This document shows positions 1 to 64,000 of a DNA stretch of 64,000 nucleotides, piece after piece; within the stretch, counting starts at the first letter, position 1; each line of letters opens with the position of its first letter. The stretch lies in assembly GCA_964291265.2 (NCBI GenBank), contig OZ219747.1, forward strand, positions 2,560,001 through 2,624,000, written 5' to 3'. Below the pieces are notes generated by a model that had not been told where the DNA came from, searched no databases, and was given only the letters and a program-made list of their open reading frames with translations. The translations under genes were made by a program, and so were the position numbers. The DNA comes from Alphaproteobacteria bacterium. Lineage in GTDB: Bacteria; Pseudomonadota; Alphaproteobacteria; SP197.

Positions 1-79
1 GCTTATGTAAGCATGAGAGAGCGGCGCGGGTGTCGTCGCCGGGGCGCGGTCGCACGCGCAAGCGCGCACGTCGACCCTT

Positions 80-1268
80 TCAATGGCGCACTGACGACTC
101 GATGTTGGCGTAGTCACGCATGACCCGGTAGTTTACGGTGAAGAGTGACAGGATCAGGTATCCTTCCCAGAGCTTGTGAGTGCCCGGCATGGGCTGGCGC
201 TTCGACGGGATGAATCCGGCGAGGCGAACGGTGTTGACGGCGAACTCCGCGATCGCCTGATCCGGGTCGGGTGGGCCGCGTTGCTTGCGGTGGTTCGGCT
301 TCGACATGTGGACGGCGAGGACATGGATCTCGTCCTCGTGGACGACCGTGCGCGCCGGCGTCGCCGGTACGCTCCACGCGAGGCGCTCAGGCGGACATGA
401 CGGTGCATGCGGTGATGGCGTCGAAGGCGAGGCACTTCTTCAGGTCGTCGGCGGCGTTGAGCCTGCGGTCCTTGATCCGCGTCCCGGTCTTGACGGTGAG
501 CGAACCACTCCTCGATCAGCCAGCGTTTCTCGTACCAAGTGACGATGCGGAGCGCGTTCTCCTGCGTGGGCTCGCCTTCGGTGGTCAGGAGCAGCCAGTC
601 GAGCCGGTCCCTGCCCGTCGGCGGCGTCTTCTCCAGGACGCGCACTGCGAGCATGGCGAGTGGGGCCGTGCCCTTTGGCAGGTCAGCCGGCGGGACGAGG
701 TCGACGAGACCGGCCCGCAGCTCCAGCTTGACGTCCTTGCGCCCCTTGCGCGTCCGGGGGCCGCCACAGGCCGCGATGTCGATCGTCTTCTCCGCGACGA
801 CATCCAGTTCGGCCGCGTGCGCGAACAGGTCCTTGACCCTGCCGTCCGCCGTGATGGCCCGTCGCCGGCTCGAACGGCTGGCGCGGACCAGGAGGCCTGC
901 GCCGCCGGGCGCGGCAGCGCAGGCCTCCGACAAGAGAGACCACATGTCGCCTTCACGGTCGCACACGGTCACCACGCGGGTTCGCGGGCAGGCCGCCGCC
1001 AGCTCGGCGGACTTGGCGAAGGCCTCCGTCCAGCGTCCGCTTTCCTCGCCCTCCACCGCCGTCGCCTTGTCCTCCGCGCGAAAGCCGGCATCAAGGCTGA
1101 ATACCCCCAGTGCGCAACCGCCCTCGCTGAACGCAACGCCGGCATGAGCCGCGATCCCCTTGCTTCCAGAGCCGCCGCCGCCGATGTCGACAAGGCCCTG
1201 CGTCGCCTTCAGGCCGCTGTAGTTCAGCATCGTCGTGTCCTGAACCGCAAGCACGACAGACTGCCCGG
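80..1268 (-). pseudogene. IS4-family (IS50/Tn5-like) transposase, C-terminal part, interrupted and frameshifted
   Basis: Motifs VLAVQDTT, VCDREGD, WLLLTT, WYEKRWLIEEW; the C-terminus (LAGFIPSKRQPMPG..LWEGY) lies in another frame (80..307). The N-terminal part is at 8888-9260. Confidence 0.85.
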
Positions 1269-1385
1269 CAAGGCCTTCCCACGCTGGAATTCGCTTGATT
1301 TCACTTGACGTCAGGCGTTCGTATGTTGCACGCGCGCGGACATTTTCCGCTGGCCATCCCGCTTGGGATGTGCGACGGTCCGGTC

Positions 1386-3333
1386 ATGTCGATTCGCAAG
1401 CTCATGGAAGCTGTCCCGATCCATCAGGAAGCACCTGAGGGTTTTTCCCTGTCTGAGGTCGATGTTCGCCTGGCGAGGCCGGAGGAGCGTCCGCTGTGGG
1501 ACGCGCTGATGAACAAGCACCACTATCTCGGCTTCCGTCGCCTGGCGGGTCGCGGTCTGCGCTACCTTGCGACCTTCAGGGGCCATTGGCTGGGGCTGGC
1601 GGCGTGGCAGAACGGCGCCTTCAAGTGCGCTCCCCGCGACCAGTGGACCGGCTGGAAGCCGGAGCAGCAGTTCCAGCGGCTCTCGATGGTAGCCAACAAC
1701 ACGCGGTTCTTGATCCTCTCCAAGCCCGGGGTGTTTGCGAACCTTGCTTCTGAGTTTCCTTGCGTGCATGACGCGCCGGCTCTGTGACGATTGGCTGCAG
1801 GTGCACGGCCACGGGGTGCTGCTGGCGGAGACGTTCTGCGATCCGGAGATCTTTGCCGGCACGATGTTGAAGGCTGCGGGCTGGACGTGTCTGGGTGAGA
1901 CCAAGGGGTTTGCCCGCTCCAACGGGCGTTACACCGATCCTCACGGCAAGCCCAAGGATATCTACGTTACGGCACTGAGGCGCGATGCCCGGGCGCTGCT
2001 GTCGAGCCCGCTGCCGCTTCCCCCCGACGTGGCGCCGCCCTCATGCCCCGAACTGGCGCCCCGGGACCCCAAGGTGCTGCGCTCGCTCTACGCCGAGCTC
2101 GCGGCCATTCCCGACTTCCGCCGGGCGCAGGGAAGGAAGCATACCGCGGCATCGGTGCTCACCGTGCACGTGCTCGCCGAGTTCGCCAACATGAAGGGCT
2201 GTGTCGCCGCCGCGCAGTTCGCGCGGTCCCTGTCCCAGGAGGAGTTGGAGGCCATCGGCGCGTGGCTTAACCCGAAGACGGGGCTTCGCGAGCCCGTCTC
2301 CAAGTCCACCATCCACCGGGTTATCCAGTCGATCGACCCCGAGGCTCTGGAGGATGTGCTCACCCGCTGGTCCCGGCCTCGGCTTCACCTCGCCCGTGCA
2401 CTCGCCGCCGACGGCAAGCGCATCCGCGGCGCCAACCGCAACGGCGATGGCCGTCACGAGACCGTGGCCCTTGTCGACCATGAGACCGGCGCGCCCTTTT
2501 CCCTCCTGAACTTCAACGACGAAGGCGGCGAACTGGCGGCCATGCACGATCTCCTGGAGCGCAGCGACATCGGCGGCAAGGTGATCACCCTCGACGCGCT
2601 GCATACGACACGCCATACCGCGAAGCTGATCACACAACGCGCGGATTACGTCTTCGTCGTCAAGGGCAACGCTCCGGAGACCTTCGCCATCCTCGACAGC
2701 ATCAATTGGCAAAAAGACGCTACCGGCCACTTCACGGAGCCGTTCGACAAGGCGCACGGTCGACTGGAACAGCGTTCGATCAGCGTCCTCGTCCCGTTGG
2801 ACGGTCTGATCAACTATCCGGGCGTCCGTCAGGTCGCCCGCATCACCCGCTATCGGGAGCCGTGGAAGAAAGGCTCCGGCGATGCCGGGAAGGAAGGCTC
2901 CGGCGATGCCGGGAAGGAAGGCCCCGGCGATGCCGGGAAGGAAGGCTCCGGCGATGCCGGGAAGAAAGGCCCCGGCGATGCCGGGAAGAAAGGCTCCGGC
3001 GATGCCGGGAAGCAAGAAGAGAAGGATTACACGGAAACCGATTACATCATCACCTCTCTCGATACGGGGGCCACGTCGCCGGAAGAGTTGCTGCGACTGA
3101 ACCGCCGCCACTGGGCCGTGGAAAATCTGAACCATCGACAAAGGGATTGCGTCTTCGGCGAAGACGCCTGCCTGACCCGCACCGACAACGGCCCGGCGAA
3201 CCGGGCCAGCCTCAACAACATCGCGCTCGCGGTGATCTTCGCCAACCGCCGCGAGGCCGAAAGCCTCGCCGAAACCCGGCGCCGCCTACAACTGGACCGT
3301 CGCGAGGCCATCAACGCCCTGACCCGGCCCTGA
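1386..3333 (+). pseudogene. ISAs1-family transposase with N-terminal DUF4338/DruA-like domain; single frameshift near 1750
   Basis: HHYLGF..GRGLRY..RDQWTGW..NNTRFLIL..NLAS in one frame, then LAETFCDP, ADGKRIRG, TLDALHT, VKGN, HGRLEQR, HWAVEN in the next frame. Confidence 0.85.
2872..3012 (+). repeat. In-frame 24-bp VNTR (about 6 units, G[S/P]GDAGK[E/K]) inside the ISAs1 transposase
   Basis: Tandem ggc(t/c)ccggcgatgccgggaag(g/a)aa units. Confidence 0.95.
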
Positions 3334-3479
3334 GACGCCTTGAGCGTCCGGGGACCCCGGAACGCTGCTAGAACTGTCGGCGGCGATTTAGAACGGCGGG
3401 ATATTGGCGGAGAACCGCTCTTTTGGGCGCTGATCGTGTGAGTGGGTGACCACGACAGGAGAACGTGCGGCATTGGACG

Positions 3480-4330
3480 AAGGTCCGCCCGGTCTTTGTT
3501 TTCTGCCTATTGTTGGATCCCATTGGTCTTGCATTGACGTTGACGATGTCGTTCCGGTCGGCGTTTTCTGGCGTTCGGCGTTTGTGGAACGTGATGTGGG
3601 AGGGGAGCTTCAGGCTTTTGCGCGTGGTTTCGTTCTGGCGTTCTCCGGCCTCGTCGTGGTTCGTCGGGCGGGACGATCTCGAGGCTGGAGAGCTGACGGT
3701 TTCTGTTGCGCTGGGCGAAGAGGCTGCGTGCGTTGCGGTTGCGGCGGCGCAGGGTGCGGCAGGCGTCGAGTGTTTTCGGGCGGATGCTGCGACCTGTGAG
3801 CCAGTCCGGCGGCGGATCGGGCGTTGCTGCGGCTCAGCGGCTGCGGCAGTCTCGTGATGTGGTGTCGTTTGGACGGCCCGGGGGTTTCCCGGGGAGGCTG
3901 AGAGGCGCGTCGGGGTGAGACGTTCTCATTCCTGGATGGTAACGCGTGACCGCGTTCAAGGGTCTTGCGAGATTACGTGTCCCTTCCGTAGCCGCGTGGC
4001 GGTTCGATGTCCTCGAGAGCCTCGATGTCGGCATCGGCGACGCTCTGCAGGCGTTCTCCGTAAGGCGTGTCACGGAGGGTTTCGGGGATGCTGTCGAGGC
4101 GGTCACGCCATTCGTCCTGCAGGGTGCGGCAGGCGTCGAGTGTTTTCGGGCGGATGCTGCGACCTGTAAGCCAGTCCGGCCAGCGGCTGCGGCAGTCTCG
4201 TGATGCGGTGTCGTTTGGACGGCCCGGGAGTTTCCCGGGGAGGCTGAGCGGCGCGTCGGGGTGAGACGTTCTCATTCCTGGATGGTAACGCGTGACCGCG
4301 TTCAAGGGTCTTGCGGGATCACGTATCCCT
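3480..4330. repeat. Degenerate tandem duplications (about 350-370 bp) of toprim-gene and small-ORF fragments
   Basis: agggtgcggcaggcgtcgagtgttttcgggcggatg at 3751 and 4121; small-ORF 3' end (..DIEPPRGYGRDT) at 3973 and 4319; 3520-3850 resembles an internally deleted copy of 4670-5230. Confidence 0.85.
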
Positions 4331-4609
4331 TCCGTAGCCGCGTGGCGGTTCGATGTCCTCGAGGGCCTCGATGTCGGCATCGGCGACGCTCTGCAGGCGT
4401 TCTCCGTAAGGCGTGTCACGGAGGCTTTCGGGGATGCTGTCGAGGTGGTCACGCCATTCGTCCTGCAGGGCGCGCAGTTCGGCCACGGCGTCGTTCCAGC
4501 GTTGCGGTCGCGAGCGCCGGTCACGGTGCTTTGGGGTGTGGACGGGAGGGATGCCGGCCTTGCGCCGTTCCCGGTATCGCCGCTGCTTTTCGGCGGGCGT
4601 GAGGGGCAT
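4319..4609 (-). CDS. Small basic hypothetical protein (MPLTPAEKQRRYRERRK..), homolog of the IS110 accessory ORF
   Basis: RBS AAGGAG; 96 aa; clearly similar to 32786..33076. Confidence 0.8.
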   Translation of the reverse strand: MPLTPAEKQRRYRERRKAGIPPVHTPKHRDRRSRPQRWNDAVAELRALQDEWRDHLDSIPESLRDTPYGERLQSVADADIEALEDIEPPRGYGRDT

Positions 4610-4635
4610 GAGTGGTCTCCTTGTGACGGACGTGG

Positions 4636-5529
4636 TCATGATCTCGCTTGTGGTTCTTTGGTCCTGGCGTTGACGACGTCGTTCCAGTCGGCGTTTTCCG
4701 GCGGTCTGCGTCTGTGGAACGAGACGTGGGAGGGGAGCTTCATCTTTTTGCGCAGGGTTTCGGCCTGTCGCTCTCCGGCCTCGTCGTGGTCCTGGGCGAG
4801 GACGATGGTCCTGACGTTGGGCAGGCTGCTTGCGGCGAGGCTGATCTGTTCGTGCTGTCTTCGCGAGGGTGCCCCGGCGGTGGAGAGGAAGGCGTGGCTG
4901 GGGGGACATTGGTCGATCTGGGCCAGGCTGAGGGCGTCGACGGCGCTTTCGGTGATGACGAGGGCCTCGAGGTCCGCGGCGGTTCCGGCGCGGACGGCGA
5001 ACAGGCTTCGGGTTCCACCGGTGGCGAAGCGTTTCGGTCCGTCGGGGGGACCGATCTCGAAGCCGGTGAGCTTTCGCTTCCTGTTGCGATGGGCGAAGAG
5101 GACGCGTCCGTTGTGGTCGCGGCGGACCAGGGGGCGGCAGGTGTCGAGGGTCTCCGGGAGGATGCCGCGCCCGGTGAGCCAGTCCGGGGCCGCATCGGGC
5201 GTTGCCGCGGCCCAGAGGCTGCGGAAGTCGCGTGGCGCGGTGTCGGGTGCTGTGAAGCGGGTGCAGATGTCGGCGAAGGCCAGTCCGCGGTTGAGCATGA
5301 AGTCGATGACGGTTCCGTTGTCTTCATCGTTCTGGGTGTTGAAGTAGACCCAGTGTCCGTTGTTGAGGCACTTCGTGACGAGCTTCGGCAGGCCGGGTGC
5401 GCACAGGACGGGGTTGGCGCGTGTCGAGGCCTGTTCGTCGCGGACGTATCCCCAGTCGGCGGCGATGCGTTCGAACGGCATGCGCTTGACGGCGTCGAAG
5501 TCGACGCGGCGGGGTTTATCGGGTTTCAC
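4636..5529 (-). CDS. DUF3991/Toprim primase-like protein
   Basis: DNGTVIDF, WLTGRGI, VITESAVDALS, STAG, LAQDHDEAG, DWNDV; GTG start overlaps the istB stop. Confidence 0.8.
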   Translation of the reverse strand: MKPDKPRRVDFDAVKRMPFERIAADWGYVRDEQASTRANPVLCAPGLPKLVTKCLNNGHWVYFNTQNDEDNGTVIDFMLNRGLAFADICTRFTAPDTAPRDFRSLWAAATPDAAPDWLTGRGILPETLDTCRPLVRRDHNGRVLFAHRNRKRKLTGFEIGPPDGPKRFATGGTRSLFAVRAGTAADLEALVITESAVDALSLAQIDQCPPSHAFLSTAGAPSRRQHEQISLAASSLPNVRTIVLAQDHDEAGERQAETLRKKMKLPSHVSFHRRRPPENADWNDVVNARTKEPQARS

Positions 5530-6217
5530 GCCTGAGCCGCCAGGAGTCGCTGTCGATGGAGATGAGGGTTGCGTCGTGCATGAGCCGGTCGACGGTGCCG
5601 GCGATGCCGGAGGCGCTGGGGAAGACGCGGTCCCACTGGGCGAAGGCGAGGCTTGTCGTGACCATGGTCGAGCGGCGCTGATAGCGCCGCGAGACGATGG
5701 CGTAGAGGATGTCGGCATGGTGGCTTTCGAGGGTCACGTAGCCGATTTCGTCGAGGATGAGCAGGCGGGGCCTGGCGAGGATCGCGAGGCGGCGGCGCAG
5801 CTCGCTGCGCGAGACGGTCTCGGCGAGTGCCTCGAGCAGTTCCGGCGCCTTCTCGAAGCGGACGGTGTGGCCGTGCAGCAGGGCCTGGTGCGCCACGTTG
5901 GCGGCGATCATGGTCTTTCCGGTGCCCTGCCCGCCGACGAGCACGGCGTTGTCCGCACGGTCGACGAAGCCGAGGCCGAGGAGCGCTTCGACATGAGCCC
6001 GGCTGATGTCGCGCGGCCATGTCCAGTCGAAGTCCGCCAGGGGCTTGAAGGCGGGCAGCCGCGCCGCGGCGCGGCGGCGCTCGTGGCTGCGGGCCCTGCG
6101 GGCCTGTTCCTCGCCGCTGACCACCTCCTCGATCCATGCGGTCCCGGCGACCTCGTCCCAGCGTTCGACGAGCCCGTGGAGGCCGAGCGCCCGGGCACGC
6201 TCCCTGAGCTCGCTCAT
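5516..6217 (-). CDS. istB: IS21 helper AAA+ ATPase IstB
   Basis: Walker A GGQGTGKT, Walker B LLILDEIGY, FDWTWP, DRLMH. Confidence 0.92.
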   Translation of the reverse strand: MSELRERARALGLHGLVERWDEVAGTAWIEEVVSGEEQARRARSHERRRAAARLPAFKPLADFDWTWPRDISRAHVEALLGLGFVDRADNAVLVGGQGTGKTMIAANVAHQALLHGHTVRFEKAPELLEALAETVSRSELRRRLAILARPRLLILDEIGYVTLESHHADILYAIVSRRYQRRSTMVTTSLAFAQWDRVFPSASGIAGTVDRLMHDATLISIDSDSWRLRRETR

Positions 6218-7707
6218 GTCTTGTTCCTGGCGCTGGCTTCGGGCCTGTCGTAGGCGTCGAGAGCGGTCCCCCGCGGCGTCGTGCCACGGCCGCCGCGGCC
6301 GTCGTCGGCGATGCTGAGGGGCGGCAGGCCCTGCTCCCGGCGGCGCTCCTCGATGATGACGCGCACGGTTTCGGGGTGGCACGAGCCGCGCTCCAGCGCC
6401 GTGGCGACAGCCCGGTCGAGAGCGTCGGCGCCGTGCGCGTTGAGAAGCGTCTCCAGCATCCGGGCGCAGGAGGCCACGTTGCGCCCGTTGGTCCCGGCGC
6501 GCGCCAGCATCTCCTCGGCCCGCGGCACGGTGCGCAGGACCCGGTCGCGGACGCTCATGGAGCGGGCCCGCCGCTTGCCCGCGGCGATCGCCCTGGCATG
6601 CTCCGGATCGGTGACGGCCTGCTTCCTGTCGTAGGAGCGTCGGTGGCGCGCGACCTCGTCGGCGCCGTCGAGGATGCGGACCTCGTCGCGGTCGGCGACC
6701 AGCGTCAGCAGGGCCTTGGAGAAGCTACCCGGAACGCTGTAGTCGTTGGTGTCGAAGCGGGCGTGGCAGGTCTTGTCGATGCGCACCGGGCGGACCTCGT
6801 GATGCGGGAAGGGGTCGACGGGAAGGACGATCAGGTGCTCCCTCTCCCGGGCGAAGGCGTCCCGCACCAGGAGACTGTCGTCGTCCGGCCAGGGCCGCTC
6901 CGCGGCGGCGCCGAAGCACCACTCCCGAACTGCGGCGTTGAGCTCGCCGAGCGGGACCGTGATGTCGCGCCCGGCGAAGAACCCGGTGCGCGCGAAGCGC
7001 ACACGGCGTTCCACGCGGCCCTTCTCCTGCGGGCTCCTGGGCCAGGCGGCGCTCGGTTCGAAGGCATAGTGGGCCGCGAGGCCGAGCAGCATCGGATGAT
7101 AGGTGACCGCCTTGCCGCGGCGCGTCACCACGGCACTCTTCAGGTTGTCGTACAGAAGCCTCCGCGGCACACCCCCGAATGCCGCGAAAGCCTCGACATG
7201 GCCTTGCAGGAAGCTGGCCATCCGCGCGTCGTGGAACAGGCTCAGGACAGTCTGGCGCGAGTAGCTGAGGGTGACGAGAAGCCCCATGAGCCTGCGCTCC
7301 GCCCGGCCGATGCGGACCTTCCCGAACTCGGCCCAGTCAACCTGCGCCTGCTCGCCCGGAAGGAAGCTCAGCCGCAGCGACGGCTCGGGCCTCTTCACCG
7401 GCCTCAGCCCAAGGCGGCGCAGGTCGTGACGGAAGTGATCCTCGCCGCCGCGGTAGCCCAGAGCCACGACCTGTCGCCAGAGCGTGCTGGCCGGAAGGTC
7501 CGGCGACGCCTCAAGACGCTCCCCGAGGAAGGCAACGAAGGGGTCGATGAGCTTGGCCCGCGGCCGCCGCTCCTGCCCCGACGCCTTGAGCGCCCGCGTC
7601 ACCGTGCCGTGGTGCACGCCGAGATGCCGGGCAATCGTCCCCACAGCCCAGCCCTCGGCCCGCGACAGCCGCACGATCGTCGCCCGCGTGTCCTCGTCGA
7701 TCGCCAT
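6214..7707 (-). CDS. istA: IS21-family transposase IstA
   Basis: N-terminal HTH, PGEQAQVDW, LLYDNLKSAV, KGRVER, FDTNDYSVP. Confidence 0.93.
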   Translation of the reverse strand: MAIDEDTRATIVRLSRAEGWAVGTIARHLGVHHGTVTRALKASGQERRPRAKLIDPFVAFLGERLEASPDLPASTLWRQVVALGYRGGEDHFRHDLRRLGLRPVKRPEPSLRLSFLPGEQAQVDWAEFGKVRIGRAERRLMGLLVTLSYSRQTVLSLFHDARMASFLQGHVEAFAAFGGVPRRLLYDNLKSAVVTRRGKAVTYHPMLLGLAAHYAFEPSAAWPRSPQEKGRVERRVRFARTGFFAGRDITVPLGELNAAVREWCFGAAAERPWPDDDSLLVRDAFAREREHLIVLPVDPFPHHEVRPVRIDKTCHARFDTNDYSVPGSFSKALLTLVADRDEVRILDGADEVARHRRSYDRKQAVTDPEHARAIAAGKRRARSMSVRDRVLRTVPRAEEMLARAGTNGRNVASCARMLETLLNAHGADALDRAVATALERGSCHPETVRVIIEERRREQGLPPLSIADDGRGGRGTTPRGTALDAYDRPEASARNKT

Positions 7708-7739
7708 GAACTCCCTCCCTTTGGTTCCTCAACGCCGCA

Positions 7740-8216
7740 TCACGGGTCCCTCAGCACCACATGCGTCACGACCCGTCCGCATCTGGCGCACCGAAGCGGC
7801 GATTCGCGCCGCTCTTGCGCCTTCACAACCGCAGGTAGGGAGGTCGGCAGCAGTCGGGAAGGGTGGTCCGTAACGATTTCTTCAGAACCGGCGTCTCCAG
7901 ACACCGCCGGAACGTCGCCAAGCAGCACCACAGCAGACGTCTGCGTGCCCATGATCTCGGCAACCATCGCCGCCCTGGCCTTCAACGCACGCGCCTCCTC
8001 CGCCTTGCGGAGCCGGTAACGCCGCTGGCGGTGACGGCCCGTCTCACGGCCCTTCAGCGTGCTCTGGTAGCGACGACGCGACGCGCGGCGCCGCTCGATC
8101 CGGGACCGCTCCCTGCACTCCTTGGAGCAATACACATGTCCCCGGTCACACGACCGGCAGAGAACAACCTGCCGCTGACACCGCCTGCAGTTGAACAGTC
8201 GTCCTGTCGTGCACAC
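7740..8216 (-). CDS. Cys-rich (Zn-finger-like) basic protein upstream of istA
   Basis: CRRC..CRSCDRGHVYCSKEC, Arg-rich helix and a C-terminal CARC; start codon uncertain. Confidence 0.65.
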   Translation of the reverse strand: MCTTGRLFNCRRCQRQVVLCRSCDRGHVYCSKECRERSRIERRRASRRRYQSTLKGRETGRHRQRRYRLRKAEEARALKARAAMVAEIMGTQTSAVVLLGDVPAVSGDAGSEEIVTDHPSRLLPTSLPAVVKAQERRESPLRCARCGRVVTHVVLRDP

Positions 8217-8591
8217 CGTCCGTCTCGAGAGCGGGGGTGGACCCGGACGCAAAATGGCTCGACAATACACGGGAGTTCGGTCCCCCGTGACCGGCTCGTC
8301 CGGGTGCTGCGCCGGGGGGCGTCACAACTCCGCCCGGCATCGCATCGCTCTTTCTCTTGATGCCGATCTAGCATCCACCCGGGGCGGCGGCAAAGACGCC
8401 GCCCCGGGACCGGACAACGCGACCCGCCCACAGGGAAGACAAACAATCCCGCGAGTGCCTCGGAACCGGAACCCTCCCGGCAACCGTCACCAAGACCGAA
8501 GCAGAGGTCGACGGAACCCGAACCGGACCAAAACGACAATAGGAAAAGACGGCGGCGCTCGGGGAGACAACCAGCCGAACACTCAAACCAC

Positions 8592-8626
8592 GACAACAGG
8601 ACGTGACAATAGGACCTGACAACAGG
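8592..8626. repeat. Three direct repeats GACAA(C/T)AGG with 13-bp period near the IS21 end
   Basis: Copies at 8592, 8605 and 8618; a further copy at 8535. Confidence 0.7.
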
Positions 8627-8887
8627 GAAGAAACACGACCCTGACAAAGCGCGGCAAATCGCCGAAATCCCGCCGTTCTATGCAGCCATCAACAAGAACA
8701 TCAAGAACCAAGCATCCGGGCCGAAAACGCTGCCGGTGTCGCCATGCGGACGGCACTGAAGCCACGGAATCCGTCCAGGACATCCCGATTCGGCCTCGAT
8801 TCGTCGGCCTCGCGAAAGATCAGATGGCCGATTCGGGCGCGATTCATCGGCTTCCCGAAAAATCAGCCGTAGCGTAGGAAAGTCCTG

Positions 8888-9260
8888 ACTGGCTGCGGCA
8901 ACGCTCAACCATCGCCTCCTGATGCGGTTCAAGGATGTCTTGCATGCCGATCCTCGGGTTCGACAGGAACCTGTAAGCCGCCTGCTGCTCCGCCTCGCCG
9001 GGAAAGATCACCGGCAGCGGCGCACCCGGACGACCGCACCAGGCATCGCCCATCGTGACAAGGCGCTTGCGCACGCGCGCGTCGCTGTGCGCGCTCCGTC
9101 CGTACTCCGCCTCGGCCCATGTTGCATCCTCCCCCAAGGCGAGATGCGGGCCTGAACCGATCACCCGGTCCGGCGCCCGCCCGAGAGACTCCCGCCAGTC
9201 CGCCGACAGCGGCTTCACGTACACCCGCAACCGAGGCCCAGCTCCCGACAGCACGTCCAG
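8888..9260 (-). pseudogene. IS4-family transposase N-terminal fragment (end of a DUF4338-like region plus Tn5-type DNA-binding domain), 5'-truncated
   Basis: VYVKPL..W, WAEAEYG..DARVRKRL, AAYRFLSNP..ILEPH. Confidence 0.8.
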
Positions 9261-9284
9261 TCAGTCAGATCAACGGTCTCCGGT

Positions 9285-9514
9285 GTGACCTTGTGGGCCA
9301 CACCCCGGGGCAGATCCTTCTCGAGAGCGTCTACCGCTTCAAGGGGCAGCAGGCGCCGGCGATCATCGCGATCGACATCGAGAGCGGTGGTGATGACGAG
9401 GAGCACCTTCAATGCCTCCTCTACACGATGTTCATCCGCGCCACCGTGCGTCTCGACGTCCTGGTGAAGTCCGGCGATCCGCTCGAGACGCGTCTGGTCG
9501 AGGCAGCCGGGTGA
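9285..9514 (+). pseudogene. C-terminal remnant of a UvrD-like/SF1 helicase domain protein
   Basis: SVYRFKGQQAPAII and LLYTMFIRAT resemble helicase motifs V and VI; no start visible. Confidence 0.6.
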
Positions 9515-9525
9515 ACGCCGGGACC

Positions 9526-11586
9526 TCAGACAAGAGGGGCGAGTTCGACGATCTCGTGTTTCCAGGGAACATCGTCGCCGATCGCTTCGCCGAGTTCGCG
9601 GGCGTAACGGTATCCGCCAAAGACCGCGGCAGCGATCGGCCCCGGACCATAGCAATCGCCGATGCGTGACACGCGGCGGATGCCCGCCTCTCGGTTGGCC
9701 GCTTCATCAGCCATGAGCGCGTGGTAGAGATCGTCGACCGGATCCTGGGCCGTCACCATGACGAGGCTGCGGCAGGCGATCCACTGGCACGCTCCCGTGT
9801 AGACATCCTCGACCTCGACCCTGCTCCATTCGATGGTCTTCACGGCGAAGCCGAGATGCCGCTCGACGCCGAGCGTGCGCATGCGGGCCTGGATGCGCTC
9901 GTATTCCAGCGTGTAGGCAGTCCACGCCGATACCGCACTTTCCGGCGTCACGATACTGACTGCGTGGCCCTCCTGCACCAGCTTTTCGGCGATCACGCCA
10001 CCCATGTAGTAGTGATCGTCGTCGAACACGACGACGGGCCCTTCGAGCGTGGCGCCTTCCATGATGTCATCGGGGGTGAAGATATTCCCCGACCCGCAGG
10101 CAAGGGGAAAGTCGTGATAGCGTCCGCTGCCATCACGTCTCCACCGGGCGCCGGTAGCCACGGCGACGAGTTCGGCGCCCGTCTCGCGTACGCTGTCGGC
10201 GGTCATCGCCGAATCCATGTAGATCTCGACGTTGGGCAGCTTGTGAAGCTGGGTCATGCGCCAGTCGCGCACGCGGGACCAGACTGCGAGACCCGGCAGA
10301 CGGCATTCCCGGGCGACCCGACCGCCCGTTTCGCGGCCGGCTTCGGCAAGCATGACTTCGTAGCCACGCTGACCCAGTCCCCGCGCTGCCTCGAGGCCGG
10401 CCGGGCCGGCTCCGACCACGAGAACACGTTCGTCCGTTTCTCGTGCAGGCATCACTTCGGGATGCCATCCCCGGCGCCACTCCTCGCCCTGGGTCGGGTT
10501 CTGCGTGCACCTGAGATAGGTCGGCTGGTTGGAGATGCCAACGCACATGTTGCAGCCGATACACTCGCGGATGTCCTCGGGCCGCCCTTCCTCGATCTTC
10601 TTCGGCAGGAAGGGGTCGGCGATGGACGGTCGGGCGGCGCCGATCATGTCGAGTACGCGGTTCTTCACCAGGGAGGCCATGCGGTCCGGGCTGGTGTAGC
10701 GCCCGACACCCACCACGGGCTTGCTGGTCAGGGACTTGACGAAGGAGATGTGCTTTTCCTGGAAGCCCTCGTCCGCGAACCTCGAGGTCTCGCTGTCATT
10801 CTCCCATTCGCTGACATTGACATCCCACAGGTCCGGCAGTTCACCGAGCATCTCGATGACGGCACGGCCGTCCTCTTCGGGGGTGATTCCCTTCGGTCCG
10901 ACGAGTTCGTTGACGGCAAGGCGCACTGCGACCCCGCATGTGTCTCCGACGGCATCCTTGGTGTCCTCTATGACCTCGCGCAGCAGGCGCGCCCTGTTCT
11001 CGATGGATCCGCCGTATTCATCCGTGCGCTGGTTGTGGCGCGCCGACAGGAAATGCATGCACAGGGAAAGGCTGTGTCCGGCATAGACATAGACGATGTC
11101 GAAACCGGCCCGCCTGCCGCGCAAGGCTGCATTGCGGTGCCATCGCCGGTAGTCGGCGATATCGGTCCTGTCCATGGTTCGCGCATGGAACGGGTCGATA
11201 CCGTGGACCGGTCTCGCCGTGGGCGCCATCGGGATCTCTCGGCCGATGTAGTTCGAGGTGTAGTAACCCATGTGCGTGAGTTCGAGGCCGGCCAGGGCGC
11301 CGTGCTGGTGGACCTGGTCCGCCATGCGCGCGAGGTAGGGAATGTCCCGGTCGTCCCACAGTCGGATTTCCCGTTCCGTGTCGGTGGTCACGTGGATATC
11401 GCACTGTTCCGTGCACACCACGGCCCAGCCGCCTTCCGCCTTGATGCCGCGCATGACCGCCATGGCCGTGGGATGGGCGCGTCCCATGCCATTGCAGTGA
11501 GGCACCTGGTAGAAGCGATTCCTCGCCGTGACGGGTCCGATGGCGACGGGCTCGAACAGGACATCATGGTGCTGATCTCGTGGCAT
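9526..11586 (-). CDS. Trimethylamine/histamine dehydrogenase-like flavoprotein (OYE barrel, 4Fe-4S, FAD/ADP domain)
   Basis: NRFYQVPHCNGMG, YVYAGH, ECIGCNMC, CTQNP, VVGAGPAGLEAA. Confidence 0.9.
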   Translation of the reverse strand: MPRDQHHDVLFEPVAIGPVTARNRFYQVPHCNGMGRAHPTAMAVMRGIKAEGGWAVVCTEQCDIHVTTDTEREIRLWDDRDIPYLARMADQVHQHGALAGLELTHMGYYTSNYIGREIPMAPTARPVHGIDPFHARTMDRTDIADYRRWHRNAALRGRRAGFDIVYVYAGHSLSLCMHFLSARHNQRTDEYGGSIENRARLLREVIEDTKDAVGDTCGVAVRLAVNELVGPKGITPEEDGRAVIEMLGELPDLWDVNVSEWENDSETSRFADEGFQEKHISFVKSLTSKPVVGVGRYTSPDRMASLVKNRVLDMIGAARPSIADPFLPKKIEEGRPEDIRECIGCNMCVGISNQPTYLRCTQNPTQGEEWRRGWHPEVMPARETDERVLVVGAGPAGLEAARGLGQRGYEVMLAEAGRETGGRVARECRLPGLAVWSRVRDWRMTQLHKLPNVEIYMDSAMTADSVRETGAELVAVATGARWRRDGSGRYHDFPLACGSGNIFTPDDIMEGATLEGPVVVFDDDHYYMGGVIAEKLVQEGHAVSIVTPESAVSAWTAYTLEYERIQARMRTLGVERHLGFAVKTIEWSRVEVEDVYTGACQWIACRSLVMVTAQDPVDDLYHALMADEAANREAGIRRVSRIGDCYGPGPIAAAVFGGYRYARELGEAIGDDVPWKHEIVELAPLV

Positions 11587-11732
11587 CGGGTTCCGGTTCT
11601 CCTGCTGACACGTCGATTGTGGCACCACAGGACCGGCAGTGTCGACAAGCGGCGCCGACCGCACTAACGTCCCGCACCGTGACAACCGGATATCGTCCCC
11701 GTCGCGGCGACGGAAACCCAGGGAGAATCGGC

Positions 11733-13058
11733 ATGTCAGTTCCATCGAAGGGGTCATCACGGCGCGCATTCATGGGCGCCGCACTGGCGGCGCCGGCCGC
11801 GGCAGCGCTGACACCGGCGCAACTCCTGGCCCAGGCCAACGACGGCATGGAGGCAACCGGCGAGCCCATTCCGGTTGGTCAGGCCTCGGCGCAGACCAGC
11901 TGGGGCGCCCCGGACGGAATCGAATTCATGCGTGGCCTGACCCTCGCCTGTGAGGAAATCAACGCCATCGGCGGTATCCTGGGGCGGCCTCTCGAGCCCC
12001 ACATCGAGGATACCGGAGAGATGGGAGATGACCGGAACGTGCAGGCAGTCCAGCGGCTCATCGACCGTCATGGCGTCCATGCCGTCGTCAACGGTTACAA
12101 CGTGGGCACGGGCATAGCGATTCAGGACGTCATCGCCGATGCAGGCATCATCTACATGCACTACGATACGGTGATCGCGCACAACGAGCTTGTCGCTTCC
12201 GACCCCGACTACTACTTCGGGAGTTTCATGGGTGATCCCCCCGAGTACTGGTACGGCGCCGGCTTTCTCGACTACATCAACACGCTGGAAATGAACGGCG
12301 AATTCACGCGAAGCAACAACCGCATCGTCATCATCACCGGACCGGGGCCCTACTCGACCAACATTGCCAACTCGATCCGCGAAGGCGCCGGTGACTACGG
12401 CTACGAGACAAGCCTCTTCGAATCGGTGACGGTGCCGATTTCGGAGTGGGGTCCGACCCTCGCCAAGATTCGCCAGGATCCTCCCGCGGTGATTGCCATC
12501 ACCCATTTCTATCCGCAGGATCTCGCCCAGTTCATGCTGCAGTTCGTGCCCGACCCGACACCGAGTCTCGTCTACATGCAGTATGGTCCGTCCCTTGCCG
12601 CCTTCCGCGATATCGGCAAGGAGTCGACCAACGGTGTCCTCTACGCCACGGTGATCGCAGCCCTGCCCGACGAGATCGGGACGGCCTTCGAACGGCGCTA
12701 CAAGGACCGCTGGGGCGAGGATGCGACGCATCTCACCGGGTCCCAACCCTACGACGGCTGTTATGTCTGGGCGACGGCCTGTGCTCTTGCCGGGGGTTCA
12801 GGCGCTCCCGGAGACGAAGGACAGAACCGCAAGGTGGCGGCCCACATCCGGCGCATGATCCACCGCGGCATGAACGGCACCACGCGGTTCATTCCCGGCG
12901 AGCAGGCGGCGTATCACTATCCGGCGCAGACCAACGATCCATCGCTCGGCATGCCGCACCAGTTCCTGCAGATCCAGGACCACATGCAGACTCCCGTCCT
13001 GGTGGCGCCGCAACCCTACAGCGCTGCTCCGTTCGTCACGCCTCCGTGGATGAGCTGA
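11733..13058 (+). CDS. HAAT-family ABC substrate-binding protein with Tat signal
   Basis: SRRAFM twin-arginine motif; EEINAIGGILGRPLE. Confidence 0.88.
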   Translation: MSVPSKGSSRRAFMGAALAAPAAAALTPAQLLAQANDGMEATGEPIPVGQASAQTSWGAPDGIEFMRGLTLACEEINAIGGILGRPLEPHIEDTGEMGDDRNVQAVQRLIDRHGVHAVVNGYNVGTGIAIQDVIADAGIIYMHYDTVIAHNELVASDPDYYFGSFMGDPPEYWYGAGFLDYINTLEMNGEFTRSNNRIVIITGPGPYSTNIANSIREGAGDYGYETSLFESVTVPISEWGPTLAKIRQDPPAVIAITHFYPQDLAQFMLQFVPDPTPSLVYMQYGPSLAAFRDIGKESTNGVLYATVIAALPDEIGTAFERRYKDRWGEDATHLTGSQPYDGCYVWATACALAGGSGAPGDEGQNRKVAAHIRRMIHRGMNGTTRFIPGEQAAYHYPAQTNDPSLGMPHQFLQIQDHMQTPVLVAPQPYSAAPFVTPPWMS

Positions 13059-13864
13059 GTCAGGACACCGCACGCTCACCCCGTCCCCTCCTGGTGGTGG
13101 ACGGGGTGAGCAAGCACTTCGGTGCGCTGGCGGCGGTCGACAACCTCAGTTTCGAGGTGATGCCGGGAGAGGTTCTCGGCATCGGAGGTCCCAACGGGGC
13201 CGGCAAGACGACGCTCTTTGATGTCATAACCGGGCTCGATCGTGCCTCATCGGGGCGTATTCTCTTCTCTGGTGATGACATCACGCGTGCCGGGCCCGAG
13301 AGGATCTGCCATGCGGGCATCGCCCGCACCTTCCAGCTCAACGCCGGCTTCGAAACGCTGAGTGTGCGGGAGAACATCGAGGTCGCAGCCATCTATGGGC
13401 ACGAGGCGCCGGTGTTCCCGGGGTTTCACATCCGGCCCGTCGTCCGCCGCAGGGTCGATGCCGCCATCGAACTTTCCGGCCTCGCCGGCCGCGCCACGGT
13501 ACCGGCCGGAGAACTGGCGGTGCTCGAACGCAAGTTCCTCATGGTGGCCACGGCGATCGTGACGCAGCCGCGTCTTCTCATGCTCGACGAACCGGTGGGC
13601 GGTCTGACCCAGGCGGAGATGGACGCCTTCGTCGCCATGCTGGCGCGGATCAGGGGAGAGGGCATGGCCATCATGCTCATCGAGCATGTCATGCGTTTTC
13701 TTGTCACGCTTGCCGACCGGGTTCTCATCATGCACCACGGCGAGAGAATCTACGAAGGCCGGCCCGATGACCTTGCAGACGACAGGCGTGTCGTGGACGT
13801 CTATCTTGGCGATGGCGCGGCGGATCTGATCCGCGCCGCCCTCGGTGCCGGCGCAGTCCCGTGA
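13055..13864 (+). CDS. ABC ATP-binding protein (LivG-like)
   Basis: GPNGAGKTT, ARTFQ, LLMLDEP, IEH; start uncertain (CTG 13055 or a later GTG). Confidence 0.88.
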   Translation: MSQDTARSPRPLLVVDGVSKHFGALAAVDNLSFEVMPGEVLGIGGPNGAGKTTLFDVITGLDRASSGRILFSGDDITRAGPERICHAGIARTFQLNAGFETLSVRENIEVAAIYGHEAPVFPGFHIRPVVRRRVDAAIELSGLAGRATVPAGELAVLERKFLMVATAIVTQPRLLMLDEPVGGLTQAEMDAFVAMLARIRGEGMAIMLIEHVMRFLVTLADRVLIMHHGERIYEGRPDDLADDRRVVDVYLGDGAADLIRAALGAGAVP

Positions 13865-14577
13865 ACGATCCCTTGCTGAGTGTGCGCCAGGTCTTTGCCG
13901 GGTACGCCGGCAGGGATGTTCTGCGCGACATCTCGCTGGATGTCCACCCGGGCGCCTTCCTCTCGGTCATAGGGCCCAACGGTCACGGCAAGAGCACGTT
14001 GCTGAAGTGCATCAGCGGTCTCGTGAGGACCGGCAGCGGCTCGATCCGCTTCTCCGGCGACGATGTCACCGGTCTGGCGGCGCCGGCGATGGCGGCGCGG
14101 GGCCTTGTCCATGTTCCCCAGGGCGACATGCTCTTTGCCGACATGACGGTGCACGAGAACCTGATGATGGGCGCCTACCTGACGTCCGACAAGGCGGTCG
14201 TCCGGCGCCGCCTCGACGAGGTTCATACGATTCTTCCGCGACTTGCCGATCGCCGCCGGCAGCTCGCAAGAACACTGTCGGGAGGCGAACGCCGCATGGT
14301 GGCGATCGGTCGCGGGCTGATGGCCGGTGGACGGCTCACCATGTTCGATGAACCTTCACTTGGCCTGGCGCCGGTGATCATCGACCAGATCTACGAGGTC
14401 ATGGAGCGGCTGCGGGCAAGCGGCAGGACCATCGTGCTTGTCGAGGAAAACGCGATGCGGGCGGCGAGGCAGTCGGACCGCATGTGTCTTCTCGACAACG
14501 GGGCCATGGTCTGGCAGGGCAACGGCGAGGAGTTCCTCGCCCGTCCCGAGGTGATCCGCAGCTACCTCGGAGGATAG
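13861..14577 (+). CDS. ABC ATP-binding protein (LivF-like)
   Basis: GPNGHGKST, LSGGE, DEPSLGLAP. Confidence 0.9.
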   Translation: MNDPLLSVRQVFAGYAGRDVLRDISLDVHPGAFLSVIGPNGHGKSTLLKCISGLVRTGSGSIRFSGDDVTGLAAPAMAARGLVHVPQGDMLFADMTVHENLMMGAYLTSDKAVVRRRLDEVHTILPRLADRRRQLARTLSGGERRMVAIGRGLMAGGRLTMFDEPSLGLAPVIIDQIYEVMERLRASGRTIVLVEENAMRAARQSDRMCLLDNGAMVWQGNGEEFLARPEVIRSYLGG

Positions 14578-14580
14578 GCA

Positions 14581-15462
14581 GTGATGGAGGTTGTCGTTCA
14601 GGTGATTGCTTCCGGCCTCACGCTGGGAGCCATGTACGCTGTCGCCGCCGTCGGCCTGGCCCTGGTCTACGGAGCCCTCGGCATGCTCAACCTCGCCCAT
14701 GGCGCGGTCCTCACGTTTGGCGGCTACGCCGCCTTCTGGGTGATCACGTCGCTGGGTATGCCGATGGCAGCCGGGGTCGTCGCCGCCATCGTGACGGGTG
14801 CGTTGCTGGGTCTGGCGATCTATGTCGTCCTTGTCCATGGCATGTTGACGGCGCCGGCCTTCGAGACCAACATCTTCATCGCCACGTTCGGTATCGGCAT
14901 GGCCCTGGAGAATGTCGTGCTCAAGCTCTTCGGAGCCTATCCGGCGGCACAGCCTCTTGCGGTCGACGGCGCCGTCGCCGTCTTCGATGTCTTCATTCCC
15001 GCGCGCAACATCGTCATCCTCGTTGCCGGCGTCCTCCTCATGGTGGCGACGGCCTGGCTGCTGACACGCACGCGGACCGGCAACGCCATCCGGGCGACGG
15101 CACAGAACCGGGCTGCCGCGGAGCTGATGGGCGTGAGGGTGCGGTGGATCTACGCCCGGGTTCTGGCGATCTCGGGCGCACTCGCCGGTGTCTCGGGAAT
15201 CATGGTGAGTTCACTCACCAATCTCTCCCCCACCATGGGCGGTGACCCCATGCTCAAGGCCTTTATCGTCTGTGTCGTCGCCGGCCTCGGCAACGTTTAC
15301 GGCGCCATGATGGCCGCCATCGCGCTGGGCCTCGTCGAATCCACGGCACAGTACCTCCTCGGTGTGCGCTTCGGACTGGCGACATTGCTGGTGCTCGTCA
15401 TCCTGACCCTGATCTGGCGGCCGCACGGCCTGTTCGGCCGGACCCAGGTGCAGCGCCTGTGA
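14581..15462 (+). CDS. ABC permease (LivH-like)
   Basis: GLTLGAMYA..NLAHG, G.AIRA, multiple TM segments. Confidence 0.9.
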   Translation: MMEVVVQVIASGLTLGAMYAVAAVGLALVYGALGMLNLAHGAVLTFGGYAAFWVITSLGMPMAAGVVAAIVTGALLGLAIYVVLVHGMLTAPAFETNIFIATFGIGMALENVVLKLFGAYPAAQPLAVDGAVAVFDVFIPARNIVILVAGVLLMVATAWLLTRTRTGNAIRATAQNRAAAELMGVRVRWIYARVLAISGALAGVSGIMVSSLTNLSPTMGGDPMLKAFIVCVVAGLGNVYGAMMAAIALGLVESTAQYLLGVRFGLATLLVLVILTLIWRPHGLFGRTQVQRL

Positions 15463-16463
15463 CCGCTCCCGGGAAGGACCTGATGATCGGCGTCATCCTT
15501 GTCGCCATGGCCGCCACGGTGCCGTTCCTGTTTCCGGTGCGCTACGTCATCACGCAGATGACGCTGCTCTTCATCTACGCCATCGTGGTGACCCAGTGGA
15601 ATCTCGTCCTCGGTGTCGCCGGCATCTTCTCCCTGGCGCAGATGGCGCTGTTTGCCTGCGGCGCCTATGCCACCGCGATGCTCGGCCTCTATCTCGACTG
15701 GTCGCTGTGGGCAGCGATGCCGGCGGGAGCCGTGATCGCAGCTGTCGCCGGGCTCCTGGTCGGTCTTGCCTGCCTGAGACTCAAGGGACCCTATGTCGCC
15801 CTGCTGACCCTGGCGCTCGCCCAGGTCGCCTATCTCGTCATCATCACCGACACCGATTGTTTCATCAGGACGGAAACGCGTTGCGAACCCTTGACCGGCG
15901 GCGCCAGCGGGCTGCGGCGCTTCGGGGACCTCGGTCTGAAGGAGTGGCTCGGCCGCGACTGGGTCATCGGCAACTACTTCGTCGGTCTTGGTCTTCTGGT
16001 GGCGGCCATGACGTTCTCCGTGGCCGTTGCGAGGGGGCCGCTGGGCCTCGCCTTCAGGGCGCTCAGGGACAACCCGGGCTATGCCCGCTCGCGCGGCATC
16101 AGCCAGTTCAAGTACCAGCTCGTCGTCTTCGCCCTGTCGGCCTTCTTCACCGGCCTCGCCGGCGCCTTCTACGCGGCGCACTTCAAGAGTGTCGGTCCGA
16201 CGATCTTCTCGTTCAGCCTGCTCCTGCTGCTTCTTGCCATGATCGTCGTCGGCGGGCTGGGAACCATCTGGGGACCCGTCGTCGGCGCCACGCTGGTGAT
16301 GTTCGCCGACGAGGGACTGAGGGAGTTCCAGGACTTTCGCACCCTCGGACTCGGCCTCACGCTTGCCCTCTTCGTGCTGCTGCTTCCCGATGGTCTCACC
16401 GGCACCGCATCCCGTCTCCTCGCCCGATGGCGCGGCTCCGGCAACTGCCCCGGTGCTCCCTGA
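15459..16463 (+). CDS. ABC permease (LivM-like)
   Basis: WNLVLG.AG.FSLAQ, RLKGPY, RALRDN, VGGLGT.WGP. Confidence 0.9.
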   Translation: MTAPGKDLMIGVILVAMAATVPFLFPVRYVITQMTLLFIYAIVVTQWNLVLGVAGIFSLAQMALFACGAYATAMLGLYLDWSLWAAMPAGAVIAAVAGLLVGLACLRLKGPYVALLTLALAQVAYLVIITDTDCFIRTETRCEPLTGGASGLRRFGDLGLKEWLGRDWVIGNYFVGLGLLVAAMTFSVAVARGPLGLAFRALRDNPGYARSRGISQFKYQLVVFALSAFFTGLAGAFYAAHFKSVGPTIFSFSLLLLLLAMIVVGGLGTIWGPVVGATLVMFADEGLREFQDFRTLGLGLTLALFVLLLPDGLTGTASRLLARWRGSGNCPGAP

Positions 16464-17298
16464 CGAACCACCTGAAGACACCTCGCCGTTTGCAGGGTGC
16501 ACCGGGCGAGACCGAGGAGCCGGTCGGATTGCGGCATGATGCCTGCGCAACAGGAACGCCGCCTGGCTCGGACCGAGGCGTTCGAGGGCTGCCGGATGGC
16601 CGCTCACCGACCGGGGTGGATGGCGCAGCAATAGCACTCGGCCACGCGCGTCGAGGTGACGGCGGTTGGAATCCCAGGCTGCCATGTGGTCGTATGGCGC
16701 CACCATCGGGCACGGCGCGTTCATCGTGTCTTCGCGAAGCGTTGCCGTACCGCAAGATACGAGGATTGACCGAAGGCTCGGAACCCACCACAATCAACCA
16801 TCATTGCGTGACCGAACCGAACGCAAACGCTTGCGACTGTTCAACTTGAGCCATGATGTAGTATCTATGCCTCATTGGTACTTCGGGTGGTGGACACGGG
16901 CCGAAGAGGCGGCGAGAAAGGGGCGTTCAACAACATGTTCGGCCGGAACCAGAAACAGGATCACCGGGCCCCTTTGCCGGGTGAGATATTCCCTTCGATC
17001 GACTTCAACGCCCTCGGAAAACAACTCCGTCTGGAAGTGCGTGGGCTGAAGAACGGCAGGGCCGGCCATCCCGACAGCGGAGCCACCGAGTTCGACCCGG
17101 TTGAGAACGAGATCGTCAATACTGTCGACGCAATCCGAAGGCAGGGTCTCGCGCGAGCCGCCGATTACGAGAAGGTTTATCGAGATCGAATTACCGACGG
17201 CGGTGCTTTCGGACCGGGAATTCGGGAAATCGCCAACAACGCCGACACCGACTTCCGCAGGGGTAAGCGTTCGGCCACGCGGTGATTGTTGGTGATAT

Positions 17299-17606
17299 TC
17301 ACCGGTTGAGGATGCGTTTGGGAGGCGCACCACGTGGCGGTTCGCTGTTGGGTCCGAAGACGATGGGTCCGGGTCGGGTTGCTCGTCGTTGGGGTGGCGG
17401 CAGGGTGATGAGGCCGTCGCGGTGCATGGCCAGAAAGGCGACATTCGCCATCATGTTCTTGAGGCCCCGTCGGGCTTGTATCAGCCGGTCTCGCGGCAGA
17501 AGGCGCGGGCGATGGCCGCACGGGTGGGGTGCTGGGTGATCAGGGAGCGCAACAGCGCCATCTCGTGCGCGGTGAAGTCACGGCCGTCGTAACGGCACTC
17601 GATCAC
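17299..17606 (-). pseudogene. Truncated N-terminal part of a DUF4338-type protein, coupled to the IS66-A transposase
   Basis: Own translation: VIECRYDGRDFTAHEMALLRSLI..FCRETG*YKPDG..LAMHRDGLITLPPP; GTGA overlap with the transposase stop; internal TGA. Confidence 0.65.
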
Positions 17607-20059
17607 CCCGGTTCCATGAGGTCCCTTCGACGCTCCGGGGGCATCGACCATGGCAGCCACGGGTCGAGGTCATCCGGCGGCTTGCCGCCGTTCTGCGCGC
17701 AGGCCTCAAGCCACTCATGAAGCCAGCGCCGAACATTGATGTTGTTCATGGCAAGGGTGCCGATGACCGAGTACATGATGGCGGTGAAGGCGGCGCCTTC
17801 CTCGCTGTCGGAGCCGAAGCTCAGCTTTCTCGCGGTCACCGCACCCCGGAGGGCTCTCTCGGCAAAGTTGTTGTCCATGGGCACCTGGGGATGGTCGACA
17901 AAGACGCACAGTCCCTCGCGGTGACGGATCAGGGAACGCAAGGGCTTCGCTTCGCGTGCACCCTCGGGCAAGGCGTCGAGTTCCTCCTGAGCCTGCCTGA
18001 ACAGCGCCTCGACAGCCGCACGAAGGTCCTTCTGCAGGGCATTGAACCTCGCTGACTGACGCTTGCGTGCGGGATCGTAGTGCTTCAGCCGTTGCCCATT
18101 CAGTGTGTAGATCAGCGCGATCCTGTCGAGCCACTTGTCGCACCACTCTTCCAGCCCCTCCTGGCCTGCCGCAGCCTCGATCACATCGCGCCTGGAGTGC
18201 GCCCAGCAAAGGCAGAGGATCACCTTGCCATCAAGCTCACGCTCCAGTTTCCTGTAGACCACGTAGCGGTCGCAAACAAGGAAGACGACACCTTCGGTGG
18301 AGGCGAACAGCACCATGGCCACCCGGGCGCTGCGTGACGGGTCGATAAGGAAGAAGACGGAGTCGGCGCTGACCGCGGTCCACAGCCAGGCCTTCTGCGA
18401 GCGCCCCGAGGCCTTGAGGGACTGGATGCGCCAGCTGGTCTCGTCGCCGTGGCGCACCGTCAGCCGGTTCTGATGATCGAGGATGGCCTGAGCGAGAGGC
18501 GCGAACATCGGCGTCATCTTCTTCATGCCGCCAGCGATCGTTCCCGGCGCCATCGGCAGTCCCTGGTCTTCCAGCCATCGCGAGACCCGGCGCAGGGGAC
18601 GCAAGCAGGCGAAGCGCTCATAGAGCACGCATTCCCAGACACTGATGCCGAAGGGGGTATTCGCAAGCAAGCGCAAAGGTGGCGGCGCGATGATCTCCGC
18701 AGGCGCCGACGAACACTGACAACCACGGCGCCAACGCCCACGTTCAATCCGCCGGATATGAGCCTTGACATGGACCTCCATGATCGAGGTCTCGTGGCTG
18801 CCGTTGGCCACATAGGGCTCGCCGCAACACGGGCACGTGCGCTGCGATGCCGGTGGATCATGGCGTTCGTGCTTCTCCTTGAGCTTCGGACGCGGAGTGC
18901 GCCCGTGGCCGCTCTTGCCGGGTTGCTGACCCCGCTTGTTCCCGGTGCCTTCCTTCTTCTTCCGTTTCTCGCTCTTCGACCCGAAGCGCGCCGTCGCGTG
19001 CTTGGCACGCGTCCCGCGGAGATTCCTCAGCTCGCTCGCCTGTTCAGCGTTCTTGAGCTTCAGAGCGTCCCTTTCCTGCTCCAGCGCCTCCGCTCGGACC
19101 TGTCCACGCTTCACCTCCCGGCGAGCCTCCTTGAGCTGATCACGAGTGCGGTCGAGATGAAACTTGAATGTGCCCGCACGGGCACGGGCAGAATTCTTCG
19201 CACGGCGCAGGTCAGACGCGGTAGGGATGCGCATTGCTGCGCACCCCCCGCGCAGATCCGGACGTGGACGTTAATCCATCCGGCTCCTACCTCGGGTACT
19301 GGACGGCAAACCACTGGACTAGCCTGCGGCTTCCCGTATCCGATCCGCCGCCTGTGGCACGCTTGCCCGACACTGCGTTCGGTGCGTGCTTTAGCGTCCC
19401 GGATTCCCCTTGGTTGAGGCCCTTTCCTCCAGCGACTCCGCAGAAGCTAACGCTTCCTTGTTCGCCGCCTTCACAGGTACTACGGCCTCATCCGACTTCT
19501 TCAAACCGTACATCATAGGCTTCGGTTTTCTCCTTCCCCATGCGGTCCCGCCACAACCGGCGGGACGGTTTGAAGATCTCCCAGGGTCCCAACAGAAGGC
19601 GTGCGGACGTGCATGGGTTCTCTGACACCGCGGGGCTCGCCGACATCTCACCAAATCGATGCCTGCGATGTTGCCTTCGACCAATGCGAAAGCCTCGGCA
19701 CCCCGGATGATAGCTTTTTCGGTGCTCATTAGCCCTGCCCATCCGTACCGCTACCGACGCTTCGCCTGCCCCCTCGCGGGAACCGACGCACGGCTCGCGG
19801 AGAAACGTGGTTTGGTTACTCCTTCGTTCCAGGGGACTTTCACCCCCTACCTTCCGCCAGTTCGCCTGGCACACCGCATACGCGCTTCCGCCGCATCCGC
19901 ACGAACCCGCTCCGCCTCATAGAGCGCACGCCAGTCAGGCGCCTCGCATGACAAGGCCACTGACGCCCGACATAGGCCGTCACCACCTCCCGTCAGCTGC
20001 TGTGTCGCTCCGCGCGTCTCGGCAAAAGTCTTCATGGCCTCGACCATAATCGAGACCAA
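17603..20059 (-). CDS. tnpC: IS66-family transposase interrupted by a sense-oriented group II intron
   Basis: FGSKSEK, GQQPG..GHGR, CPCCG, HGDETSW, LVCDRY, CWAHSRR, DNNFAERALR. Confidence 0.9.
19215..19874 (-). ncRNA. Internally deleted (RT-less) group II intron, 660 nt
   Basis: 5' GTGTGCCAGGCG; domain V gAGCcggatggattaacgtccacgtccggatc; inserted between ATGCG and TGACC (uninterrupted at about 39295-39310); 3' end reads UC. Confidence 0.9.
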
Positions 20060-21186
20060 ACGAGTTTACCAGCTCTTTCTCAGACGATAGTCAGCAAGAC
20101 CCAAACCAACCAAAATCAGCCATCACCGAACGGCCGAACGCTTACCCGCAGGGAAGTGGACGCACGGCACAGCCGACTGAAGGACGCCATCGAGGATCGA
20201 CACAGGAGCGAAGCCGACCTTGCGCAATTCAAACAGGACAATAATCTGAACAGGGAGGCTCATGAGACAGGAGGCTTGTTGAAATGGTTTGCCATCTGTG
20301 TCATCATCGTTCTTGTAGAATCGGTGATGAATGGGGTTTTCTTCGCCGATGCGAATGTCGCCGGGCTGGCGGGAGGCACGATGACCGCCTTGGCTATTTC
20401 AGTCATGAATGTCGGAGCAGCGAGCCTTGCTGGACACGCCTTCCGACAAAAAAATCATGTCAAGGTTTCGCGTCGACTTACAGGATGGCTTGCACTGATT
20501 GTCGCAACCGGTCTTGCGGCGTTCATCAATTTTCTGGTAGGACATTTTCGTGATTTGGCGTCCACGATTCCCTGGAGTGAGGCCGCCGGTGCGGCGTTTG
20601 GGCGCGTGGTCGCAGGGCACATTCAGATGCAAAGTCTGGATGCTTGGCTCCTGACCGGCTTCGGACTGCTGATTGCCGCCATCGCCGTCTGGAAAGCATA
20701 TGGGGCCCTCGATCCTTATCCCGGTTACAGTCGTGTATTGGATAACTTCACCAGGAGACGGAACGAGTGGCAGGATTTGAAGGAGGAAACACTCGATGTC
20801 TTGATCGAAACTCGGGACAAGGCGATCACCGATCTGAAGGACGAGTGCGACGTACGCCGGAACCGTTTCGACGCCGCTCAGAAAGCCTGGACGGGATTCC
20901 TTGACCTTATGAGCCGACGGCGCGATTTCCTGAAGGAGTGCGACAGGGCGGCCAGCAATCTTCTCACCGTTTATCGGGACGCCAACCGAAAGGCGCGCTC
21001 CACGCCGGAGCCGGGTTACTTTCGGCTACCGTTCGGTTTCTCCCCAGAAGAGGAACCTGTCAAGCCGCCGCCGCCAGGTCCAGCGAACCCGGACCCCACT
21101 GACCTTGTGAAGGAAGCGGTGGAGCGTATCCATCAGGCGTGCCAGAGCGCCATGGATGCAATCGGTGATGATCGGAATAACCGAGC

Positions 21187-22008
21187 ATGAGCTTTCGGTC
21201 TCGACAACGTCGACCGTTGCGCGGGCGGAGCCAGGCGCCGAATTGGGTATGGATCCTCGCTATGGCTGTGGCCATTGCCGTCGCAGTCGTTTTAGCCGTC
21301 CTTGTGCAGTCATTCAAGGAAGAGGAAGTTGACGAAAGGCTGTGCCCCAAGGCCTCCGGCCCGGTTTCAGGAATGGCGGTACTTCTGGACCTGACCGACA
21401 CGCTGCAACCGGTTCAATACCAGAGGCTCCGGGACCTTCTCGACGATAGGATCAGGGATGCAAGTCGGGGCGCCATTATCTCAGTTGGCGCAGTGCGTGC
21501 GGATGCCTCGGAGCGGAACGCCGATTTCGTGCTCTGTAAGCCGGCGACGGGCGAAAAGGCGAACGAGTTCTACCAGAATCCGCGCCTGATCGAAGAACGC
21601 TACCGGGAGGAGTTTCTGGTGCCATTCAAGACCATCGTTTCGGCGATGCTGAACAGCCCTGAAGCGGACCGTTCTCCGATCATGGAATCGTTGCAAGCGT
21701 TGCTTGTCTCGACGCCAGGCTTTGTCGATGCGACCTATCCCCGGCGCGTCATCGTCGTCTCCGACCTGATCCAGAACAGCGAGACGTTCAGCTTCTATCG
21801 CAGCGACACCTGGCAGCGGTTTGTCCGCTCACAGGATGCGGAGCGACTTGCGGGCCGCCTGCAAGGCGTCGTGGTCGAGATATGTCGTATTCCGCGGTCC
21901 GGCGCCAGGGTCGACAAGGCGGTAGTGGACGATTTCTGGGCCAACTATTTCGACAGAGCAGGCGCAAGCGATGTTCTCACGTCCACTTGCTCGCTCGGTG
22001 ATCTCTGA
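21187..22008 (+). CDS. Membrane-anchored vWA-like domain protein (operon gene 2)
   Basis: N-terminal TM; VLLDLTD (MIDAS-like), SPIMESL, VIVVSDLIQNS. Confidence 0.7.
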   Translation: MSFRSRQRRPLRGRSQAPNWVWILAMAVAIAVAVVLAVLVQSFKEEEVDERLCPKASGPVSGMAVLLDLTDTLQPVQYQRLRDLLDDRIRDASRGAIISVGAVRADASERNADFVLCKPATGEKANEFYQNPRLIEERYREEFLVPFKTIVSAMLNSPEADRSPIMESLQALLVSTPGFVDATYPRRVIVVSDLIQNSETFSFYRSDTWQRFVRSQDAERLAGRLQGVVVEICRIPRSGARVDKAVVDDFWANYFDRAGASDVLTSTCSLGDL

Positions 22009-22041
22009 AGTCGGCAGCATCTCCAAAGAGGGTCTTCTGTC

Positions 22042-23421
22042 ATGCGCATCGGCTGGGTATCCGTGAACAAGGTTGCCCTTCTGGTCGCCTTTGTTATCGG
22101 GATCTGTGGCGTTGCATTGTTGAAGTGGGAAGGCTATCCGATCCATTGGACTATCGGATGGCCGATCTGCACCATCATTCTTTACTGGCTGATCATGCTG
22201 GCCAGGAACGATAGTGGTGTTTACGAAATCATCGGAGACAATTGCTATTATCTCGGTTTTGTATTCACGCTTACGAGCTTGGCGGTCACACTTTATCTGC
22301 TTCACAGGATCGGCGATGTGGAGACACAGGACCAACTGCCGATCCGGGAGGTGATTTCAGGTTTCGGCGTCGCGTTGTCGTCCACGATCGTGGGCATCGT
22401 GCTGCGGGTGTTGATGCTTCGCATGACCCCCGATCTGGCGCAGCAGGAGGGCGAGACGCGCGTCGATCTCGACCTCGCGGTACGCGACTTCCGCACTCAT
22501 CTCAGCATGAGCATCGGCGAGTTGAAACGCTATTCGATCGAAACAAGCCAAGTGCTGGCGGAACAGCGAGACGCAATCCGGAAAACGCTGGTGCAGGACG
22601 TGGATACGCACCGCCAAGCCCTGGAGTCCGGCACAACGGCGATGACCCGTTTCTCGGAAGAGACCGAAAGCAGGCTGTCGGAGCATTGGGTGGCCCTGGA
22701 AGAAGGCGTGAGCCGAGACGCCAAGGCGTATCGTGAAGCTGCGCAGGAAAGCGTTTCGACCTTTCGCGAGGCCTTGGAGGGGATTGCGGATACCGTTTCG
22801 GAGCGGCACGGCTTGGTTCGGGAAGCGTTGCAACGCAGCGGTGACGAGTACCACCAGGCACTCGAAACCGGCACGGCCGACCTGCGCCGTGTCCTTGGTG
22901 AAGCGATGCAGGCGTTCGCGGATTACCGCGAGGAGGCGGACCGGCTGGCGAGCCTAAGCCGGCAGATTTTCGAACAGACGGGAAAGAGCGCTGAAGCTGC
23001 CCGTAGTGAACTGGAACGCATGAATGCGTTGACCGGAAGCATGGCCGCACTGTCGAGCGAAGGCCGTTCCCTCGATGCGGCGCTGTCCAGCGTTGTCGGC
23101 AAGCTAGCAGTGGTCGAGGACGGCATTGCAACGAAGCTCGAACCCGCCGTTACGCGCATAAGCGAGGGCGCGACCGCTATTTCCGCGGTGCTGGCGGAGT
23201 CTTCCGGAAAACTCAAATGGGCGGCGGAGCGCTTCGAGGTGGCGGCGGAACGCACGGCTGCGGCCGACATGCAAACGAATATCGCGGGCGCAGCCGAACG
23301 CATCGCCGACGCGGCGGGAAGGCTGGAAACGGCGAACACCGCGCTGTCCGGGGCCGTAGAGAAACTCTGCGCACTGGCGGAGAGAAGAGCGCGGGGCATC
23401 GGCAGTATCTTCAACCGCTAG
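22042..23421 (+). CDS. MotA/TolQ/ZorA-like membrane protein with long helical tail (gene 3)
   Basis: YYLGFVFTLTSL..GFGVALSSTIVGI TM pair, followed by about 320 aa of Ala/Glu-rich coiled coil. Confidence 0.75.
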   Translation: MRIGWVSVNKVALLVAFVIGICGVALLKWEGYPIHWTIGWPICTIILYWLIMLARNDSGVYEIIGDNCYYLGFVFTLTSLAVTLYLLHRIGDVETQDQLPIREVISGFGVALSSTIVGIVLRVLMLRMTPDLAQQEGETRVDLDLAVRDFRTHLSMSIGELKRYSIETSQVLAEQRDAIRKTLVQDVDTHRQALESGTTAMTRFSEETESRLSEHWVALEEGVSRDAKAYREAAQESVSTFREALEGIADTVSERHGLVREALQRSGDEYHQALETGTADLRRVLGEAMQAFADYREEADRLASLSRQIFEQTGKSAEAARSELERMNALTGSMAALSSEGRSLDAALSSVVGKLAVVEDGIATKLEPAVTRISEGATAISAVLAESSGKLKWAAERFEVAAERTAAADMQTNIAGAAERIADAAGRLETANTALSGAVEKLCALAERRARGIGSIFNR

Positions 23422-23441
23422 TCGAAGCAAGGAGTAGAGCG

Positions 23442-25193
23442 GTGCGCAGGTATTTCCGCGAGGGGACTTCCGGCAGCCAGTACCGCCGAGGCGCGATCAT
23501 GGGACTGACGGTCGCCGAGGCGTTCATGCTCGTCGCTTTCGTGTTGCTGATGCTGCTCCTGTTCTGGCGCCATCAGGTACAGGATGACATCGAACTGGTA
23601 TCTGAGCTTTCGTCAGAGGACAGGCGTGCGCTGTCGGAAGGCGCGGTTCCGGTGCCAGAAGAACGCCTGACGGTGTTGCAGGTACAGGCCCGGCTGGTCG
23701 AGGACCCGGCGAGGCGTGAACTAGCAGAAGCGGCTGCGGCTCTGGAGCCGTACGAGTTGAGAAAGCTGACGGACCTGGCGCGCGACCCGGATGCGCTTTC
23801 AACGGATGCGGTCCCGGTGCCGGAAGAACGGCTGGCGGCATTGGAGGAACGGGCAGGGTTGGTGGAAGACCCGAAACGGCGTGCATTGGCGGAAACGGCT
23901 GCGACCCTGGAGCCGGACGCGTTGCAAAGGCTGACGGACCTGGCGCGCGACCCGGATGCGCTTTCAACGGATGCGGTCCCGGTGTCGCCGGAGCGTCTGG
24001 CGGCGTTGGAGGATCATGAGCAATGGGTCGAGGAGAACGGGGACGAGATCGCTGAAGCGCTGAATTTGCGTCGGGCACTCGATCCAGAGGGAGAAGACAG
24101 CAATGAGGTGTTGCTGGACCGGATTCGGGACTTGCTGACCAAGGAAAGCGACGGCGACAGTCGGCTTGCGGCAGTCAAGGACCGGCTTGCCGAAGACGCG
24201 GCGGCGCGCGGAGAATTCATCGACAATCTGAAACGCGAACTTGCGGCGGACGTGGGGAAGGCGGGCGGCCAGATCGATCCGTCCGGCCGGGTCGTGTTTC
24301 CCGAGACAGTGGTTTTCGAGACCGGCAGTGCCGTTATTCCACTGAGTTTCAAGGCTGTGCTGGATGACATCTGCCCCCGATGGCTGGCGGAGCTCAGGGA
24401 CTCGGCGGATCGGTTCGATATTGCCGAGATCCGCATCGAGGGCCATTCTTCGCCGGAATGGGCCAGTGCGCAAACGAAACGGGACGCATGGGTGGCGAAT
24501 CTCGGCCTGTCGCAGCGCCGGGCGCAATCGGTGCTGGCGCACTGCCTGGATCATGCGGCAGGAACGCCGCTCGGTGAGTGGGCGCGCGGCAAGCTCACGG
24601 CGGTCGGTTACTCGTCGTCCAGACCCGTAACGGTGGACGGAAAGGAAGATCCTGGCGCATCGCGGCGCGTCGTGCTCGGCCATGAATTCAACCGGGACAG
24701 GCTGATCGCTGATCTCGGAGACGTCGGGCGGATGGAAACCGGTAGCGGCGCGACCCGGCCCCTCGGCGGCAAGGCCCTCGTCATCGACGCTGACACGATA
24801 AAGATCGGGGAGGCCGCGACCCGGATCCGGCTTGACGGCATTGACGCGCCTGAACTCCAACAGACCTGTATCGCGGCGGACGGGTCCGAATGGCCCTGCG
24901 GCCGAGAGGCGGGCCGGGCACTGGAAGCGCACATTGCTGGCCGCAATGTGGTCTGCGAGCGCCTGCGTCCCGGTCTGATGCGGCTCTGGGGCGTGTGTCG
25001 GATCGACGGCGAGGAAGTCGAGTTGAATCGTTGGGTGGTGGAGGCGGGGTGGGCCTTCGCGTTCGTCGAGTTCTCAAGGGACTATGCCGGCGATGAAGCC
25101 ACCGCCCGCATGGCGCATCGGGGAATCTGGTCCGGTCAGGTGCCCGTACCACCTTGGGAGTGGCGGCGGAATCGGAAACGCGCCGCGCCGTGA
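23442..25193 (+). CDS. MotB/ZorB-like TM + OmpA-like domain protein fused to a C-terminal thermonuclease (SNase) domain (gene 4)
   Basis: RBS AGGAG and GTG start; TM GLTVAEAFMLVAFVLLMLLLF; FETGSA..IRIEGHSS..NLGLSQRRAQSV..AVGYSSSRP..SRRV; VIDADT..RLDGIDAPE..GWA..Y..E..A..RGIW. Confidence 0.85.
   Translation: MRRYFREGTSGSQYRRGAIMGLTVAEAFMLVAFVLLMLLLFWRHQVQDDIELVSELSSEDRRALSEGAVPVPEERLTVLQVQARLVEDPARRELAEAAAALEPYELRKLTDLARDPDALSTDAVPVPEERLAALEERAGLVEDPKRRALAETAATLEPDALQRLTDLARDPDALSTDAVPVSPERLAALEDHEQWVEENGDEIAEALNLRRALDPEGEDSNEVLLDRIRDLLTKESDGDSRLAAVKDRLAEDAAARGEFIDNLKRELAADVGKAGGQIDPSGRVVFPETVVFETGSAVIPLSFKAVLDDICPRWLAELRDSADRFDIAEIRIEGHSSPEWASAQTKRDAWVANLGLSQRRAQSVLAHCLDHAAGTPLGEWARGKLTAVGYSSSRPVTVDGKEDPGASRRVVLGHEFNRDRLIADLGDVGRMETGSGATRPLGGKALVIDADTIKIGEAATRIRLDGIDAPELQQTCIAADGSEWPCGREAGRALEAHIAGRNVVCERLRPGLMRLWGVCRIDGEEVELNRWVVEAGWAFAFVEFSRDYAGDEATARMAHRGIWSGQVPVPPWEWRRNRKRAAP
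23643..24010 (+). repeat. 165-bp (55-aa) internal tandem repeat, about 2.2 copies, in the stalk of the ZorB-like protein
   Basis: AVPVPEERL..LTDLARDPDALSTD repeated. Confidence 0.9.
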
Positions 25194-25629
25194 TAGTCCG
25201 TGCCTTCTCCATCGTCGCGCGCGAGGATGAGGAGGCGTGTGGGGCCGGCACCGCTCTGCGGAGCCTCTGCCTTGCGCTGCCATGTCATGATGAATTCAGA
25301 CATCCTGACCTCTTCCATCGCCATCTGCGGGATGAGTGGTGATGAGCAACACTTGGCGGCCGCTGTCCAGGAAACGGCGGATCCGGCGGCAGCACCGGAA
25401 ACGCCGCCTTGGGCGAGGTGTGACGGGCCGTCCGGGGTCGTGGGAACGCTGCAAAGGCGCAAGCATGGACCACCAGGGAACCTGGGAGACCCGGTTTGTC
25501 GACGTGGGTGATGACTAGAGAAGGGAAGGCCAGTACTGAACAATCCAGACCCTGGCCCGGTCCCGGGCCTGCACGGTGCCGGGTGTGTTTGGTGAGCGCG
25601 TACAAAAGCGCAGGATGCACGTGGTACCG

Positions 25630-26098
25630 AACGTTGCGGTGATCACGCGACGCCGTGTCGAGCGCCTGACACGTACCAGCAGACCTGCCCCGTGCTCAGT
25701 GCTCCGGGCCAGCAGGTCCCGGATGTCGCCTTCACGGTCACAGATCACCAGCACCCTTGTCGAGGGACAGGCAGCGGCCAGTTTCACGGCCTTGTCGTAC
25801 CCGTCGAGCCAGCGTCAGCTCTCCTTGTGTAAGCGTTCGGCCAAGGGGTGACGAAATGAGGGTGACGGTGGCAACTGCGCATGGCTCAGGGACTCGCCTG
25901 AATTCGCTCAGTGCTGTCATCGACCCAATCACCGCTGGACCGAACGCTTACCTCCTTGTCGTCCGCCTTCGTCCTTCTTCTGATCCAACACCCGAGACGG
26001 AAGTCGGCGTCGAGATGGAACAGTCCGAGGGATGAGCCGCTTTCGGTGAAGGTAATCCCGGCATGGGCCGCCATGCCAAGGGCGCCCGAGCCGCCGCC
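25630..26098 (-). pseudogene. Degraded IS4-family transposase fragment
   Basis: GGGSGALGMAAHAG..LDADFR and LAAACPSTRVLVICDREGD parallel the 154..1254 protein. Confidence 0.75.
25829..25951. mobile_element. 123-bp IS66-type MITE
   Basis: GTAAGCGTTCGG...CCGAACGCTTAC ends; 8-bp TSD CTCCTTGT. Confidence 0.9.
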
Positions 26099-26222
26099 GC
26101 AAGCATTGGTTCAAAGGGTTATGATGATGAAAATCACAGTGACAACTACGTATGCCCCGGGACTCGCCTGCATTCGGCTCCGCGCTGTCATCGCCCCAAT
26201 CACCGCTGGACCGAACGCTTAC
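26099..26222. mobile_element. Second, degenerate copy of the IS66-type MITE
   Basis: Colinear with 25829-25951 (gggactcgcctg..ccaatcaccgctggaccgaacgcttac); no TSD. Confidence 0.75.
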
Positions 26223-26228
26223 CCCCCA

Positions 26229-27686
26229 CTAGCTGGCCACTTTTAATCCGCCTTTCCTACCAAGGCGGTACCCGACCCTGAAGACATCCGGGATGTTGAC
26301 ACGGCCGTCGCGCATGCGAAGGAAAATTCCCAAAGATTCAAGGTCCAGACGAACACCCGGGGCCCGTTCACGAATATGTTTAGGCGGTAGTTTCAACGCA
26401 TTCTGTTCCACGTCTTCGGCAAGGTGGTCGAGAACGCGATTGTCGCTCCACCGCGCCTCAATCTCTTCGAATCTGCAAGGCACTGTCAAGCCGACAAGGC
26501 TCTTCAGAACCTCATCCACCCAAGGATAATCTTCTTTGACCTCCGCCACCTGAATCTCAGATGCCACCTGCACCCCGCGCTTAATGCTCTCATAGTGGAG
26601 AGTGTACTTATGCTCCGGATAACGCTCCGCCGTGTCCTCCGCAGCTGTGCGCAGTGCTCGAAGAAATGAACGCGGACTTACCCTTCCTGCAGTATCTCCA
26701 AGATGGCTAGAAATCCAAGTATAGGGAAAACCTCTTCTCCTATTTCGGCCCATGAAAGGACCGGATATGTCATGGAATTTCTCTCTTTGAACGTCGACAT
26801 TCGAAATCAGGCGTCGGGACACTTGGAACAGTTTTTTATCCCCAACGTCGATGGAGCCCAAGTTCCCACATCCGACAAACTTGCGAAACTCCTCTGCGTG
26901 GTTCCCATTGACGAGGCTATGCCAGAAAAGACCATACAGCTCAGAAGTCGGCCAACTCAATTCAACAGAGGAGGAAAGGATCTTTGACGCGTCCGGAAAA
27001 TTGGCGATCTGGGTTTCGTCGACCTGATCGGGTCGCAAGAACATCTTGACACGGAGCCGACGGTAGAATCGCATATCAAGCGCCGTCTGCATCAAACCAC
27101 GAATTAGCCGATACATATCCTCCCAATCGTCCGAGCAGCGGTCCAGGGCATCGAACAGAAACAAAAAATGGGTGTTTTTATCGTTAAATTCGTTATCGCG
27201 TTCAAGGAAGAGGTTTGCAATCTCTTCCGGTTCCTGATCGACATAGTTCAGGCGTGCTTCCCAGGACTCCTGGTCCCGGATTGGGTGGTCGGTGCTAGCG
27301 AGCTGCCAAGCCTGTACCGTACGCCAGATGGTCCTTGGCTCCGCCCTAGCATGCAAGAGCCGCCTGATTACATCCTTGCCCGGATAACCATCCGGTGCTG
27401 GTCTGACACCGAATCCTGTCCGCACCTCGGTATCTTCGCTCAGCATTGATCCACGGCTGGTTTGATAGACAAGATGACGAATTTTCCGTTCCTGAAGTGC
27501 GGTCCACCAGAATGTTTTGCCGGCACCGCGCATACCGGTGACAAGCATGTTGTCCGGGTTCATCGCCTTCACATGAGATGGGGGAAGGTACACATGGGCG
27601 ATGTCGGGGTATTCGGCATGACTTGTCTCTTCCGGCAACTGGGCTAGCGCAGTTCGCGCTCCTTCAACATTGATCAGTCCGCTCAC
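26229..27686 (-). CDS. P-loop ATPase of unknown function
   Basis: Walker A GMRGAGKT, Walker B FLFLFDALD, SPRSFL; visibly lower GC than the flanks. Confidence 0.8.
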   Translation of the reverse strand: MSGLINVEGARTALAQLPEETSHAEYPDIAHVYLPPSHVKAMNPDNMLVTGMRGAGKTFWWTALQERKIRHLVYQTSRGSMLSEDTEVRTGFGVRPAPDGYPGKDVIRRLLHARAEPRTIWRTVQAWQLASTDHPIRDQESWEARLNYVDQEPEEIANLFLERDNEFNDKNTHFLFLFDALDRCSDDWEDMYRLIRGLMQTALDMRFYRRLRVKMFLRPDQVDETQIANFPDASKILSSSVELSWPTSELYGLFWHSLVNGNHAEEFRKFVGCGNLGSIDVGDKKLFQVSRRLISNVDVQREKFHDISGPFMGRNRRRGFPYTWISSHLGDTAGRVSPRSFLRALRTAAEDTAERYPEHKYTLHYESIKRGVQVASEIQVAEVKEDYPWVDEVLKSLVGLTVPCRFEEIEARWSDNRVLDHLAEDVEQNALKLPPKHIRERAPGVRLDLESLGIFLRMRDGRVNIPDVFRVGYRLGRKGGLKVAS

Positions 27687-28984
27687 ACCTGACTCCCTTC
27701 ACCGCCAGCATTAACACGTTGGTCAAACGACTTCAGGAATCTTCCATACGCAGAGTTAACGGTTTCCTCGTCAAGGTCTTGAAGCAATGAGCCCGCTGCG
27801 AAGCCAAGAGTCCAAGCTATTTCCAAAGGATCGTGGGGCGCGTTTTCTTCGTACAAATCAAACGAAAACTCACTGATTGAGTCGTTTGTTGGATTCACTT
27901 CGTCATAGAGATGGTCCCGAAATAGATCCCATGACCGCGTTCGGAACCCCTCAACATACTCTTCCCTATTGGGTGCAGGTGTCAGTGCTGATACGACCCA
28001 CACTCGCTCCCTGATGCGTTCCGCCAGGTTTCTCTCGCGCCAGTGGCGGAACAAAATCCCATAGTCCGTCCAAGTGCTTTCCGAATCGGTAGCGAATAAC
28101 AACGCTTGCGCTCGCAAGTCGGTAACAGATGCCGCCGCGATGTCGTGCAGGCCATTGCGGCTCTCCAGCAACACCACCGTTGGCTTGAAGACAGTTTCCA
28201 AATTGACCAGGACGCGTTCGAGGCGGTCCGTCCACGGTTCGTGCACCTTGTCCATGTACACACGCCCTAGCTTAGCCAAATACTCCCCAGGATCGTGGCC
28301 GTGCGCGGGCACAACGCGGACATCGCCATCGAAGTTCTGAGCCCAGGACGGAGTAGCAAGCATATCTTCAATTATCCGATTTCCTTGCCCAACAAGATCC
28401 TCGACGAACCAGTCGGTCAAGCCGAACTTCGGCCACCGTTCTTTCTCCAGCATCGCTGAGGAAAGACCGGGTGATTCAAGATCCATGTCAACTGCCAGCA
28501 CTCGTTCCCCCTTGCGTGCAAGGTGCCACGCAAGCACTGCGGCTGTCGTGCTGCGTCCCATACCACCCTTGACGGAATAGAGGGTGACACGTACGGACCC
28601 GGAGTCTTCCGCGGGGTCTCCAACGGTCCACCAGCCACGCCCCGTCACCAGACGGTCGACTAGGAACACGCCCGAACTGATCTCCTGAGCCGTATCGTCT
28701 AGACTCCTCAGCAACGCATCACCGATGAACAGTACGCCCTCTTTCTCAGGGTAGCCACGAACACCTAAAGCCTTGTTTAGAGAGATGGCAAGCCGCTCCA
28801 GCGCGTTACGCACAACCAGATTTTCCTCGAGTGTATCCGATGCCGATATGCGCACCTTACCGAGCAAGTCACGCACCAGATAGAGGTGATCGATCCCGTC
28901 AGGGACGCCCCCCTCTCCCAAATCTGCGATCGCGTTTTTGACGCGGCTCCGCATGTCGTCGAAAGGGATGAAGTCGTCTCTCAC
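27683..28984 (-). CDS. ParA/MinD-like KGGVGR-variant ATPase
   Basis: YSVKGGMGRSTT, VDMDLESPGL, LLESRNGL. Confidence 0.82.
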   Translation of the reverse strand: MRDDFIPFDDMRSRVKNAIADLGEGGVPDGIDHLYLVRDLLGKVRISASDTLEENLVVRNALERLAISLNKALGVRGYPEKEGVLFIGDALLRSLDDTAQEISSGVFLVDRLVTGRGWWTVGDPAEDSGSVRVTLYSVKGGMGRSTTAAVLAWHLARKGERVLAVDMDLESPGLSSAMLEKERWPKFGLTDWFVEDLVGQGNRIIEDMLATPSWAQNFDGDVRVVPAHGHDPGEYLAKLGRVYMDKVHEPWTDRLERVLVNLETVFKPTVVLLESRNGLHDIAAASVTDLRAQALLFATDSESTWTDYGILFRHWRERNLAERIRERVWVVSALTPAPNREEYVEGFRTRSWDLFRDHLYDEVNPTNDSISEFSFDLYEENAPHDPLEIAWTLGFAAGSLLQDLDEETVNSAYGRFLKSFDQRVNAGGEGSQV

Positions 28985-29034
28985 GGCTTGCCCCCCTGGA
29001 TCGCGGACTTAAGCATAGCACGAGCTGCCCAGGC
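28981..29034 (-). pseudogene. 3' stub of an upstream coupled gene cut by IS66-A
   Basis: ..AWAARAMLKSAIQGGKP*, stop overlapping the ATPase GTG start (GTGA). Confidence 0.45.
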
Positions 29035-29395
29035 GTAAGCGTTCGGCCACGCGGTGATTGTTGGTGATATTCACCGGTTGAGGATGCGTTTGGGAGGCGC
29101 ACCACGTGGCGGTTCGCTGTTGGGTCCGAAGACGATGGGTCCGGGTCGGGTTGCTCGTCGTTGGGGTGGCGGCAGGGTGATGAGGCCGTCGCGGTGCATG
29201 GCCAGAAAGGCGACATTCGCCATCATGTTCTTGAGGCCGCCGTCGGGCTTGTATCAGCCGGTCTCGCGGCAGAAGGCGCGGGCGATGGCCGCACGGGTGG
29301 GGTGCTGGGTGGTCAGGGAGCGCAACAGCGCTATCTCGTGCGCGGTGAAGTCACGGCCGTCGTAACGGCACTCGATCACCCCGGTTCGTAACTAC

Positions 29396-30874
29396 TCACC
29401 CCTTGTTAGGGTCTGGTTGTCCGTAGTGTTGGTTGAGGATGTCTACGGCCTTTCCGTCGAGGGCGATGTGGATGGCGACGTGAGGGTTGTAGCCGAGTGC
29501 GTCCATGGTGGTGAGGTAGCTTGAGCCGCGGCACCATGCTTTGGCGTGGGGCATGGTGCGGAAACATCCGGACACCTTGATCTTGACCTTTGTCATCCTG
29601 ATCTTCTGCTCTCCGGTATTGTTGGTGAAACTGACGTTGGGGTCCTTCATGAAGCGCAGGACGGACTTCTCGTGTTTCACGAGACGTTCATGCAGGTTGT
29701 GCGCGTCGGACTTTGCGATGCGTCCACGTTTTCCTTTCGTCCGTGGCGGGATGTCGGGCAGTTCCTTGGCGCCCTGGGTGAGGATGGTGCGGTAGCGCTT
29801 GCGCACGGCCCGGCGGTCGGCCTCGTTCAAGGTCTTGGATGCGCTCTTGTTGACCCTGCGGGAGACCTCGCGCAGCAGGCTTTTCATCAGTCGCGCCCAG
29901 CGGTAGCCGTTGGACTCGACGACGAAGGTCAGTTCGCGCAGGAGATGGCTGCCGCACAGTTGGTGGCGGCATTGATCGTAGCCCATGTAGGCAGCCCAGC
30001 AGTCGTGGATCAGGACGCCCTTGTAGCGCGGGATGATGCCGATCTCTTCGATCGCCTCCCGGCCGCGCTTGGGGTGCGGGAACTTGCACGTCAGGGTGCC
30101 GTCGGTGACGACATGGAGCCATTGGGTCTTGCCGGCGACCCGGAAGCCGGTCTCGTCGACATGCAGGGCCGGTTGTTGCAGGAGATGGGCCACGGCGGCC
30201 TCCTCCCATGATGCGAGGGCATCGTGAAAGCGCCGGACATAGCCGAGGCAGGTCGCCTCGGAGAGCTTGATGCCGGAGATCGCGTGCACGAGCGAGACGG
30301 CACGACGCAGGGACAGCATCTGGGCGATCAGCAGGTTGATGACGAGGGCCTGGATGCTGACGCCGTACTGCAGGGGGCCCGGCATGTTGTCTGGGAACCG
30401 GCCCTTGGTCCGGGCCCGGCACTTCGGGCATTCCTTGATCTCGGCTTCGACGCGGCGCTCGACGACTTCGAACACGATGTCGTAGAGGACGCGGCACTCC
30501 CGGTCGACGGGGTCGACATCGTGGAGGTCGGCGCCGCAGGCGTCGCAGGCATCGACGACGATCGTCTCCTCGATGGTGGTCGTGCGCAGGTTGTCGCCCG
30601 TCTGCTGGTTCGGTTTCGGGCCCTTGCCGTTGCTCCCGGTGCGCCTCGCGCTCTCGTCCTTGTCAGTCTGCGATGGCGGCAGACCGGAGTTCCGGCTTGT
30701 CTTACGTGTGATCTTCTCCATGAGCACGGTCAGCAACAGCTTTATCAGCATCAGCATGCCGCGGAAGAGCTCCTCGCACTCCTGGCTGACCTTGCCCTGC
30801 TTGCGGAGATCCTGGAACTGCTTCTGGAAGATGTCGGCCTCCTGGCGCACAGACGTGCCGTTCACGCTCGCCAT
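29396..30874 (-). CDS. tnpC: IS66-family transposase (element B)
   Basis: KTSRNSGLPPS, CDACG, HVDETG, IHDCW, CGSHLLREL, FTNNTGEQ. Confidence 0.92.
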   Translation of the reverse strand: MASVNGTSVRQEADIFQKQFQDLRKQGKVSQECEELFRGMLMLIKLLLTVLMEKITRKTSRNSGLPPSQTDKDESARRTGSNGKGPKPNQQTGDNLRTTTIEETIVVDACDACGADLHDVDPVDRECRVLYDIVFEVVERRVEAEIKECPKCRARTKGRFPDNMPGPLQYGVSIQALVINLLIAQMLSLRRAVSLVHAISGIKLSEATCLGYVRRFHDALASWEEAAVAHLLQQPALHVDETGFRVAGKTQWLHVVTDGTLTCKFPHPKRGREAIEEIGIIPRYKGVLIHDCWAAYMGYDQCRHQLCGSHLLRELTFVVESNGYRWARLMKSLLREVSRRVNKSASKTLNEADRRAVRKRYRTILTQGAKELPDIPPRTKGKRGRIAKSDAHNLHERLVKHEKSVLRFMKDPNVSFTNNTGEQKIRMTKVKIKVSGCFRTMPHAKAWCRGSSYLTTMDALGYNPHVAIHIALDGKAVDILNQHYGQPDPNKG

Positions 30875-31607
30875 GACGACGCCTCCACCGCCATGACTGC
30901 CGCCAGCACGGCGAGCCGCTCGCCTTCGGGCATCGTCCGGTAGCGCCGCGCCCAGCTCTCTGCGAGGCGCTTGATGCGCTGGCGGTCGATCGAGTTCCTG
31001 CCCGCACACGTATGCCAGTGCGGTCGGCCCGGTGCGAAGTTGAACCACAGCTTCTCGGTGACAACGCAGGCCTGGTTGTTGACCTGGACCTCGGCCGAGC
31101 GCCAGCCGGCGAGGTGCGTGTCGTAGAGCCGCGAGGGATAGCCGGAGATCATCACCTGGCAGGGCAGCGACGTCAGGATGTCGAGGAGCGCAACATGGTC
31201 ATCGTCCGTGCAGTCGAAGCGGTAGCGGCGCTGCGACCGGCGCGTCGACTGCACGTAAGGCGGGTCGCAGTAGACCAGCTCGCGGCCCTGGAAGGCGAAG
31301 GTCTCGAGAAAACGCAGGGCGCAGCCTTGGTGAAGCTCCACCGGATAGTCACAGCGGAAGGTGTCGATCGCCCGGCGGTTGAGGTCAATGCCGATGCTGC
31401 GCAGCGCCGGTGGCTTGCGCTTCATGATCGCGCCGCCCCCAAGGAACGCCTCGATGTACACGTCATGCGGCGGCATGGCCGCGACGATCGCCTTATATGA
31501 CCAGGTTTTGTCCCCGTGATGATGCAATCATCCACAGCGGTTGGCGGCGGGAAAATGTGGACAACCCCGACTGTGGGAGAGGGCCCGGTCTATGGTTGCA
31601 GAGAGAT

Positions 31608-32756
<1,149 letters not shown>

Positions 32757-32785
32757 CCTTGCGAGTGAGCGAAGGAGACACCCTC

Positions 32786-33076
32786 ATGGCCCTCACCCCT
32801 GCCGAGAAGCAGCGCCGTTATCGGGAACGCCGCAAGGCCGGCATCCCTGCCGTCCACCACCGAAAGCCCTGCGACCGTCGTTCCCGTGCGCAACGCTGGC
32901 GCGATGCGGTGGCCGAGCTCGGTGCATTGCAGGAGCATTATCGAGACTGTCTCGACAGTCTTCCCGACTCCCTGCGCGACACGGCTTACGGAGAACGTCT
33001 GCAGATCATCGTCGAGGCCGACATCGAGGCTCTCGAGGAGATCGAACCGCCGCGCGGCTACGGACGGGACACATGA
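32786..33076 (+). CDS. IS110 accessory small basic protein (MALTPAEKQRRYRERRK..), 96 aa
   Basis: RBS AAGGAG; homolog at 4319..4609. Confidence 0.8.
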   Translation: MALTPAEKQRRYRERRKAGIPAVHHRKPCDRRSRAQRWRDAVAELGALQEHYRDCLDSLPDSLRDTAYGERLQIIVEADIEALEEIEPPRGYGRDT

Positions 33077-33330
33077 CACCTGGAACCCCCTTGATCACGG
33101 TAACGTTACCATGCCCGGGGACGCTGGGCGGCAAGGTGGCCGCGCTCATCGGTAACGTTACCGTGATCAATGGACGGCAACTCGCTCATGCCGCCGGGAC
33201 GCATGACACCTGGAACTTCATCAAACACGGTAACGTTACCATGTCCGGGAACGCCGGCGGCAAAGCGACCGCACTCGCCGGTAACGTTACCATGATCAAT
33301 GGACAACAACCCGCCCATGCCGCCGGGACC
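33065..33330. repeat. Two ~130-bp units containing four GGTAACGTTACC palindromes
   Basis: Palindromes at 33099, 33151, 33229 and 33280. Confidence 0.92.
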
Positions 33331-33594
33331 ACAAGCTGCATGTCGCCTCGCTCGCAGGACAAGAACATCGACAAGGCGGAACCCCAGACCGCTGTGGACA
33401 ACCACAGAAAACATCACCACGGACACCCGCAAAAAACCTTGCCGGGAAACATGGATGCTGGCTCAGACCCGTCGTCGCCTTCGATCCATACCATGCCGCC
33501 ATCAATATCTCCGACGCAAACCGCCCCGATGGCCAGCATGTAGAGTGCCCCTCCTACAATGTCAAGCGCATATCTCCAGAGGATTGGAAAGGCA

Positions 33595-33648
33595 GCCAAC
33601 CGCTGTGGATGATTGCATCATCACGGGGACAAAACCTGGCCATATAAG
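33595..33648 (-). other. 54-bp copy of the IS110 left end (starting at the CT core) inside IS66-B
   Basis: rc CTtatatggccaggttttgtccccgtgatgatgcaatcatccacagcggttggc differs from 31492-31545 at one base; also present at 45427-45480. Confidence 0.9.
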
Positions 33649-35023
33649 GCCGGAACGTGGAGCTGAAGACGAAGATCGATCCGCTTCTTGTCAGTCGGAA
33701 CACGCACATCCGATCATCGGAAGCGAGCAAGTGAAGGCGGCAAGAGACAATGCCGGATTCGAACCCGTCAGGAAAAACGATCCGTCATCAGTAGGGGGTG
33801 AGTAGTTACCCCGGTTCCATGAGGTCCCTTCGACGCTCCGGGGTCATCGACCATGGCAGCCACGGGTCGAGGTCATCCGGCGGCTTGCCGCCGTTCTGCG
33901 CGCAGGCCTCAAGCCACTCATGAAGCCAGCGCCGAACATTGATGTTGTTCATGGCAAGGGTGCCGATGACCGAGTACATGATGGCGGTGAAGGCGGCGCC
34001 TTCCTCGCTGTCGGAGCCGAAGCTCAGCTTTCTCGCGGTCACCGCACCCCGGAGGGTTCTCTCGGCAAAGTTGTTGTCCATGGGCACCTGGGGATGGTCG
34101 ACAAAGACGCACAGTCCCTCGCGGTGACGGATCAGGGAACGCAAGGGCTTCGCTTCGCGTGCACCCTCGGGCAAGGCGTCGAGTTCCTCCTGAGCCTGCC
34201 TGAACAGCGCCTCGACAGCCGCACGAAGGTCCTTCTGCAGGGCATTGAACCTCGCTGACTGACGCTTGCGTGCGGGATCGTAGTGCTTCAGCCGTTGCCC
34301 ATTCAGTGTGTAGATCAGCGCGATCCTGTCGAGCCACTTGTCGCACCACTCTTCCAGCCCCTCTTGGCCTGCCGCAGCCTCGATCACATCGCGCCTGGAG
34401 TGCGCCCAGCAAAGGCAGAGGATCACCTTGCCATCAAGCTCACGCTCCAGTTTCCTGTAGACCGCGTAGCGATCGCAGACAAGGAAGACGGTGCCTTCGG
34501 TGGAGGCGAACAGCACCATGGCCACCCGGGTGCTGCGTGACGGGTCGATAAGGAAGAAGACGGAGTCGGCGCTGACCGCGGTCCACAGCCAGGCCTTCTG
34601 CGAGCGCCCCGAGGCCTTGAGGGACTGGATGCGGTGTGCCAGCATCCATGTTTCCCGGCAAGGTTTTTTGCGGGTGTCCGTGGTGATGTTTTCTGTGGTT
34701 GTCCACAGCGGTCTGGGGTTCCGCCTTGTCGATGTTCTTGTCCTGCGAGCGAGGCGACATGCAGCTTGTGGTCCCGGCGGCATGGGCGGGTTGTTGTCCA
34801 TTGATCATGGTAACGTTACCGGCGAGTGCGGTCGCTTTGCCGCCGGCGTTCCCGGACATGGTAACGTTACCGTGTTTGATGAAGTTCCAGGTGTCATGCG
34901 TCCCGGCGGCATGAGCGAGTTGCCGTCCATTGATCACGGTAACGTTACCGATGAGCGCGGCCACCTTGCCGCCCAGCGTCCCCGGGCATGGTAACGTTAC
35001 CGTGATCAAGGGGGTTCCAGGTG

Positions 35024-35314
35024 TCATGTGTCCCGTCCGTAGCCGCGCGGCGGTTCGATCTCCTCGAGAGCCTCGATGTCGGCCTCGACGATGATCTGCA
35101 GACGTTCTCCGTAAGCCGTGTCGCGCAGGGAGTCGGGAAGACTGTCGAGACAGTCTCGATAATGCTCCTGCAATGCACCGAGCTCGGCCACCGCATCGCG
35201 CCAGCGTTGCGCACGGGAACGACGGTCGCAGGGCTTTCGGTGGTGGACGGCAGGGATGCCGGCCTTGCGGCGTTCCCGATAACGGCGCTGCTTCTCGGCA
35301 GGGGTGAGGGCCAT
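35024..35314 (-). CDS. IS110 accessory small protein, copy 2
   Basis: Same translation as 32786..33076. Confidence 0.8.
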   Translation of the reverse strand: MALTPAEKQRRYRERRKAGIPAVHHRKPCDRRSRAQRWRDAVAELGALQEHYRDCLDSLPDSLRDTAYGERLQIIVEADIEALEEIEPPRGYGRDT

Positions 35315-35343
35315 GAGGGTGTCTCCTTCGCTCACTCGCAAGG

Positions 35344-36309
<966 letters not shown>

Positions 36310-36958
36310 TTATGATGATTCGGTTCAAACCCAGGCATCCATTCAGGACGCAAGGGACGCCAAGGGAGGTTGGCCGACCAAGCTGGCACACGGCTCCGTA
36401 AGGCCAAGGCGAAAACGGTCCGACCAACCTCCGCGGAGATCGTTTGATCCCCGCACCCCGCTCCCCTGTGCTTGATCGCGCAGGGGAGCGGAATCTCTCT
36501 GCAACCATAGACCGGGCCCTCTCCCACAGTCGGGGTTGTCCACATTTTCCCGCCGCCAACCGCTGTGGATGATTGCATCATCACGGGGACAAAACCTGGT
36601 CATATAAGGCGAACTGGCGGAAGGTAGGGGGTGAAAGTCCCCTGAAACGAAGGAGTAACCAAACCACGTTTCTCCGCGAGCCGTGCGTCGGTTCCCGCGA
36701 GGGGGCAGGCGAAGCGTCGGTAGCGGTACGGATGGGCAGGGCTAATGAGCACCGAAAAGTCCGTTGTTCGGGGTGCCGAGGCTTTCGCATCGGTCGAAGG
36801 CAACATCGCAGGCATCGATTTGGTGAGATGTCGGCGAGCCCCGCGGTGTCGGAGAACCCATGCACGTCCGCACGCCTTCTGTTGGGACCCTGGGAGGTCT
36901 TCGAACTATCCCGCCTGTCGTGGCGGGACCGTGTAGGGAAAGGAGAAAGCCGAAGCCT

Positions 36959-38446
36959 ATGAGGAACGGTTTGAAGAAGTCGGATGGGGCCGTAAGACCG
37001 GTGAAGGCGGCGAACAAGGGAGCGTCAGCTTCTGCGGAGTCGCTGGAGGAAAGGGCCTCAACCAAGGGGAATCCGGGACGCCAAAGCACGCACCGAACGC
37101 AGTGTCGGGCAAGTGTGCCACAGGCGGCGGACCGGATACGGGAAGCTGCAGAGAGGAACCCGAAGGAGCGTCTCACTGCACTCTTCCATCACATTACGCC
37201 GGACGCGCTCCGGGCGGCCTACTTCGGTTTGAAGAAGGAAGCCTCGGCAGGTGTCGACGGCGTGACGTGGGCGGCGTATGGCGAGGGTCTGGACGAGCGC
37301 TTGCTTGATCTGCACTCGCGCCTGCATCGTGGGGGAGCGTACCGGGCGCCGCCGGTTCGGCGGGTTGAGATACCCAAGCCGGACGGCGGGACACGACCGC
37401 TCGGGATTGCCGCACTGGAGGACAAGATCGTCCAGAAGGCGGTTGTGGATGTGATCCTGACACCGATTTATGAGGTGGAGTTCCTTGGCTTCAGCTACGG
37501 GTTCCGACCGGGCCGAGGGGCGCATGACGCTCTCGACGCCCTGGCGTTCGGGATCGAGCGGCGCAAGGTCAACTGGATAGTCGACGCGGACATTCAGGGG
37601 TACTTCGACACAATCCCGAGGGATTGGTTGATCAAGTTCCTGGAGCATCGCATTGGCGACAGGCGGGTGATCCGTCTGATCCGCAAGTGGCTGAACGCTG
37701 GCGTCATGACCGACGGATCATGGAGCGACACCGGTGCGGGCACGCCTCAGGGCGCCATTGTCAGCCCCTGCCTGGCGAACGTGTTTCTGCACTACGTGCT
37801 CGATCTGTGGTTTCACAAGGCATGGCGTCCGAAGGTTCCGAACGGTAAAGCGATCATTGTCCGCTACGCGGACGATATTGTGGTCGGGTTCCAGCATAAG
37901 CGGGATGCGGAGACATACCTTCGCGACGTTCGGGAGAGGCTGGACCGCTTTGGTCTCACCCTTCACCCGGACAAGACCCGTCTCGTTGAGTTTGGACGGT
38001 TTGCCAAGGCGAACCGGCGATCTCGCGGGGCGGGCAGGCCGGAGACGTTCGACTTCCTGGGCTTCACGCACTTCTGCACGGAGACCCGGAGAGGACGCTT
38101 CAGGCTTGGTCGCAAGCCGGTCGCAAAACGGGTCGCAAGGACCCTGGCGCGCATCGAGGAGGTGCTTCGCAATCGACGGCATCACGACATATGGGAGGTC
38201 GGCATGTGGCTTGGGCGAGTTGTCAATGGCTGGTCCAACTACTTCGCCGTTCCGGGGTCGACCCGATGGCTGCGCACGTTCCGCCAAAGGCTGCAACGCC
38301 TATGGCTGCGAGCGATCCGCCGCCGCTCCCAGCGCCACTGCTTTGACTGGAAGCGATTGGAGCGCATGACCGAGCTTCTTTGGCCGCGCGTCTCCATCCG
38401 CCACCCATGGCCGGACCAGCGGTTTACCGTCAAGCACCCGAGGTAG
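36959..38446 (+). CDS. ltrA: Group II intron reverse transcriptase/maturase without endonuclease domain
   Basis: RPLGI, SYGFRPGR, DADIQGYFD, GTPQG, YADD, FDFLGF; ends at HPWP. Confidence 0.95.
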   Translation: MRNGLKKSDGAVRPVKAANKGASASAESLEERASTKGNPGRQSTHRTQCRASVPQAADRIREAAERNPKERLTALFHHITPDALRAAYFGLKKEASAGVDGVTWAAYGEGLDERLLDLHSRLHRGGAYRAPPVRRVEIPKPDGGTRPLGIAALEDKIVQKAVVDVILTPIYEVEFLGFSYGFRPGRGAHDALDALAFGIERRKVNWIVDADIQGYFDTIPRDWLIKFLEHRIGDRRVIRLIRKWLNAGVMTDGSWSDTGAGTPQGAIVSPCLANVFLHYVLDLWFHKAWRPKVPNGKAIIVRYADDIVVGFQHKRDAETYLRDVRERLDRFGLTLHPDKTRLVEFGRFAKANRRSRGAGRPETFDFLGFTHFCTETRRGRFRLGRKPVAKRVARTLARIEEVLRNRRHHDIWEVGMWLGRVVNGWSNYFAVPGSTRWLRTFRQRLQRLWLRAIRRRSQRHCFDWKRLERMTELLWPRVSIRHPWPDQRFTVKHPR

Positions 38447-39583
38447 GAGCCGGATGGATTAACGTCCATGTCCGGATCTGTGCGGGGGGTGCGCAGCAAT
38501 GCGCATCCCTACCGCGACCCAGCTGGTCTCGTCGCCGTGGCGCACCGTCAGCCGGTTCTGATGATCGAGGATGGCCTGAGCGAGAGGCGCGAACATCGGC
38601 GTCATCTTCTTCATGCCGCCAGCGATCGTTCCCGGCGCCATCGGCAGTCCCTGGTCTTCCAGCCATCGCGAGACCCGGCGCAGGGGACGCAAGCAGGCGA
38701 AGCGCTCATAGAGCACGCATTCCCAGACACTGATGCCGAAGGGGGTATTCGCAAGCAAGCGCAAAGGTGGCGGCGCGATGATCTCCGCAGGCGCCGACGA
38801 ACACTGACAACCACGGCGCCAACGCCCACGCTCAATCCGCCGGGTATGAGCCTTGACATGGACCTCCATGATCGAGGTCTCGTGGCTGCCGTTGGCCACG
38901 TAGGGCTCGCCGCAACACGGGCACGTGCGCTGCGATGCCGGTGGATCATGGCGCTCGTGCTTCTCCTCGAGCTTCGGACGCGGGGTGCGCCCGTGGCCGC
39001 TCTTGCCGGGTTGCTGACCCCGCTTGTTCCCGGTGCCTTCCTTCTTCTTCCGCTTCTCGCTCTTCGACCCGAAGCGCGCCGTCGCGTGCTTGGCACGCGT
39101 CCCGCGGAGATTCCTCAGCTCGCTCGCCTGTTCAGCGTTCTTGAGCTTCAGAGCGTCCCTTTCCTGCTCCAGCGCCTCCGCCAGGTCCTGTCCACGCTTC
39201 ACCTCCCGGCGAGCCTCCTCGAGCTGATGACGAGTGCGGTCGAGATGAAACTTGAATGTGCCCGCACGGGCACGGGCAGAATTCTTCGCACGGCGCAGGT
39301 CACGCATGCTCGCTTCCGCCGCATCCGCACGAACCCGCTCCGCCTCATAGAGCGCCTGCCAGTCAGGCGCCTCGCATGACAAGGCCGCTGACGCCCGACA
39401 TAGGCCGTCACCACCTCCCGTCAGCTGCTGTGTCGCTCCGCGCGTCTCGGCAAAAGTCTTCATGGCCTCGACCATAATCGAGACCAAACGAGTTTACCAG
39501 CACTTTCTCAGACGATAGTCAGCAAGACCCAAACCAACCAAAATCAGCCATCACCGCACGGCCGAACGCTTACGGACCAGCAT

Positions 39584-42489
39584 CAGACGTCCTGACTTCG
39601 GAAAGCTGTCTTGGGTCTGACGGAGCCCTTTTCCACAGGGAAACCAAGGGTTTTCAGGGTTTGGTGGGCTTGACAAGTGAATCTGCTGTCGAGCAAGGTA
39701 CGCAACCCCACTTTCTTTCTCCAGGTGGCCCATGGACACGCTTCCCCTGTCCCCTCCCGAGGCGGTTCCGATCGGACATTCCTGCTTCTCGTTCGCCGAG
39801 AACGAACGCGGTCAGGTGGTCTATTTTTCGAACCTCGAACCTTACGACTTTCACGATGTGGACGATCGCGGCGCCTGGCTCCTGCGGGCGGCCCGCCTGG
39901 CCGAGAGCGGGGTGCGCCGAGCGGACATCCGGATGGCCTTCGGTCTCTCTCGCACGACCCTGCAGCGGTCGGTGAACCGATTGCGCGATGAGGGCGAGGC
40001 CGGCTTCCTGCAGTTCTGTCCGGTACGCGGGGTGAGCGCGATCACGGGGGAGATGAAGGAGCGTGCGACGCGTCTGCTGGCCGAGGGGATGAGCGGTGCG
40101 GCGGTGGCGCGGGAACTGGGGCTGTCGAAGGAGACGCTGAACTACAACCGCCGGCGCGGCCATCTTGCGCCCGCGGGTTCGGGGGACGGTGCTGCCGCTC
40201 GCGGACTTCGTCCGTGCCGCGAGGTCCCGGCGCTCTCGGCCGCGACGAAGGAGCAGGCTCTCGGTCTCCTGGCCGAGGGGAGGAGCGATGCGGCGGTGGC
40301 CCGTGCTCTGGGGCTGTCGAAGGAGATGTTGCAGGCCCACCGCCGGAAGGGGCATCTGCCTTCCGCGGGACCGGTTGGAGGCTCCGGCGTGTCCGGTGTC
40401 CGTCCGGGTGGGAGTGGCCGCGTGGTGATCACGCAGGAGATCCGCGAGGAAGCGGACCGTCTGCTGGCCGAGGGCAAGAGCGTGTCGGCGGCGGCCCGCG
40501 AACTCGGCGTGAACGCCGCGACCCTGAACTACCATCGCCGGAAGGGTTCGATCGGCGCGGCGCGGCCGGAGGCCGCGACTGCCGGGTCCGGCCCGGATGC
40601 ATCGGAGAAGCCCGATGGGCCGCAAGAAGTGTCCATGCCGGCCTGCGACACCGAGGTCTGCGGATCCCCGGCGCCGCGTCCGCTCGACCGCGCCGCCCGC
40701 GACGATCGGGACCGTTCGGCGCCGATGGGTCGCGGTGCGCGGGACGGCATGGGGCGGGTCGCGGCCGCAGTCGGAAAGTTGCCCGAGGCGCAGCCCCGGT
40801 TTGCCGAGGCCCTGTCGGCGGTGGCGCACGGCGGCGTGCTCGCGGCGCTGCCGGCGCTTCTCCGGGAGGGGCTGCTGAAGCACGCGCCCGCGTTCCTGTC
40901 ATTGCCGAAGGGGTACTACGGGGTGACGAGCATCCTGTTGCTGCAGGCCTTTCTCCTGCTGGCCCGGGTGCGGAACGCGGAGGCGCTACGCTACCAGTCC
41001 CCGGGGGAATGGGGCGCCATCCTGGGTCTGGACCGCTGTCCGGAGGTCAAGACGCTGCGGAGCAAGGTTCGCGCGCTGGCGGCGGATGCGGAACGGCTCA
41101 CGGCGTGGCAGGGCGCACTGGCGAGGGACTGGTGCGCGGAGGACCCGGAGGCGACCGCGACGCTGTCGGTCGACGGTCACGTGAAAGTGTATACCGGCCG
41201 CAAGGGGGTTAAGCCGAAGCACTTCGTGTCTCGTCAGAAGCTCTGCCTGCCGGCTTCGGTCAGCTCCTGGGTCCATGCGCTTGGCGGTCGGCCGCTGCTG
41301 TGCCTGCACAAGAACCTCGATCCCACCCTGACCCGCGCCCTGGAACGGGATGTTCTGCCGGCGCTGGAGGAGTTGGGCGTGGCGGGGCCGGATGCACCGG
41401 ATCTCACCACTGCCGACATGGCCGTGCCGGCCCTGACGCTGGTCTTCGACCGGGAGGGCTGGAGTCCGGCCCTGTTCCGTCGTCTCGCCCGGCGCGGGAT
41501 CGCGGTGATCACCTGGCACAAGAATTTCAAGGGCAAGGACTGGCCGGAAGAGGAGTTCTCCCTCGAGACGGTGCCGATTCACGGCCCCGGAGGCGATCGC
41601 ACGAGCAACATCTGGCTGGCCGAGAAGCGCATCCGCCTGCACGACGGTCCCGAGGTCCGGCAGATCCGCCGTCGGCTGAACGACGGCCGCCAGATCGCCC
41701 TGATCACCACGGACTTCCACCTGTCGCGGGCCCGGGTCGCGAGTGCCCTGTTCTCGCGATGGTCCCAGGAGAACTTCTTCAAGTACGCTCGGGAAGAATT
41801 CCACCTCGACTCCCTGCCGGTGCACAGTCTGGTCCCCCAGGATCCGGACGCACAGGTCATCAACCCGGACTGGCGCAACAGGGACCGCGAGCTGCGCCGC
41901 CGCCGGCAGGCACTCGGCACGCTCCGCAACCGGATCGCCGAACTGGAACGCAAGCCCGAACCCTCCAACGCAATCCTCCGGAAAGTCGGACAACTGCAGG
42001 CCGAGAAGGAGACACTCGAAGCCAGGATCAAGACCCTGCAACAAGAACGCAAGGAAACCCCGAAGTATGTCCGGGTCAAGGATCTCAGAGACGATCAAGC
42101 CCTCGATGCCCTGGCGTCCCGGGAGAGGCACTGGCTCGACATCCTGCGCATGATCGCCTACCGCGCCGAAACCCGGATGATGGCGGCCGTGGCCAGGGAG
42201 CAGGGCAAGAAACAGCGACCGCGAAGACACCTCCGCGCACTCCTGCAGGCCGACGCCGACATCCTCCCCGACCCCGAACGGGGCATCCTCCGGGTGCGCA
42301 TCCTCGGAACCGCATGCAACGCCAGCGATGACGCCATCGCAGGGCTGCTGCAGGAACTCAACGATACCCGCACACGCTTTCCAGGAACCGAACTCCGCAT
42401 GGTCTACGAACTGCCCGAGAAGCCCACCTGAACGGCCACCAAGGGTTCACACTTCTTGATCGCCAACACTCCCGAAGTCAGGACGTCTG
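39584..42489 (+). mobile_element. Unclassified DDE insertion sequence (2.9 kb)
   Basis: IRs CAGACGTCCTGACTTCGGGA; TSD AGCAT (or GCA if the IR is one base longer). Confidence 0.88.
39732..42431 (+). CDS. Large putative transposase with repeated HTH modules
   Basis: VDGH, LVFDREGWS, SRWSQENFFK; three LLAEG.S..A.ARELG repeats. Confidence 0.82.
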   Translation: MDTLPLSPPEAVPIGHSCFSFAENERGQVVYFSNLEPYDFHDVDDRGAWLLRAARLAESGVRRADIRMAFGLSRTTLQRSVNRLRDEGEAGFLQFCPVRGVSAITGEMKERATRLLAEGMSGAAVARELGLSKETLNYNRRRGHLAPAGSGDGAAARGLRPCREVPALSAATKEQALGLLAEGRSDAAVARALGLSKEMLQAHRRKGHLPSAGPVGGSGVSGVRPGGSGRVVITQEIREEADRLLAEGKSVSAAARELGVNAATLNYHRRKGSIGAARPEAATAGSGPDASEKPDGPQEVSMPACDTEVCGSPAPRPLDRAARDDRDRSAPMGRGARDGMGRVAAAVGKLPEAQPRFAEALSAVAHGGVLAALPALLREGLLKHAPAFLSLPKGYYGVTSILLLQAFLLLARVRNAEALRYQSPGEWGAILGLDRCPEVKTLRSKVRALAADAERLTAWQGALARDWCAEDPEATATLSVDGHVKVYTGRKGVKPKHFVSRQKLCLPASVSSWVHALGGRPLLCLHKNLDPTLTRALERDVLPALEELGVAGPDAPDLTTADMAVPALTLVFDREGWSPALFRRLARRGIAVITWHKNFKGKDWPEEEFSLETVPIHGPGGDRTSNIWLAEKRIRLHDGPEVRQIRRRLNDGRQIALITTDFHLSRARVASALFSRWSQENFFKYAREEFHLDSLPVHSLVPQDPDAQVINPDWRNRDRELRRRRQALGTLRNRIAELERKPEPSNAILRKVGQLQAEKETLEARIKTLQQERKETPKYVRVKDLRDDQALDALASRERHWLDILRMIAYRAETRMMAAVAREQGKKQRPRRHLRALLQADADILPDPERGILRVRILGTACNASDDAIAGLLQELNDTRTRFPGTELRMVYELPEKPT

Positions 42490-42681
42490 AGCATCGCCAC
42501 CGTGCGTCATCAAGATCAGAACCGTATTCCGAAGCATCGGCTGCTCTTCCGATGGCGGCATGGCGCCGAGCAGTCGCCCGAACCCCTCGCCGTCTATAGA
42601 GCCGCTGTAAACGAATACCGCCGCGTCGAGAGACGCAGAGACAGCGTTCGCGGCTTCGACCACCTCTTCAGGAGGTTGCAT
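42490..42681 (-). pseudogene. N-terminal fragment of a Clp-fold/SDH-type serine protease
   Basis: VFVYSGSID..VLILMTHGGDA, then cut by IS insertions. Confidence 0.6.
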
Positions 42682-42892
42682 CGGTCCGCCAACGAGCGCG
42701 AGCCGCTTCCTTGGTCATCTCGGAACGCCGTTCTGGGCTGAGCTTCTTGGCGCGTGCCTGCCCGTCCTTCAGACCATCTGCGCGTGCGAATTCGTTCACC
42801 GGCGTCGTGGCCAGCGTTTCGCGGCGCCTGCCCGTCGCCACATCAACGATATGCTTGGCGAGCTGGCTGGTGTCGCGGGGTCTCTTGTCCAT
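42668..42892 (-). CDS. Small basic protein (KRPRD.SQLAK..ARAKKLSPERRSE..AARARW)
   Basis: Recognisable small family often seen near mobile DNA; function unknown. Confidence 0.65.
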   Translation of the reverse strand: MDKRPRDTSQLAKHIVDVATGRRRETLATTPVNEFARADGLKDGQARAKKLSPERRSEMTKEAARARWRTDATS

Positions 42893-43193
42893 GTGCGCAC
42901 TATGGCATGGCCTAGATCGTAGGGAAAGGGGACTGGCCGGCATGTGTCCCCGTGCTGCATACCTCATAGCGTTCGCGCGGGCCGGAGTTCAGCATCGGCA
43001 CCGGGTGAGGGAGGCTGAATGAGGCGGTGCATAAGCGGAGCGGCGTGTGCAGCAGCCATTGTCACGGCATCCGGGTTATGGGGGACTTGGGCGGACATGA
43101 AGGAAATCTGCACGGGTAAGCGTTCGGACTGCACCACTTGAGGGTCCCGGCCTTCTGGGTCTGAAGGACTTTTCAATCGCAGGTGGTAACTAC

Positions 43194-44672
43194 TCACCCC
43201 TTGTTAGGGTCTGGTTGTCCGTAGTGTTGGTTGAGGATGTCTACGGCCTTTCCGTCGAGGGCGATGTGGATGGCGACGTGAGGGTTGTAGCCGAGTGCGT
43301 CCATGGTGGTGAGGTAGCTTGAGCCGCGGCACCATGCTTTGGCGTGGGGCATGGTGCGGAAACATCCGGACACCTTGATCTTGACCTTTGTCATCCTGAT
43401 CTTCTGCTCTCCGGTATTGTTGGTGAAACTGACGTTGGGGTCCTTCATGAAGCGCAGGACGGACTTCTCGTGTTTCACGAGACGTTCATGCAGGTTGTGC
43501 GCGTCGGACTTTGCGATGCGTCCACGTTTTCCTTTCGTCCGTGGCGGGATGTCGGGCAGTTCCTTGGCGCCCTGGGTGAGGATGGTGCGGTAGCGCTTGC
43601 GCACGGCCCGGCGGTCGGCCTCGTTCAAGGTCTTGGATGCGCTCTTGTTGACCCTGCGGGAGACCTCGCGCAGCAGGCTTTTCATCAGTCGCGCCCAGCG
43701 GTAGCCGTTGGACTCGACGACGAAGGTCAGTTCGCGCAGGAGATGGCTGCCGCACAGTTGGTGGCGGCATTGATCGTAGCCCATGTAGGCAGCCCAGCAG
43801 TCGTGGATCAGGACGCCCTTGTAGCGCGGGATGATGCCGATCTCTTCGATCGCCTCCCGGCCGCGCTTGGGGTGCGGGAACTTGCACGTCAGGGTGCCGT
43901 CGGTGACGACATGGAGCCATTGGGTCTTGCCGGCGACCCGGAAGCCGGTCTCGTCGACATGCAGGGCCGGTTGTTGCAGGAGATGGGCCACGGCGGCCTC
44001 CTCCCATGATGCGAGGGCATCGTGAAAGCGCCGGACATAGCCGAGGCAGGTCGCCTCGGAGAGCTTGATGCCGGAGATCGCGTGCACGAGCGAGACGGCA
44101 CGACGCAGGGACAGCATCTGGGCGATCAGCAGGTTGATGACGAGGGCCTGGATGCTGACGCCGTACTGCAGGGGGCCCGGCATGTTGTCTGGGAACCGGC
44201 CCTTGGTCCGGGCCCGGCACTTCGGGCATTCCTTGATCTCGGCTTCGACGCGGCGCTCGACGACTTCGAACACGATGTCGTAGAGGACGCGGCACTCCCG
44301 GTCGACGGGGTCGACATCGTGGAGGTCGGCGCCGCAGGCGTCGCAGGCATCGACGACGATCGTCTCCTCGATGGTGGTCGTGCGCAGGTTGTCGCCCGTC
44401 TGCTGGTTCGGTTTCGGGCCCTTGCCGTTGCTCCCGGTGCGCCTCGCGCTCTCGTCCTTGTCAGTCTGCGATGGCGGCAGACCGGAGTTCCGGCTTGTCT
44501 TACGTGTGATCTTCTCCATGAGCACGGTCAGCAACAGCTTTATCAGCATCAGCATGCCGCGGAAGAGCTCCTCGCACTCCTGGCTGACCTTGCCCTGCTT
44601 GCGGAGATCCTGGAACTGCTTCTGGAAGATGTCGGCCTCCTGGCGCACAGACGTGCCGTTCACGCTCGCCAT
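43194..44672 (-). CDS. tnpC: IS66-family transposase (element B)
   Basis: Same translation as 29396..30874. Confidence 0.92.
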   Translation of the reverse strand: MASVNGTSVRQEADIFQKQFQDLRKQGKVSQECEELFRGMLMLIKLLLTVLMEKITRKTSRNSGLPPSQTDKDESARRTGSNGKGPKPNQQTGDNLRTTTIEETIVVDACDACGADLHDVDPVDRECRVLYDIVFEVVERRVEAEIKECPKCRARTKGRFPDNMPGPLQYGVSIQALVINLLIAQMLSLRRAVSLVHAISGIKLSEATCLGYVRRFHDALASWEEAAVAHLLQQPALHVDETGFRVAGKTQWLHVVTDGTLTCKFPHPKRGREAIEEIGIIPRYKGVLIHDCWAAYMGYDQCRHQLCGSHLLRELTFVVESNGYRWARLMKSLLREVSRRVNKSASKTLNEADRRAVRKRYRTILTQGAKELPDIPPRTKGKRGRIAKSDAHNLHERLVKHEKSVLRFMKDPNVSFTNNTGEQKIRMTKVKIKVSGCFRTMPHAKAWCRGSSYLTTMDALGYNPHVAIHIALDGKAVDILNQHYGQPDPNKG

Positions 44673-45337
44673 GACGACGCCTCCACCGCCATGACTGCCG
44701 CCAGCACGGCGAGCCGCTCGCCTTCGGGCATCGTCCGGTAGCGCCGCGCCCAGCTCTCTGCGAGGCGCTTGATGCGCTGGCGGTCGATCGAGTTCCTGCC
44801 CGCACACGTATGCCAGTGCGGTCGGCCCGGTGCGAAGTTGAACCACAGCTTCTCGGTGACAACGCAGGCCTGGTTGTTGACCTGGACCTCGGCCGAGCGC
44901 CAGCCGGCGAGGTGCGTGTCGTAGAGCCGCGAGGGATAGCCGGAGATCATCACCTGGCAGGGCAGCGACGTCAGGATGTCGAGGAGCGCAACATGGTCAT
45001 CGTCCGTGCAGTCGAAGCGGTAGCGGCGCTGCGACCGGCGCGTCGACTGCACGTAAGGCGGGTCGCAGTAGACCAGCTCGCGGCCCTGGAAGGCGAAGGT
45101 CTCGAGAAAACGCAGGGCGCAGCCTTGGTGAAGCTCCACCGGATAGTCACAGCGGAAGGTGTCGATCGCCCGGCGGTTGAGGTCAATGCCGATGCTGCGC
45201 AGCGCCGGTGGCTTGCGCTTCATGATCGCGCCGCCCCCAAGGAACGCCTCGATGTACACGTCATGCGGCGGCATGGCCGCGACGATCGCCTGGCTCAGAC
45301 CCGTCGTCGCCTTCGATCCATACCATGCCGCCATCAA
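44660..45337 (-). CDS. Short Dam-like (D12 class) N6-adenine DNA methyltransferase
   Basis: YGSK, YIEAFLGGGA, GIDLN, YCDPPY, ISGY, EKLWFNF. Confidence 0.88.
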   Translation of the reverse strand: MMAAWYGSKATTGLSQAIVAAMPPHDVYIEAFLGGGAIMKRKPPALRSIGIDLNRRAIDTFRCDYPVELHQGCALRFLETFAFQGRELVYCDPPYVQSTRRSQRRYRFDCTDDDHVALLDILTSLPCQVMISGYPSRLYDTHLAGWRSAEVQVNNQACVVTEKLWFNFAPGRPHWHTCAGRNSIDRQRIKRLAESWARRYRTMPEGERLAVLAAVMAVEASSWRA

Positions 45338-45368
45338 TATCTCCGACGCAAACCGCCCCGATGGCCAG

Positions 45369-45397
45369 CATGTAGAGTGCCCCTCCTACAATGTCAA
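45369..45397 (-). promoter_or_regulatory. Sigma70-like promoter candidate for the MTase-transposase operon
   Basis: TTGACA-N17-TACATG about 30 bp upstream of the MTase start. Confidence 0.55.
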
Positions 45398-45894
45398 GCG
45401 CATATCTCCAGAGGATTGGAAAGGCAGCCAACCGCTGTGGATGATTGCATCATCACGGGGACAAAACCTGGCCATATAAGGCCGGAACGTGGAGCTGAAG
45501 ACGAAGATCGATCCGCTTCTTGTCAGTCGGAACACGCACATCCGATCATCGGAAGCGAGCAAGTGAAGGCGGCAAGAGACAATGCCGGATTCGAACCCGT
45601 CAGGAAAAACGATCCGTCATCAGTAGGGGGTGAGTAGTTACCGCAGGTGTACGATCAAGGGGGGACCATGACGCACATATCCCGGGTCTCGCCGGCATTC
45701 GCTCAGTTCCATGATGCCTCGGTCACTGCGTGACCGAACGCTTACGATTGTCGGCCTGCACGAAACACATGAAACCCTGCGTCACGGGCTGACGGAGCAC
45801 CTTGCAGACGGGGGCGACTTGGTGGAAAGTGAGCGTTGCCCGCCGGTCGCTGTGCCGGGTGGCTGCATGCCGTCGACTTCAGGGAGCACCTGTC

Positions 45895-46653
45895 ATGGCT
45901 GTCGTGTCCAGGATTCATCCGGAGAGAACCGGGACCGGGGAGTGGGAGATTCGCTGCGATCTCGCCGCCCTCTACCGGGCGTTCGTCCGCTACGGCTGGA
46001 CCGATCTCATCTACACCCACATCTCGGCGCGCCTGCCGGAGGAGCCCGGTCACTATCTCATCAACCCCTATGGACTTCTCTTCGAGGAGATCACGGCGTC
46101 CAACCTGATCGTCGTCGACTTCGACGGCCGACTGGTGCGTGGCGACTGGCCGGTGAACGAGGCCGGGCACGCCATTCACCATGCGGTCCTCAAGGCGCGC
46201 GAGGATGTCGGCTGGGTCCTGCATACGCATTCCCGCGCCGGCATGGCGGTGGCGTGCATGAAGTGCGGCCTCCTGCCGCTGACCCAGCAGGCCATGTTCT
46301 TCCATGGCCGTCTGGCATCCCACCCGTGGGACCTGCAGACGGCAGGGCAGGAGGAATGCGATCGTCTGGTTGCCGATCTCGGTCATCACCATGCCATGAT
46401 CCTGGAAAACCACGGGTTGCTCGCGTGCGGGCCGACACCGGGCTTTGCCTTCGGCCATCTCTACAACCTGGAGATGGCGTGCAAGGTCCAGGTCGATGTC
46501 CTGTCATCGGGCCAGGAGTTCATCATTCCCGATGCCGAAGTGGTGGAACGCACCGCCGCTGCCGGCGCCGACCCCGCGTTCGTGGCCGATGATCGCGCCT
46601 GGCAGGCCGTTCGCCGCTGCCTCGACAACACCCAGGGCGACTACGCCACCTGA
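45895..46653 (+). CDS. Class II aldolase/adducin family protein
   Basis: DLIYTHISAR, INPYG..FEEITAS, LHTHS, LENHG. Confidence 0.9.
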   Translation: MAVVSRIHPERTGTGEWEIRCDLAALYRAFVRYGWTDLIYTHISARLPEEPGHYLINPYGLLFEEITASNLIVVDFDGRLVRGDWPVNEAGHAIHHAVLKAREDVGWVLHTHSRAGMAVACMKCGLLPLTQQAMFFHGRLASHPWDLQTAGQEECDRLVADLGHHHAMILENHGLLACGPTPGFAFGHLYNLEMACKVQVDVLSSGQEFIIPDAEVVERTAAAGADPAFVADDRAWQAVRRCLDNTQGDYAT

Positions 46654-46662
46654 TTCACGCGG

Positions 46663-48285
46663 TCAGTCGAGGAAACCGGCGTCCTCGCGCACTTCGATGA
46701 GCGTGGGACCGTCGGCGTCGAAGGACTCCCTGATGATCCCGGTGAGCGCCGCCAGGGACCCGGGTCGGGCAGACCGTGCCCCGAAGGCTTCTGCCAGGGC
46801 GGCAAAGTCGGGGTTGCGCCCCGGTGTCACACCGAGAGGTCCGATACGGCGCGCGATCATGTCATCGCGAATCTGACCGAGGCCGTGGTTGTTCCACAGC
46901 ACGATCGGCAGGCTGACCTTCTCGTCGACGGCGGTGGCGAGTTCGCTTGCCGTGAAGAGGAACCCGGCATCGCCGGTCAGGGCCGCACCGTGGCGCTCGG
47001 GTGAACCGAGCCTGGCCCCGATGGCCGAGGGCATGGCCGATCCGAGGGTGCAGTAGCCGTTGGGATGCGTGTAGCTGCGCGGTGTGGAGGTGGGCCAGTA
47101 CTCGTTGGCGAAGTAGGCGATCTGTGTGGCATCGGTGATCAGCCAGCCGTCATCGGGAATGGCGGCGCGCATGGCGTCGAGCACGGCCGTGAACCGCGCC
47201 GCGCCCGGGCGTGCGAGCAGGTGCTCCATGAACTTCCGTCGGAGGTCCGGGATGGCTCTGGAACCGGTGAGGCCCGGCTTTTCTCCGGCCGCGGGCAGGG
47301 CTTCGGCGAGCATGGTCATCGTCAGCCCGGCGTCTCCCAGCAGTGCGGCGTCGGGCGCGTAGTCCCTAGCGAGACTGCCGGCATCGACATCGATGCGGAT
47401 GAACCGCCCGGTGAACTCGAGGAAGTCGGGTTCCTTCCAGATATCGGTCTCGGCGAGTTCGGTGCCGACGGCAATGACCATATCGGCGTCTTCGATGAAC
47501 GCATGGGCCGGCGGAAACGCGAGGCAGGCGCCACAGTTGAGGGGATGGGACTCGGGCAGGGCGCCCTTGCCGGCGATGGTGAGGAACACGGCGGCGCCAA
47601 GCCGTTCGGCGAGAACCCGCAGGGCTTCGCCGTGGTCGATCGTCCCGCCGCCGGCGATGATGACCGGTTGCCGGGCGCCGGCGGCCATGGCGGCGGCCTT
47701 TTCGACCGCTGCCGGATCCGGGGCCAGGGGACCGGTGATGGGTGAGGCCCTGACGGCGAACTCCGCCGCTTCGGCAATCTTGTCGATGGGAAGCTCGATA
47801 TAGCAGGGCCGGGGACGGGCACAAGCGAAGGTGGAGAAGGCGCGATGCACGGCGCCCGGGATCCGTCGGCCGTCGAGAATGGTCTGTGCATGGGCGGTCA
47901 GCGGCCGGATTGTCGCCAACTGATCGGATATCTCGTGGAGGCGGCCGCGGCCGGCGCCGAGGTCGCTCGATCCGTTGGTGCTGGCAATCACGAGCATCGG
48001 CTGGCTGTCTGCATAGGCGTTGCCCACGGCGGTCGCGATGTTGGTCACTCCGGGGCCCGTGATGACGCAGCAAAGCGCCGGCTTCCCGGAAATCCTCGCA
48101 TGGCCGTCGGCCATGAAACCGCCGCTCTGTTCGTGACGGAACAGCACGTGATTCATGCCGGCATCGACGATGCCGCGATAGTACTCCAGGGTATGGACCC
48201 CCGGCATGCCGAACACCGTCTCGATCCCGTAGGCCCGAACCAGCTGCATCAGCGCCTGGCCCCGGGACAGGTTGCTCCCTTCCAT
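46663..48285 (-). CDS. ThDP-dependent decarboxylase (5-guanidino-2-oxopentanoate decarboxylase-like)
   Basis: VFGMPGVHTLE, RHEQ, ITGPG, GDAGFLF..WNN. Confidence 0.85.
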   Translation of the reverse strand: MEGSNLSRGQALMQLVRAYGIETVFGMPGVHTLEYYRGIVDAGMNHVLFRHEQSGGFMADGHARISGKPALCCVITGPGVTNIATAVGNAYADSQPMLVIASTNGSSDLGAGRGRLHEISDQLATIRPLTAHAQTILDGRRIPGAVHRAFSTFACARPRPCYIELPIDKIAEAAEFAVRASPITGPLAPDPAAVEKAAAMAAGARQPVIIAGGGTIDHGEALRVLAERLGAAVFLTIAGKGALPESHPLNCGACLAFPPAHAFIEDADMVIAVGTELAETDIWKEPDFLEFTGRFIRIDVDAGSLARDYAPDAALLGDAGLTMTMLAEALPAAGEKPGLTGSRAIPDLRRKFMEHLLARPGAARFTAVLDAMRAAIPDDGWLITDATQIAYFANEYWPTSTPRSYTHPNGYCTLGSAMPSAIGARLGSPERHGAALTGDAGFLFTASELATAVDEKVSLPIVLWNNHGLGQIRDDMIARRIGPLGVTPGRNPDFAALAEAFGARSARPGSLAALTGIIRESFDADGPTLIEVREDAGFLD

Positions 48286-48518
48286 GGCCGATCTCCTTGA
48301 AGGGCACGAAACGGTGATGATAGCTTCCCGCATACCTCACGGGAACGGAAAACCGCCATGGAATCCAATCCTCTTCGCTGCCGCCGGCCGGAAGGCAACA
48401 CCCCCCAACTCACCGATTGGGGATGCAATTCGGAATACGGTGTCCTCACCGATGTCCTGCTCGGACCGGCCGACAACTTTCACTGGCTCCCCACGAGCTC
48501 CATCTCCAGGGCTACGCT

Positions 48519-51101
48519 CTGCCCATTAGTCACAAAAGGTGTCATTACAAGTGAACTGAGAGGGGGTCTTCGCCACTGCCGCCGCCTGCCAGAAGCACGC
48601 CCGGCGATCGTGCGGACCGAATGCTTGACAAGACCAGCGCACCCTGTCAGGCTGCCCAACGTCATGGACTACACTCCCCTGCCGATCCGGTCAACATTGG
48701 ACCAACCCGAGGCCCTGGCCCGGCTGCAGCCGATCCTGGATGGCTCGTCGAGCCGCTGGGCCGCAACCCGCGCCACCTGTGCCGCCTTTGCGCTGCGCGA
48801 CGGGCGCGGACATCTGCGCCTGCAGAGCTGCCTGTCGGCGCTTGAAGCCCTGGACCGGGCCGGGCGCATCCGGCTGCCGCCGGCGCGTCCGGGGCCGGCG
48901 CACCGGGCGCCGCGCACGGATCCCCGGACGCGGCCGGCGCCGCCGTTGCCGGAGGTCCCGGACCAGGCGGGGCAGATCCCCGACCTTGCGGTGTCGCCGG
49001 TGACCGACCGCGCCGGCAAGCACACGTGGGCGGCGATGATGGCCCGGGAGCATCCTCTCGGTCCGGTGCGGGCGGCGGGATCGCAGATCCGCTACGTCCT
49101 GACCTCGGGCGAGGGGGTTCTCGGCGGCTTCCTGTGTGCGGCGCCGACCCGTGTGCAGGCGGCGCGGGATCGCTGGATCGGCTGGACCCCGGCGCAGTGT
49201 GCGGCGGGGCGGCACCGCATCGTCGGCCTGGCGCGCTTCCTGATCCGGCCGGCTCTTGGGCGCTGCCGCAACCTCGCGTCGCGGGCGCTCGGCCTGTGCC
49301 TGCGCCGGGTGGTTGGGGACTACGAGGCCCTCTACGGTCTGCGTCCGGTACTCATCGAAACGTATGTCGGTCCCGAGCACGACGGCACCAGCTGCCGGGC
49401 GAGTGGATGGATCCGGGTCGGGCAGACGGCCGGTCGCGACCGTCATCGCCGGCCGGTGGCGGTCAAGCAGGTCTGGCTACGCCCGCTCAGCACCGACTGG
49501 CGTTGGCAGCTGGGGGTCCGGGTGGAGCCGTTGACGCCGTGGGCGGGTCTGGACAGCACCCGGTGGGCGGAGCAGGAACTGGCCGGAGCGGACTTCGGCG
49601 ATGTCCGGCTGAGCCGGCGTCTTGTACAATCGGCTGCTCTGCTGGCGCAGACGCCTTCGAAGACCTTCGTGACCGCAGCCCGGGGAGATGCAGCGATGGT
49701 GACCGGCTATTATCGTCTGATTGAGCACCCCGATAGCGCCGCCGTCTCGGCACAGGCGATCCTCGCTCCGCATCGCAAGCGGACCCGTCAGCGGATCCAG
49801 GGACAGGACACGGTGCTGCTGATCCAGGACGGCTCCGACATCAACCTGGCGACGCACCAGGCCTGCGAGGGTCTCGGCGTGATCTCCCGCAACCGGGGAT
49901 CCAAGGGCACTCTCGGTCTGCATCTGCACACGACCCTCGCCGTGGCGGCGGACGGCATCCCGTTGGGCGTGCCACGGATCGAGTTCGATGCGCCGCCGCT
50001 CGAGGGCGCCGCCGACGACGACCGTGACACCAAGACCCAGCGCTGGGTCCGGGGACTGGAAGACAGCGGGGCCCTGATCGACGGATTGCACGAGGTTCGG
50101 GCCGTGGCCGTCATGGATCGCGAAGGCGATGCCTTCGAGGTCCTGGAGGCCTGGCGGCGCCTGGAAGGGCGGATCCACATCCTCGTGCGGGCCCGTCATG
50201 ACCGCAGTCTCGGCAAGGGACGATTGAAGCTGTTCGAACGCATGCGCCGACAGCCGGTCCGGGAGGCCTGGACGGTATCGGTGCCGCGGTTGTCGGTACG
50301 GCGGGCGACGGGGTCGCAGTCGGCCTTCATCGGACGGGCCGCGCGCACCGCTCCCTGCGCCCTGCGCTGGAAGAGCCTCGAGATACCGGTTCCCGAAGGA
50401 CGCGCCGAACCGGGCGCGCGGGCGATCCGCCTGTCACTGGTCCATGTCCAGGAAACCGCCGATCCCGAGGACGGAGCGAAGCCGCTGGAATGGCTGCTCC
50501 TGACCTCGCTGCCGGTGAGCGATGCCTGCCAGGCCCGGGAAGTGGTCGGCTTCTACGAGCGGCGCTGGCGCATCGAGGAGTTCTTCCGCATCCTCAAGTC
50601 CGGCTGCGACGTGGAGACGGGAGCCCATCGCACGCGGGAACGCGTCGAACGGGCCGTCGCCCTGCGCGCCGTCATCGCCTGGAGACTGTCGGTCCTGGCC
50701 CTGCTCGGGCGCGAGACGCCGGGGCTCGAGCCCGGGGTGCTGTTCTCCGAAGCCGAGCTGGCGGTGATCGCGGACTTTGCCCGGCAGCGCCGCCTGGAGG
50801 CGCCCGACAACCTCGGCGCCGCCATCACCCTCCTGGCCCGCATGGGCGGGTACCTCCAGCGCCGGCACGACGCACCGCCCGGCGCCCACGTGGTCTGGGA
50901 AGGATACAGCCACCTCGCGCTCGGCGCCGACATCGTCGAGCGGGCCCGGCAGGTCGGCCACCAGAGCGAGGTGAAGCGCTGGATCTCGGGCTGAGGGCTG
51001 AGGCAAGGGCGCCTCGACCCACACCTTTCGCTTACCTCACGGCACCCTCAATGTGTGGCAAAAGTGCACTTGTAATGACAGGGTTTGTGACTAATGGGCA
51101 G
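48519..51101 (+). mobile_element. IS4-family element (2583 bp)
   Basis: 18-bp IR CTGCCCATTAGTCACAAA; TSD GCTACGCT. Confidence 0.93.
48664..50994 (+). CDS. DUF4338/DruA-like domain fused to an IS4 (Tn5-like) transposase
   Basis: HPLG..QIRY..RDRWIGW..RFLI..NLAS..ETYV; then D.RL.RRL, IQDGS, DREGD, YERRWRIEEF. Confidence 0.9.
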   Translation: MDYTPLPIRSTLDQPEALARLQPILDGSSSRWAATRATCAAFALRDGRGHLRLQSCLSALEALDRAGRIRLPPARPGPAHRAPRTDPRTRPAPPLPEVPDQAGQIPDLAVSPVTDRAGKHTWAAMMAREHPLGPVRAAGSQIRYVLTSGEGVLGGFLCAAPTRVQAARDRWIGWTPAQCAAGRHRIVGLARFLIRPALGRCRNLASRALGLCLRRVVGDYEALYGLRPVLIETYVGPEHDGTSCRASGWIRVGQTAGRDRHRRPVAVKQVWLRPLSTDWRWQLGVRVEPLTPWAGLDSTRWAEQELAGADFGDVRLSRRLVQSAALLAQTPSKTFVTAARGDAAMVTGYYRLIEHPDSAAVSAQAILAPHRKRTRQRIQGQDTVLLIQDGSDINLATHQACEGLGVISRNRGSKGTLGLHLHTTLAVAADGIPLGVPRIEFDAPPLEGAADDDRDTKTQRWVRGLEDSGALIDGLHEVRAVAVMDREGDAFEVLEAWRRLEGRIHILVRARHDRSLGKGRLKLFERMRRQPVREAWTVSVPRLSVRRATGSQSAFIGRAARTAPCALRWKSLEIPVPEGRAEPGARAIRLSLVHVQETADPEDGAKPLEWLLLTSLPVSDACQAREVVGFYERRWRIEEFFRILKSGCDVETGAHRTRERVERAVALRAVIAWRLSVLALLGRETPGLEPGVLFSEAELAVIADFARQRRLEAPDNLGAAITLLARMGGYLQRRHDAPPGAHVVWEGYSHLALGADIVERARQVGHQSEVKRWISG

Positions 51102-51873
51102 GCTACGCTCAAGCGCGGCGACCGGTTCGATGCGCAATTGGCCATGAGACAGCACCGCGAGATGGTCGATGCCTATGAGGAGGCAGGTGTGAAGGTGCAC
51201 TGGCTGGAAGCCGACGGCGACCTTCCCTACCAGGTCTTCGCCAGGGATTCCTCCTTCATGACGCCCTACGGCGCCGTGGTCACCCAGATGGCCCAGTGGT
51301 GGCGGCGTGGCGAATACGGACCGGTCATCCGCTTCTACGTCGACAACGGCATTCCGATCTTCGACATGGTCACGGCGGGATCCTTCGAGGGCGGTGACTT
51401 CGACATCATCGAGCCGGGTTGCGTCCTCATCGGCTGGTGCGGCGAACGCACCCAGGAACAGTCGGCACAGCAGGTAAGGCAGTGGTTCGAGAAGGAGGGC
51501 TGGGAAGTCCGCGTGACGCCGATCGCCGAACACTACGTCCACATCGACCTCATGGTCTGCATGCTGGCCGAGAAACTCTGCGCGGTCTGTCTCGACACCA
51601 CCGAACCGGCTACCGTCGACTGGCTGAAGGCCAGGGGGATCGAGATCGTGCCGGTGAACTACCCCGATACCATGGCGCTGGCCTGCAACGTGGTCTCCCT
51701 GGGCAATGACCGGGTCATTGCGCCAGCCCATGCCAAGGACCTGGTGGCTCGCCTGAAGGCCCTCGGCCTTGCTGTCTATGACCCCGACGTGGACTGCTTT
51801 ACCCGCGGCGGCGGCGGTGTTCACTGCATGGCGCAATCGCTGCGCCGCGAGCCGGTCTGAGCGGAGACAGTTG

Positions 51874-52644
51874 ATGTCACGACCGGTCATGATCGTCACC
51901 GGCGGCAGCCGCGGCATCGGGGCGGAGATCGCCTGTCTGGCCGGAAGGCGGGGCCATGATGTCGCGGTCAACTACGCCGCCTCCCGGGCCCGCGCCGAAG
52001 AGGTGACGGATGCGGTTCGGGCCGCAGGCGGACGGGCCGTGGCCATCCGCGCCGATGTGTCCCGGCCCGATGACATCGATTCACTCTTCGAGGAGACCGA
52101 CCGCCTGCTCGGTGTTCCGGCAGTCCTGGTCAACAACGCCGGAATCTCCGTCGAGACGCCGGTGGCCGATCACGAGATCGGCACGGTCCGGCGGATCATC
52201 GACACCAACCTTCTGGGGCCGGTGCTCGCCAGTCGTCAGGCGATCCGCCGCATGTCGACGAAGAGGGGTGGCAGAGGTGGCGTCATCGTCAACGTGTCAT
52301 CGATTTCCGGTCTCTACGGTGGGCTGCCCGGTGACGTCGTCTACGCGGCGACCAAGGGCGGACTCGATTCCCTCACCCTGGGCCTCGCCAAGGAGGTGGC
52401 GGGAGAGGGCATCCGCGTATGCTGCGTGCGTCCCGGCCTCATCAGGACCGAAATCTGGGATGACGGCATGGGGCAGGACGAGGTGAGCGAACTCGGCAGG
52501 CGTGCCGTTCCGATCGGCCGCATCGGCGAGGTCGGTGATATCGCTGCGGCGGTCCTGTGGATGTGTTCCGACGAGGCGGCCTACATCACGGGCGCCCTTC
52601 TCAATGTCAGCGGCGGTCGCGAGACGTTCGTGCGTGGCGGCTGA
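51874..52644 (+). CDS. Short-chain dehydrogenase/reductase
   Basis: TGGSRGIG, NNAG, YAATK. Confidence 0.92.
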   Translation: MSRPVMIVTGGSRGIGAEIACLAGRRGHDVAVNYAASRARAEEVTDAVRAAGGRAVAIRADVSRPDDIDSLFEETDRLLGVPAVLVNNAGISVETPVADHEIGTVRRIIDTNLLGPVLASRQAIRRMSTKRGGRGGVIVNVSSISGLYGGLPGDVVYAATKGGLDSLTLGLAKEVAGEGIRVCCVRPGLIRTEIWDDGMGQDEVSELGRRAVPIGRIGEVGDIAAAVLWMCSDEAAYITGALLNVSGGRETFVRGG

Positions 52645-52658
52645 TCGAAGTTTCCGGT

Positions 52659-53456
52659 CTATCTCCCGGTGAACCGGGGCTTGCGCTTCTCTGCAAAGGC
52701 GCGCGGACCCTCCCTTGCGTCGTCGCTGGCGAGCATGCGCGCGTAGATCGGCAGGCCGCCGCCCCGCAGCGTGTGGAAGCAGTCGGGGATCGACATGTGC
52801 ATGGTATGGCGCACCGCCTCCTTGGTGGCCTGCAGCGCCAGCGGTCCGCCCTCGGCCAGATGTTCCGCGGTCTCGCGGGCGCGGGCCATCAATTCCTCGG
52901 GTTCCACGATCTCGTTCACGAGCCCCCACTTGAGGGCCTCTTCGGCGCCCATGCGACGCCCGCTGAGCAGGATGTCCATGGCAACCGAGTGGGGCAGGCG
53001 GCGGGGCAGGATCTGGATGGCGCCGGCATCGGCGATGAAGCCCATGTGCACGTCGGGAATGAAGAAGGTGGCGTGAGGAACCGCGTACTGGATATCGCTG
53101 GCCAGGGCAATTTCCCAACCGCCGCCCACGGCGTATCCGTTGATGGCGGCGATGACCGGCTTATAGAGGTCCCACATCTCCGTGATGCCGGCAAATCCAC
53201 CGTCAACCCGTTCCTCCGCGCCGGTGTCGCCGGTATCGAAGTCGCGCGCCGCTTCCTTGAGATCCCATCCCGGGGAGAAGAACTTGTCGCCGGCGCCCGT
53301 GACGATGCCCACCAGGAGATCGGGATCGTCGCGCAATGTCGCGAAGGCCCGGGAGAGGCCCGCCGTCACCTTGCGGCCGATGGCATTGGCCGGCGGATTG
53401 TCGATGGTGATCTCGAGGACCTTGCCCCAGCGTTCGCAGTGCACCACGTTACCCAT
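52659..53456 (-). CDS. Enoyl-CoA hydratase (carnitinyl-CoA dehydratase CaiD-like)
   Basis: FFSPGWDLK, KPVIAAINGYAVGGG, EGPRAFAEKR. Confidence 0.88.
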   Translation of the reverse strand: MGNVVHCERWGKVLEITIDNPPANAIGRKVTAGLSRAFATLRDDPDLLVGIVTGAGDKFFSPGWDLKEAARDFDTGDTGAEERVDGGFAGITEMWDLYKPVIAAINGYAVGGGWEIALASDIQYAVPHATFFIPDVHMGFIADAGAIQILPRRLPHSVAMDILLSGRRMGAEEALKWGLVNEIVEPEELMARARETAEHLAEGGPLALQATKEAVRHTMHMSIPDCFHTLRGGGLPIYARMLASDDAREGPRAFAEKRKPRFTGR

Positions 53457-53459
53457 GTT

Positions 53460-55574
53460 TCACGTCTCCGTTCCGGTCATTCTCATCATGCAGTCGGCCA
53501 CCACGACGCCACCGCCCCTCGGCATGACGAGAAGTGGATTGACGTCGAGTTCCACGAGGCTCGCGGAATGTTCGGTTGCGAAGGTGGCCACGGCCATGAC
53601 GGCCTCCAGGAGGGCCTCCACGTCGCCGGGAGGCGCTCCCCTGTAGCCGTCGAGCAGGCGCGAGACCTTCAGGGACCCGATGGCCCGCTCGACGTCGTCG
53701 CGTTCGAGAGGAAGATGCAGGACGACGGAATCGTCGACGAGTTCGACGAAGGTGCCACCGGCGCCAACGATCAGCACCTGCCCGAAGGTGTCGTCCCGTG
53801 TCACGCCGATGATCAATTCGGCGACGTGGCCGGTGACCATGGCTTCAACCAGAAGTTCTTCGATGCCGGTGCGCCGGGCGATGGTTCCGGCCGCCCTGAC
53901 AACTTCCCGGTGATCGGTGAGATCGAGGGCGACACCGCCCGCTTCGGTCTTGTGGGCGATGGTGGCTGACAGTGCCTTCACGACCACCGGATATCCGATG
54001 CGCTCGGCAGCCGATGCGGCGCTTGCCGGGCGGGCGCACTCGCCGGTGGGAATCGTCAGCCCGGCGGCGGCGAGACGCTGCTTGCCTTCCTGTTCGTCAA
54101 GGACCCGCACCTCGCCGGCAAGGGGAACCGGCCCGGCAAGGGCACGGCCGCCGCGCGTCGTGCGGGCGAGAAATGCGCGCCGCCTGGCGCCATAGAGACA
54201 GGTCCGCGCCAGGGACAGCGTGCCCGCCCTGATGCCCTGGGTCATGGCGATGCCGGCATGGTGAAACTGCCTGCGGAGCCTGACGGAGGTGTTGTCGGGA
54301 AGTGACGAGGTGATGACACCGGGAACGTCGTGCCGGAGCAGGGATGTGCGAAAGGCGCGCATGGCCGCCGCTGCACCGTCGTCCTGCGAGCGCGTGTCCC
54401 GGGTCTGCTCGGCATCGGCGATCGTGTCGACCACCAGCAGTCCGGCGTCGACCCCCTGGCGAAGCAGCACGGCAAAGATGGCTTCCAGGACATCCTGGCG
54501 GCCCCAGTTCGAGGTGTTGTAGTCGAGTGGATTGGCGATCGTGGTGAAGGGCTGCATATGACAGGCGATGTCGTTGTGCTGGCGCTGATCGAGTTCCGGC
54601 AACTCGATGCCAAGGGGCTCCACGATATCGGCGACACACCCCGAATCGCCTCCCGAACACGTCATCACGGCCAGCCGGAGACCCTCGGGGATCCCCGTCA
54701 CCGACACCACCTTTGCGGTTTCCAGGAGGTCTTCCGGGGTCTCCACGCGAATGATGTCGAGCCGGTCGAAGAGCGCCTGATAGAACCTGTCATCACCGGC
54801 AAGGGACGCGGTGTGGCTCATGGCCATGGAAGCGCCCTTCCTCGAGACCCCGGACTTGAGCACGATGATCGGTTTGCCGGCCTCGACGGCGCGGAGTGCG
54901 GCCCGGCTGAAGGCCGCGGCGTCGGGCAGGGTTTCCATGAAGAGGGCGAACGAGGTGACGGCAGGATCGTCGACGAGAACCTCGATGTAGTCGGCAAAGT
55001 CGAGAACGGCCTGGTTGCCGCAGGAAATCACGTGGGAGAGCGGGGTGCCGCGCCGGCCGTTGGCGACATTGATGCAGATGTTGCCGCTCTGTCCGATGAA
55101 GGCGCACCCCCTCGCGGTTCTCTCCCCCAGGACAGGCGTCGCCATCGCCAGGGCGCCGCTGACGTAGTTGTTGAAGCCGTAGCAGTTGGGTCCGATGACG
55201 GCGAGACTACCTGCCCGTTGTCGGAGTTCCTGTTCCAGGGCGAGGCCCTCTGTGCCGGTTTCCGCATAGCCCGCCGCATAGCAGACGGCGCCTCCGGCCC
55301 CCATGTCAACGAGGCGCGCAATCAGGTCATTGGTCATCTCGCGGTTGACTGCGAGGAAGACGACATCGGGTGGCGCGTCGAGATCGTCGATGGACCCCAG
55401 GCACGGTTCGCCGGCGATCGTCTGCCGTCGCGGATTGACGACGCGGACGTCCCCGGCAAACCCCAGGTTCCTTGTCGCGGCAATGGCCGGTTCGAGGAAG
55501 GAACCTCCGACATAGCAGATGCTGGCCGGATCGAGGGCGCGCCGCAGGTTGGCGTGACGGGCCGCGCGGGACAT
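53460..55574 (-). CDS. ADP-forming acyl-CoA ligase (acetate-CoA ligase family)
   Basis: GPNCYG, QSGN, SHTASLAG, NPLD, HKTEAGGV, LDVNP. Confidence 0.9.
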   Translation of the reverse strand: MSRAARHANLRRALDPASICYVGGSFLEPAIAATRNLGFAGDVRVVNPRRQTIAGEPCLGSIDDLDAPPDVVFLAVNREMTNDLIARLVDMGAGGAVCYAAGYAETGTEGLALEQELRQRAGSLAVIGPNCYGFNNYVSGALAMATPVLGERTARGCAFIGQSGNICINVANGRRGTPLSHVISCGNQAVLDFADYIEVLVDDPAVTSFALFMETLPDAAAFSRAALRAVEAGKPIIVLKSGVSRKGASMAMSHTASLAGDDRFYQALFDRLDIIRVETPEDLLETAKVVSVTGIPEGLRLAVMTCSGGDSGCVADIVEPLGIELPELDQRQHNDIACHMQPFTTIANPLDYNTSNWGRQDVLEAIFAVLLRQGVDAGLLVVDTIADAEQTRDTRSQDDGAAAAMRAFRTSLLRHDVPGVITSSLPDNTSVRLRRQFHHAGIAMTQGIRAGTLSLARTCLYGARRRAFLARTTRGGRALAGPVPLAGEVRVLDEQEGKQRLAAAGLTIPTGECARPASAASAAERIGYPVVVKALSATIAHKTEAGGVALDLTDHREVVRAAGTIARRTGIEELLVEAMVTGHVAELIIGVTRDDTFGQVLIVGAGGTFVELVDDSVVLHLPLERDDVERAIGSLKVSRLLDGYRGAPPGDVEALLEAVMAVATFATEHSASLVELDVNPLLVMPRGGGVVVADCMMRMTGTET

Positions 55575-55700
55575 GTCAGGCGAACGCCTTCGGCAACGGT
55601 TCGGATGGCATCGGGAGCGCGTGATTCCTCGCGGAAGGATGTCGACCAAGAATGTGGACAAGGGGAGAGAAGAGGCCATGCCCGCGATCAGGGAATCGGC

Positions 55701-56957
55701 CTACCATCTGGACATGCGTCCCAGGTCGCGGTCCATGTGATCGCGCAGGGCCGATTCGGTCAGCACCTGAGAGGTTCGCAGGACCGTCACGAAGTCGCGC
55801 TGTTCGTCCATCGGCACCGGTGCACGCCGCGTCATCCGGTAGAGAGCGAAACCACCTAGCAGCATCAGGGATATCGCCGGAAACCAGAAATAGCCAGCCG
55901 GCCCGACAAGCTGCATCATCGCGCCGGCGACAGTCGGCCCGAGAATGCCGCCGATCCCGGCGGCGAGCAGCAGCCCGCTGGAGGCCGCCACCATCTGTTC
56001 CGACCTGAGATGATCGTTCGTGTGTGCAATCGACAGCGAATAGAGCGGGGACAGGAAACACCCGACAACCGCCACGGCACCGATCTGGACCATGGGTTCG
56101 GGACCCGCGAAGAGAGCTGCAAGGATGGCGGCGGTGCTGCCCGCGAAGGCCACGATCGTCAGGACCTTTCGGCGATCGAAACGGTCGCTCAGTCGGCCGA
56201 TCGGCCAGATCAGGATCGTGCCGCCGACGATGCTGGCTGCCATGAAGAGGGAGGTATGTGTGACGCCCATGCCAAGGCCGGCGCCGTAGAGCGACGCCAG
56301 CCAGACGAGTGCTCCCTGGGCGGCGCCATTGGTGAAGCATCCGGCGATTCCCAGCGGCGACGTTCTCACCAGTTCGATGACGCCGAGTCCGGCCGGGTTC
56401 TCGAAGTGCGGCGCCGGGTAGGTGGAAAGCGACACCGGCAACACGGCCAGTGACACCAGGATGGAGGCGGTCATGAAGAGGACAGGCCCGCCGGGGTCCG
56501 CAATGTTGAGGAGCAGGGGGCCAACCGCCATCGAACCCGACATGGCGATCATGTAGACACCGAGCAACTGACCACGGGTCTCGTTGGTCGACCGGTCGTT
56601 GAGCCAGCTCTCGGCGATGATGAAGAGGCCGATCGTGCAGAAGCCGGTGAGAATGCGCAGCGCGGCCCACACGGCGGTATCGACAAGGACCGCGTGACCC
56701 AGCGCCGAGATCGAGGCCAGCGACGCCAGGGCCGTGAACACGCGGACATGGCCCACGCGCTCGACGAGACGGGGCACAGCGAGGGCGCCGAAGACGAATC
56801 CGAAATAATAACTCGACATGATGATGCCGGTCACAAGGTCCGGAAAGCCGGCCGCCGGCGCCCGCAGCCCGAGAAGCGAGCCCTGGAGGGCGTTGCCTGA
56901 CGTCAGCAGGGAAACGCTGACAATGACCGCCCAGACGCCGAAGATCGCTGCCACCAC
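55701..56957 (-). CDS. MFS transporter (YcaD-like)
   Basis: RVGHVR, ESWLN, GRLSDRFDRR; about 12 TM segments. Confidence 0.9.
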   Translation of the reverse strand: MVAAIFGVWAVIVSVSLLTSGNALQGSLLGLRAPAAGFPDLVTGIIMSSYYFGFVFGALAVPRLVERVGHVRVFTALASLASISALGHAVLVDTAVWAALRILTGFCTIGLFIIAESWLNDRSTNETRGQLLGVYMIAMSGSMAVGPLLLNIADPGGPVLFMTASILVSLAVLPVSLSTYPAPHFENPAGLGVIELVRTSPLGIAGCFTNGAAQGALVWLASLYGAGLGMGVTHTSLFMAASIVGGTILIWPIGRLSDRFDRRKVLTIVAFAGSTAAILAALFAGPEPMVQIGAVAVVGCFLSPLYSLSIAHTNDHLRSEQMVAASSGLLLAAGIGGILGPTVAGAMMQLVGPAGYFWFPAISLMLLGGFALYRMTRRAPVPMDEQRDFVTVLRTSQVLTESALRDHMDRDLGRMSRW

Positions 56958-57082
56958 GGCGAAGAGTCCCGCGCAGATGAAGTTGCCGCCTATGCCCTAT
57001 CGGAGCGCGTGAATCCAGCCCGAAAATGTCGGTTTCCGATGCAGTCGGCGACGATGTTCGGACCGGGTTGGCGCCGGTCCCG

Positions 57083-58792
57083 TCACATGAGGAAATAGCG
57101 CCTCGAGAGGGCGACGTGACGCACCGGAGGGACATTGAGGAGATCACCGTCGGCATGGACTTCGAAGGTTTCCGGATCGACCCTGATCTGCGGCAGAGCA
57201 TCATTGCGAACCATGTCCTTCTTGGATAGATGCCGTGTTCCCGAGGCCGGCAGCAGTCTCCGGCCGAGGTCGAGTCTGGTGTCGAGGCCGTTGTCCATGG
57301 CGAGGGGATGGACGAAGAGAAAGGATATCCGGTCGGGAGCACCGCCGCATGCGGGCCAGGCCTCGCGGTAGACGCGGGGTTCACTCATCGACAGCGATGC
57401 CGCGGCCGTGCCGAACGGACTCCACACCTCCACGCCGGCCTTGAAGACCTGCTGCGCCTTGACCCCGAAGAACTCCGGGCGCCACAGAACGATATCGGCG
57501 ATCTTGCCGACCTCGATGCTGCCGATGTCCCTAGCGATGCCGAAAGTGATGGCGGGGTTGATGGTCACCTTCGCGAGATAGCGCAGGATCCGGGCATTGT
57601 CCGCATTGTCGAAGGGTTCATCGCCGAGTGGCCCCCGGCGGTCCTTCATCGCCGAGGCGAGACGCCACATGCCGGCGATGACATCCATCACCCGGCCCAT
57701 CCCCTCGGCGTCGGAACCGGCCATGGAGATGGCTCCGAGGTCATGCAGCACGTCCTCGGCAGCCATGGACTGGGGGCGCAGCCGGCTCTCGGCGAAGGCG
57801 ACATCCTCCGGAACGTCTCCTCTCAGAGTGTGGCACAGCATCATCATGTCCATGTGCTCGCCCAGGGCATTGAGAGTGAATGGATTGGTGGGCGAGGTGG
57901 AAGACGGCAGGCAATGGCGTTCTGCGTTGCAGCGGATGATGTCGGGTGCGTGCCCGCCGCCGGCGCCCTCGGTGTGATACATGTGGATGGTACGGCCCGC
58001 TATGGCTTCCATCGTGGCCTCGTAGAATCCCGATTCGTTCATCGAGTCGGTGTGGAGCTGGACCTGGAAATCCAGGCGGTCGGCGACGCCGAGGCAGGTG
58101 TCGATGAGAGCCGGCATGGCCCCGAGGTCCTCGTGGATCTTGACGCCGATGACCCCGGACGCCAGCTGTTCCTCGATGGCGTCCGGCCGGCTGGCGCTGC
58201 CGCGGCTGAACAGACCGAAGTTCATCGGGAAACGCCGGGTGGCCTGCAGCATGATGGCGTTCGCCCAGTCGCCGCCACTGTCGATGGCCCAGCACCCGGG
58301 GAATCCACCGCCGATCATCGTGGTGAGGCCGGCGGAAAGCGCGTGCCACACCTCGGCCGGCTGCAGGTAGTGGGCGTGAACGTCGATTCCTCCCGGCGTC
58401 GCGATCAGTCCCTGGCCATTGACGTGCTTGGTGCCCGGACCGATCACCATGCCGGGCGAAACGCCAGCCATGAAAGCGGGATTGCCGGCCTTGCCGATGG
58501 CAGCAATGCGGCCATCCCGCACTCCGACATCCGCCTTGTAGATACCGCCGACAGGGCACATGACGACGACGTTGCAGAAGACGGTCTCGAGAGCCCCTTC
58601 ATCGAGCCTGATGCCGCCGTGGATACCGGTGTCGCCGCGCAGGGTCTTGCCGAGGCCCGTGAGCGCTTCCTCGCCATGGACGGCATGGTCGTGCTCGATG
58701 CGGGCGACAAGGCTGGTGTCGCCAAGACGGACACGGTCGCCCGTGGTTGGTCCGAAGAGGGCTGCATAGCGTTCCCGGGTCATCGTCACCAT
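57083..58792 (-). CDS. ureC: Urease alpha subunit-like amidohydrolase (divergent)
   Basis: GPTTGDRVRLGDT, DVHAH, KIHED, HTD, HTEGAGGGH, SDAEGMGR. Confidence 0.85.
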   Translation of the reverse strand: MVTMTRERYAALFGPTTGDRVRLGDTSLVARIEHDHAVHGEEALTGLGKTLRGDTGIHGGIRLDEGALETVFCNVVVMCPVGGIYKADVGVRDGRIAAIGKAGNPAFMAGVSPGMVIGPGTKHVNGQGLIATPGGIDVHAHYLQPAEVWHALSAGLTTMIGGGFPGCWAIDSGGDWANAIMLQATRRFPMNFGLFSRGSASRPDAIEEQLASGVIGVKIHEDLGAMPALIDTCLGVADRLDFQVQLHTDSMNESGFYEATMEAIAGRTIHMYHTEGAGGGHAPDIIRCNAERHCLPSSTSPTNPFTLNALGEHMDMMMLCHTLRGDVPEDVAFAESRLRPQSMAAEDVLHDLGAISMAGSDAEGMGRVMDVIAGMWRLASAMKDRRGPLGDEPFDNADNARILRYLAKVTINPAITFGIARDIGSIEVGKIADIVLWRPEFFGVKAQQVFKAGVEVWSPFGTAAASLSMSEPRVYREAWPACGGAPDRISFLFVHPLAMDNGLDTRLDLGRRLLPASGTRHLSKKDMVRNDALPQIRVDPETFEVHADGDLLNVPPVRHVALSRRYFLM

Positions 58793-58794
58793 GA

Positions 58795-59490
58795 TCAGGC
58801 CCCCCGGAATCCGCGTTCGCGGGCCCGGGCAAGGGCCCGCTCCCTGACGTCGGGATCGTGGATGTTGCCTTCGGTGAGACGATTGAAGCCCCGGATGTCT
58901 CCGCTTCCGGCGATGGCAGTCAACGTCACCCGTCGATGTTCACCCGGATCGAACCGTGCGCTCGCTCCGGCCGGCAGATCGAGACGCTTGCCGAAAGCCG
59001 CGCCGCGATTGAACTCGAGGTCGCGGTTGGCCTCGAAGAAGTGGTAGTGGCTGGCCACATGGACCGGCCGGTCGCCGCGGTTGAGAACGGTGAGCTCGGT
59101 CTTCGCGCTGCCGTCGTTGAGCGTGATGTCGCCGTCAGCGACAAGCAATTCGCCGGGGCGGCAGCCTGGTTCCGAAGGTTCCTTTCCCGGCCGCACCGGC
59201 TGCCAGACGGTCACCGTCTTCAGACCGTCGTCGAACTGGGCATCGACGTTGACCAGATCGATCATCTCCGCCACGCCGGGGAGCACGTCATCGGTCGTCA
59301 GGAGCGTCGCGGCGACGCTACGCACCTCGGCCAGCGTGTGCCCGTCGCGTGCCGCCTCCATGATCTCGTCGGCAATCAGCGCCACTGCCTCGGGCTGATT
59401 GAGCCTGAGGCCACGGGCCCGTCGTCTGCGTGCGAGCTCCGCTGCCGTGAAGAGGGTCAACCGGTCGATTTCCGCAGGCGTGAGCATCAT
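58795..59490 (-). CDS. ureAB: Fused urease gamma/beta subunit
   Basis: [16 protein letters not shown]..; [20 protein letters not shown]. Confidence 0.88.
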
Positions 59491-59543
59491 GGACGAGTTT
59501 CCGGTGTTGCGATGTCAACAGGTGGCGCCATCGACGCTCCCGC

Positions 59544-59999
59544 TCAAGGATCGAAAGCGCGGTGCATGACACGGTCGCCGGGCTTGAGGCCCAGCCGCCG
59601 GGAGGTGCCGGCAAGCACTTCGAGGACTCCGGCCGCCGGCAGGCCGGAAGGAATGAACGTCTCATCGAGCGGTCGGGCATCGGCGGCGATGGACACGATG
59701 ACCCCTTGGCGATCGAGAAAGATGATGTCGAGGGGAAGATAGGTGTTCTTCATCCAGAAACTGCGTGGTGCCTCCCTGCCGAAGAGAAAGAGCATGCCCT
59801 CGTCTTCAGCCATGGTCTCGCGGAACATGAGGCCGCGGGAACGCTGCGCCGGCGTGACGGCGAGGTCCACGTGGAATGTCCACGACCGCTTGTCCGCGGT
59901 GACGACATCCAGGATGTCCCTGGCAAACGCCATGTCGTCCTCCGCGGCCGACGGAAGGGCGATCACCATGACCAGGAGGCGGAACAGTCGGCGATACAA
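59544..59999 (-). CDS. DUF192 family protein
   Basis: RGLMFR..GMLF..FWMKNT.LPLDIIF; start uncertain. Confidence 0.85.
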   Translation of the reverse strand: MYRRLFRLLVMVIALPSAAEDDMAFARDILDVVTADKRSWTFHVDLAVTPAQRSRGLMFRETMAEDEGMLFLFGREAPRSFWMKNTYLPLDIIFLDRQGVIVSIAADARPLDETFIPSGLPAAGVLEVLAGTSRRLGLKPGDRVMHRAFDP

Positions 60000-60060
60000 G
60001 CCTTGTCCCCGGTTCGCTCTTGGGCATACTCGGGCGAACCATGTGAATGGAGAAAGTGCT

Positions 60061-60537
60061 GTGGGTCGCATGATCAGCCTCGCGGTCGTGCTCATGGGTG
60101 TATGGTTCATCCTCAGTGGTTCCACCGACCCGTTTCTTCTCGCATCGGGTGTGGTCAGTGTGCTGCTTGTCGTGATCATCGCCCATCGCATGGGAATGAT
60201 CGACGAGGAAGGGTTTCCGATCCAGCTTCTTGGCGGACTGATCCTCTATCTGCCCTGGCTTGTCTGTCAGATTGCCCTCGCCAACCTTGCCGTGGCACGC
60301 ACCATCCTTGCTCCGACCATGACGACGAACTGCGGTTCGGCCTGGGTGCCGGCCAGCCAGAAGACACCGGTGGGTCTCGTCGTGTTCGCCAATTCGATCA
60401 CCCTGACACCGGGCACCGTCTCCCTGTCGGTTCTTGAGGACCGCATACAGGTGCACGCGCTTTCGAGGAAGAGCCTCGAGGATCTGCAGCGGGGCGACAT
60501 GGACCGCCGGGTATGCGCTGTCGAGGGCCGGCGCTGA
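60061..60537 (+). CDS. mnhE: Na+/H+ antiporter subunit E
   Basis: ANSITLTPGT, VHAL. Confidence 0.9.
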   Translation: MGRMISLAVVLMGVWFILSGSTDPFLLASGVVSVLLVVIIAHRMGMIDEEGFPIQLLGGLILYLPWLVCQIALANLAVARTILAPTMTTNCGSAWVPASQKTPVGLVVFANSITLTPGTVSLSVLEDRIQVHALSRKSLEDLQRGDMDRRVCAVEGRR

Positions 60538-60800
60538 TGTTTGCGGTGGTGACGACCCTTCTGGTGGTGGCCATGGCCATGACCCTGGCGCGCGTCGTGA
60601 GGGGTCCCACGCCCTACGACCGCATTCTCGCTGTCAATGTTCATGGCACGATGACGGTCATGCTGATCGCCGTGACGGGCTACCTGACGGACCGGCCGGA
60701 CTTTCTCGACCTCTCCATCGCGTATGCTCTGATCAACTTTGTCGGCACTCTCGCGGCGTTGAAATACTTCAGGTTCGGTCACCTCGGGGATGAACCTTGA
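60537..60800 (+). CDS. mnhF: Na+/H+ antiporter subunit F
   Basis: GPTPYDRILA. Confidence 0.9.
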   Translation: MFAVVTTLLVVAMAMTLARVVRGPTPYDRILAVNVHGTMTVMLIAVTGYLTDRPDFLDLSIAYALINFVGTLAALKYFRFGHLGDEP

Positions 60801-61129
60801 ACATTGTGATGGACGTTGTGAGCTGGGTCGCCCTCGTCGCAGGCGGTCTGGCGATGGTGACGAGCGCGCTCGGCATGGTGCGTCTGCCGGACATCTTCAC
60901 GAGGCTTCATGCCGGCAGTCTCGCCGATACCGGCGGCGTGGGCCTGATCCTTCTGGGGCTCGTCCTGCAGACCGAACCGGGGCTGAACACGCTGAAACTC
61001 CTGCTGATCGCTGTCGTGCTGTTCCTGACGACACCGGCCGTCAGCCACGCCGTGGGGCACGCGGCGCTCCTCGGGGGACTCTCTCCCGATTCCGATGATG
61101 CTGACGACAGCCGGAGCGCGGGTCCTTGA
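60797..61129 (+). CDS. mnhG: Na+/H+ antiporter subunit G
   Basis: RLPDIFTRLHA. Confidence 0.9.
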   Translation: MNIVMDVVSWVALVAGGLAMVTSALGMVRLPDIFTRLHAGSLADTGGVGLILLGLVLQTEPGLNTLKLLLIAVVLFLTTPAVSHAVGHAALLGGLSPDSDDADDSRSAGP

Positions 61130-61671
61130 CGGACGAATTCTCCATCTTCGGGCTTGTTCTGCTGCTGATCGTCCTGGCGCTCGCCACGGTCAGGCTGACC
61201 AATCTGCTCGCTGTCGCCATCCTGGCAGGCGCCATGAGCTTCATTCTGGCGACAGTCTACACGCTGCTCGATGCCGTCGACGTGGCGTTCACGGAAGCTG
61301 TGGTGGGCGCCGGCATCTCCCTTGCCCTCATGCTGGCGGCGATCTCGCTGACGACGCGTCAGGAAGCGCCGTGGCGGCGACGGTCGGCTGAACGGATTTT
61401 GGCGCTCCTGGTGAGCCTCGTCACCGGTGCAGGTCTTCTCTATGCCACCCTCGATATGCCGCTTCTCGGGGATCCGGCGGCCCCGGCCACCCTCCATGTC
61501 GCCGCCCGCTACATCGCCGAAGGCCCGGCAAGCACCGGGGTTCCCAACATGGTGACGGCGATCCTCGCCAGCTACCGGGGCTTCGATACGCTGGGGGAAG
61601 TAGCTGTGATCTTCACCGCCGGGGTCGGCGTCATCGCTCTGCTTCGGCACTGGCGCGAGGACGAGGCATGA
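61126..61671 (+). CDS. DUF4040/MnhB-related antiporter subunit
   Basis: DVAFTEA.VGAG, N.VTAIL..YRGFDTLGE. Confidence 0.88.
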   Translation: MTDEFSIFGLVLLLIVLALATVRLTNLLAVAILAGAMSFILATVYTLLDAVDVAFTEAVVGAGISLALMLAAISLTTRQEAPWRRRSAERILALLVSLVTGAGLLYATLDMPLLGDPAAPATLHVAARYIAEGPASTGVPNMVTAILASYRGFDTLGEVAVIFTAGVGVIALLRHWREDEA

Positions 61672-62093
61672 ACGAGTTCATTCTCGTTCGCGTGGTCGTC
61701 AAGATCATGGTGCCGTTCATCCTCCTGTTTGCATTCTACGTGCAGATGCACGGCGACTATGGCCCTGGGGGCGGTTTCCAGGCTGGTGTCGTCTTCGCCA
61801 CGGGCATCATCGTCTACACCATCGTCTTCGGAATCAGGAGGGCCGTGGAGGCTGTGCCCATGTCCGCCGTCATGGCCATGGTGTGTTGCGGCCTGATCCT
61901 CTATGCCGGTACCGGATTTGCGACGATGGCGCTGGGTGGCGGGTACCTCGACTACAGTGTTCTCGACAGTGCCCATCCCGTGCACGGCCAGCATGTCGGC
62001 ATCATCATCATCGAGCTTGGCGTCGGAATCACGGTCGCCGGTGTGTTGACGGCTGTCTTTCTCGTCCTTGCCGAACGCAGGGCACGGCGATGA
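61668..62093 (+). CDS. mnhB: Na+/H+ antiporter subunit B
   Basis: HGDYGPGGGFQAG. Confidence 0.9.
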   Translation: MNEFILVRVVVKIMVPFILLFAFYVQMHGDYGPGGGFQAGVVFATGIIVYTIVFGIRRAVEAVPMSAVMAMVCCGLILYAGTGFATMALGGGYLDYSVLDSAHPVHGQHVGIIIIELGVGITVAGVLTAVFLVLAERRARR

Positions 62094-62452
62094 ACGCAGT
62101 CGATTTCGTCATGGGACATGCCCTGCAGTGGGGATCGGTGGTGCTGCTGATGATCGGACTCCACATCGTCATGACCCGCGGAAATCTCATCAAGAAAGTC
62201 GCAGGTCTCAATATCTTCCAGGGCGGTGTCTTCCTGTTCTACATCTCCATCGCCAATGTCCGGGACGGCACGGCGCCGATCGTCCATGAGGACGCGGTGC
62301 TCTACGCCAACCCGCTGCCTCATGTCCTCATCCTGACGGCCATCGTGGTCGCAGTGGCCACCACGTCTCTGGCGCTCGCCCTGATCGTGCGCATTCGTGA
62401 ATCCTACGGTTCAATCGAAGAAGACGAGATGGCGAAGGTGGACATGGGCTGA
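62090..62452 (+). CDS. mnhC: Na+/H+ antiporter subunit C
   Basis: NLIKK, NPLPHVLILTAIVV. Confidence 0.9.
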   Translation: MNAVDFVMGHALQWGSVVLLMIGLHIVMTRGNLIKKVAGLNIFQGGVFLFYISIANVRDGTAPIVHEDAVLYANPLPHVLILTAIVVAVATTSLALALIVRIRESYGSIEEDEMAKVDMG

Positions 62453-62456
62453 CCGC

Positions 62457-63932
62457 ATGGGTCTGCTCCAGCAGCTTCCCGCACTCCAGGTCGCGGTGCC
62501 GCTCATCGGTGCGCCGCTCTGTGCGCTCATGGTCAGGCCCCGCCTGGCCTGGGCGTTTGCTGTCGTGGTGGCATGGATCACCTTCGCCATCTCGATAGCG
62601 CTTCTGGAGCATGTTCTCGATGCCGGCCCCATCCACTACACCATGGGCGGCTGGCCCGAGACTCTCGGCATCGCCTATGTGATCGATCCTCTCAATGCCC
62701 TGGTCATGGTCCTGGTATCCGGCATGGCCGCCATCATCATGCCGGCAACCCGGATCGGCATCGATGTCGAGGTGATGCACAGGGCCCGCCATCTGTTCCA
62801 CACGGTGGCGCTGCTCGCCCTTGCCGGAATGCTCGGCATCGCCATTACCGGCGATATCTTCAATCTCTACGTCTTCCTCGAGATCTCCTCCCTGGCGAGT
62901 TACGCGCTGGTGGCCATGGGCATCGACCGGCGGGCGACGCGGGCGGCGTTCCACTATCTCGTCCAGGGAACCCTTGGCGCCACCTTCATTCTCGTCGGCA
63001 TCGGTCTTGCCTACATGATGACCGGCACCCTCAACATGGCGGACATGGCCGCCCGCCTTCCGGGCGTCAGCCACACGGCGCCGATCCAGGCGGCGCTTGC
63101 CTTCATTCTCATCGGCACCGCCATCAAGGCGGCCATCTTTCCGGCGCACTCCTGGATGCCCGGCGCCTATACCCATGCGCCGTCGCTGGTGTCCGCCTTC
63201 TTCGGCGCCACGGCGACGAAGATCGGCGCCTACATGATGCTGCGCTTCGTCTACAGCGTCTTCGGTGCGGACTACGCCTTCGGTGACATGAAGATCGGCT
63301 GGGTGCTCGTACCCCTGGGGCTGGCAGGCGCTGTCGCCGGTTCCGTCGTCGCCATATGGCAGCACGACCTCAGGCGCATGCTTGCCCATTCGAGTGTCGC
63401 CCAGGTGGGCTACATCGCCGCCGCCATCGGATTCGCCAATCGTGATGGCCTCGTTGCCGCCATTGTCCACGTTGTCAACCACGGACTCATGAAGGGTGCG
63501 CTCTTCCTTGTCATGGCCTGCGTCATCATGAGACTGGGCAAGGCGGACATGGAGAGTTTCCGGGGCCTGGGGCGTCGCATGCCACTGACCATGGGGTGCT
63601 TTGTCGTGGCCGGGCTGTCGATGATCGGTGTTCCGGCGACGGTGGGATTCGTCTCGAAGTGGTATCTTGTGAGCAGCGCCCTTGACGCCGGAATGTGGCC
63701 GCTGGCGCTCGTCATCGTGGCCGCCTCCCTGATGGCGATCATCTACATCTGGCGCGTGGTCGATGTCGCCTACTTCACGGACCCGCCGCCGGGAGCGAGA
63801 GACGAGGCACCGGCCACGCTGGTTGTTCCGGCCATGGTCCTGTGTGCGCTCTGCATCGTTCTTGGCGTCTGGACCGACCTCACGGTCGGCGTGGCGGACA
63901 CCGCGGCGCGACTCCTCGGAGGAGCGCCGTGA
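62457..63932 (+). CDS. mnhD: Na+/H+ antiporter subunit D
   Basis: GDIFNLYVFLEI, KAAIFP.H.W.P.AY, NHGLMKGALF. Confidence 0.92.
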   Translation: MGLLQQLPALQVAVPLIGAPLCALMVRPRLAWAFAVVVAWITFAISIALLEHVLDAGPIHYTMGGWPETLGIAYVIDPLNALVMVLVSGMAAIIMPATRIGIDVEVMHRARHLFHTVALLALAGMLGIAITGDIFNLYVFLEISSLASYALVAMGIDRRATRAAFHYLVQGTLGATFILVGIGLAYMMTGTLNMADMAARLPGVSHTAPIQAALAFILIGTAIKAAIFPAHSWMPGAYTHAPSLVSAFFGATATKIGAYMMLRFVYSVFGADYAFGDMKIGWVLVPLGLAGAVAGSVVAIWQHDLRRMLAHSSVAQVGYIAAAIGFANRDGLVAAIVHVVNHGLMKGALFLVMACVIMRLGKADMESFRGLGRRMPLTMGCFVVAGLSMIGVPATVGFVSKWYLVSSALDAGMWPLALVIVAASLMAIIYIWRVVDVAYFTDPPPGARDEAPATLVVPAMVLCALCIVLGVWTDLTVGVADTAARLLGGAP

Positions 63933-64000
63933 CCAGTCTGGTGCTGCTGCTCGCCGTTGCCGTGCCGCTTGTCACTGCGGCAGGAGTCCTGGCGACGCAC
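63929..64000 (+). CDS. Next Mnh operon membrane subunit (partial, runs off the window)
   Basis: GTG overlapping the mnhD stop; hydrophobic start. Confidence 0.55.
   Translation, partial: MTSLVLLLAVAVPLVTAAGVLATH

Follow-up and report, generated by a model that had tools for sequence, protein, structure and literature searches.

A predicted Zorya-like membrane operon with an optional, putatively periplasmic nuclease

We describe an operon of four co-oriented genes at 16935-25193 on the forward strand of a 64,000-nucleotide stretch of alphaproteobacterial DNA (the window). It is characterized by a predicted Zorya-like core, preceded by a four-TM helical protein and an anchored vWA protein, and in a subset of its relatives the MotB-like subunit bears a C-terminal nuclease domain. 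The products are likely to form a ZorAB-like ion-driven motor that, together with the two additional membrane proteins, guards the envelope against phage or incoming DNA. That the operon represents a Zorya-like module of envelope defence not described so far, with periplasmic DNA cutting by its armed variants, is in our judgement evenly poised. The literature searched holds no description of it, and it goes unmentioned in the available portions of PMC11406972 and PMC12505986; the supplementary candidate lists of recent defence screens could contain such a system.

Operon layout and its state in the source strain

All four genes of the original prediction are found at their predicted place (Table 1). 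Genes 1 and 2 overlap by 4 bp, and gaps of 33 bp and 20 bp separate genes 2 and 3 and genes 3 and 4, respectively. The start of gene 4, earlier placed at the ATG at 23217, is corrected to the GTG at 23442 as the most likely one, which gives the same protein as database entry P0001. A single, weak promoter-like site is seen at 16766-16794. The gene order 1-2-3-4 is kept in all complete relatives and is never rearranged where the contigs allowed a view, with insertions between or inside the operon genes in a few loci.

Table 1. Features of the operon and of the insertion within it, in window coordinates
Feature	Coordinates	Strand	Description
Gene 1, 5' part	16935..17262	+	N-terminal helices, predicted to be cytoplasmic; start probably at ATG 16935
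IS66 element	17263..20145	-	2,883 bp; interrupts gene 1
ORF-less group II intron	19215..19874	-	About 660 nt, inside the IS66 transposase; Rfam RF02005 at 19616-19840
Gene 1, 3' part	20154..21190	+	Four predicted membrane helices and C-terminal helices
Gene 2	21187..22008	+	N-terminal membrane anchor and predicted periplasmic vWA domain
Gene 3	22042..23421	+	MotA/TolQ/ExbB-like membrane domain and helical tail of about 330 aa
Gene 4	23442..25193	+	583 aa; one TM helix (with Glu26), a stalk of repeats, an OmpA domain resembling that of ZorB2, and an SNase domain
Gene 4 stalk repeats	23643..24020	+	165-bp (55-aa) units from 23643, 23808 and 23973 (third partial)
Gene 4 OmpA-like peptidoglycan-binding domain	24315..24650	+	
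Gene 4 SNase domain	24768..25166	+	D449, D451, R463, D468, E471, R514 and four invariant Cys

The disruption of gene 1 by IS66 is confirmed by the target duplication of 8 bp (CCGCAGGG) that flanks the element at 17255-17262 and 20146-20153 and by the intact gene 1 of relatives, which encodes 454-538 aa; read across the element by coordinates, gene 1 of the window is in frame and encodes 454 aa. Since gene 1 is interrupted, the operon copy of the source strain is probably inactive. A contig of run X3 lacks 17052-22206, a deletion of 5,155 bp that takes out the bulk of gene 1, gene 2 and the beginning of gene 3. Hence, together with the state of the source copy, the operon appears to be decaying in this lineage.

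The source genome has 11 near-full copies of this IS66. The joints of the intron in its transposase are seen in contigs of runs X1 and X2, and removal of the intron in silico gives a longer transposase frame of about 594 codons. As 15 genome hits cover the intron nearly whole, it has spread along with IS66. A second intron, 94% identical to the first and with a reverse transcriptase, is present at about 36600-38520, and could provide the maturase for the ORF-less intron in trans. A dense nest of mobile elements occupies 29396-45637 of the window: it includes additional transposases of IS66 and IS110, the reverse transcriptase of a group II intron, an 899-aa transposase and a 550-aa ORF that is present twice.

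The membrane components and their relation to Zorya

The predicted Zorya-like motor is supported by gene 4, the periplasmic domain of which matches the PADLOC ZorB2 profile (E 1e-31). Its best match in the PDB is 8vvi_A (E 2e-31, versus 9e-8 for flagellar MotB), which we take to be a structure of type II ZorAB. With the NCBIfam ZorB2 profile it scores 85 bits, far under the family cut-off of 400. As first noted, the TM helix has a glutamate where MotB has aspartate: the motif GLTxAE is observed in all 68 loci of our main set (66 by pattern, two read) and 44 of 44 aligned sequences, the TM glutamate is present in 47 of 48 metagenome loci, and by its position this residue would be the equivalent of the TM aspartate of Zorya and MotB. 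The repeat-extended stalk was likewise recovered, with two full 55-aa units (82% DNA identity) and part of a third in the window and lengths of 75-407 aa among the loci. Three gene 4 variants (L067:4962-5918, L069:6649-7551 and L093:11007-11900) have the GLTxAE helix with no detected OmpA domain. As for a flagellar MotAB stator, gene 4 has no MotB_plug match and reaches only E 1e-4 with MotB profiles, and no flagellar family occurs among the scanned neighbours of the operon.

The N-terminus of gene 3 resembles MotA/TolQ/ExbB clusters (0.93), only 13% of the members of which bear PF01618. Its Pfam MotA match is weak (E 0.05 in the window), as are its matches to the ZorA profile (4e-5 in the window, 2e-8 at best, in L064), which lie mostly within the coiled coil; its PDB matches to ZorA cover the coiled-coil tail only and score below apolipoproteins. 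The tail varies between about 170 and 500 aa among the loci. T76, S114 and T115 are invariant in 41 sequences, as expected if they correspond to the ring of polar residues around the acidic residue of the B subunit in ZorAB and MotAB (PMC11890865, available portion).

The vWA assignment of gene 2 held up: its AF2 model (pLDDT 89) matches vWA structures, with vWA proteins as its Foldseek matches and 4fx5 aligned by VIA-align (Z 12.7, rmsd 2.9 across 159 residues). Across 109 sequences D68 is invariant, and D71, S192 and the near-invariant D193 are conserved in at least 90%; C53 and C117 are invariant as well. The acidic motif has the form DxTxD, not DxSxS, and is consistent with a MIDAS-like acidic site that is probably a metal-dependent binding site. 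For gene 1, Pfam, NCBIfam and PADLOC give no match. The AF2 model of the intact protein from L016 is all helical (pLDDT 89, pTM 0.65), and we read four of its helices as membrane-spanning (three exceeded the hydropathy threshold), with the N- and C-terminal helices bundling together. A known fold was sought for gene 1, with no specific match: there is no Foldseek match at E<=0.001, VIA-align gives generic helical bundles only, and Atlas matches are to unnamed clusters, apart from weak rows below TM 0.3.

In terms of known systems, the operon has by its sequence a predicted Zorya-like core but falls outside Zorya types I-III: no ZorC-G is found, and the TM acid is Glu, not Asp. It shares with type II (ZorA2-ZorB2-ZorE) a putative MotA-like subunit with a long helical tail, a nuclease as partner and the ZorB2 peptidoglycan-binding domain, the closest known match to gene 4. 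Unlike type II, it has no ZorE, has two extra membrane proteins and the long, variable stalk, and its nuclease is optional, predicted to be periplasmic, and either fused or exported; its TM Glu, moreover, stands where Zorya has the critical Asp (D21/D24 in PMC11890865, available portion). With types I and III it has the ZorAB-like core in common; ZorC/ZorD or ZorF/ZorG are unmatched among the tested flanking proteins and no fifth gene is shared. The earlier statement that no cytoplasmic effector is recognisable thus stands: PADLOC finds no ZorC-G in the genes of the window nor, at E<=1e-15, in 71 selected flanking proteins, and two sets of flanking ORFs (2,222 and 1,437) yield no fifth gene specific to the operon. 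Zorya itself requires peptidoglycan binding and ion flow and acts through cytoplasmic effectors (PMC11946911, PMC11890865, available portions), and its type I does not block plasmids (PMC11946911, available portion).

Nuclease domains of gene 4 and its neighbours

The two-domain reading of gene 4, OmpA with a C-terminal SNase, was upheld by Pfam matches of E 1e-6 and 0.0025 in the window; the latter misses the cut-off, with relatives at 1e-8 to 1e-14, and the domain profile matches staphylococcal nuclease structures. In 108 fused domains the catalytic columns are kept almost throughout (D451 108, R463 108, D468 106, E471 106, R514 105); these are presumably D21/R35/D40/E43/R87 of the staphylococcal nuclease type. 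The DRYGR motif is changed, as had been noted, but its arginine is still there as R514.

The fusion does recur in homologous operons. After removal of three duplicates, the set of loci that have genes 2-4 numbers 68, from genomes and plasmids; an SNase is fused to gene 4 in 27, an HNH domain in five, an SNase ORF lies within 3 kb in 15, and 21 have neither. The HNH domain (GmrSD_C/DUF1524, PF07510, E 1e-11 to 1e-13) is unrelated to SNase and sits at the same C-terminus. Among 120 proteins listed by a search around the HNH clade, 46 are HNH-fused, 10 are SNase-fused and 64 are unfused; D409/H410/N448 are kept in 46 of 46 HNH domains. Neither the SNase nor the HNH domain, searched as a single sequence, gave a match in the PDB.

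These observations bear on a reading of the fusion as mere read-through by chance or as an error of assembly, devoid of function, as the sub-threshold SNase match in the window and the at least 24 changes of nuclease state on the tree might suggest. Two unrelated nucleases at the same position in many lineages, with their catalytic residues kept, argue against chance. Assembly error is countered by 98 of 120 homologues with both OmpA and SNase domains among the matches listed (the query being biased towards such proteins) and by contigs spanning the junction in two runs of one study, one of them identical (X1, perhaps the source sample itself) and the other showing 46 differences. We regard this explanation as refuted by the recurrence of the fusion, and its residual probability as very slight. 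Separate origins of the SNase fusion were also considered: a free tree splits the fused domains, but an AU test does not reject a single origin (p 0.33; L065 left out), so that independence is shown only for SNase versus HNH fusion.

Several features fit the predicted periplasmic position of the nuclease, which agrees with the original prediction: SNase and HNH domains have four near-invariant Cys each, the OmpA and vWA domains have invariant Cys pairs, the charge bias around the gene 4 TM points to a periplasmic C-terminus, and signal-like or anchor-like N-termini, as judged by eye, are seen in the 12 adjacent SNases that are intact and in three HNH relatives that stand alone. To our knowledge, all Zorya effectors described so far are cytoplasmic. 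An intact stand-alone SNase adjoins 12 of 36 unfused loci versus 1 of 40 control regions (p 4e-4, which overstates the enrichment, as related loci are not independent); the truncated or divergent ORFs of L020, L033 and L065, three of the 15 adjacent ones, were dropped from this comparison. The SNase background is 0.43 matches per Mb across 59 genomes.

The nuclease is, nevertheless, an optional part of the operon. In a distant metagenome clade none of 48 complete loci (from the best 80 of 156; many with short flanks, several near-identical) is fused, four have an adjacent SNase and 44 are without one. DNA cutting, therefore, cannot be the core of the system, given these 44 of 48 and the 21 of 68 loci without a nearby nuclease and the location of most loci amid housekeeping genes. 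What remains of the claim of an envelope-level system that cuts incoming DNA is the predicted motor, the recurrent fusion and the predicted periplasmic position, and it is strengthened by two features that the original prediction lacked, the second, unrelated nuclease at the same site and the exported SNase genes beside unfused operons.

Nucleases and DNA-entry blocks of the envelope offer partial parallels. SNIPE (PD-Lambda-1) likewise has its nuclease tied to the membrane, where DNA is cut as it enters and the host is spared by this location; its GIY-YIG domain, unlike the predicted position of the nucleases considered here, faces the cytoplasm and it has no motor (PMC13190303, available portion). 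HXS similarly has a periplasmic effector with a peptidoglycan-binding domain that stops phage DNA entry, but HxsA is thought to bind, not cut, DNA, undergoes radical SAM maturation and works with no motor (PMC13128918, available portion). IdeA, Dns, EndoI and Vvn are disulfide-bearing periplasmic nucleases that destroy incoming DNA (PMC12378983, PMC5714182, available portions), but as free enzymes with no tether to a motor complex.

Genomic context and possible functions

A defence family is found among the nearest genes of 10 of 49 operon loci versus 1 of 39 control regions (p 0.02), a count that rests on a crude gene picker, a single Pfam threshold (229 of 233 operon-side and 201 of 205 control proteins scanned), our own judgement of what is a defence family, and controls drawn without family matching. 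These families are restriction-modification, CRISPR, SNIPE, SspB, Lamassu/ABC-3C, PRTase-CE, SIR2-STAND and Schlafen; PADLOC (2023 release) on the 71 selected flanking proteins confirmed several and added PDC-S11, QatC, PDC-M01, STK_OB and PDC-S37/Hhe. The proposed association with defence islands is thus real but modest, holding for a minority of loci. Mobile-element genes are not significantly enriched near the operon (10 of 49 versus 3 of 39, p 0.13). The shared flanking genes of the metagenome clade are regulators and transporters, as read by eye.

The spread of the operon is patchy. An alignment scan of GTDB genomes for gene 2 gave 56 loci; with this query there was none in 22 same-genus genomes, and matches in 13 of 400 other genomes of the phylum. 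In the latter, 14 places were analysed: four with the full operon, six with genes 1-2 only, one with gene 2 only, and three with distant gene-2-like proteins beside an OmpA lipoprotein. Gene 2 is further found on 24 plasmid records, 11 of which, picked for organism diversity, were analysed. Patterns from the close clade found no gene 2 relative on viral contigs, the broad alignment having yielded no usable pattern.

On the reading as an envelope defence module, the products of genes 3 and 4 would assemble into a 5:2 motor with the conserved TM glutamate facing the Ser/Thr ring, and the OmpA domains would grip peptidoglycan upon envelope disturbance, as proposed for Zorya. Gene 1, with its four TM helices and cytoplasmic helical bundle, and gene 2, with its periplasmic vWA domain, may constitute a receptor/adaptor pair that replaces the soluble ZorC-G. 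A fused or neighbouring nuclease could then be concentrated by the complex at the breach; being held outside the cytoplasm, it would spare host DNA by topology alone. Operons without a nuclease would work via their membrane components only. Beyond the domain content, we infer each of these steps. It is less likely than not, though plausible, that the system is in full a new class of Zorya-like immunity, with an interchangeable periplasmic nuclease on a peptidoglycan-anchored rotary motor with a vWA receptor, whereby phage or GTA DNA would be destroyed before the inner membrane and self told by compartment. The nuclease-less loci, the few defence neighbours, the occurrence of genes 1-2 without the motor and the weak ZorA/MotA matches of gene 3 all stand against the defence module, as do the shielding that tailed phages often give their DNA on its way through the periplasm and the lack of plasmid blocking by type I Zorya.

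Some of these same observations would fit a general, Tol/Ton-like envelope machine for stress handling, surface attachment or uptake, in which the nuclease would be an accessory that removes extracellular DNA or makes it available as food. Most loci have housekeeping surroundings (in 39 of 49 the nearest genes include no defence family), the family of gene 2 is large, with 1,923 clusters at 50% identity scoring E<=1e-10, most distant-clade loci have no nuclease, genes 1-2 occur without the motor in some genomes, and in three genomes distant gene-2-like proteins accompany OmpA lipoproteins. We nonetheless consider such a role rather unlikely: no nucleoside transporter, phosphatase or TonB receptor is shared by loci next to the operon, gene 4 is far nearer ZorB than MotB or Pal, and the patchy spread, the plasmid occurrences and the repeated inactivation, by IS66 and by the deletion in a related strain, would be more typical of defence genes.

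As a further alternative, the operon may act against horizontally acquired DNA and not against lytic phage: DNA delivered by GTA or taken up in transformation would be destroyed during its naked passage through the periplasm, as by IdeA, a periplasmic DNase carried on an ICE. The loci are mostly alphaproteobacterial, 33 of 68 being titled Rhodobacterales, in which GTA DNA enters via ComEC/ComF (PMC10883770, available portion), and periplasmic DNases on mobile elements reduce transformation (PMC12378983, PMC5714182, available portions). Nuclease-less operons, however, are common, and the motor would be left unexplained, as a free periplasmic nuclease would suffice; we hold this alternative to be improbable.

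If a motor-tethered periplasmic nuclease is indeed at work, phage DNA would be open to attack while crossing the periplasm, and the operon would afford a direct test of the exposure of injected DNA there. Cultured strains of Paracoccus, Ruegeria, Thalassovita and Rhizobium span the natural states of the nuclease (fused SNase, fused HNH, separate neighbouring gene, absent) and could be compared as a series. Paracoccus methylarcula (L055), for instance, has the SNase fusion, Thalassovita mediterranea (L031) the HNH fusion, and Rhizobium johnstonii 3841 (RL_RS31080-31100) an adjacent SNase. In addition, the operon provides a predicted motor of the MotAB family in which a conserved Glu takes the place of Asp, and two large membrane protein families that are without annotation.

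Additional observations concern the surroundings of the operon and its partial relatives. The pair of genes 1-2 without motor genes is seen at six loci in five genomes (L095-L100), mostly among housekeeping genes, with L100 on a contig that is small and looks mobile. Three genomes from other classes (L102, L103 and L104) have a three-gene unit, which combines an OmpA lipoprotein, with a glycine zipper and a long C-terminal extension, with a helical membrane protein of some 530 aa and a gene-2-like protein with a signal peptide. Three unrelated hosts encode SNIPE homologues (DUF4041 + T5orf172) at distances of 0.25-3.9 kb from the operon (L035:6773-8203, L048:17004-18332 and L088:13539-15122). 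In the window, 1 kb downstream of the operon, homologues of PDC-M28 C and B (E 5e-169 and 5e-132) are encoded at 26229-28984 on the reverse strand, and an IS end at about 29036 lies about 50 bp upstream of the B gene, where the A gene might be expected. DUF4236 proteins directly adjoin the operon in two loci (L034:6873-8072 and L094:6452-7651), as do SH3-domain membrane proteins in two (L090:12145-12903 and L110:11148-11900).

Follow-up and report, generated by a model that had tools for sequence, protein, structure and literature searches.

A 96-residue passenger gene and its palindrome form a portable unit shared by unrelated insertion sequence families

The window analysed here, a 64,000 bp stretch of an alphaproteobacterial genome, contains two related types of a small passenger gene, one within an IS110 element and one within an IS21-family element, and each is followed by palindromic sites. 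The gene and its palindrome are supported as one portable unit that is not specific to IS110. The gene and the site travel together, the protein is under selection, the unit is located inside mobile elements and the two domains of the protein are separable. The preferred reading, given a probability of roughly 0.45, is that the N-terminal basic helix of the protein would bind the GTNAC-GTNAC palindrome, that the bound protein would repress its own promoter where the site lies upstream, and that the acidic C-terminal domain would act on the host, aiding a newly arrived element. Insertion sequences are usually treated as minimal. That this unit has been swapped between no fewer than six types of element, and plasmids as well, suggests that incoming DNA faces a common pressure which has gone unrecognised.

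Carrier elements and passenger gene in the window

The first copy of the IS110 element (31492–33459, forward strand) lies between CT cores at 31492–31493 and 33458–33459. It interrupts a D12-type DNA methyltransferase gene close to codon 14, and an intact methyltransferase copy at 45284 provides the matching empty site. Comparison of filled and empty sites identifies the CT core as a short sequence common to donor and target. The genome contains four near-identical copies of the element with differing flanks. The second copy in the window (34635–36612, reverse strand) carries the same 96-residue gene and four palindromes (34809–35001) and sits in the 5′ end of a group II intron (RF02005 at 36634–36858; TIGR04416). 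The left end of the element is predicted to encode a bridge RNA (31646–31810, forward strand) whose fold has the two-loop shape. Its predicted target guides, TTTTCGCCT (31685–31693) and GTGTGCCAG (31709–31717), and predicted donor guides, ATGGATGC (31758–31765) and CATAAG (31786–31791), match target and donor respectively, and in seven relative loci the target guides vary as the flanks do. The predicted target is the 5′ end of the multicopy group II intron, where three of the four copies are found and for which 27 exact empty targets are left in the genome. The term "group II intron" is absent from the text of PMC11208160 and "intron" from that of PMC11187229. The DEDD recombinase (315 residues, 31809–32756, forward strand) contains PF01548 and PF02371 and scores 202.6 bits against NF033542 (cut-off 140). 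When the ends are joined and read by eye, TTGCCG-17 nt-TATGAC appears as a predicted circle-junction promoter; no sigma-70 consensus promoter was found within the integrated element.

These features resemble IS621 and other IS110 elements as described in the available text of PMC11208160, which share the DEDD recombinase, the CT core and an RNA at the left end whose loops face target and donor, and putatively a promoter at the circle junction. The element is set apart from them by an additional gene under selection, by the palindromes within its long right end and by the placement of three of its four copies in group II intron 5′ ends. Judged from its sequence, it is a new and otherwise standard IS110 member, and the carriers of the 96-residue gene are otherwise ordinary. 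Cargo-bearing IS110 elements are already in print (bioRxiv 10.64898/2026.08.14.744561); the cargo described in the accessible part of that source is large, plasmid-derived and resistance-rich, whereas the unit here is a fixed 0.5-kb unit common to other IS families. The ends of the element also contain inverted motifs, TTATCCACA / TGTGGACAA (31527–31566 and 33393–33401; also at loci L091, L101 and L102). These DnaA-box-like motifs are kept in the left end across the IS110 clade, with one further motif in the right end.

As noted in the original prediction, a further gene (32786–33076, forward strand) follows the recombinase. It begins 29 nt past the recombinase stop codon, with AAGGAG ahead of the ATG. 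The encoded 96-residue protein has the N-terminus MALTPAEKQRRYRERRK and is composed of a basic helix (residues 5–17), a linker and an acidic helical C-terminal domain ending in PRGYGRDT. The net charge is +9 over residues 1–36 and −8 over the remainder. Profile searches and structure prediction had been proposed for this protein; the former returned no Pfam or NCBIfam name, and the latter gave a model (pLDDT 85.5) with the helix at residues 5–17, the linker, a helical domain and no strand. The PDB sequence search and the ESM Atlas provided nothing usable. Foldseek identified no PDB match at E ≤ 0.001 and none among viral models, where the best rows were uncharacterised phage proteins. PLSDB plasmids and INPHARED phages likewise contained no match, and no description of the family or the palindrome was found in the open literature searched. 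The N-terminus presumably resembles a MazE-like antitoxin (PF11455), a candidate that was rejected since PF11455 is not among the 25 families listed of 28 (E ≤ 1) and no toxin neighbour recurs.

The family consists of 1415 homolog clusters with the invariant residues present, and of 2127 representatives at 50% clustering. The dN/dS of the gene is approximately 0.20 (mean dN 0.079, dS 0.397; 28 pairs) and that of the recombinase is 0.29 (mean dN 0.070, dS 0.241; 21 pairs), with one pair in each set drawn from the same locus. The 96-residue gene is thus under purifying selection, stronger than that on the adjoining recombinase. Neutral hitch-hiking DNA or a spurious ORF might be suggested by the broken or lost gene copies at some loci (L099, L102, L109) and by the rarity of the family, which occurs in 3 of 401 genomes of the class when no more than 12 candidates are scored for each genome. 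This explanation is largely refuted by the selection signal, is opposed also by the invariant residues of the 1415 clusters, and is regarded as very improbable. In one genome (G305; L353–L373) the gene is present in a dozen degenerate copies, and almost none of these has a palindrome.

The 96-residue gene is followed, 22 nt past its stop codon, by the first of four exact copies of GGTAACGTTACC, the predicted binding site (33099–33110). The second copy (33151–33162) lies 52 bp after the first, a spacing of about five helical turns, and the two together form a perfect 20-bp inverted repeat. The third and fourth (33229–33240 and 33280–33291) belong to a duplicated unit. The original prediction had counted four such palindromes and placed their start about 22 bp after the stop codon. 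Relatives of this IS110 element have two sites 52 bp apart, and the four found here arose as a tandem duplication of the two-site unit; the four copies are not independent observations. The window contains eight matches to GGTAACGTTACC at up to two mismatches against a shuffle mean of 0.74, because the second, inverted copy of the element at 34635–36612 holds the other four. The 23 exact matches in the genome are distributed as 16 in the four full copies and seven in two degenerate cassette relics. The palindrome-bearing stretch in this IS110 clade is non-coding; a protein encoded across the palindromes was ruled out, as pN equals pS and length changes shift the frame. A host regulon for the general pattern GTNACGTNAC was likewise ruled out, since 23 of 53 genome sites are of the cassette form and the rest display no excess of A/T-centred forms.

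The IS21-family element (5.3 kb, 3375–8694, reverse strand) has TG...CA ends, is present in about 30 near-identical full-length copies and encodes a Cys-rich ORF, istA, istB, a Toprim gene and the passenger gene. Its assignment follows from IstA, IstB, the TG...CA inverted ends and the multicopy state. Profile matches comprise NF033546 above the cut-off, an IstB model at 191 bits, just under the cut-off of 200, and Toprim_2. The passenger homolog (4319–4609, reverse strand) is 78% identical to the IS110-borne gene, and tblastn identified 37 full-length matches of this IS21-borne type in the genome. It is followed 21 nt past its stop codon by GGTCACGCGTTACC (4284–4297), which contains two GTNAC half-sites 7 bp apart and is duplicated at 3938–3951, so that the homolog and the near-palindrome at a like distance that were originally noted are both confirmed. 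The genome contains 72 sites of this type. The Toprim/DUF3991 primase-like gene lies at 4636–5535, and the Cys-rich ORF, at 7740–8270, contains an RHRQRRYR motif and has no Pfam, PHROG or NCBIfam match.

Co-travel and exchange between element families

The genome loci of the family (80, collapsed to 42 distinct loci) contain the palindrome GTNACGTNAC within 200 bp of the gene in 39 of the 42, against 0.02 expected from the remainder of the loci. This pattern was chosen after viewing the genome loci and was applied unchanged to the metagenome loci, of which 65 of 80 (not deduplicated) have a palindrome near the gene, 64 of them upstream. Viral-contig loci with full-length homologs have one in five of eight cases. 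The co-occurrence sought by surveying homolog neighbourhoods was therefore found. Among the 42 genome loci the site is upstream in 26, downstream in 16 and on both sides in three. Palindromes on both sides of the gene are seen at L019, L021, L037, L098 and L102, and at L019 and L021 they lie within short direct repeats; such bracketing is a possible route by which a site relocates to the downstream side.

The neighbours of the homologs include two IS110 clades, IS21, large serine recombinases, IS66, IS3 and ISNCY, and comparison of multi-copy elements places the gene inside IS110, IS21, IS3, IS66 and ISNCY elements. Plasmid neighbours are rep, par and relaxase genes, and small plasmids also carry the gene. 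A tree of 41 rows, representing 36 of the 42 loci with element labels taken from the adjacent gene (six without a clear label were excluded), rejects a single clade of IS21-borne genes (p-AU 2e-77) and a single clade of IS110-borne genes (p-AU 2e-6), which supports exchange between element families. The two gene types of the window fall within one supported clade. Co-occurrence and tree together uphold the proposed portable cassette exchanged between unrelated families.

The same spread bears on the suggestion that the cassette controls excision or directionality of the IS110 recombinase. Within this IS110 clade the gene is a fixed component (26 of 30 loci, four of the 26 being the genome's own) and the sites are within the right end, as might be expected of a directionality factor. 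The gene is found, however, on plasmids and beside enzymes of the DDE, serine and DEDD classes, and the palindromes lie at least 166 bp from the recombination core. According to the available text of PMC13626964, IS621 needs nothing beyond its recombinase and bridge RNA for excision, and its directionality is intrinsic to these two. This role is very unlikely because of the spread over several unrelated enzyme classes, and that part of the original prediction is not upheld.

A role of the protein-palindrome unit in expression control is plausible. The 84 distinct upstream sites are mostly 10–40 nt ahead of a start codon, many of them preceded by a TTG hexamer, and at L111 a one-mismatch site occupies the 17-bp spacer of TGGACA...TACAAT, which together indicate operator geometry. 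Where the site is upstream, the protein probably represses its own gene. The cassette may alternatively be no more than a repressor damping genes of the element that carries it, with a C-terminal domain that serves only for oligomerisation. Such a repressor would agree with plasmid L033, in which four sites per 4.9-kb unit each lie 16–30 nt ahead of a start codon of a different gene, and with the sites ahead of a serine recombinase (L022, L031) and between tnpB and tnpC (L057). Sites distant from the gene are rare, with 13 in 293 kb of genome loci and three in 200 kb of metagenome loci, so that transposase promoters are mostly without the palindrome; the stand-alone phage domain with its conserved tail, described below, is also left unexplained, and a plain repressor is considered rather unlikely.

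The basic helix and the C-terminal domain

The 96-residue protein consists of two separable parts, the N-terminal helix and the C-terminal domain. The AE(K/R)QRRYR helix is also present in otherwise unrelated phage proteins beside clusters of GTNAC. A helix-only scan identified 93 viral loci (67 distinct, 23 protein groups), and the reversed-peptide control pattern identified none. Around the helix without the C-terminal domain there are 5.3 GTNAC per 331 bp against 0.95 (67 distinct phage loci), and three or more are found in 48 of 67 helix loci compared to 27 of 440 distant windows. Every reading frame contains such sites, and CGTNACG is the favoured form (157 of 355); Val-Thr coding as the only cause of the clusters was ruled out, with 139 of 355 sites in that frame. 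Among twenty helix proteins tested, 11 had matches to families of replication initiators or primosomal proteins, and one to a terminase small subunit. In viral contigs (L238–L350) the AE(R/K)QRRYRER form of the helix is seen in initiators, terminase small subunits and small unknown proteins, each adjoined by CGTNACG clusters. A variant helix, TERVRKHRE (seven loci), pairs with GAAAC (33 against 5.6 expected) and the AERMR helix (nine loci) retains GTAAC, a comparison of small numbers and related proteins. The clusters and the pairings give strong indirect support to DNA binding by the helix and make it quite likely that the helix reads GTNAC. A helix of 13 residues with this predicted preference would be a very small DNA-reading motif and is directly testable.

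The phage initiators with in-gene iterons (PHROG 2509, 9474, 345 and 4880; Phage_rep_org_N, DUF1376) have the same helix beside GTNAC arrays. They differ from the present case, where the helix is fused to another domain and the sites are non-coding and number one to four per element. GTnAC is also bound by Borrelia EbfC, which prefers two sites and reads them with the helical arms of a dimer, as stated in the accessible part of PMC2665219. Since ybaB is encoded in this genome, the palindromes could have a host reader, the nucleoid protein EbfC/YbaB, in place of the 96-residue protein. The sites go with the helix, though, and not with the C-terminal domain or the host, and they switch to GAAAC with the variant helix; a host reader is therefore improbable. 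The host protein has a beta dimer core, whereas the 96-residue protein has no PF02575 match.

The C-terminal domain is found on its own in phages. Twenty-eight phage homologs are composed of this domain only, and a palindrome is nearby in just one of them. In PHROGs it corresponds only to phrog_4068 (20 of 24 rows), whose function is unannotated, and its model is a helical bundle with no match to a characterised fold. The stand-alone family accounts for 7609 of 8000 candidates, a count that coiled-coil composition may inflate. The best 120 matches are all without the helix and end in a PxG(F/Y/W)GR tail, a conservation to which the choice of search words contributed in part. The phage genes lie in runs of small same-strand genes with mostly unannotated neighbours, among them DUF932 (three loci), DUF2786 and one sub-threshold ArdC-N match. 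DUF932, DUF2786 and ArdC-N are associated with anti-defence, an association for which the literature searched gave no confirmation, and as neighbours they are weak leads. No anti-defence protein was linked to the family by sequence or by fold, and no acr match or neighbour was found.

Possible roles of the unit in its carriers

The occurrence of the C-terminal domain alone in phages and under its own operator in insertion sequences is most simply explained by a host-acting domain, as in AcrIIA15, an autorepressor fused to an effector (available text of PMC10901769). A host-directed C-terminal domain is thus put forward tentatively, at slightly under even odds, and counter-defence is the best guess for its activity, though a doubtful one. 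AcrIIA15 and Aca14, according to the parts of PMC10901769 and PMC13551039 at hand, are small proteins of mobile elements, each acting at an inverted repeat to repress the promoter of its own gene. The 96-residue protein differs in having no detected similarity to them and in being carried by insertion sequences. An inverted repeat of the Aca type is present in the promoter of most homologs; in the present copy the sites are downstream. No HTH or RHH domain is found among the 25 Pfam families listed for 51 members of the family or in the model. The passenger would work like a self-regulated passenger effector, yet lacks the HTH or RHH domain that marks Aca membership.

Autorepression does not fit this IS110 element and its clade directly, given that the sites are downstream. 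The 96-residue gene would here be read from the recombinase transcript starting at the predicted circle-junction promoter, and the protein on the downstream sites may act as a feedback sink or a right-end roadblock and not as a classical promoter repressor.

A further explanation is that the protein is a cis-acting accessory of transposition, in which the helix would label the DNA of its own element or the excised circle and the C-terminal tail would recruit the recombinase or host replication and repair proteins. In four clusters (16 full-length proteins; proteins P0352, P0354, P0361 and P0365) the complete module is joined to an intact IS110 recombinase by a linker, of which there are three lengths (91, 97 and 108 residues), with no Met at the usual start of the module, and this in-frame fusion in one clade keeps a recombination-accessory role open. 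The 52-bp site spacing and the sharing of the helix with phage initiators would suit such a role as well. Relatives 56% identical to the fused recombinase are without module or site in both of two loci, however, phages encode the C-terminal domain by itself with neither helix nor site, and most homologs have a single site in promoter position; an accessory of this kind is judged unlikely. The fusion fits an element-directed role equally well and counts against the host-directed reading. A family-independent version, in which the helix tags element DNA and the tail docks a host protein to protect, replicate or integrate the excised circle, is a minority possibility; if true, it would be an accessory factor of transposition independent of element family. 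The fusion also bears on bridge-editing design if it alters efficiency or cis preference.

The fusion linkers contain two or three S/L-R-D motifs. These could be encoded by the palindrome, the fusions being known here from protein sequences alone. Most fusions to IstB or other transposases were left uncounted, as they look like read-throughs that keep the internal Met.

Several other mobile elements are present in the window. An IS66-type transposase with a D12-class adenine methyltransferase gene occupies 29396–31487, 33466–34634 and 43194–45337 and occurs in about 15 copies. Within this multicopy unit, 33592–33650 is an inverted 59-bp near-copy of the IS110 left end. A DruA-like domain fused to a Tn5/IS4-type transposase is encoded at 48358–50994 and also at 4313–6703 of locus L044.
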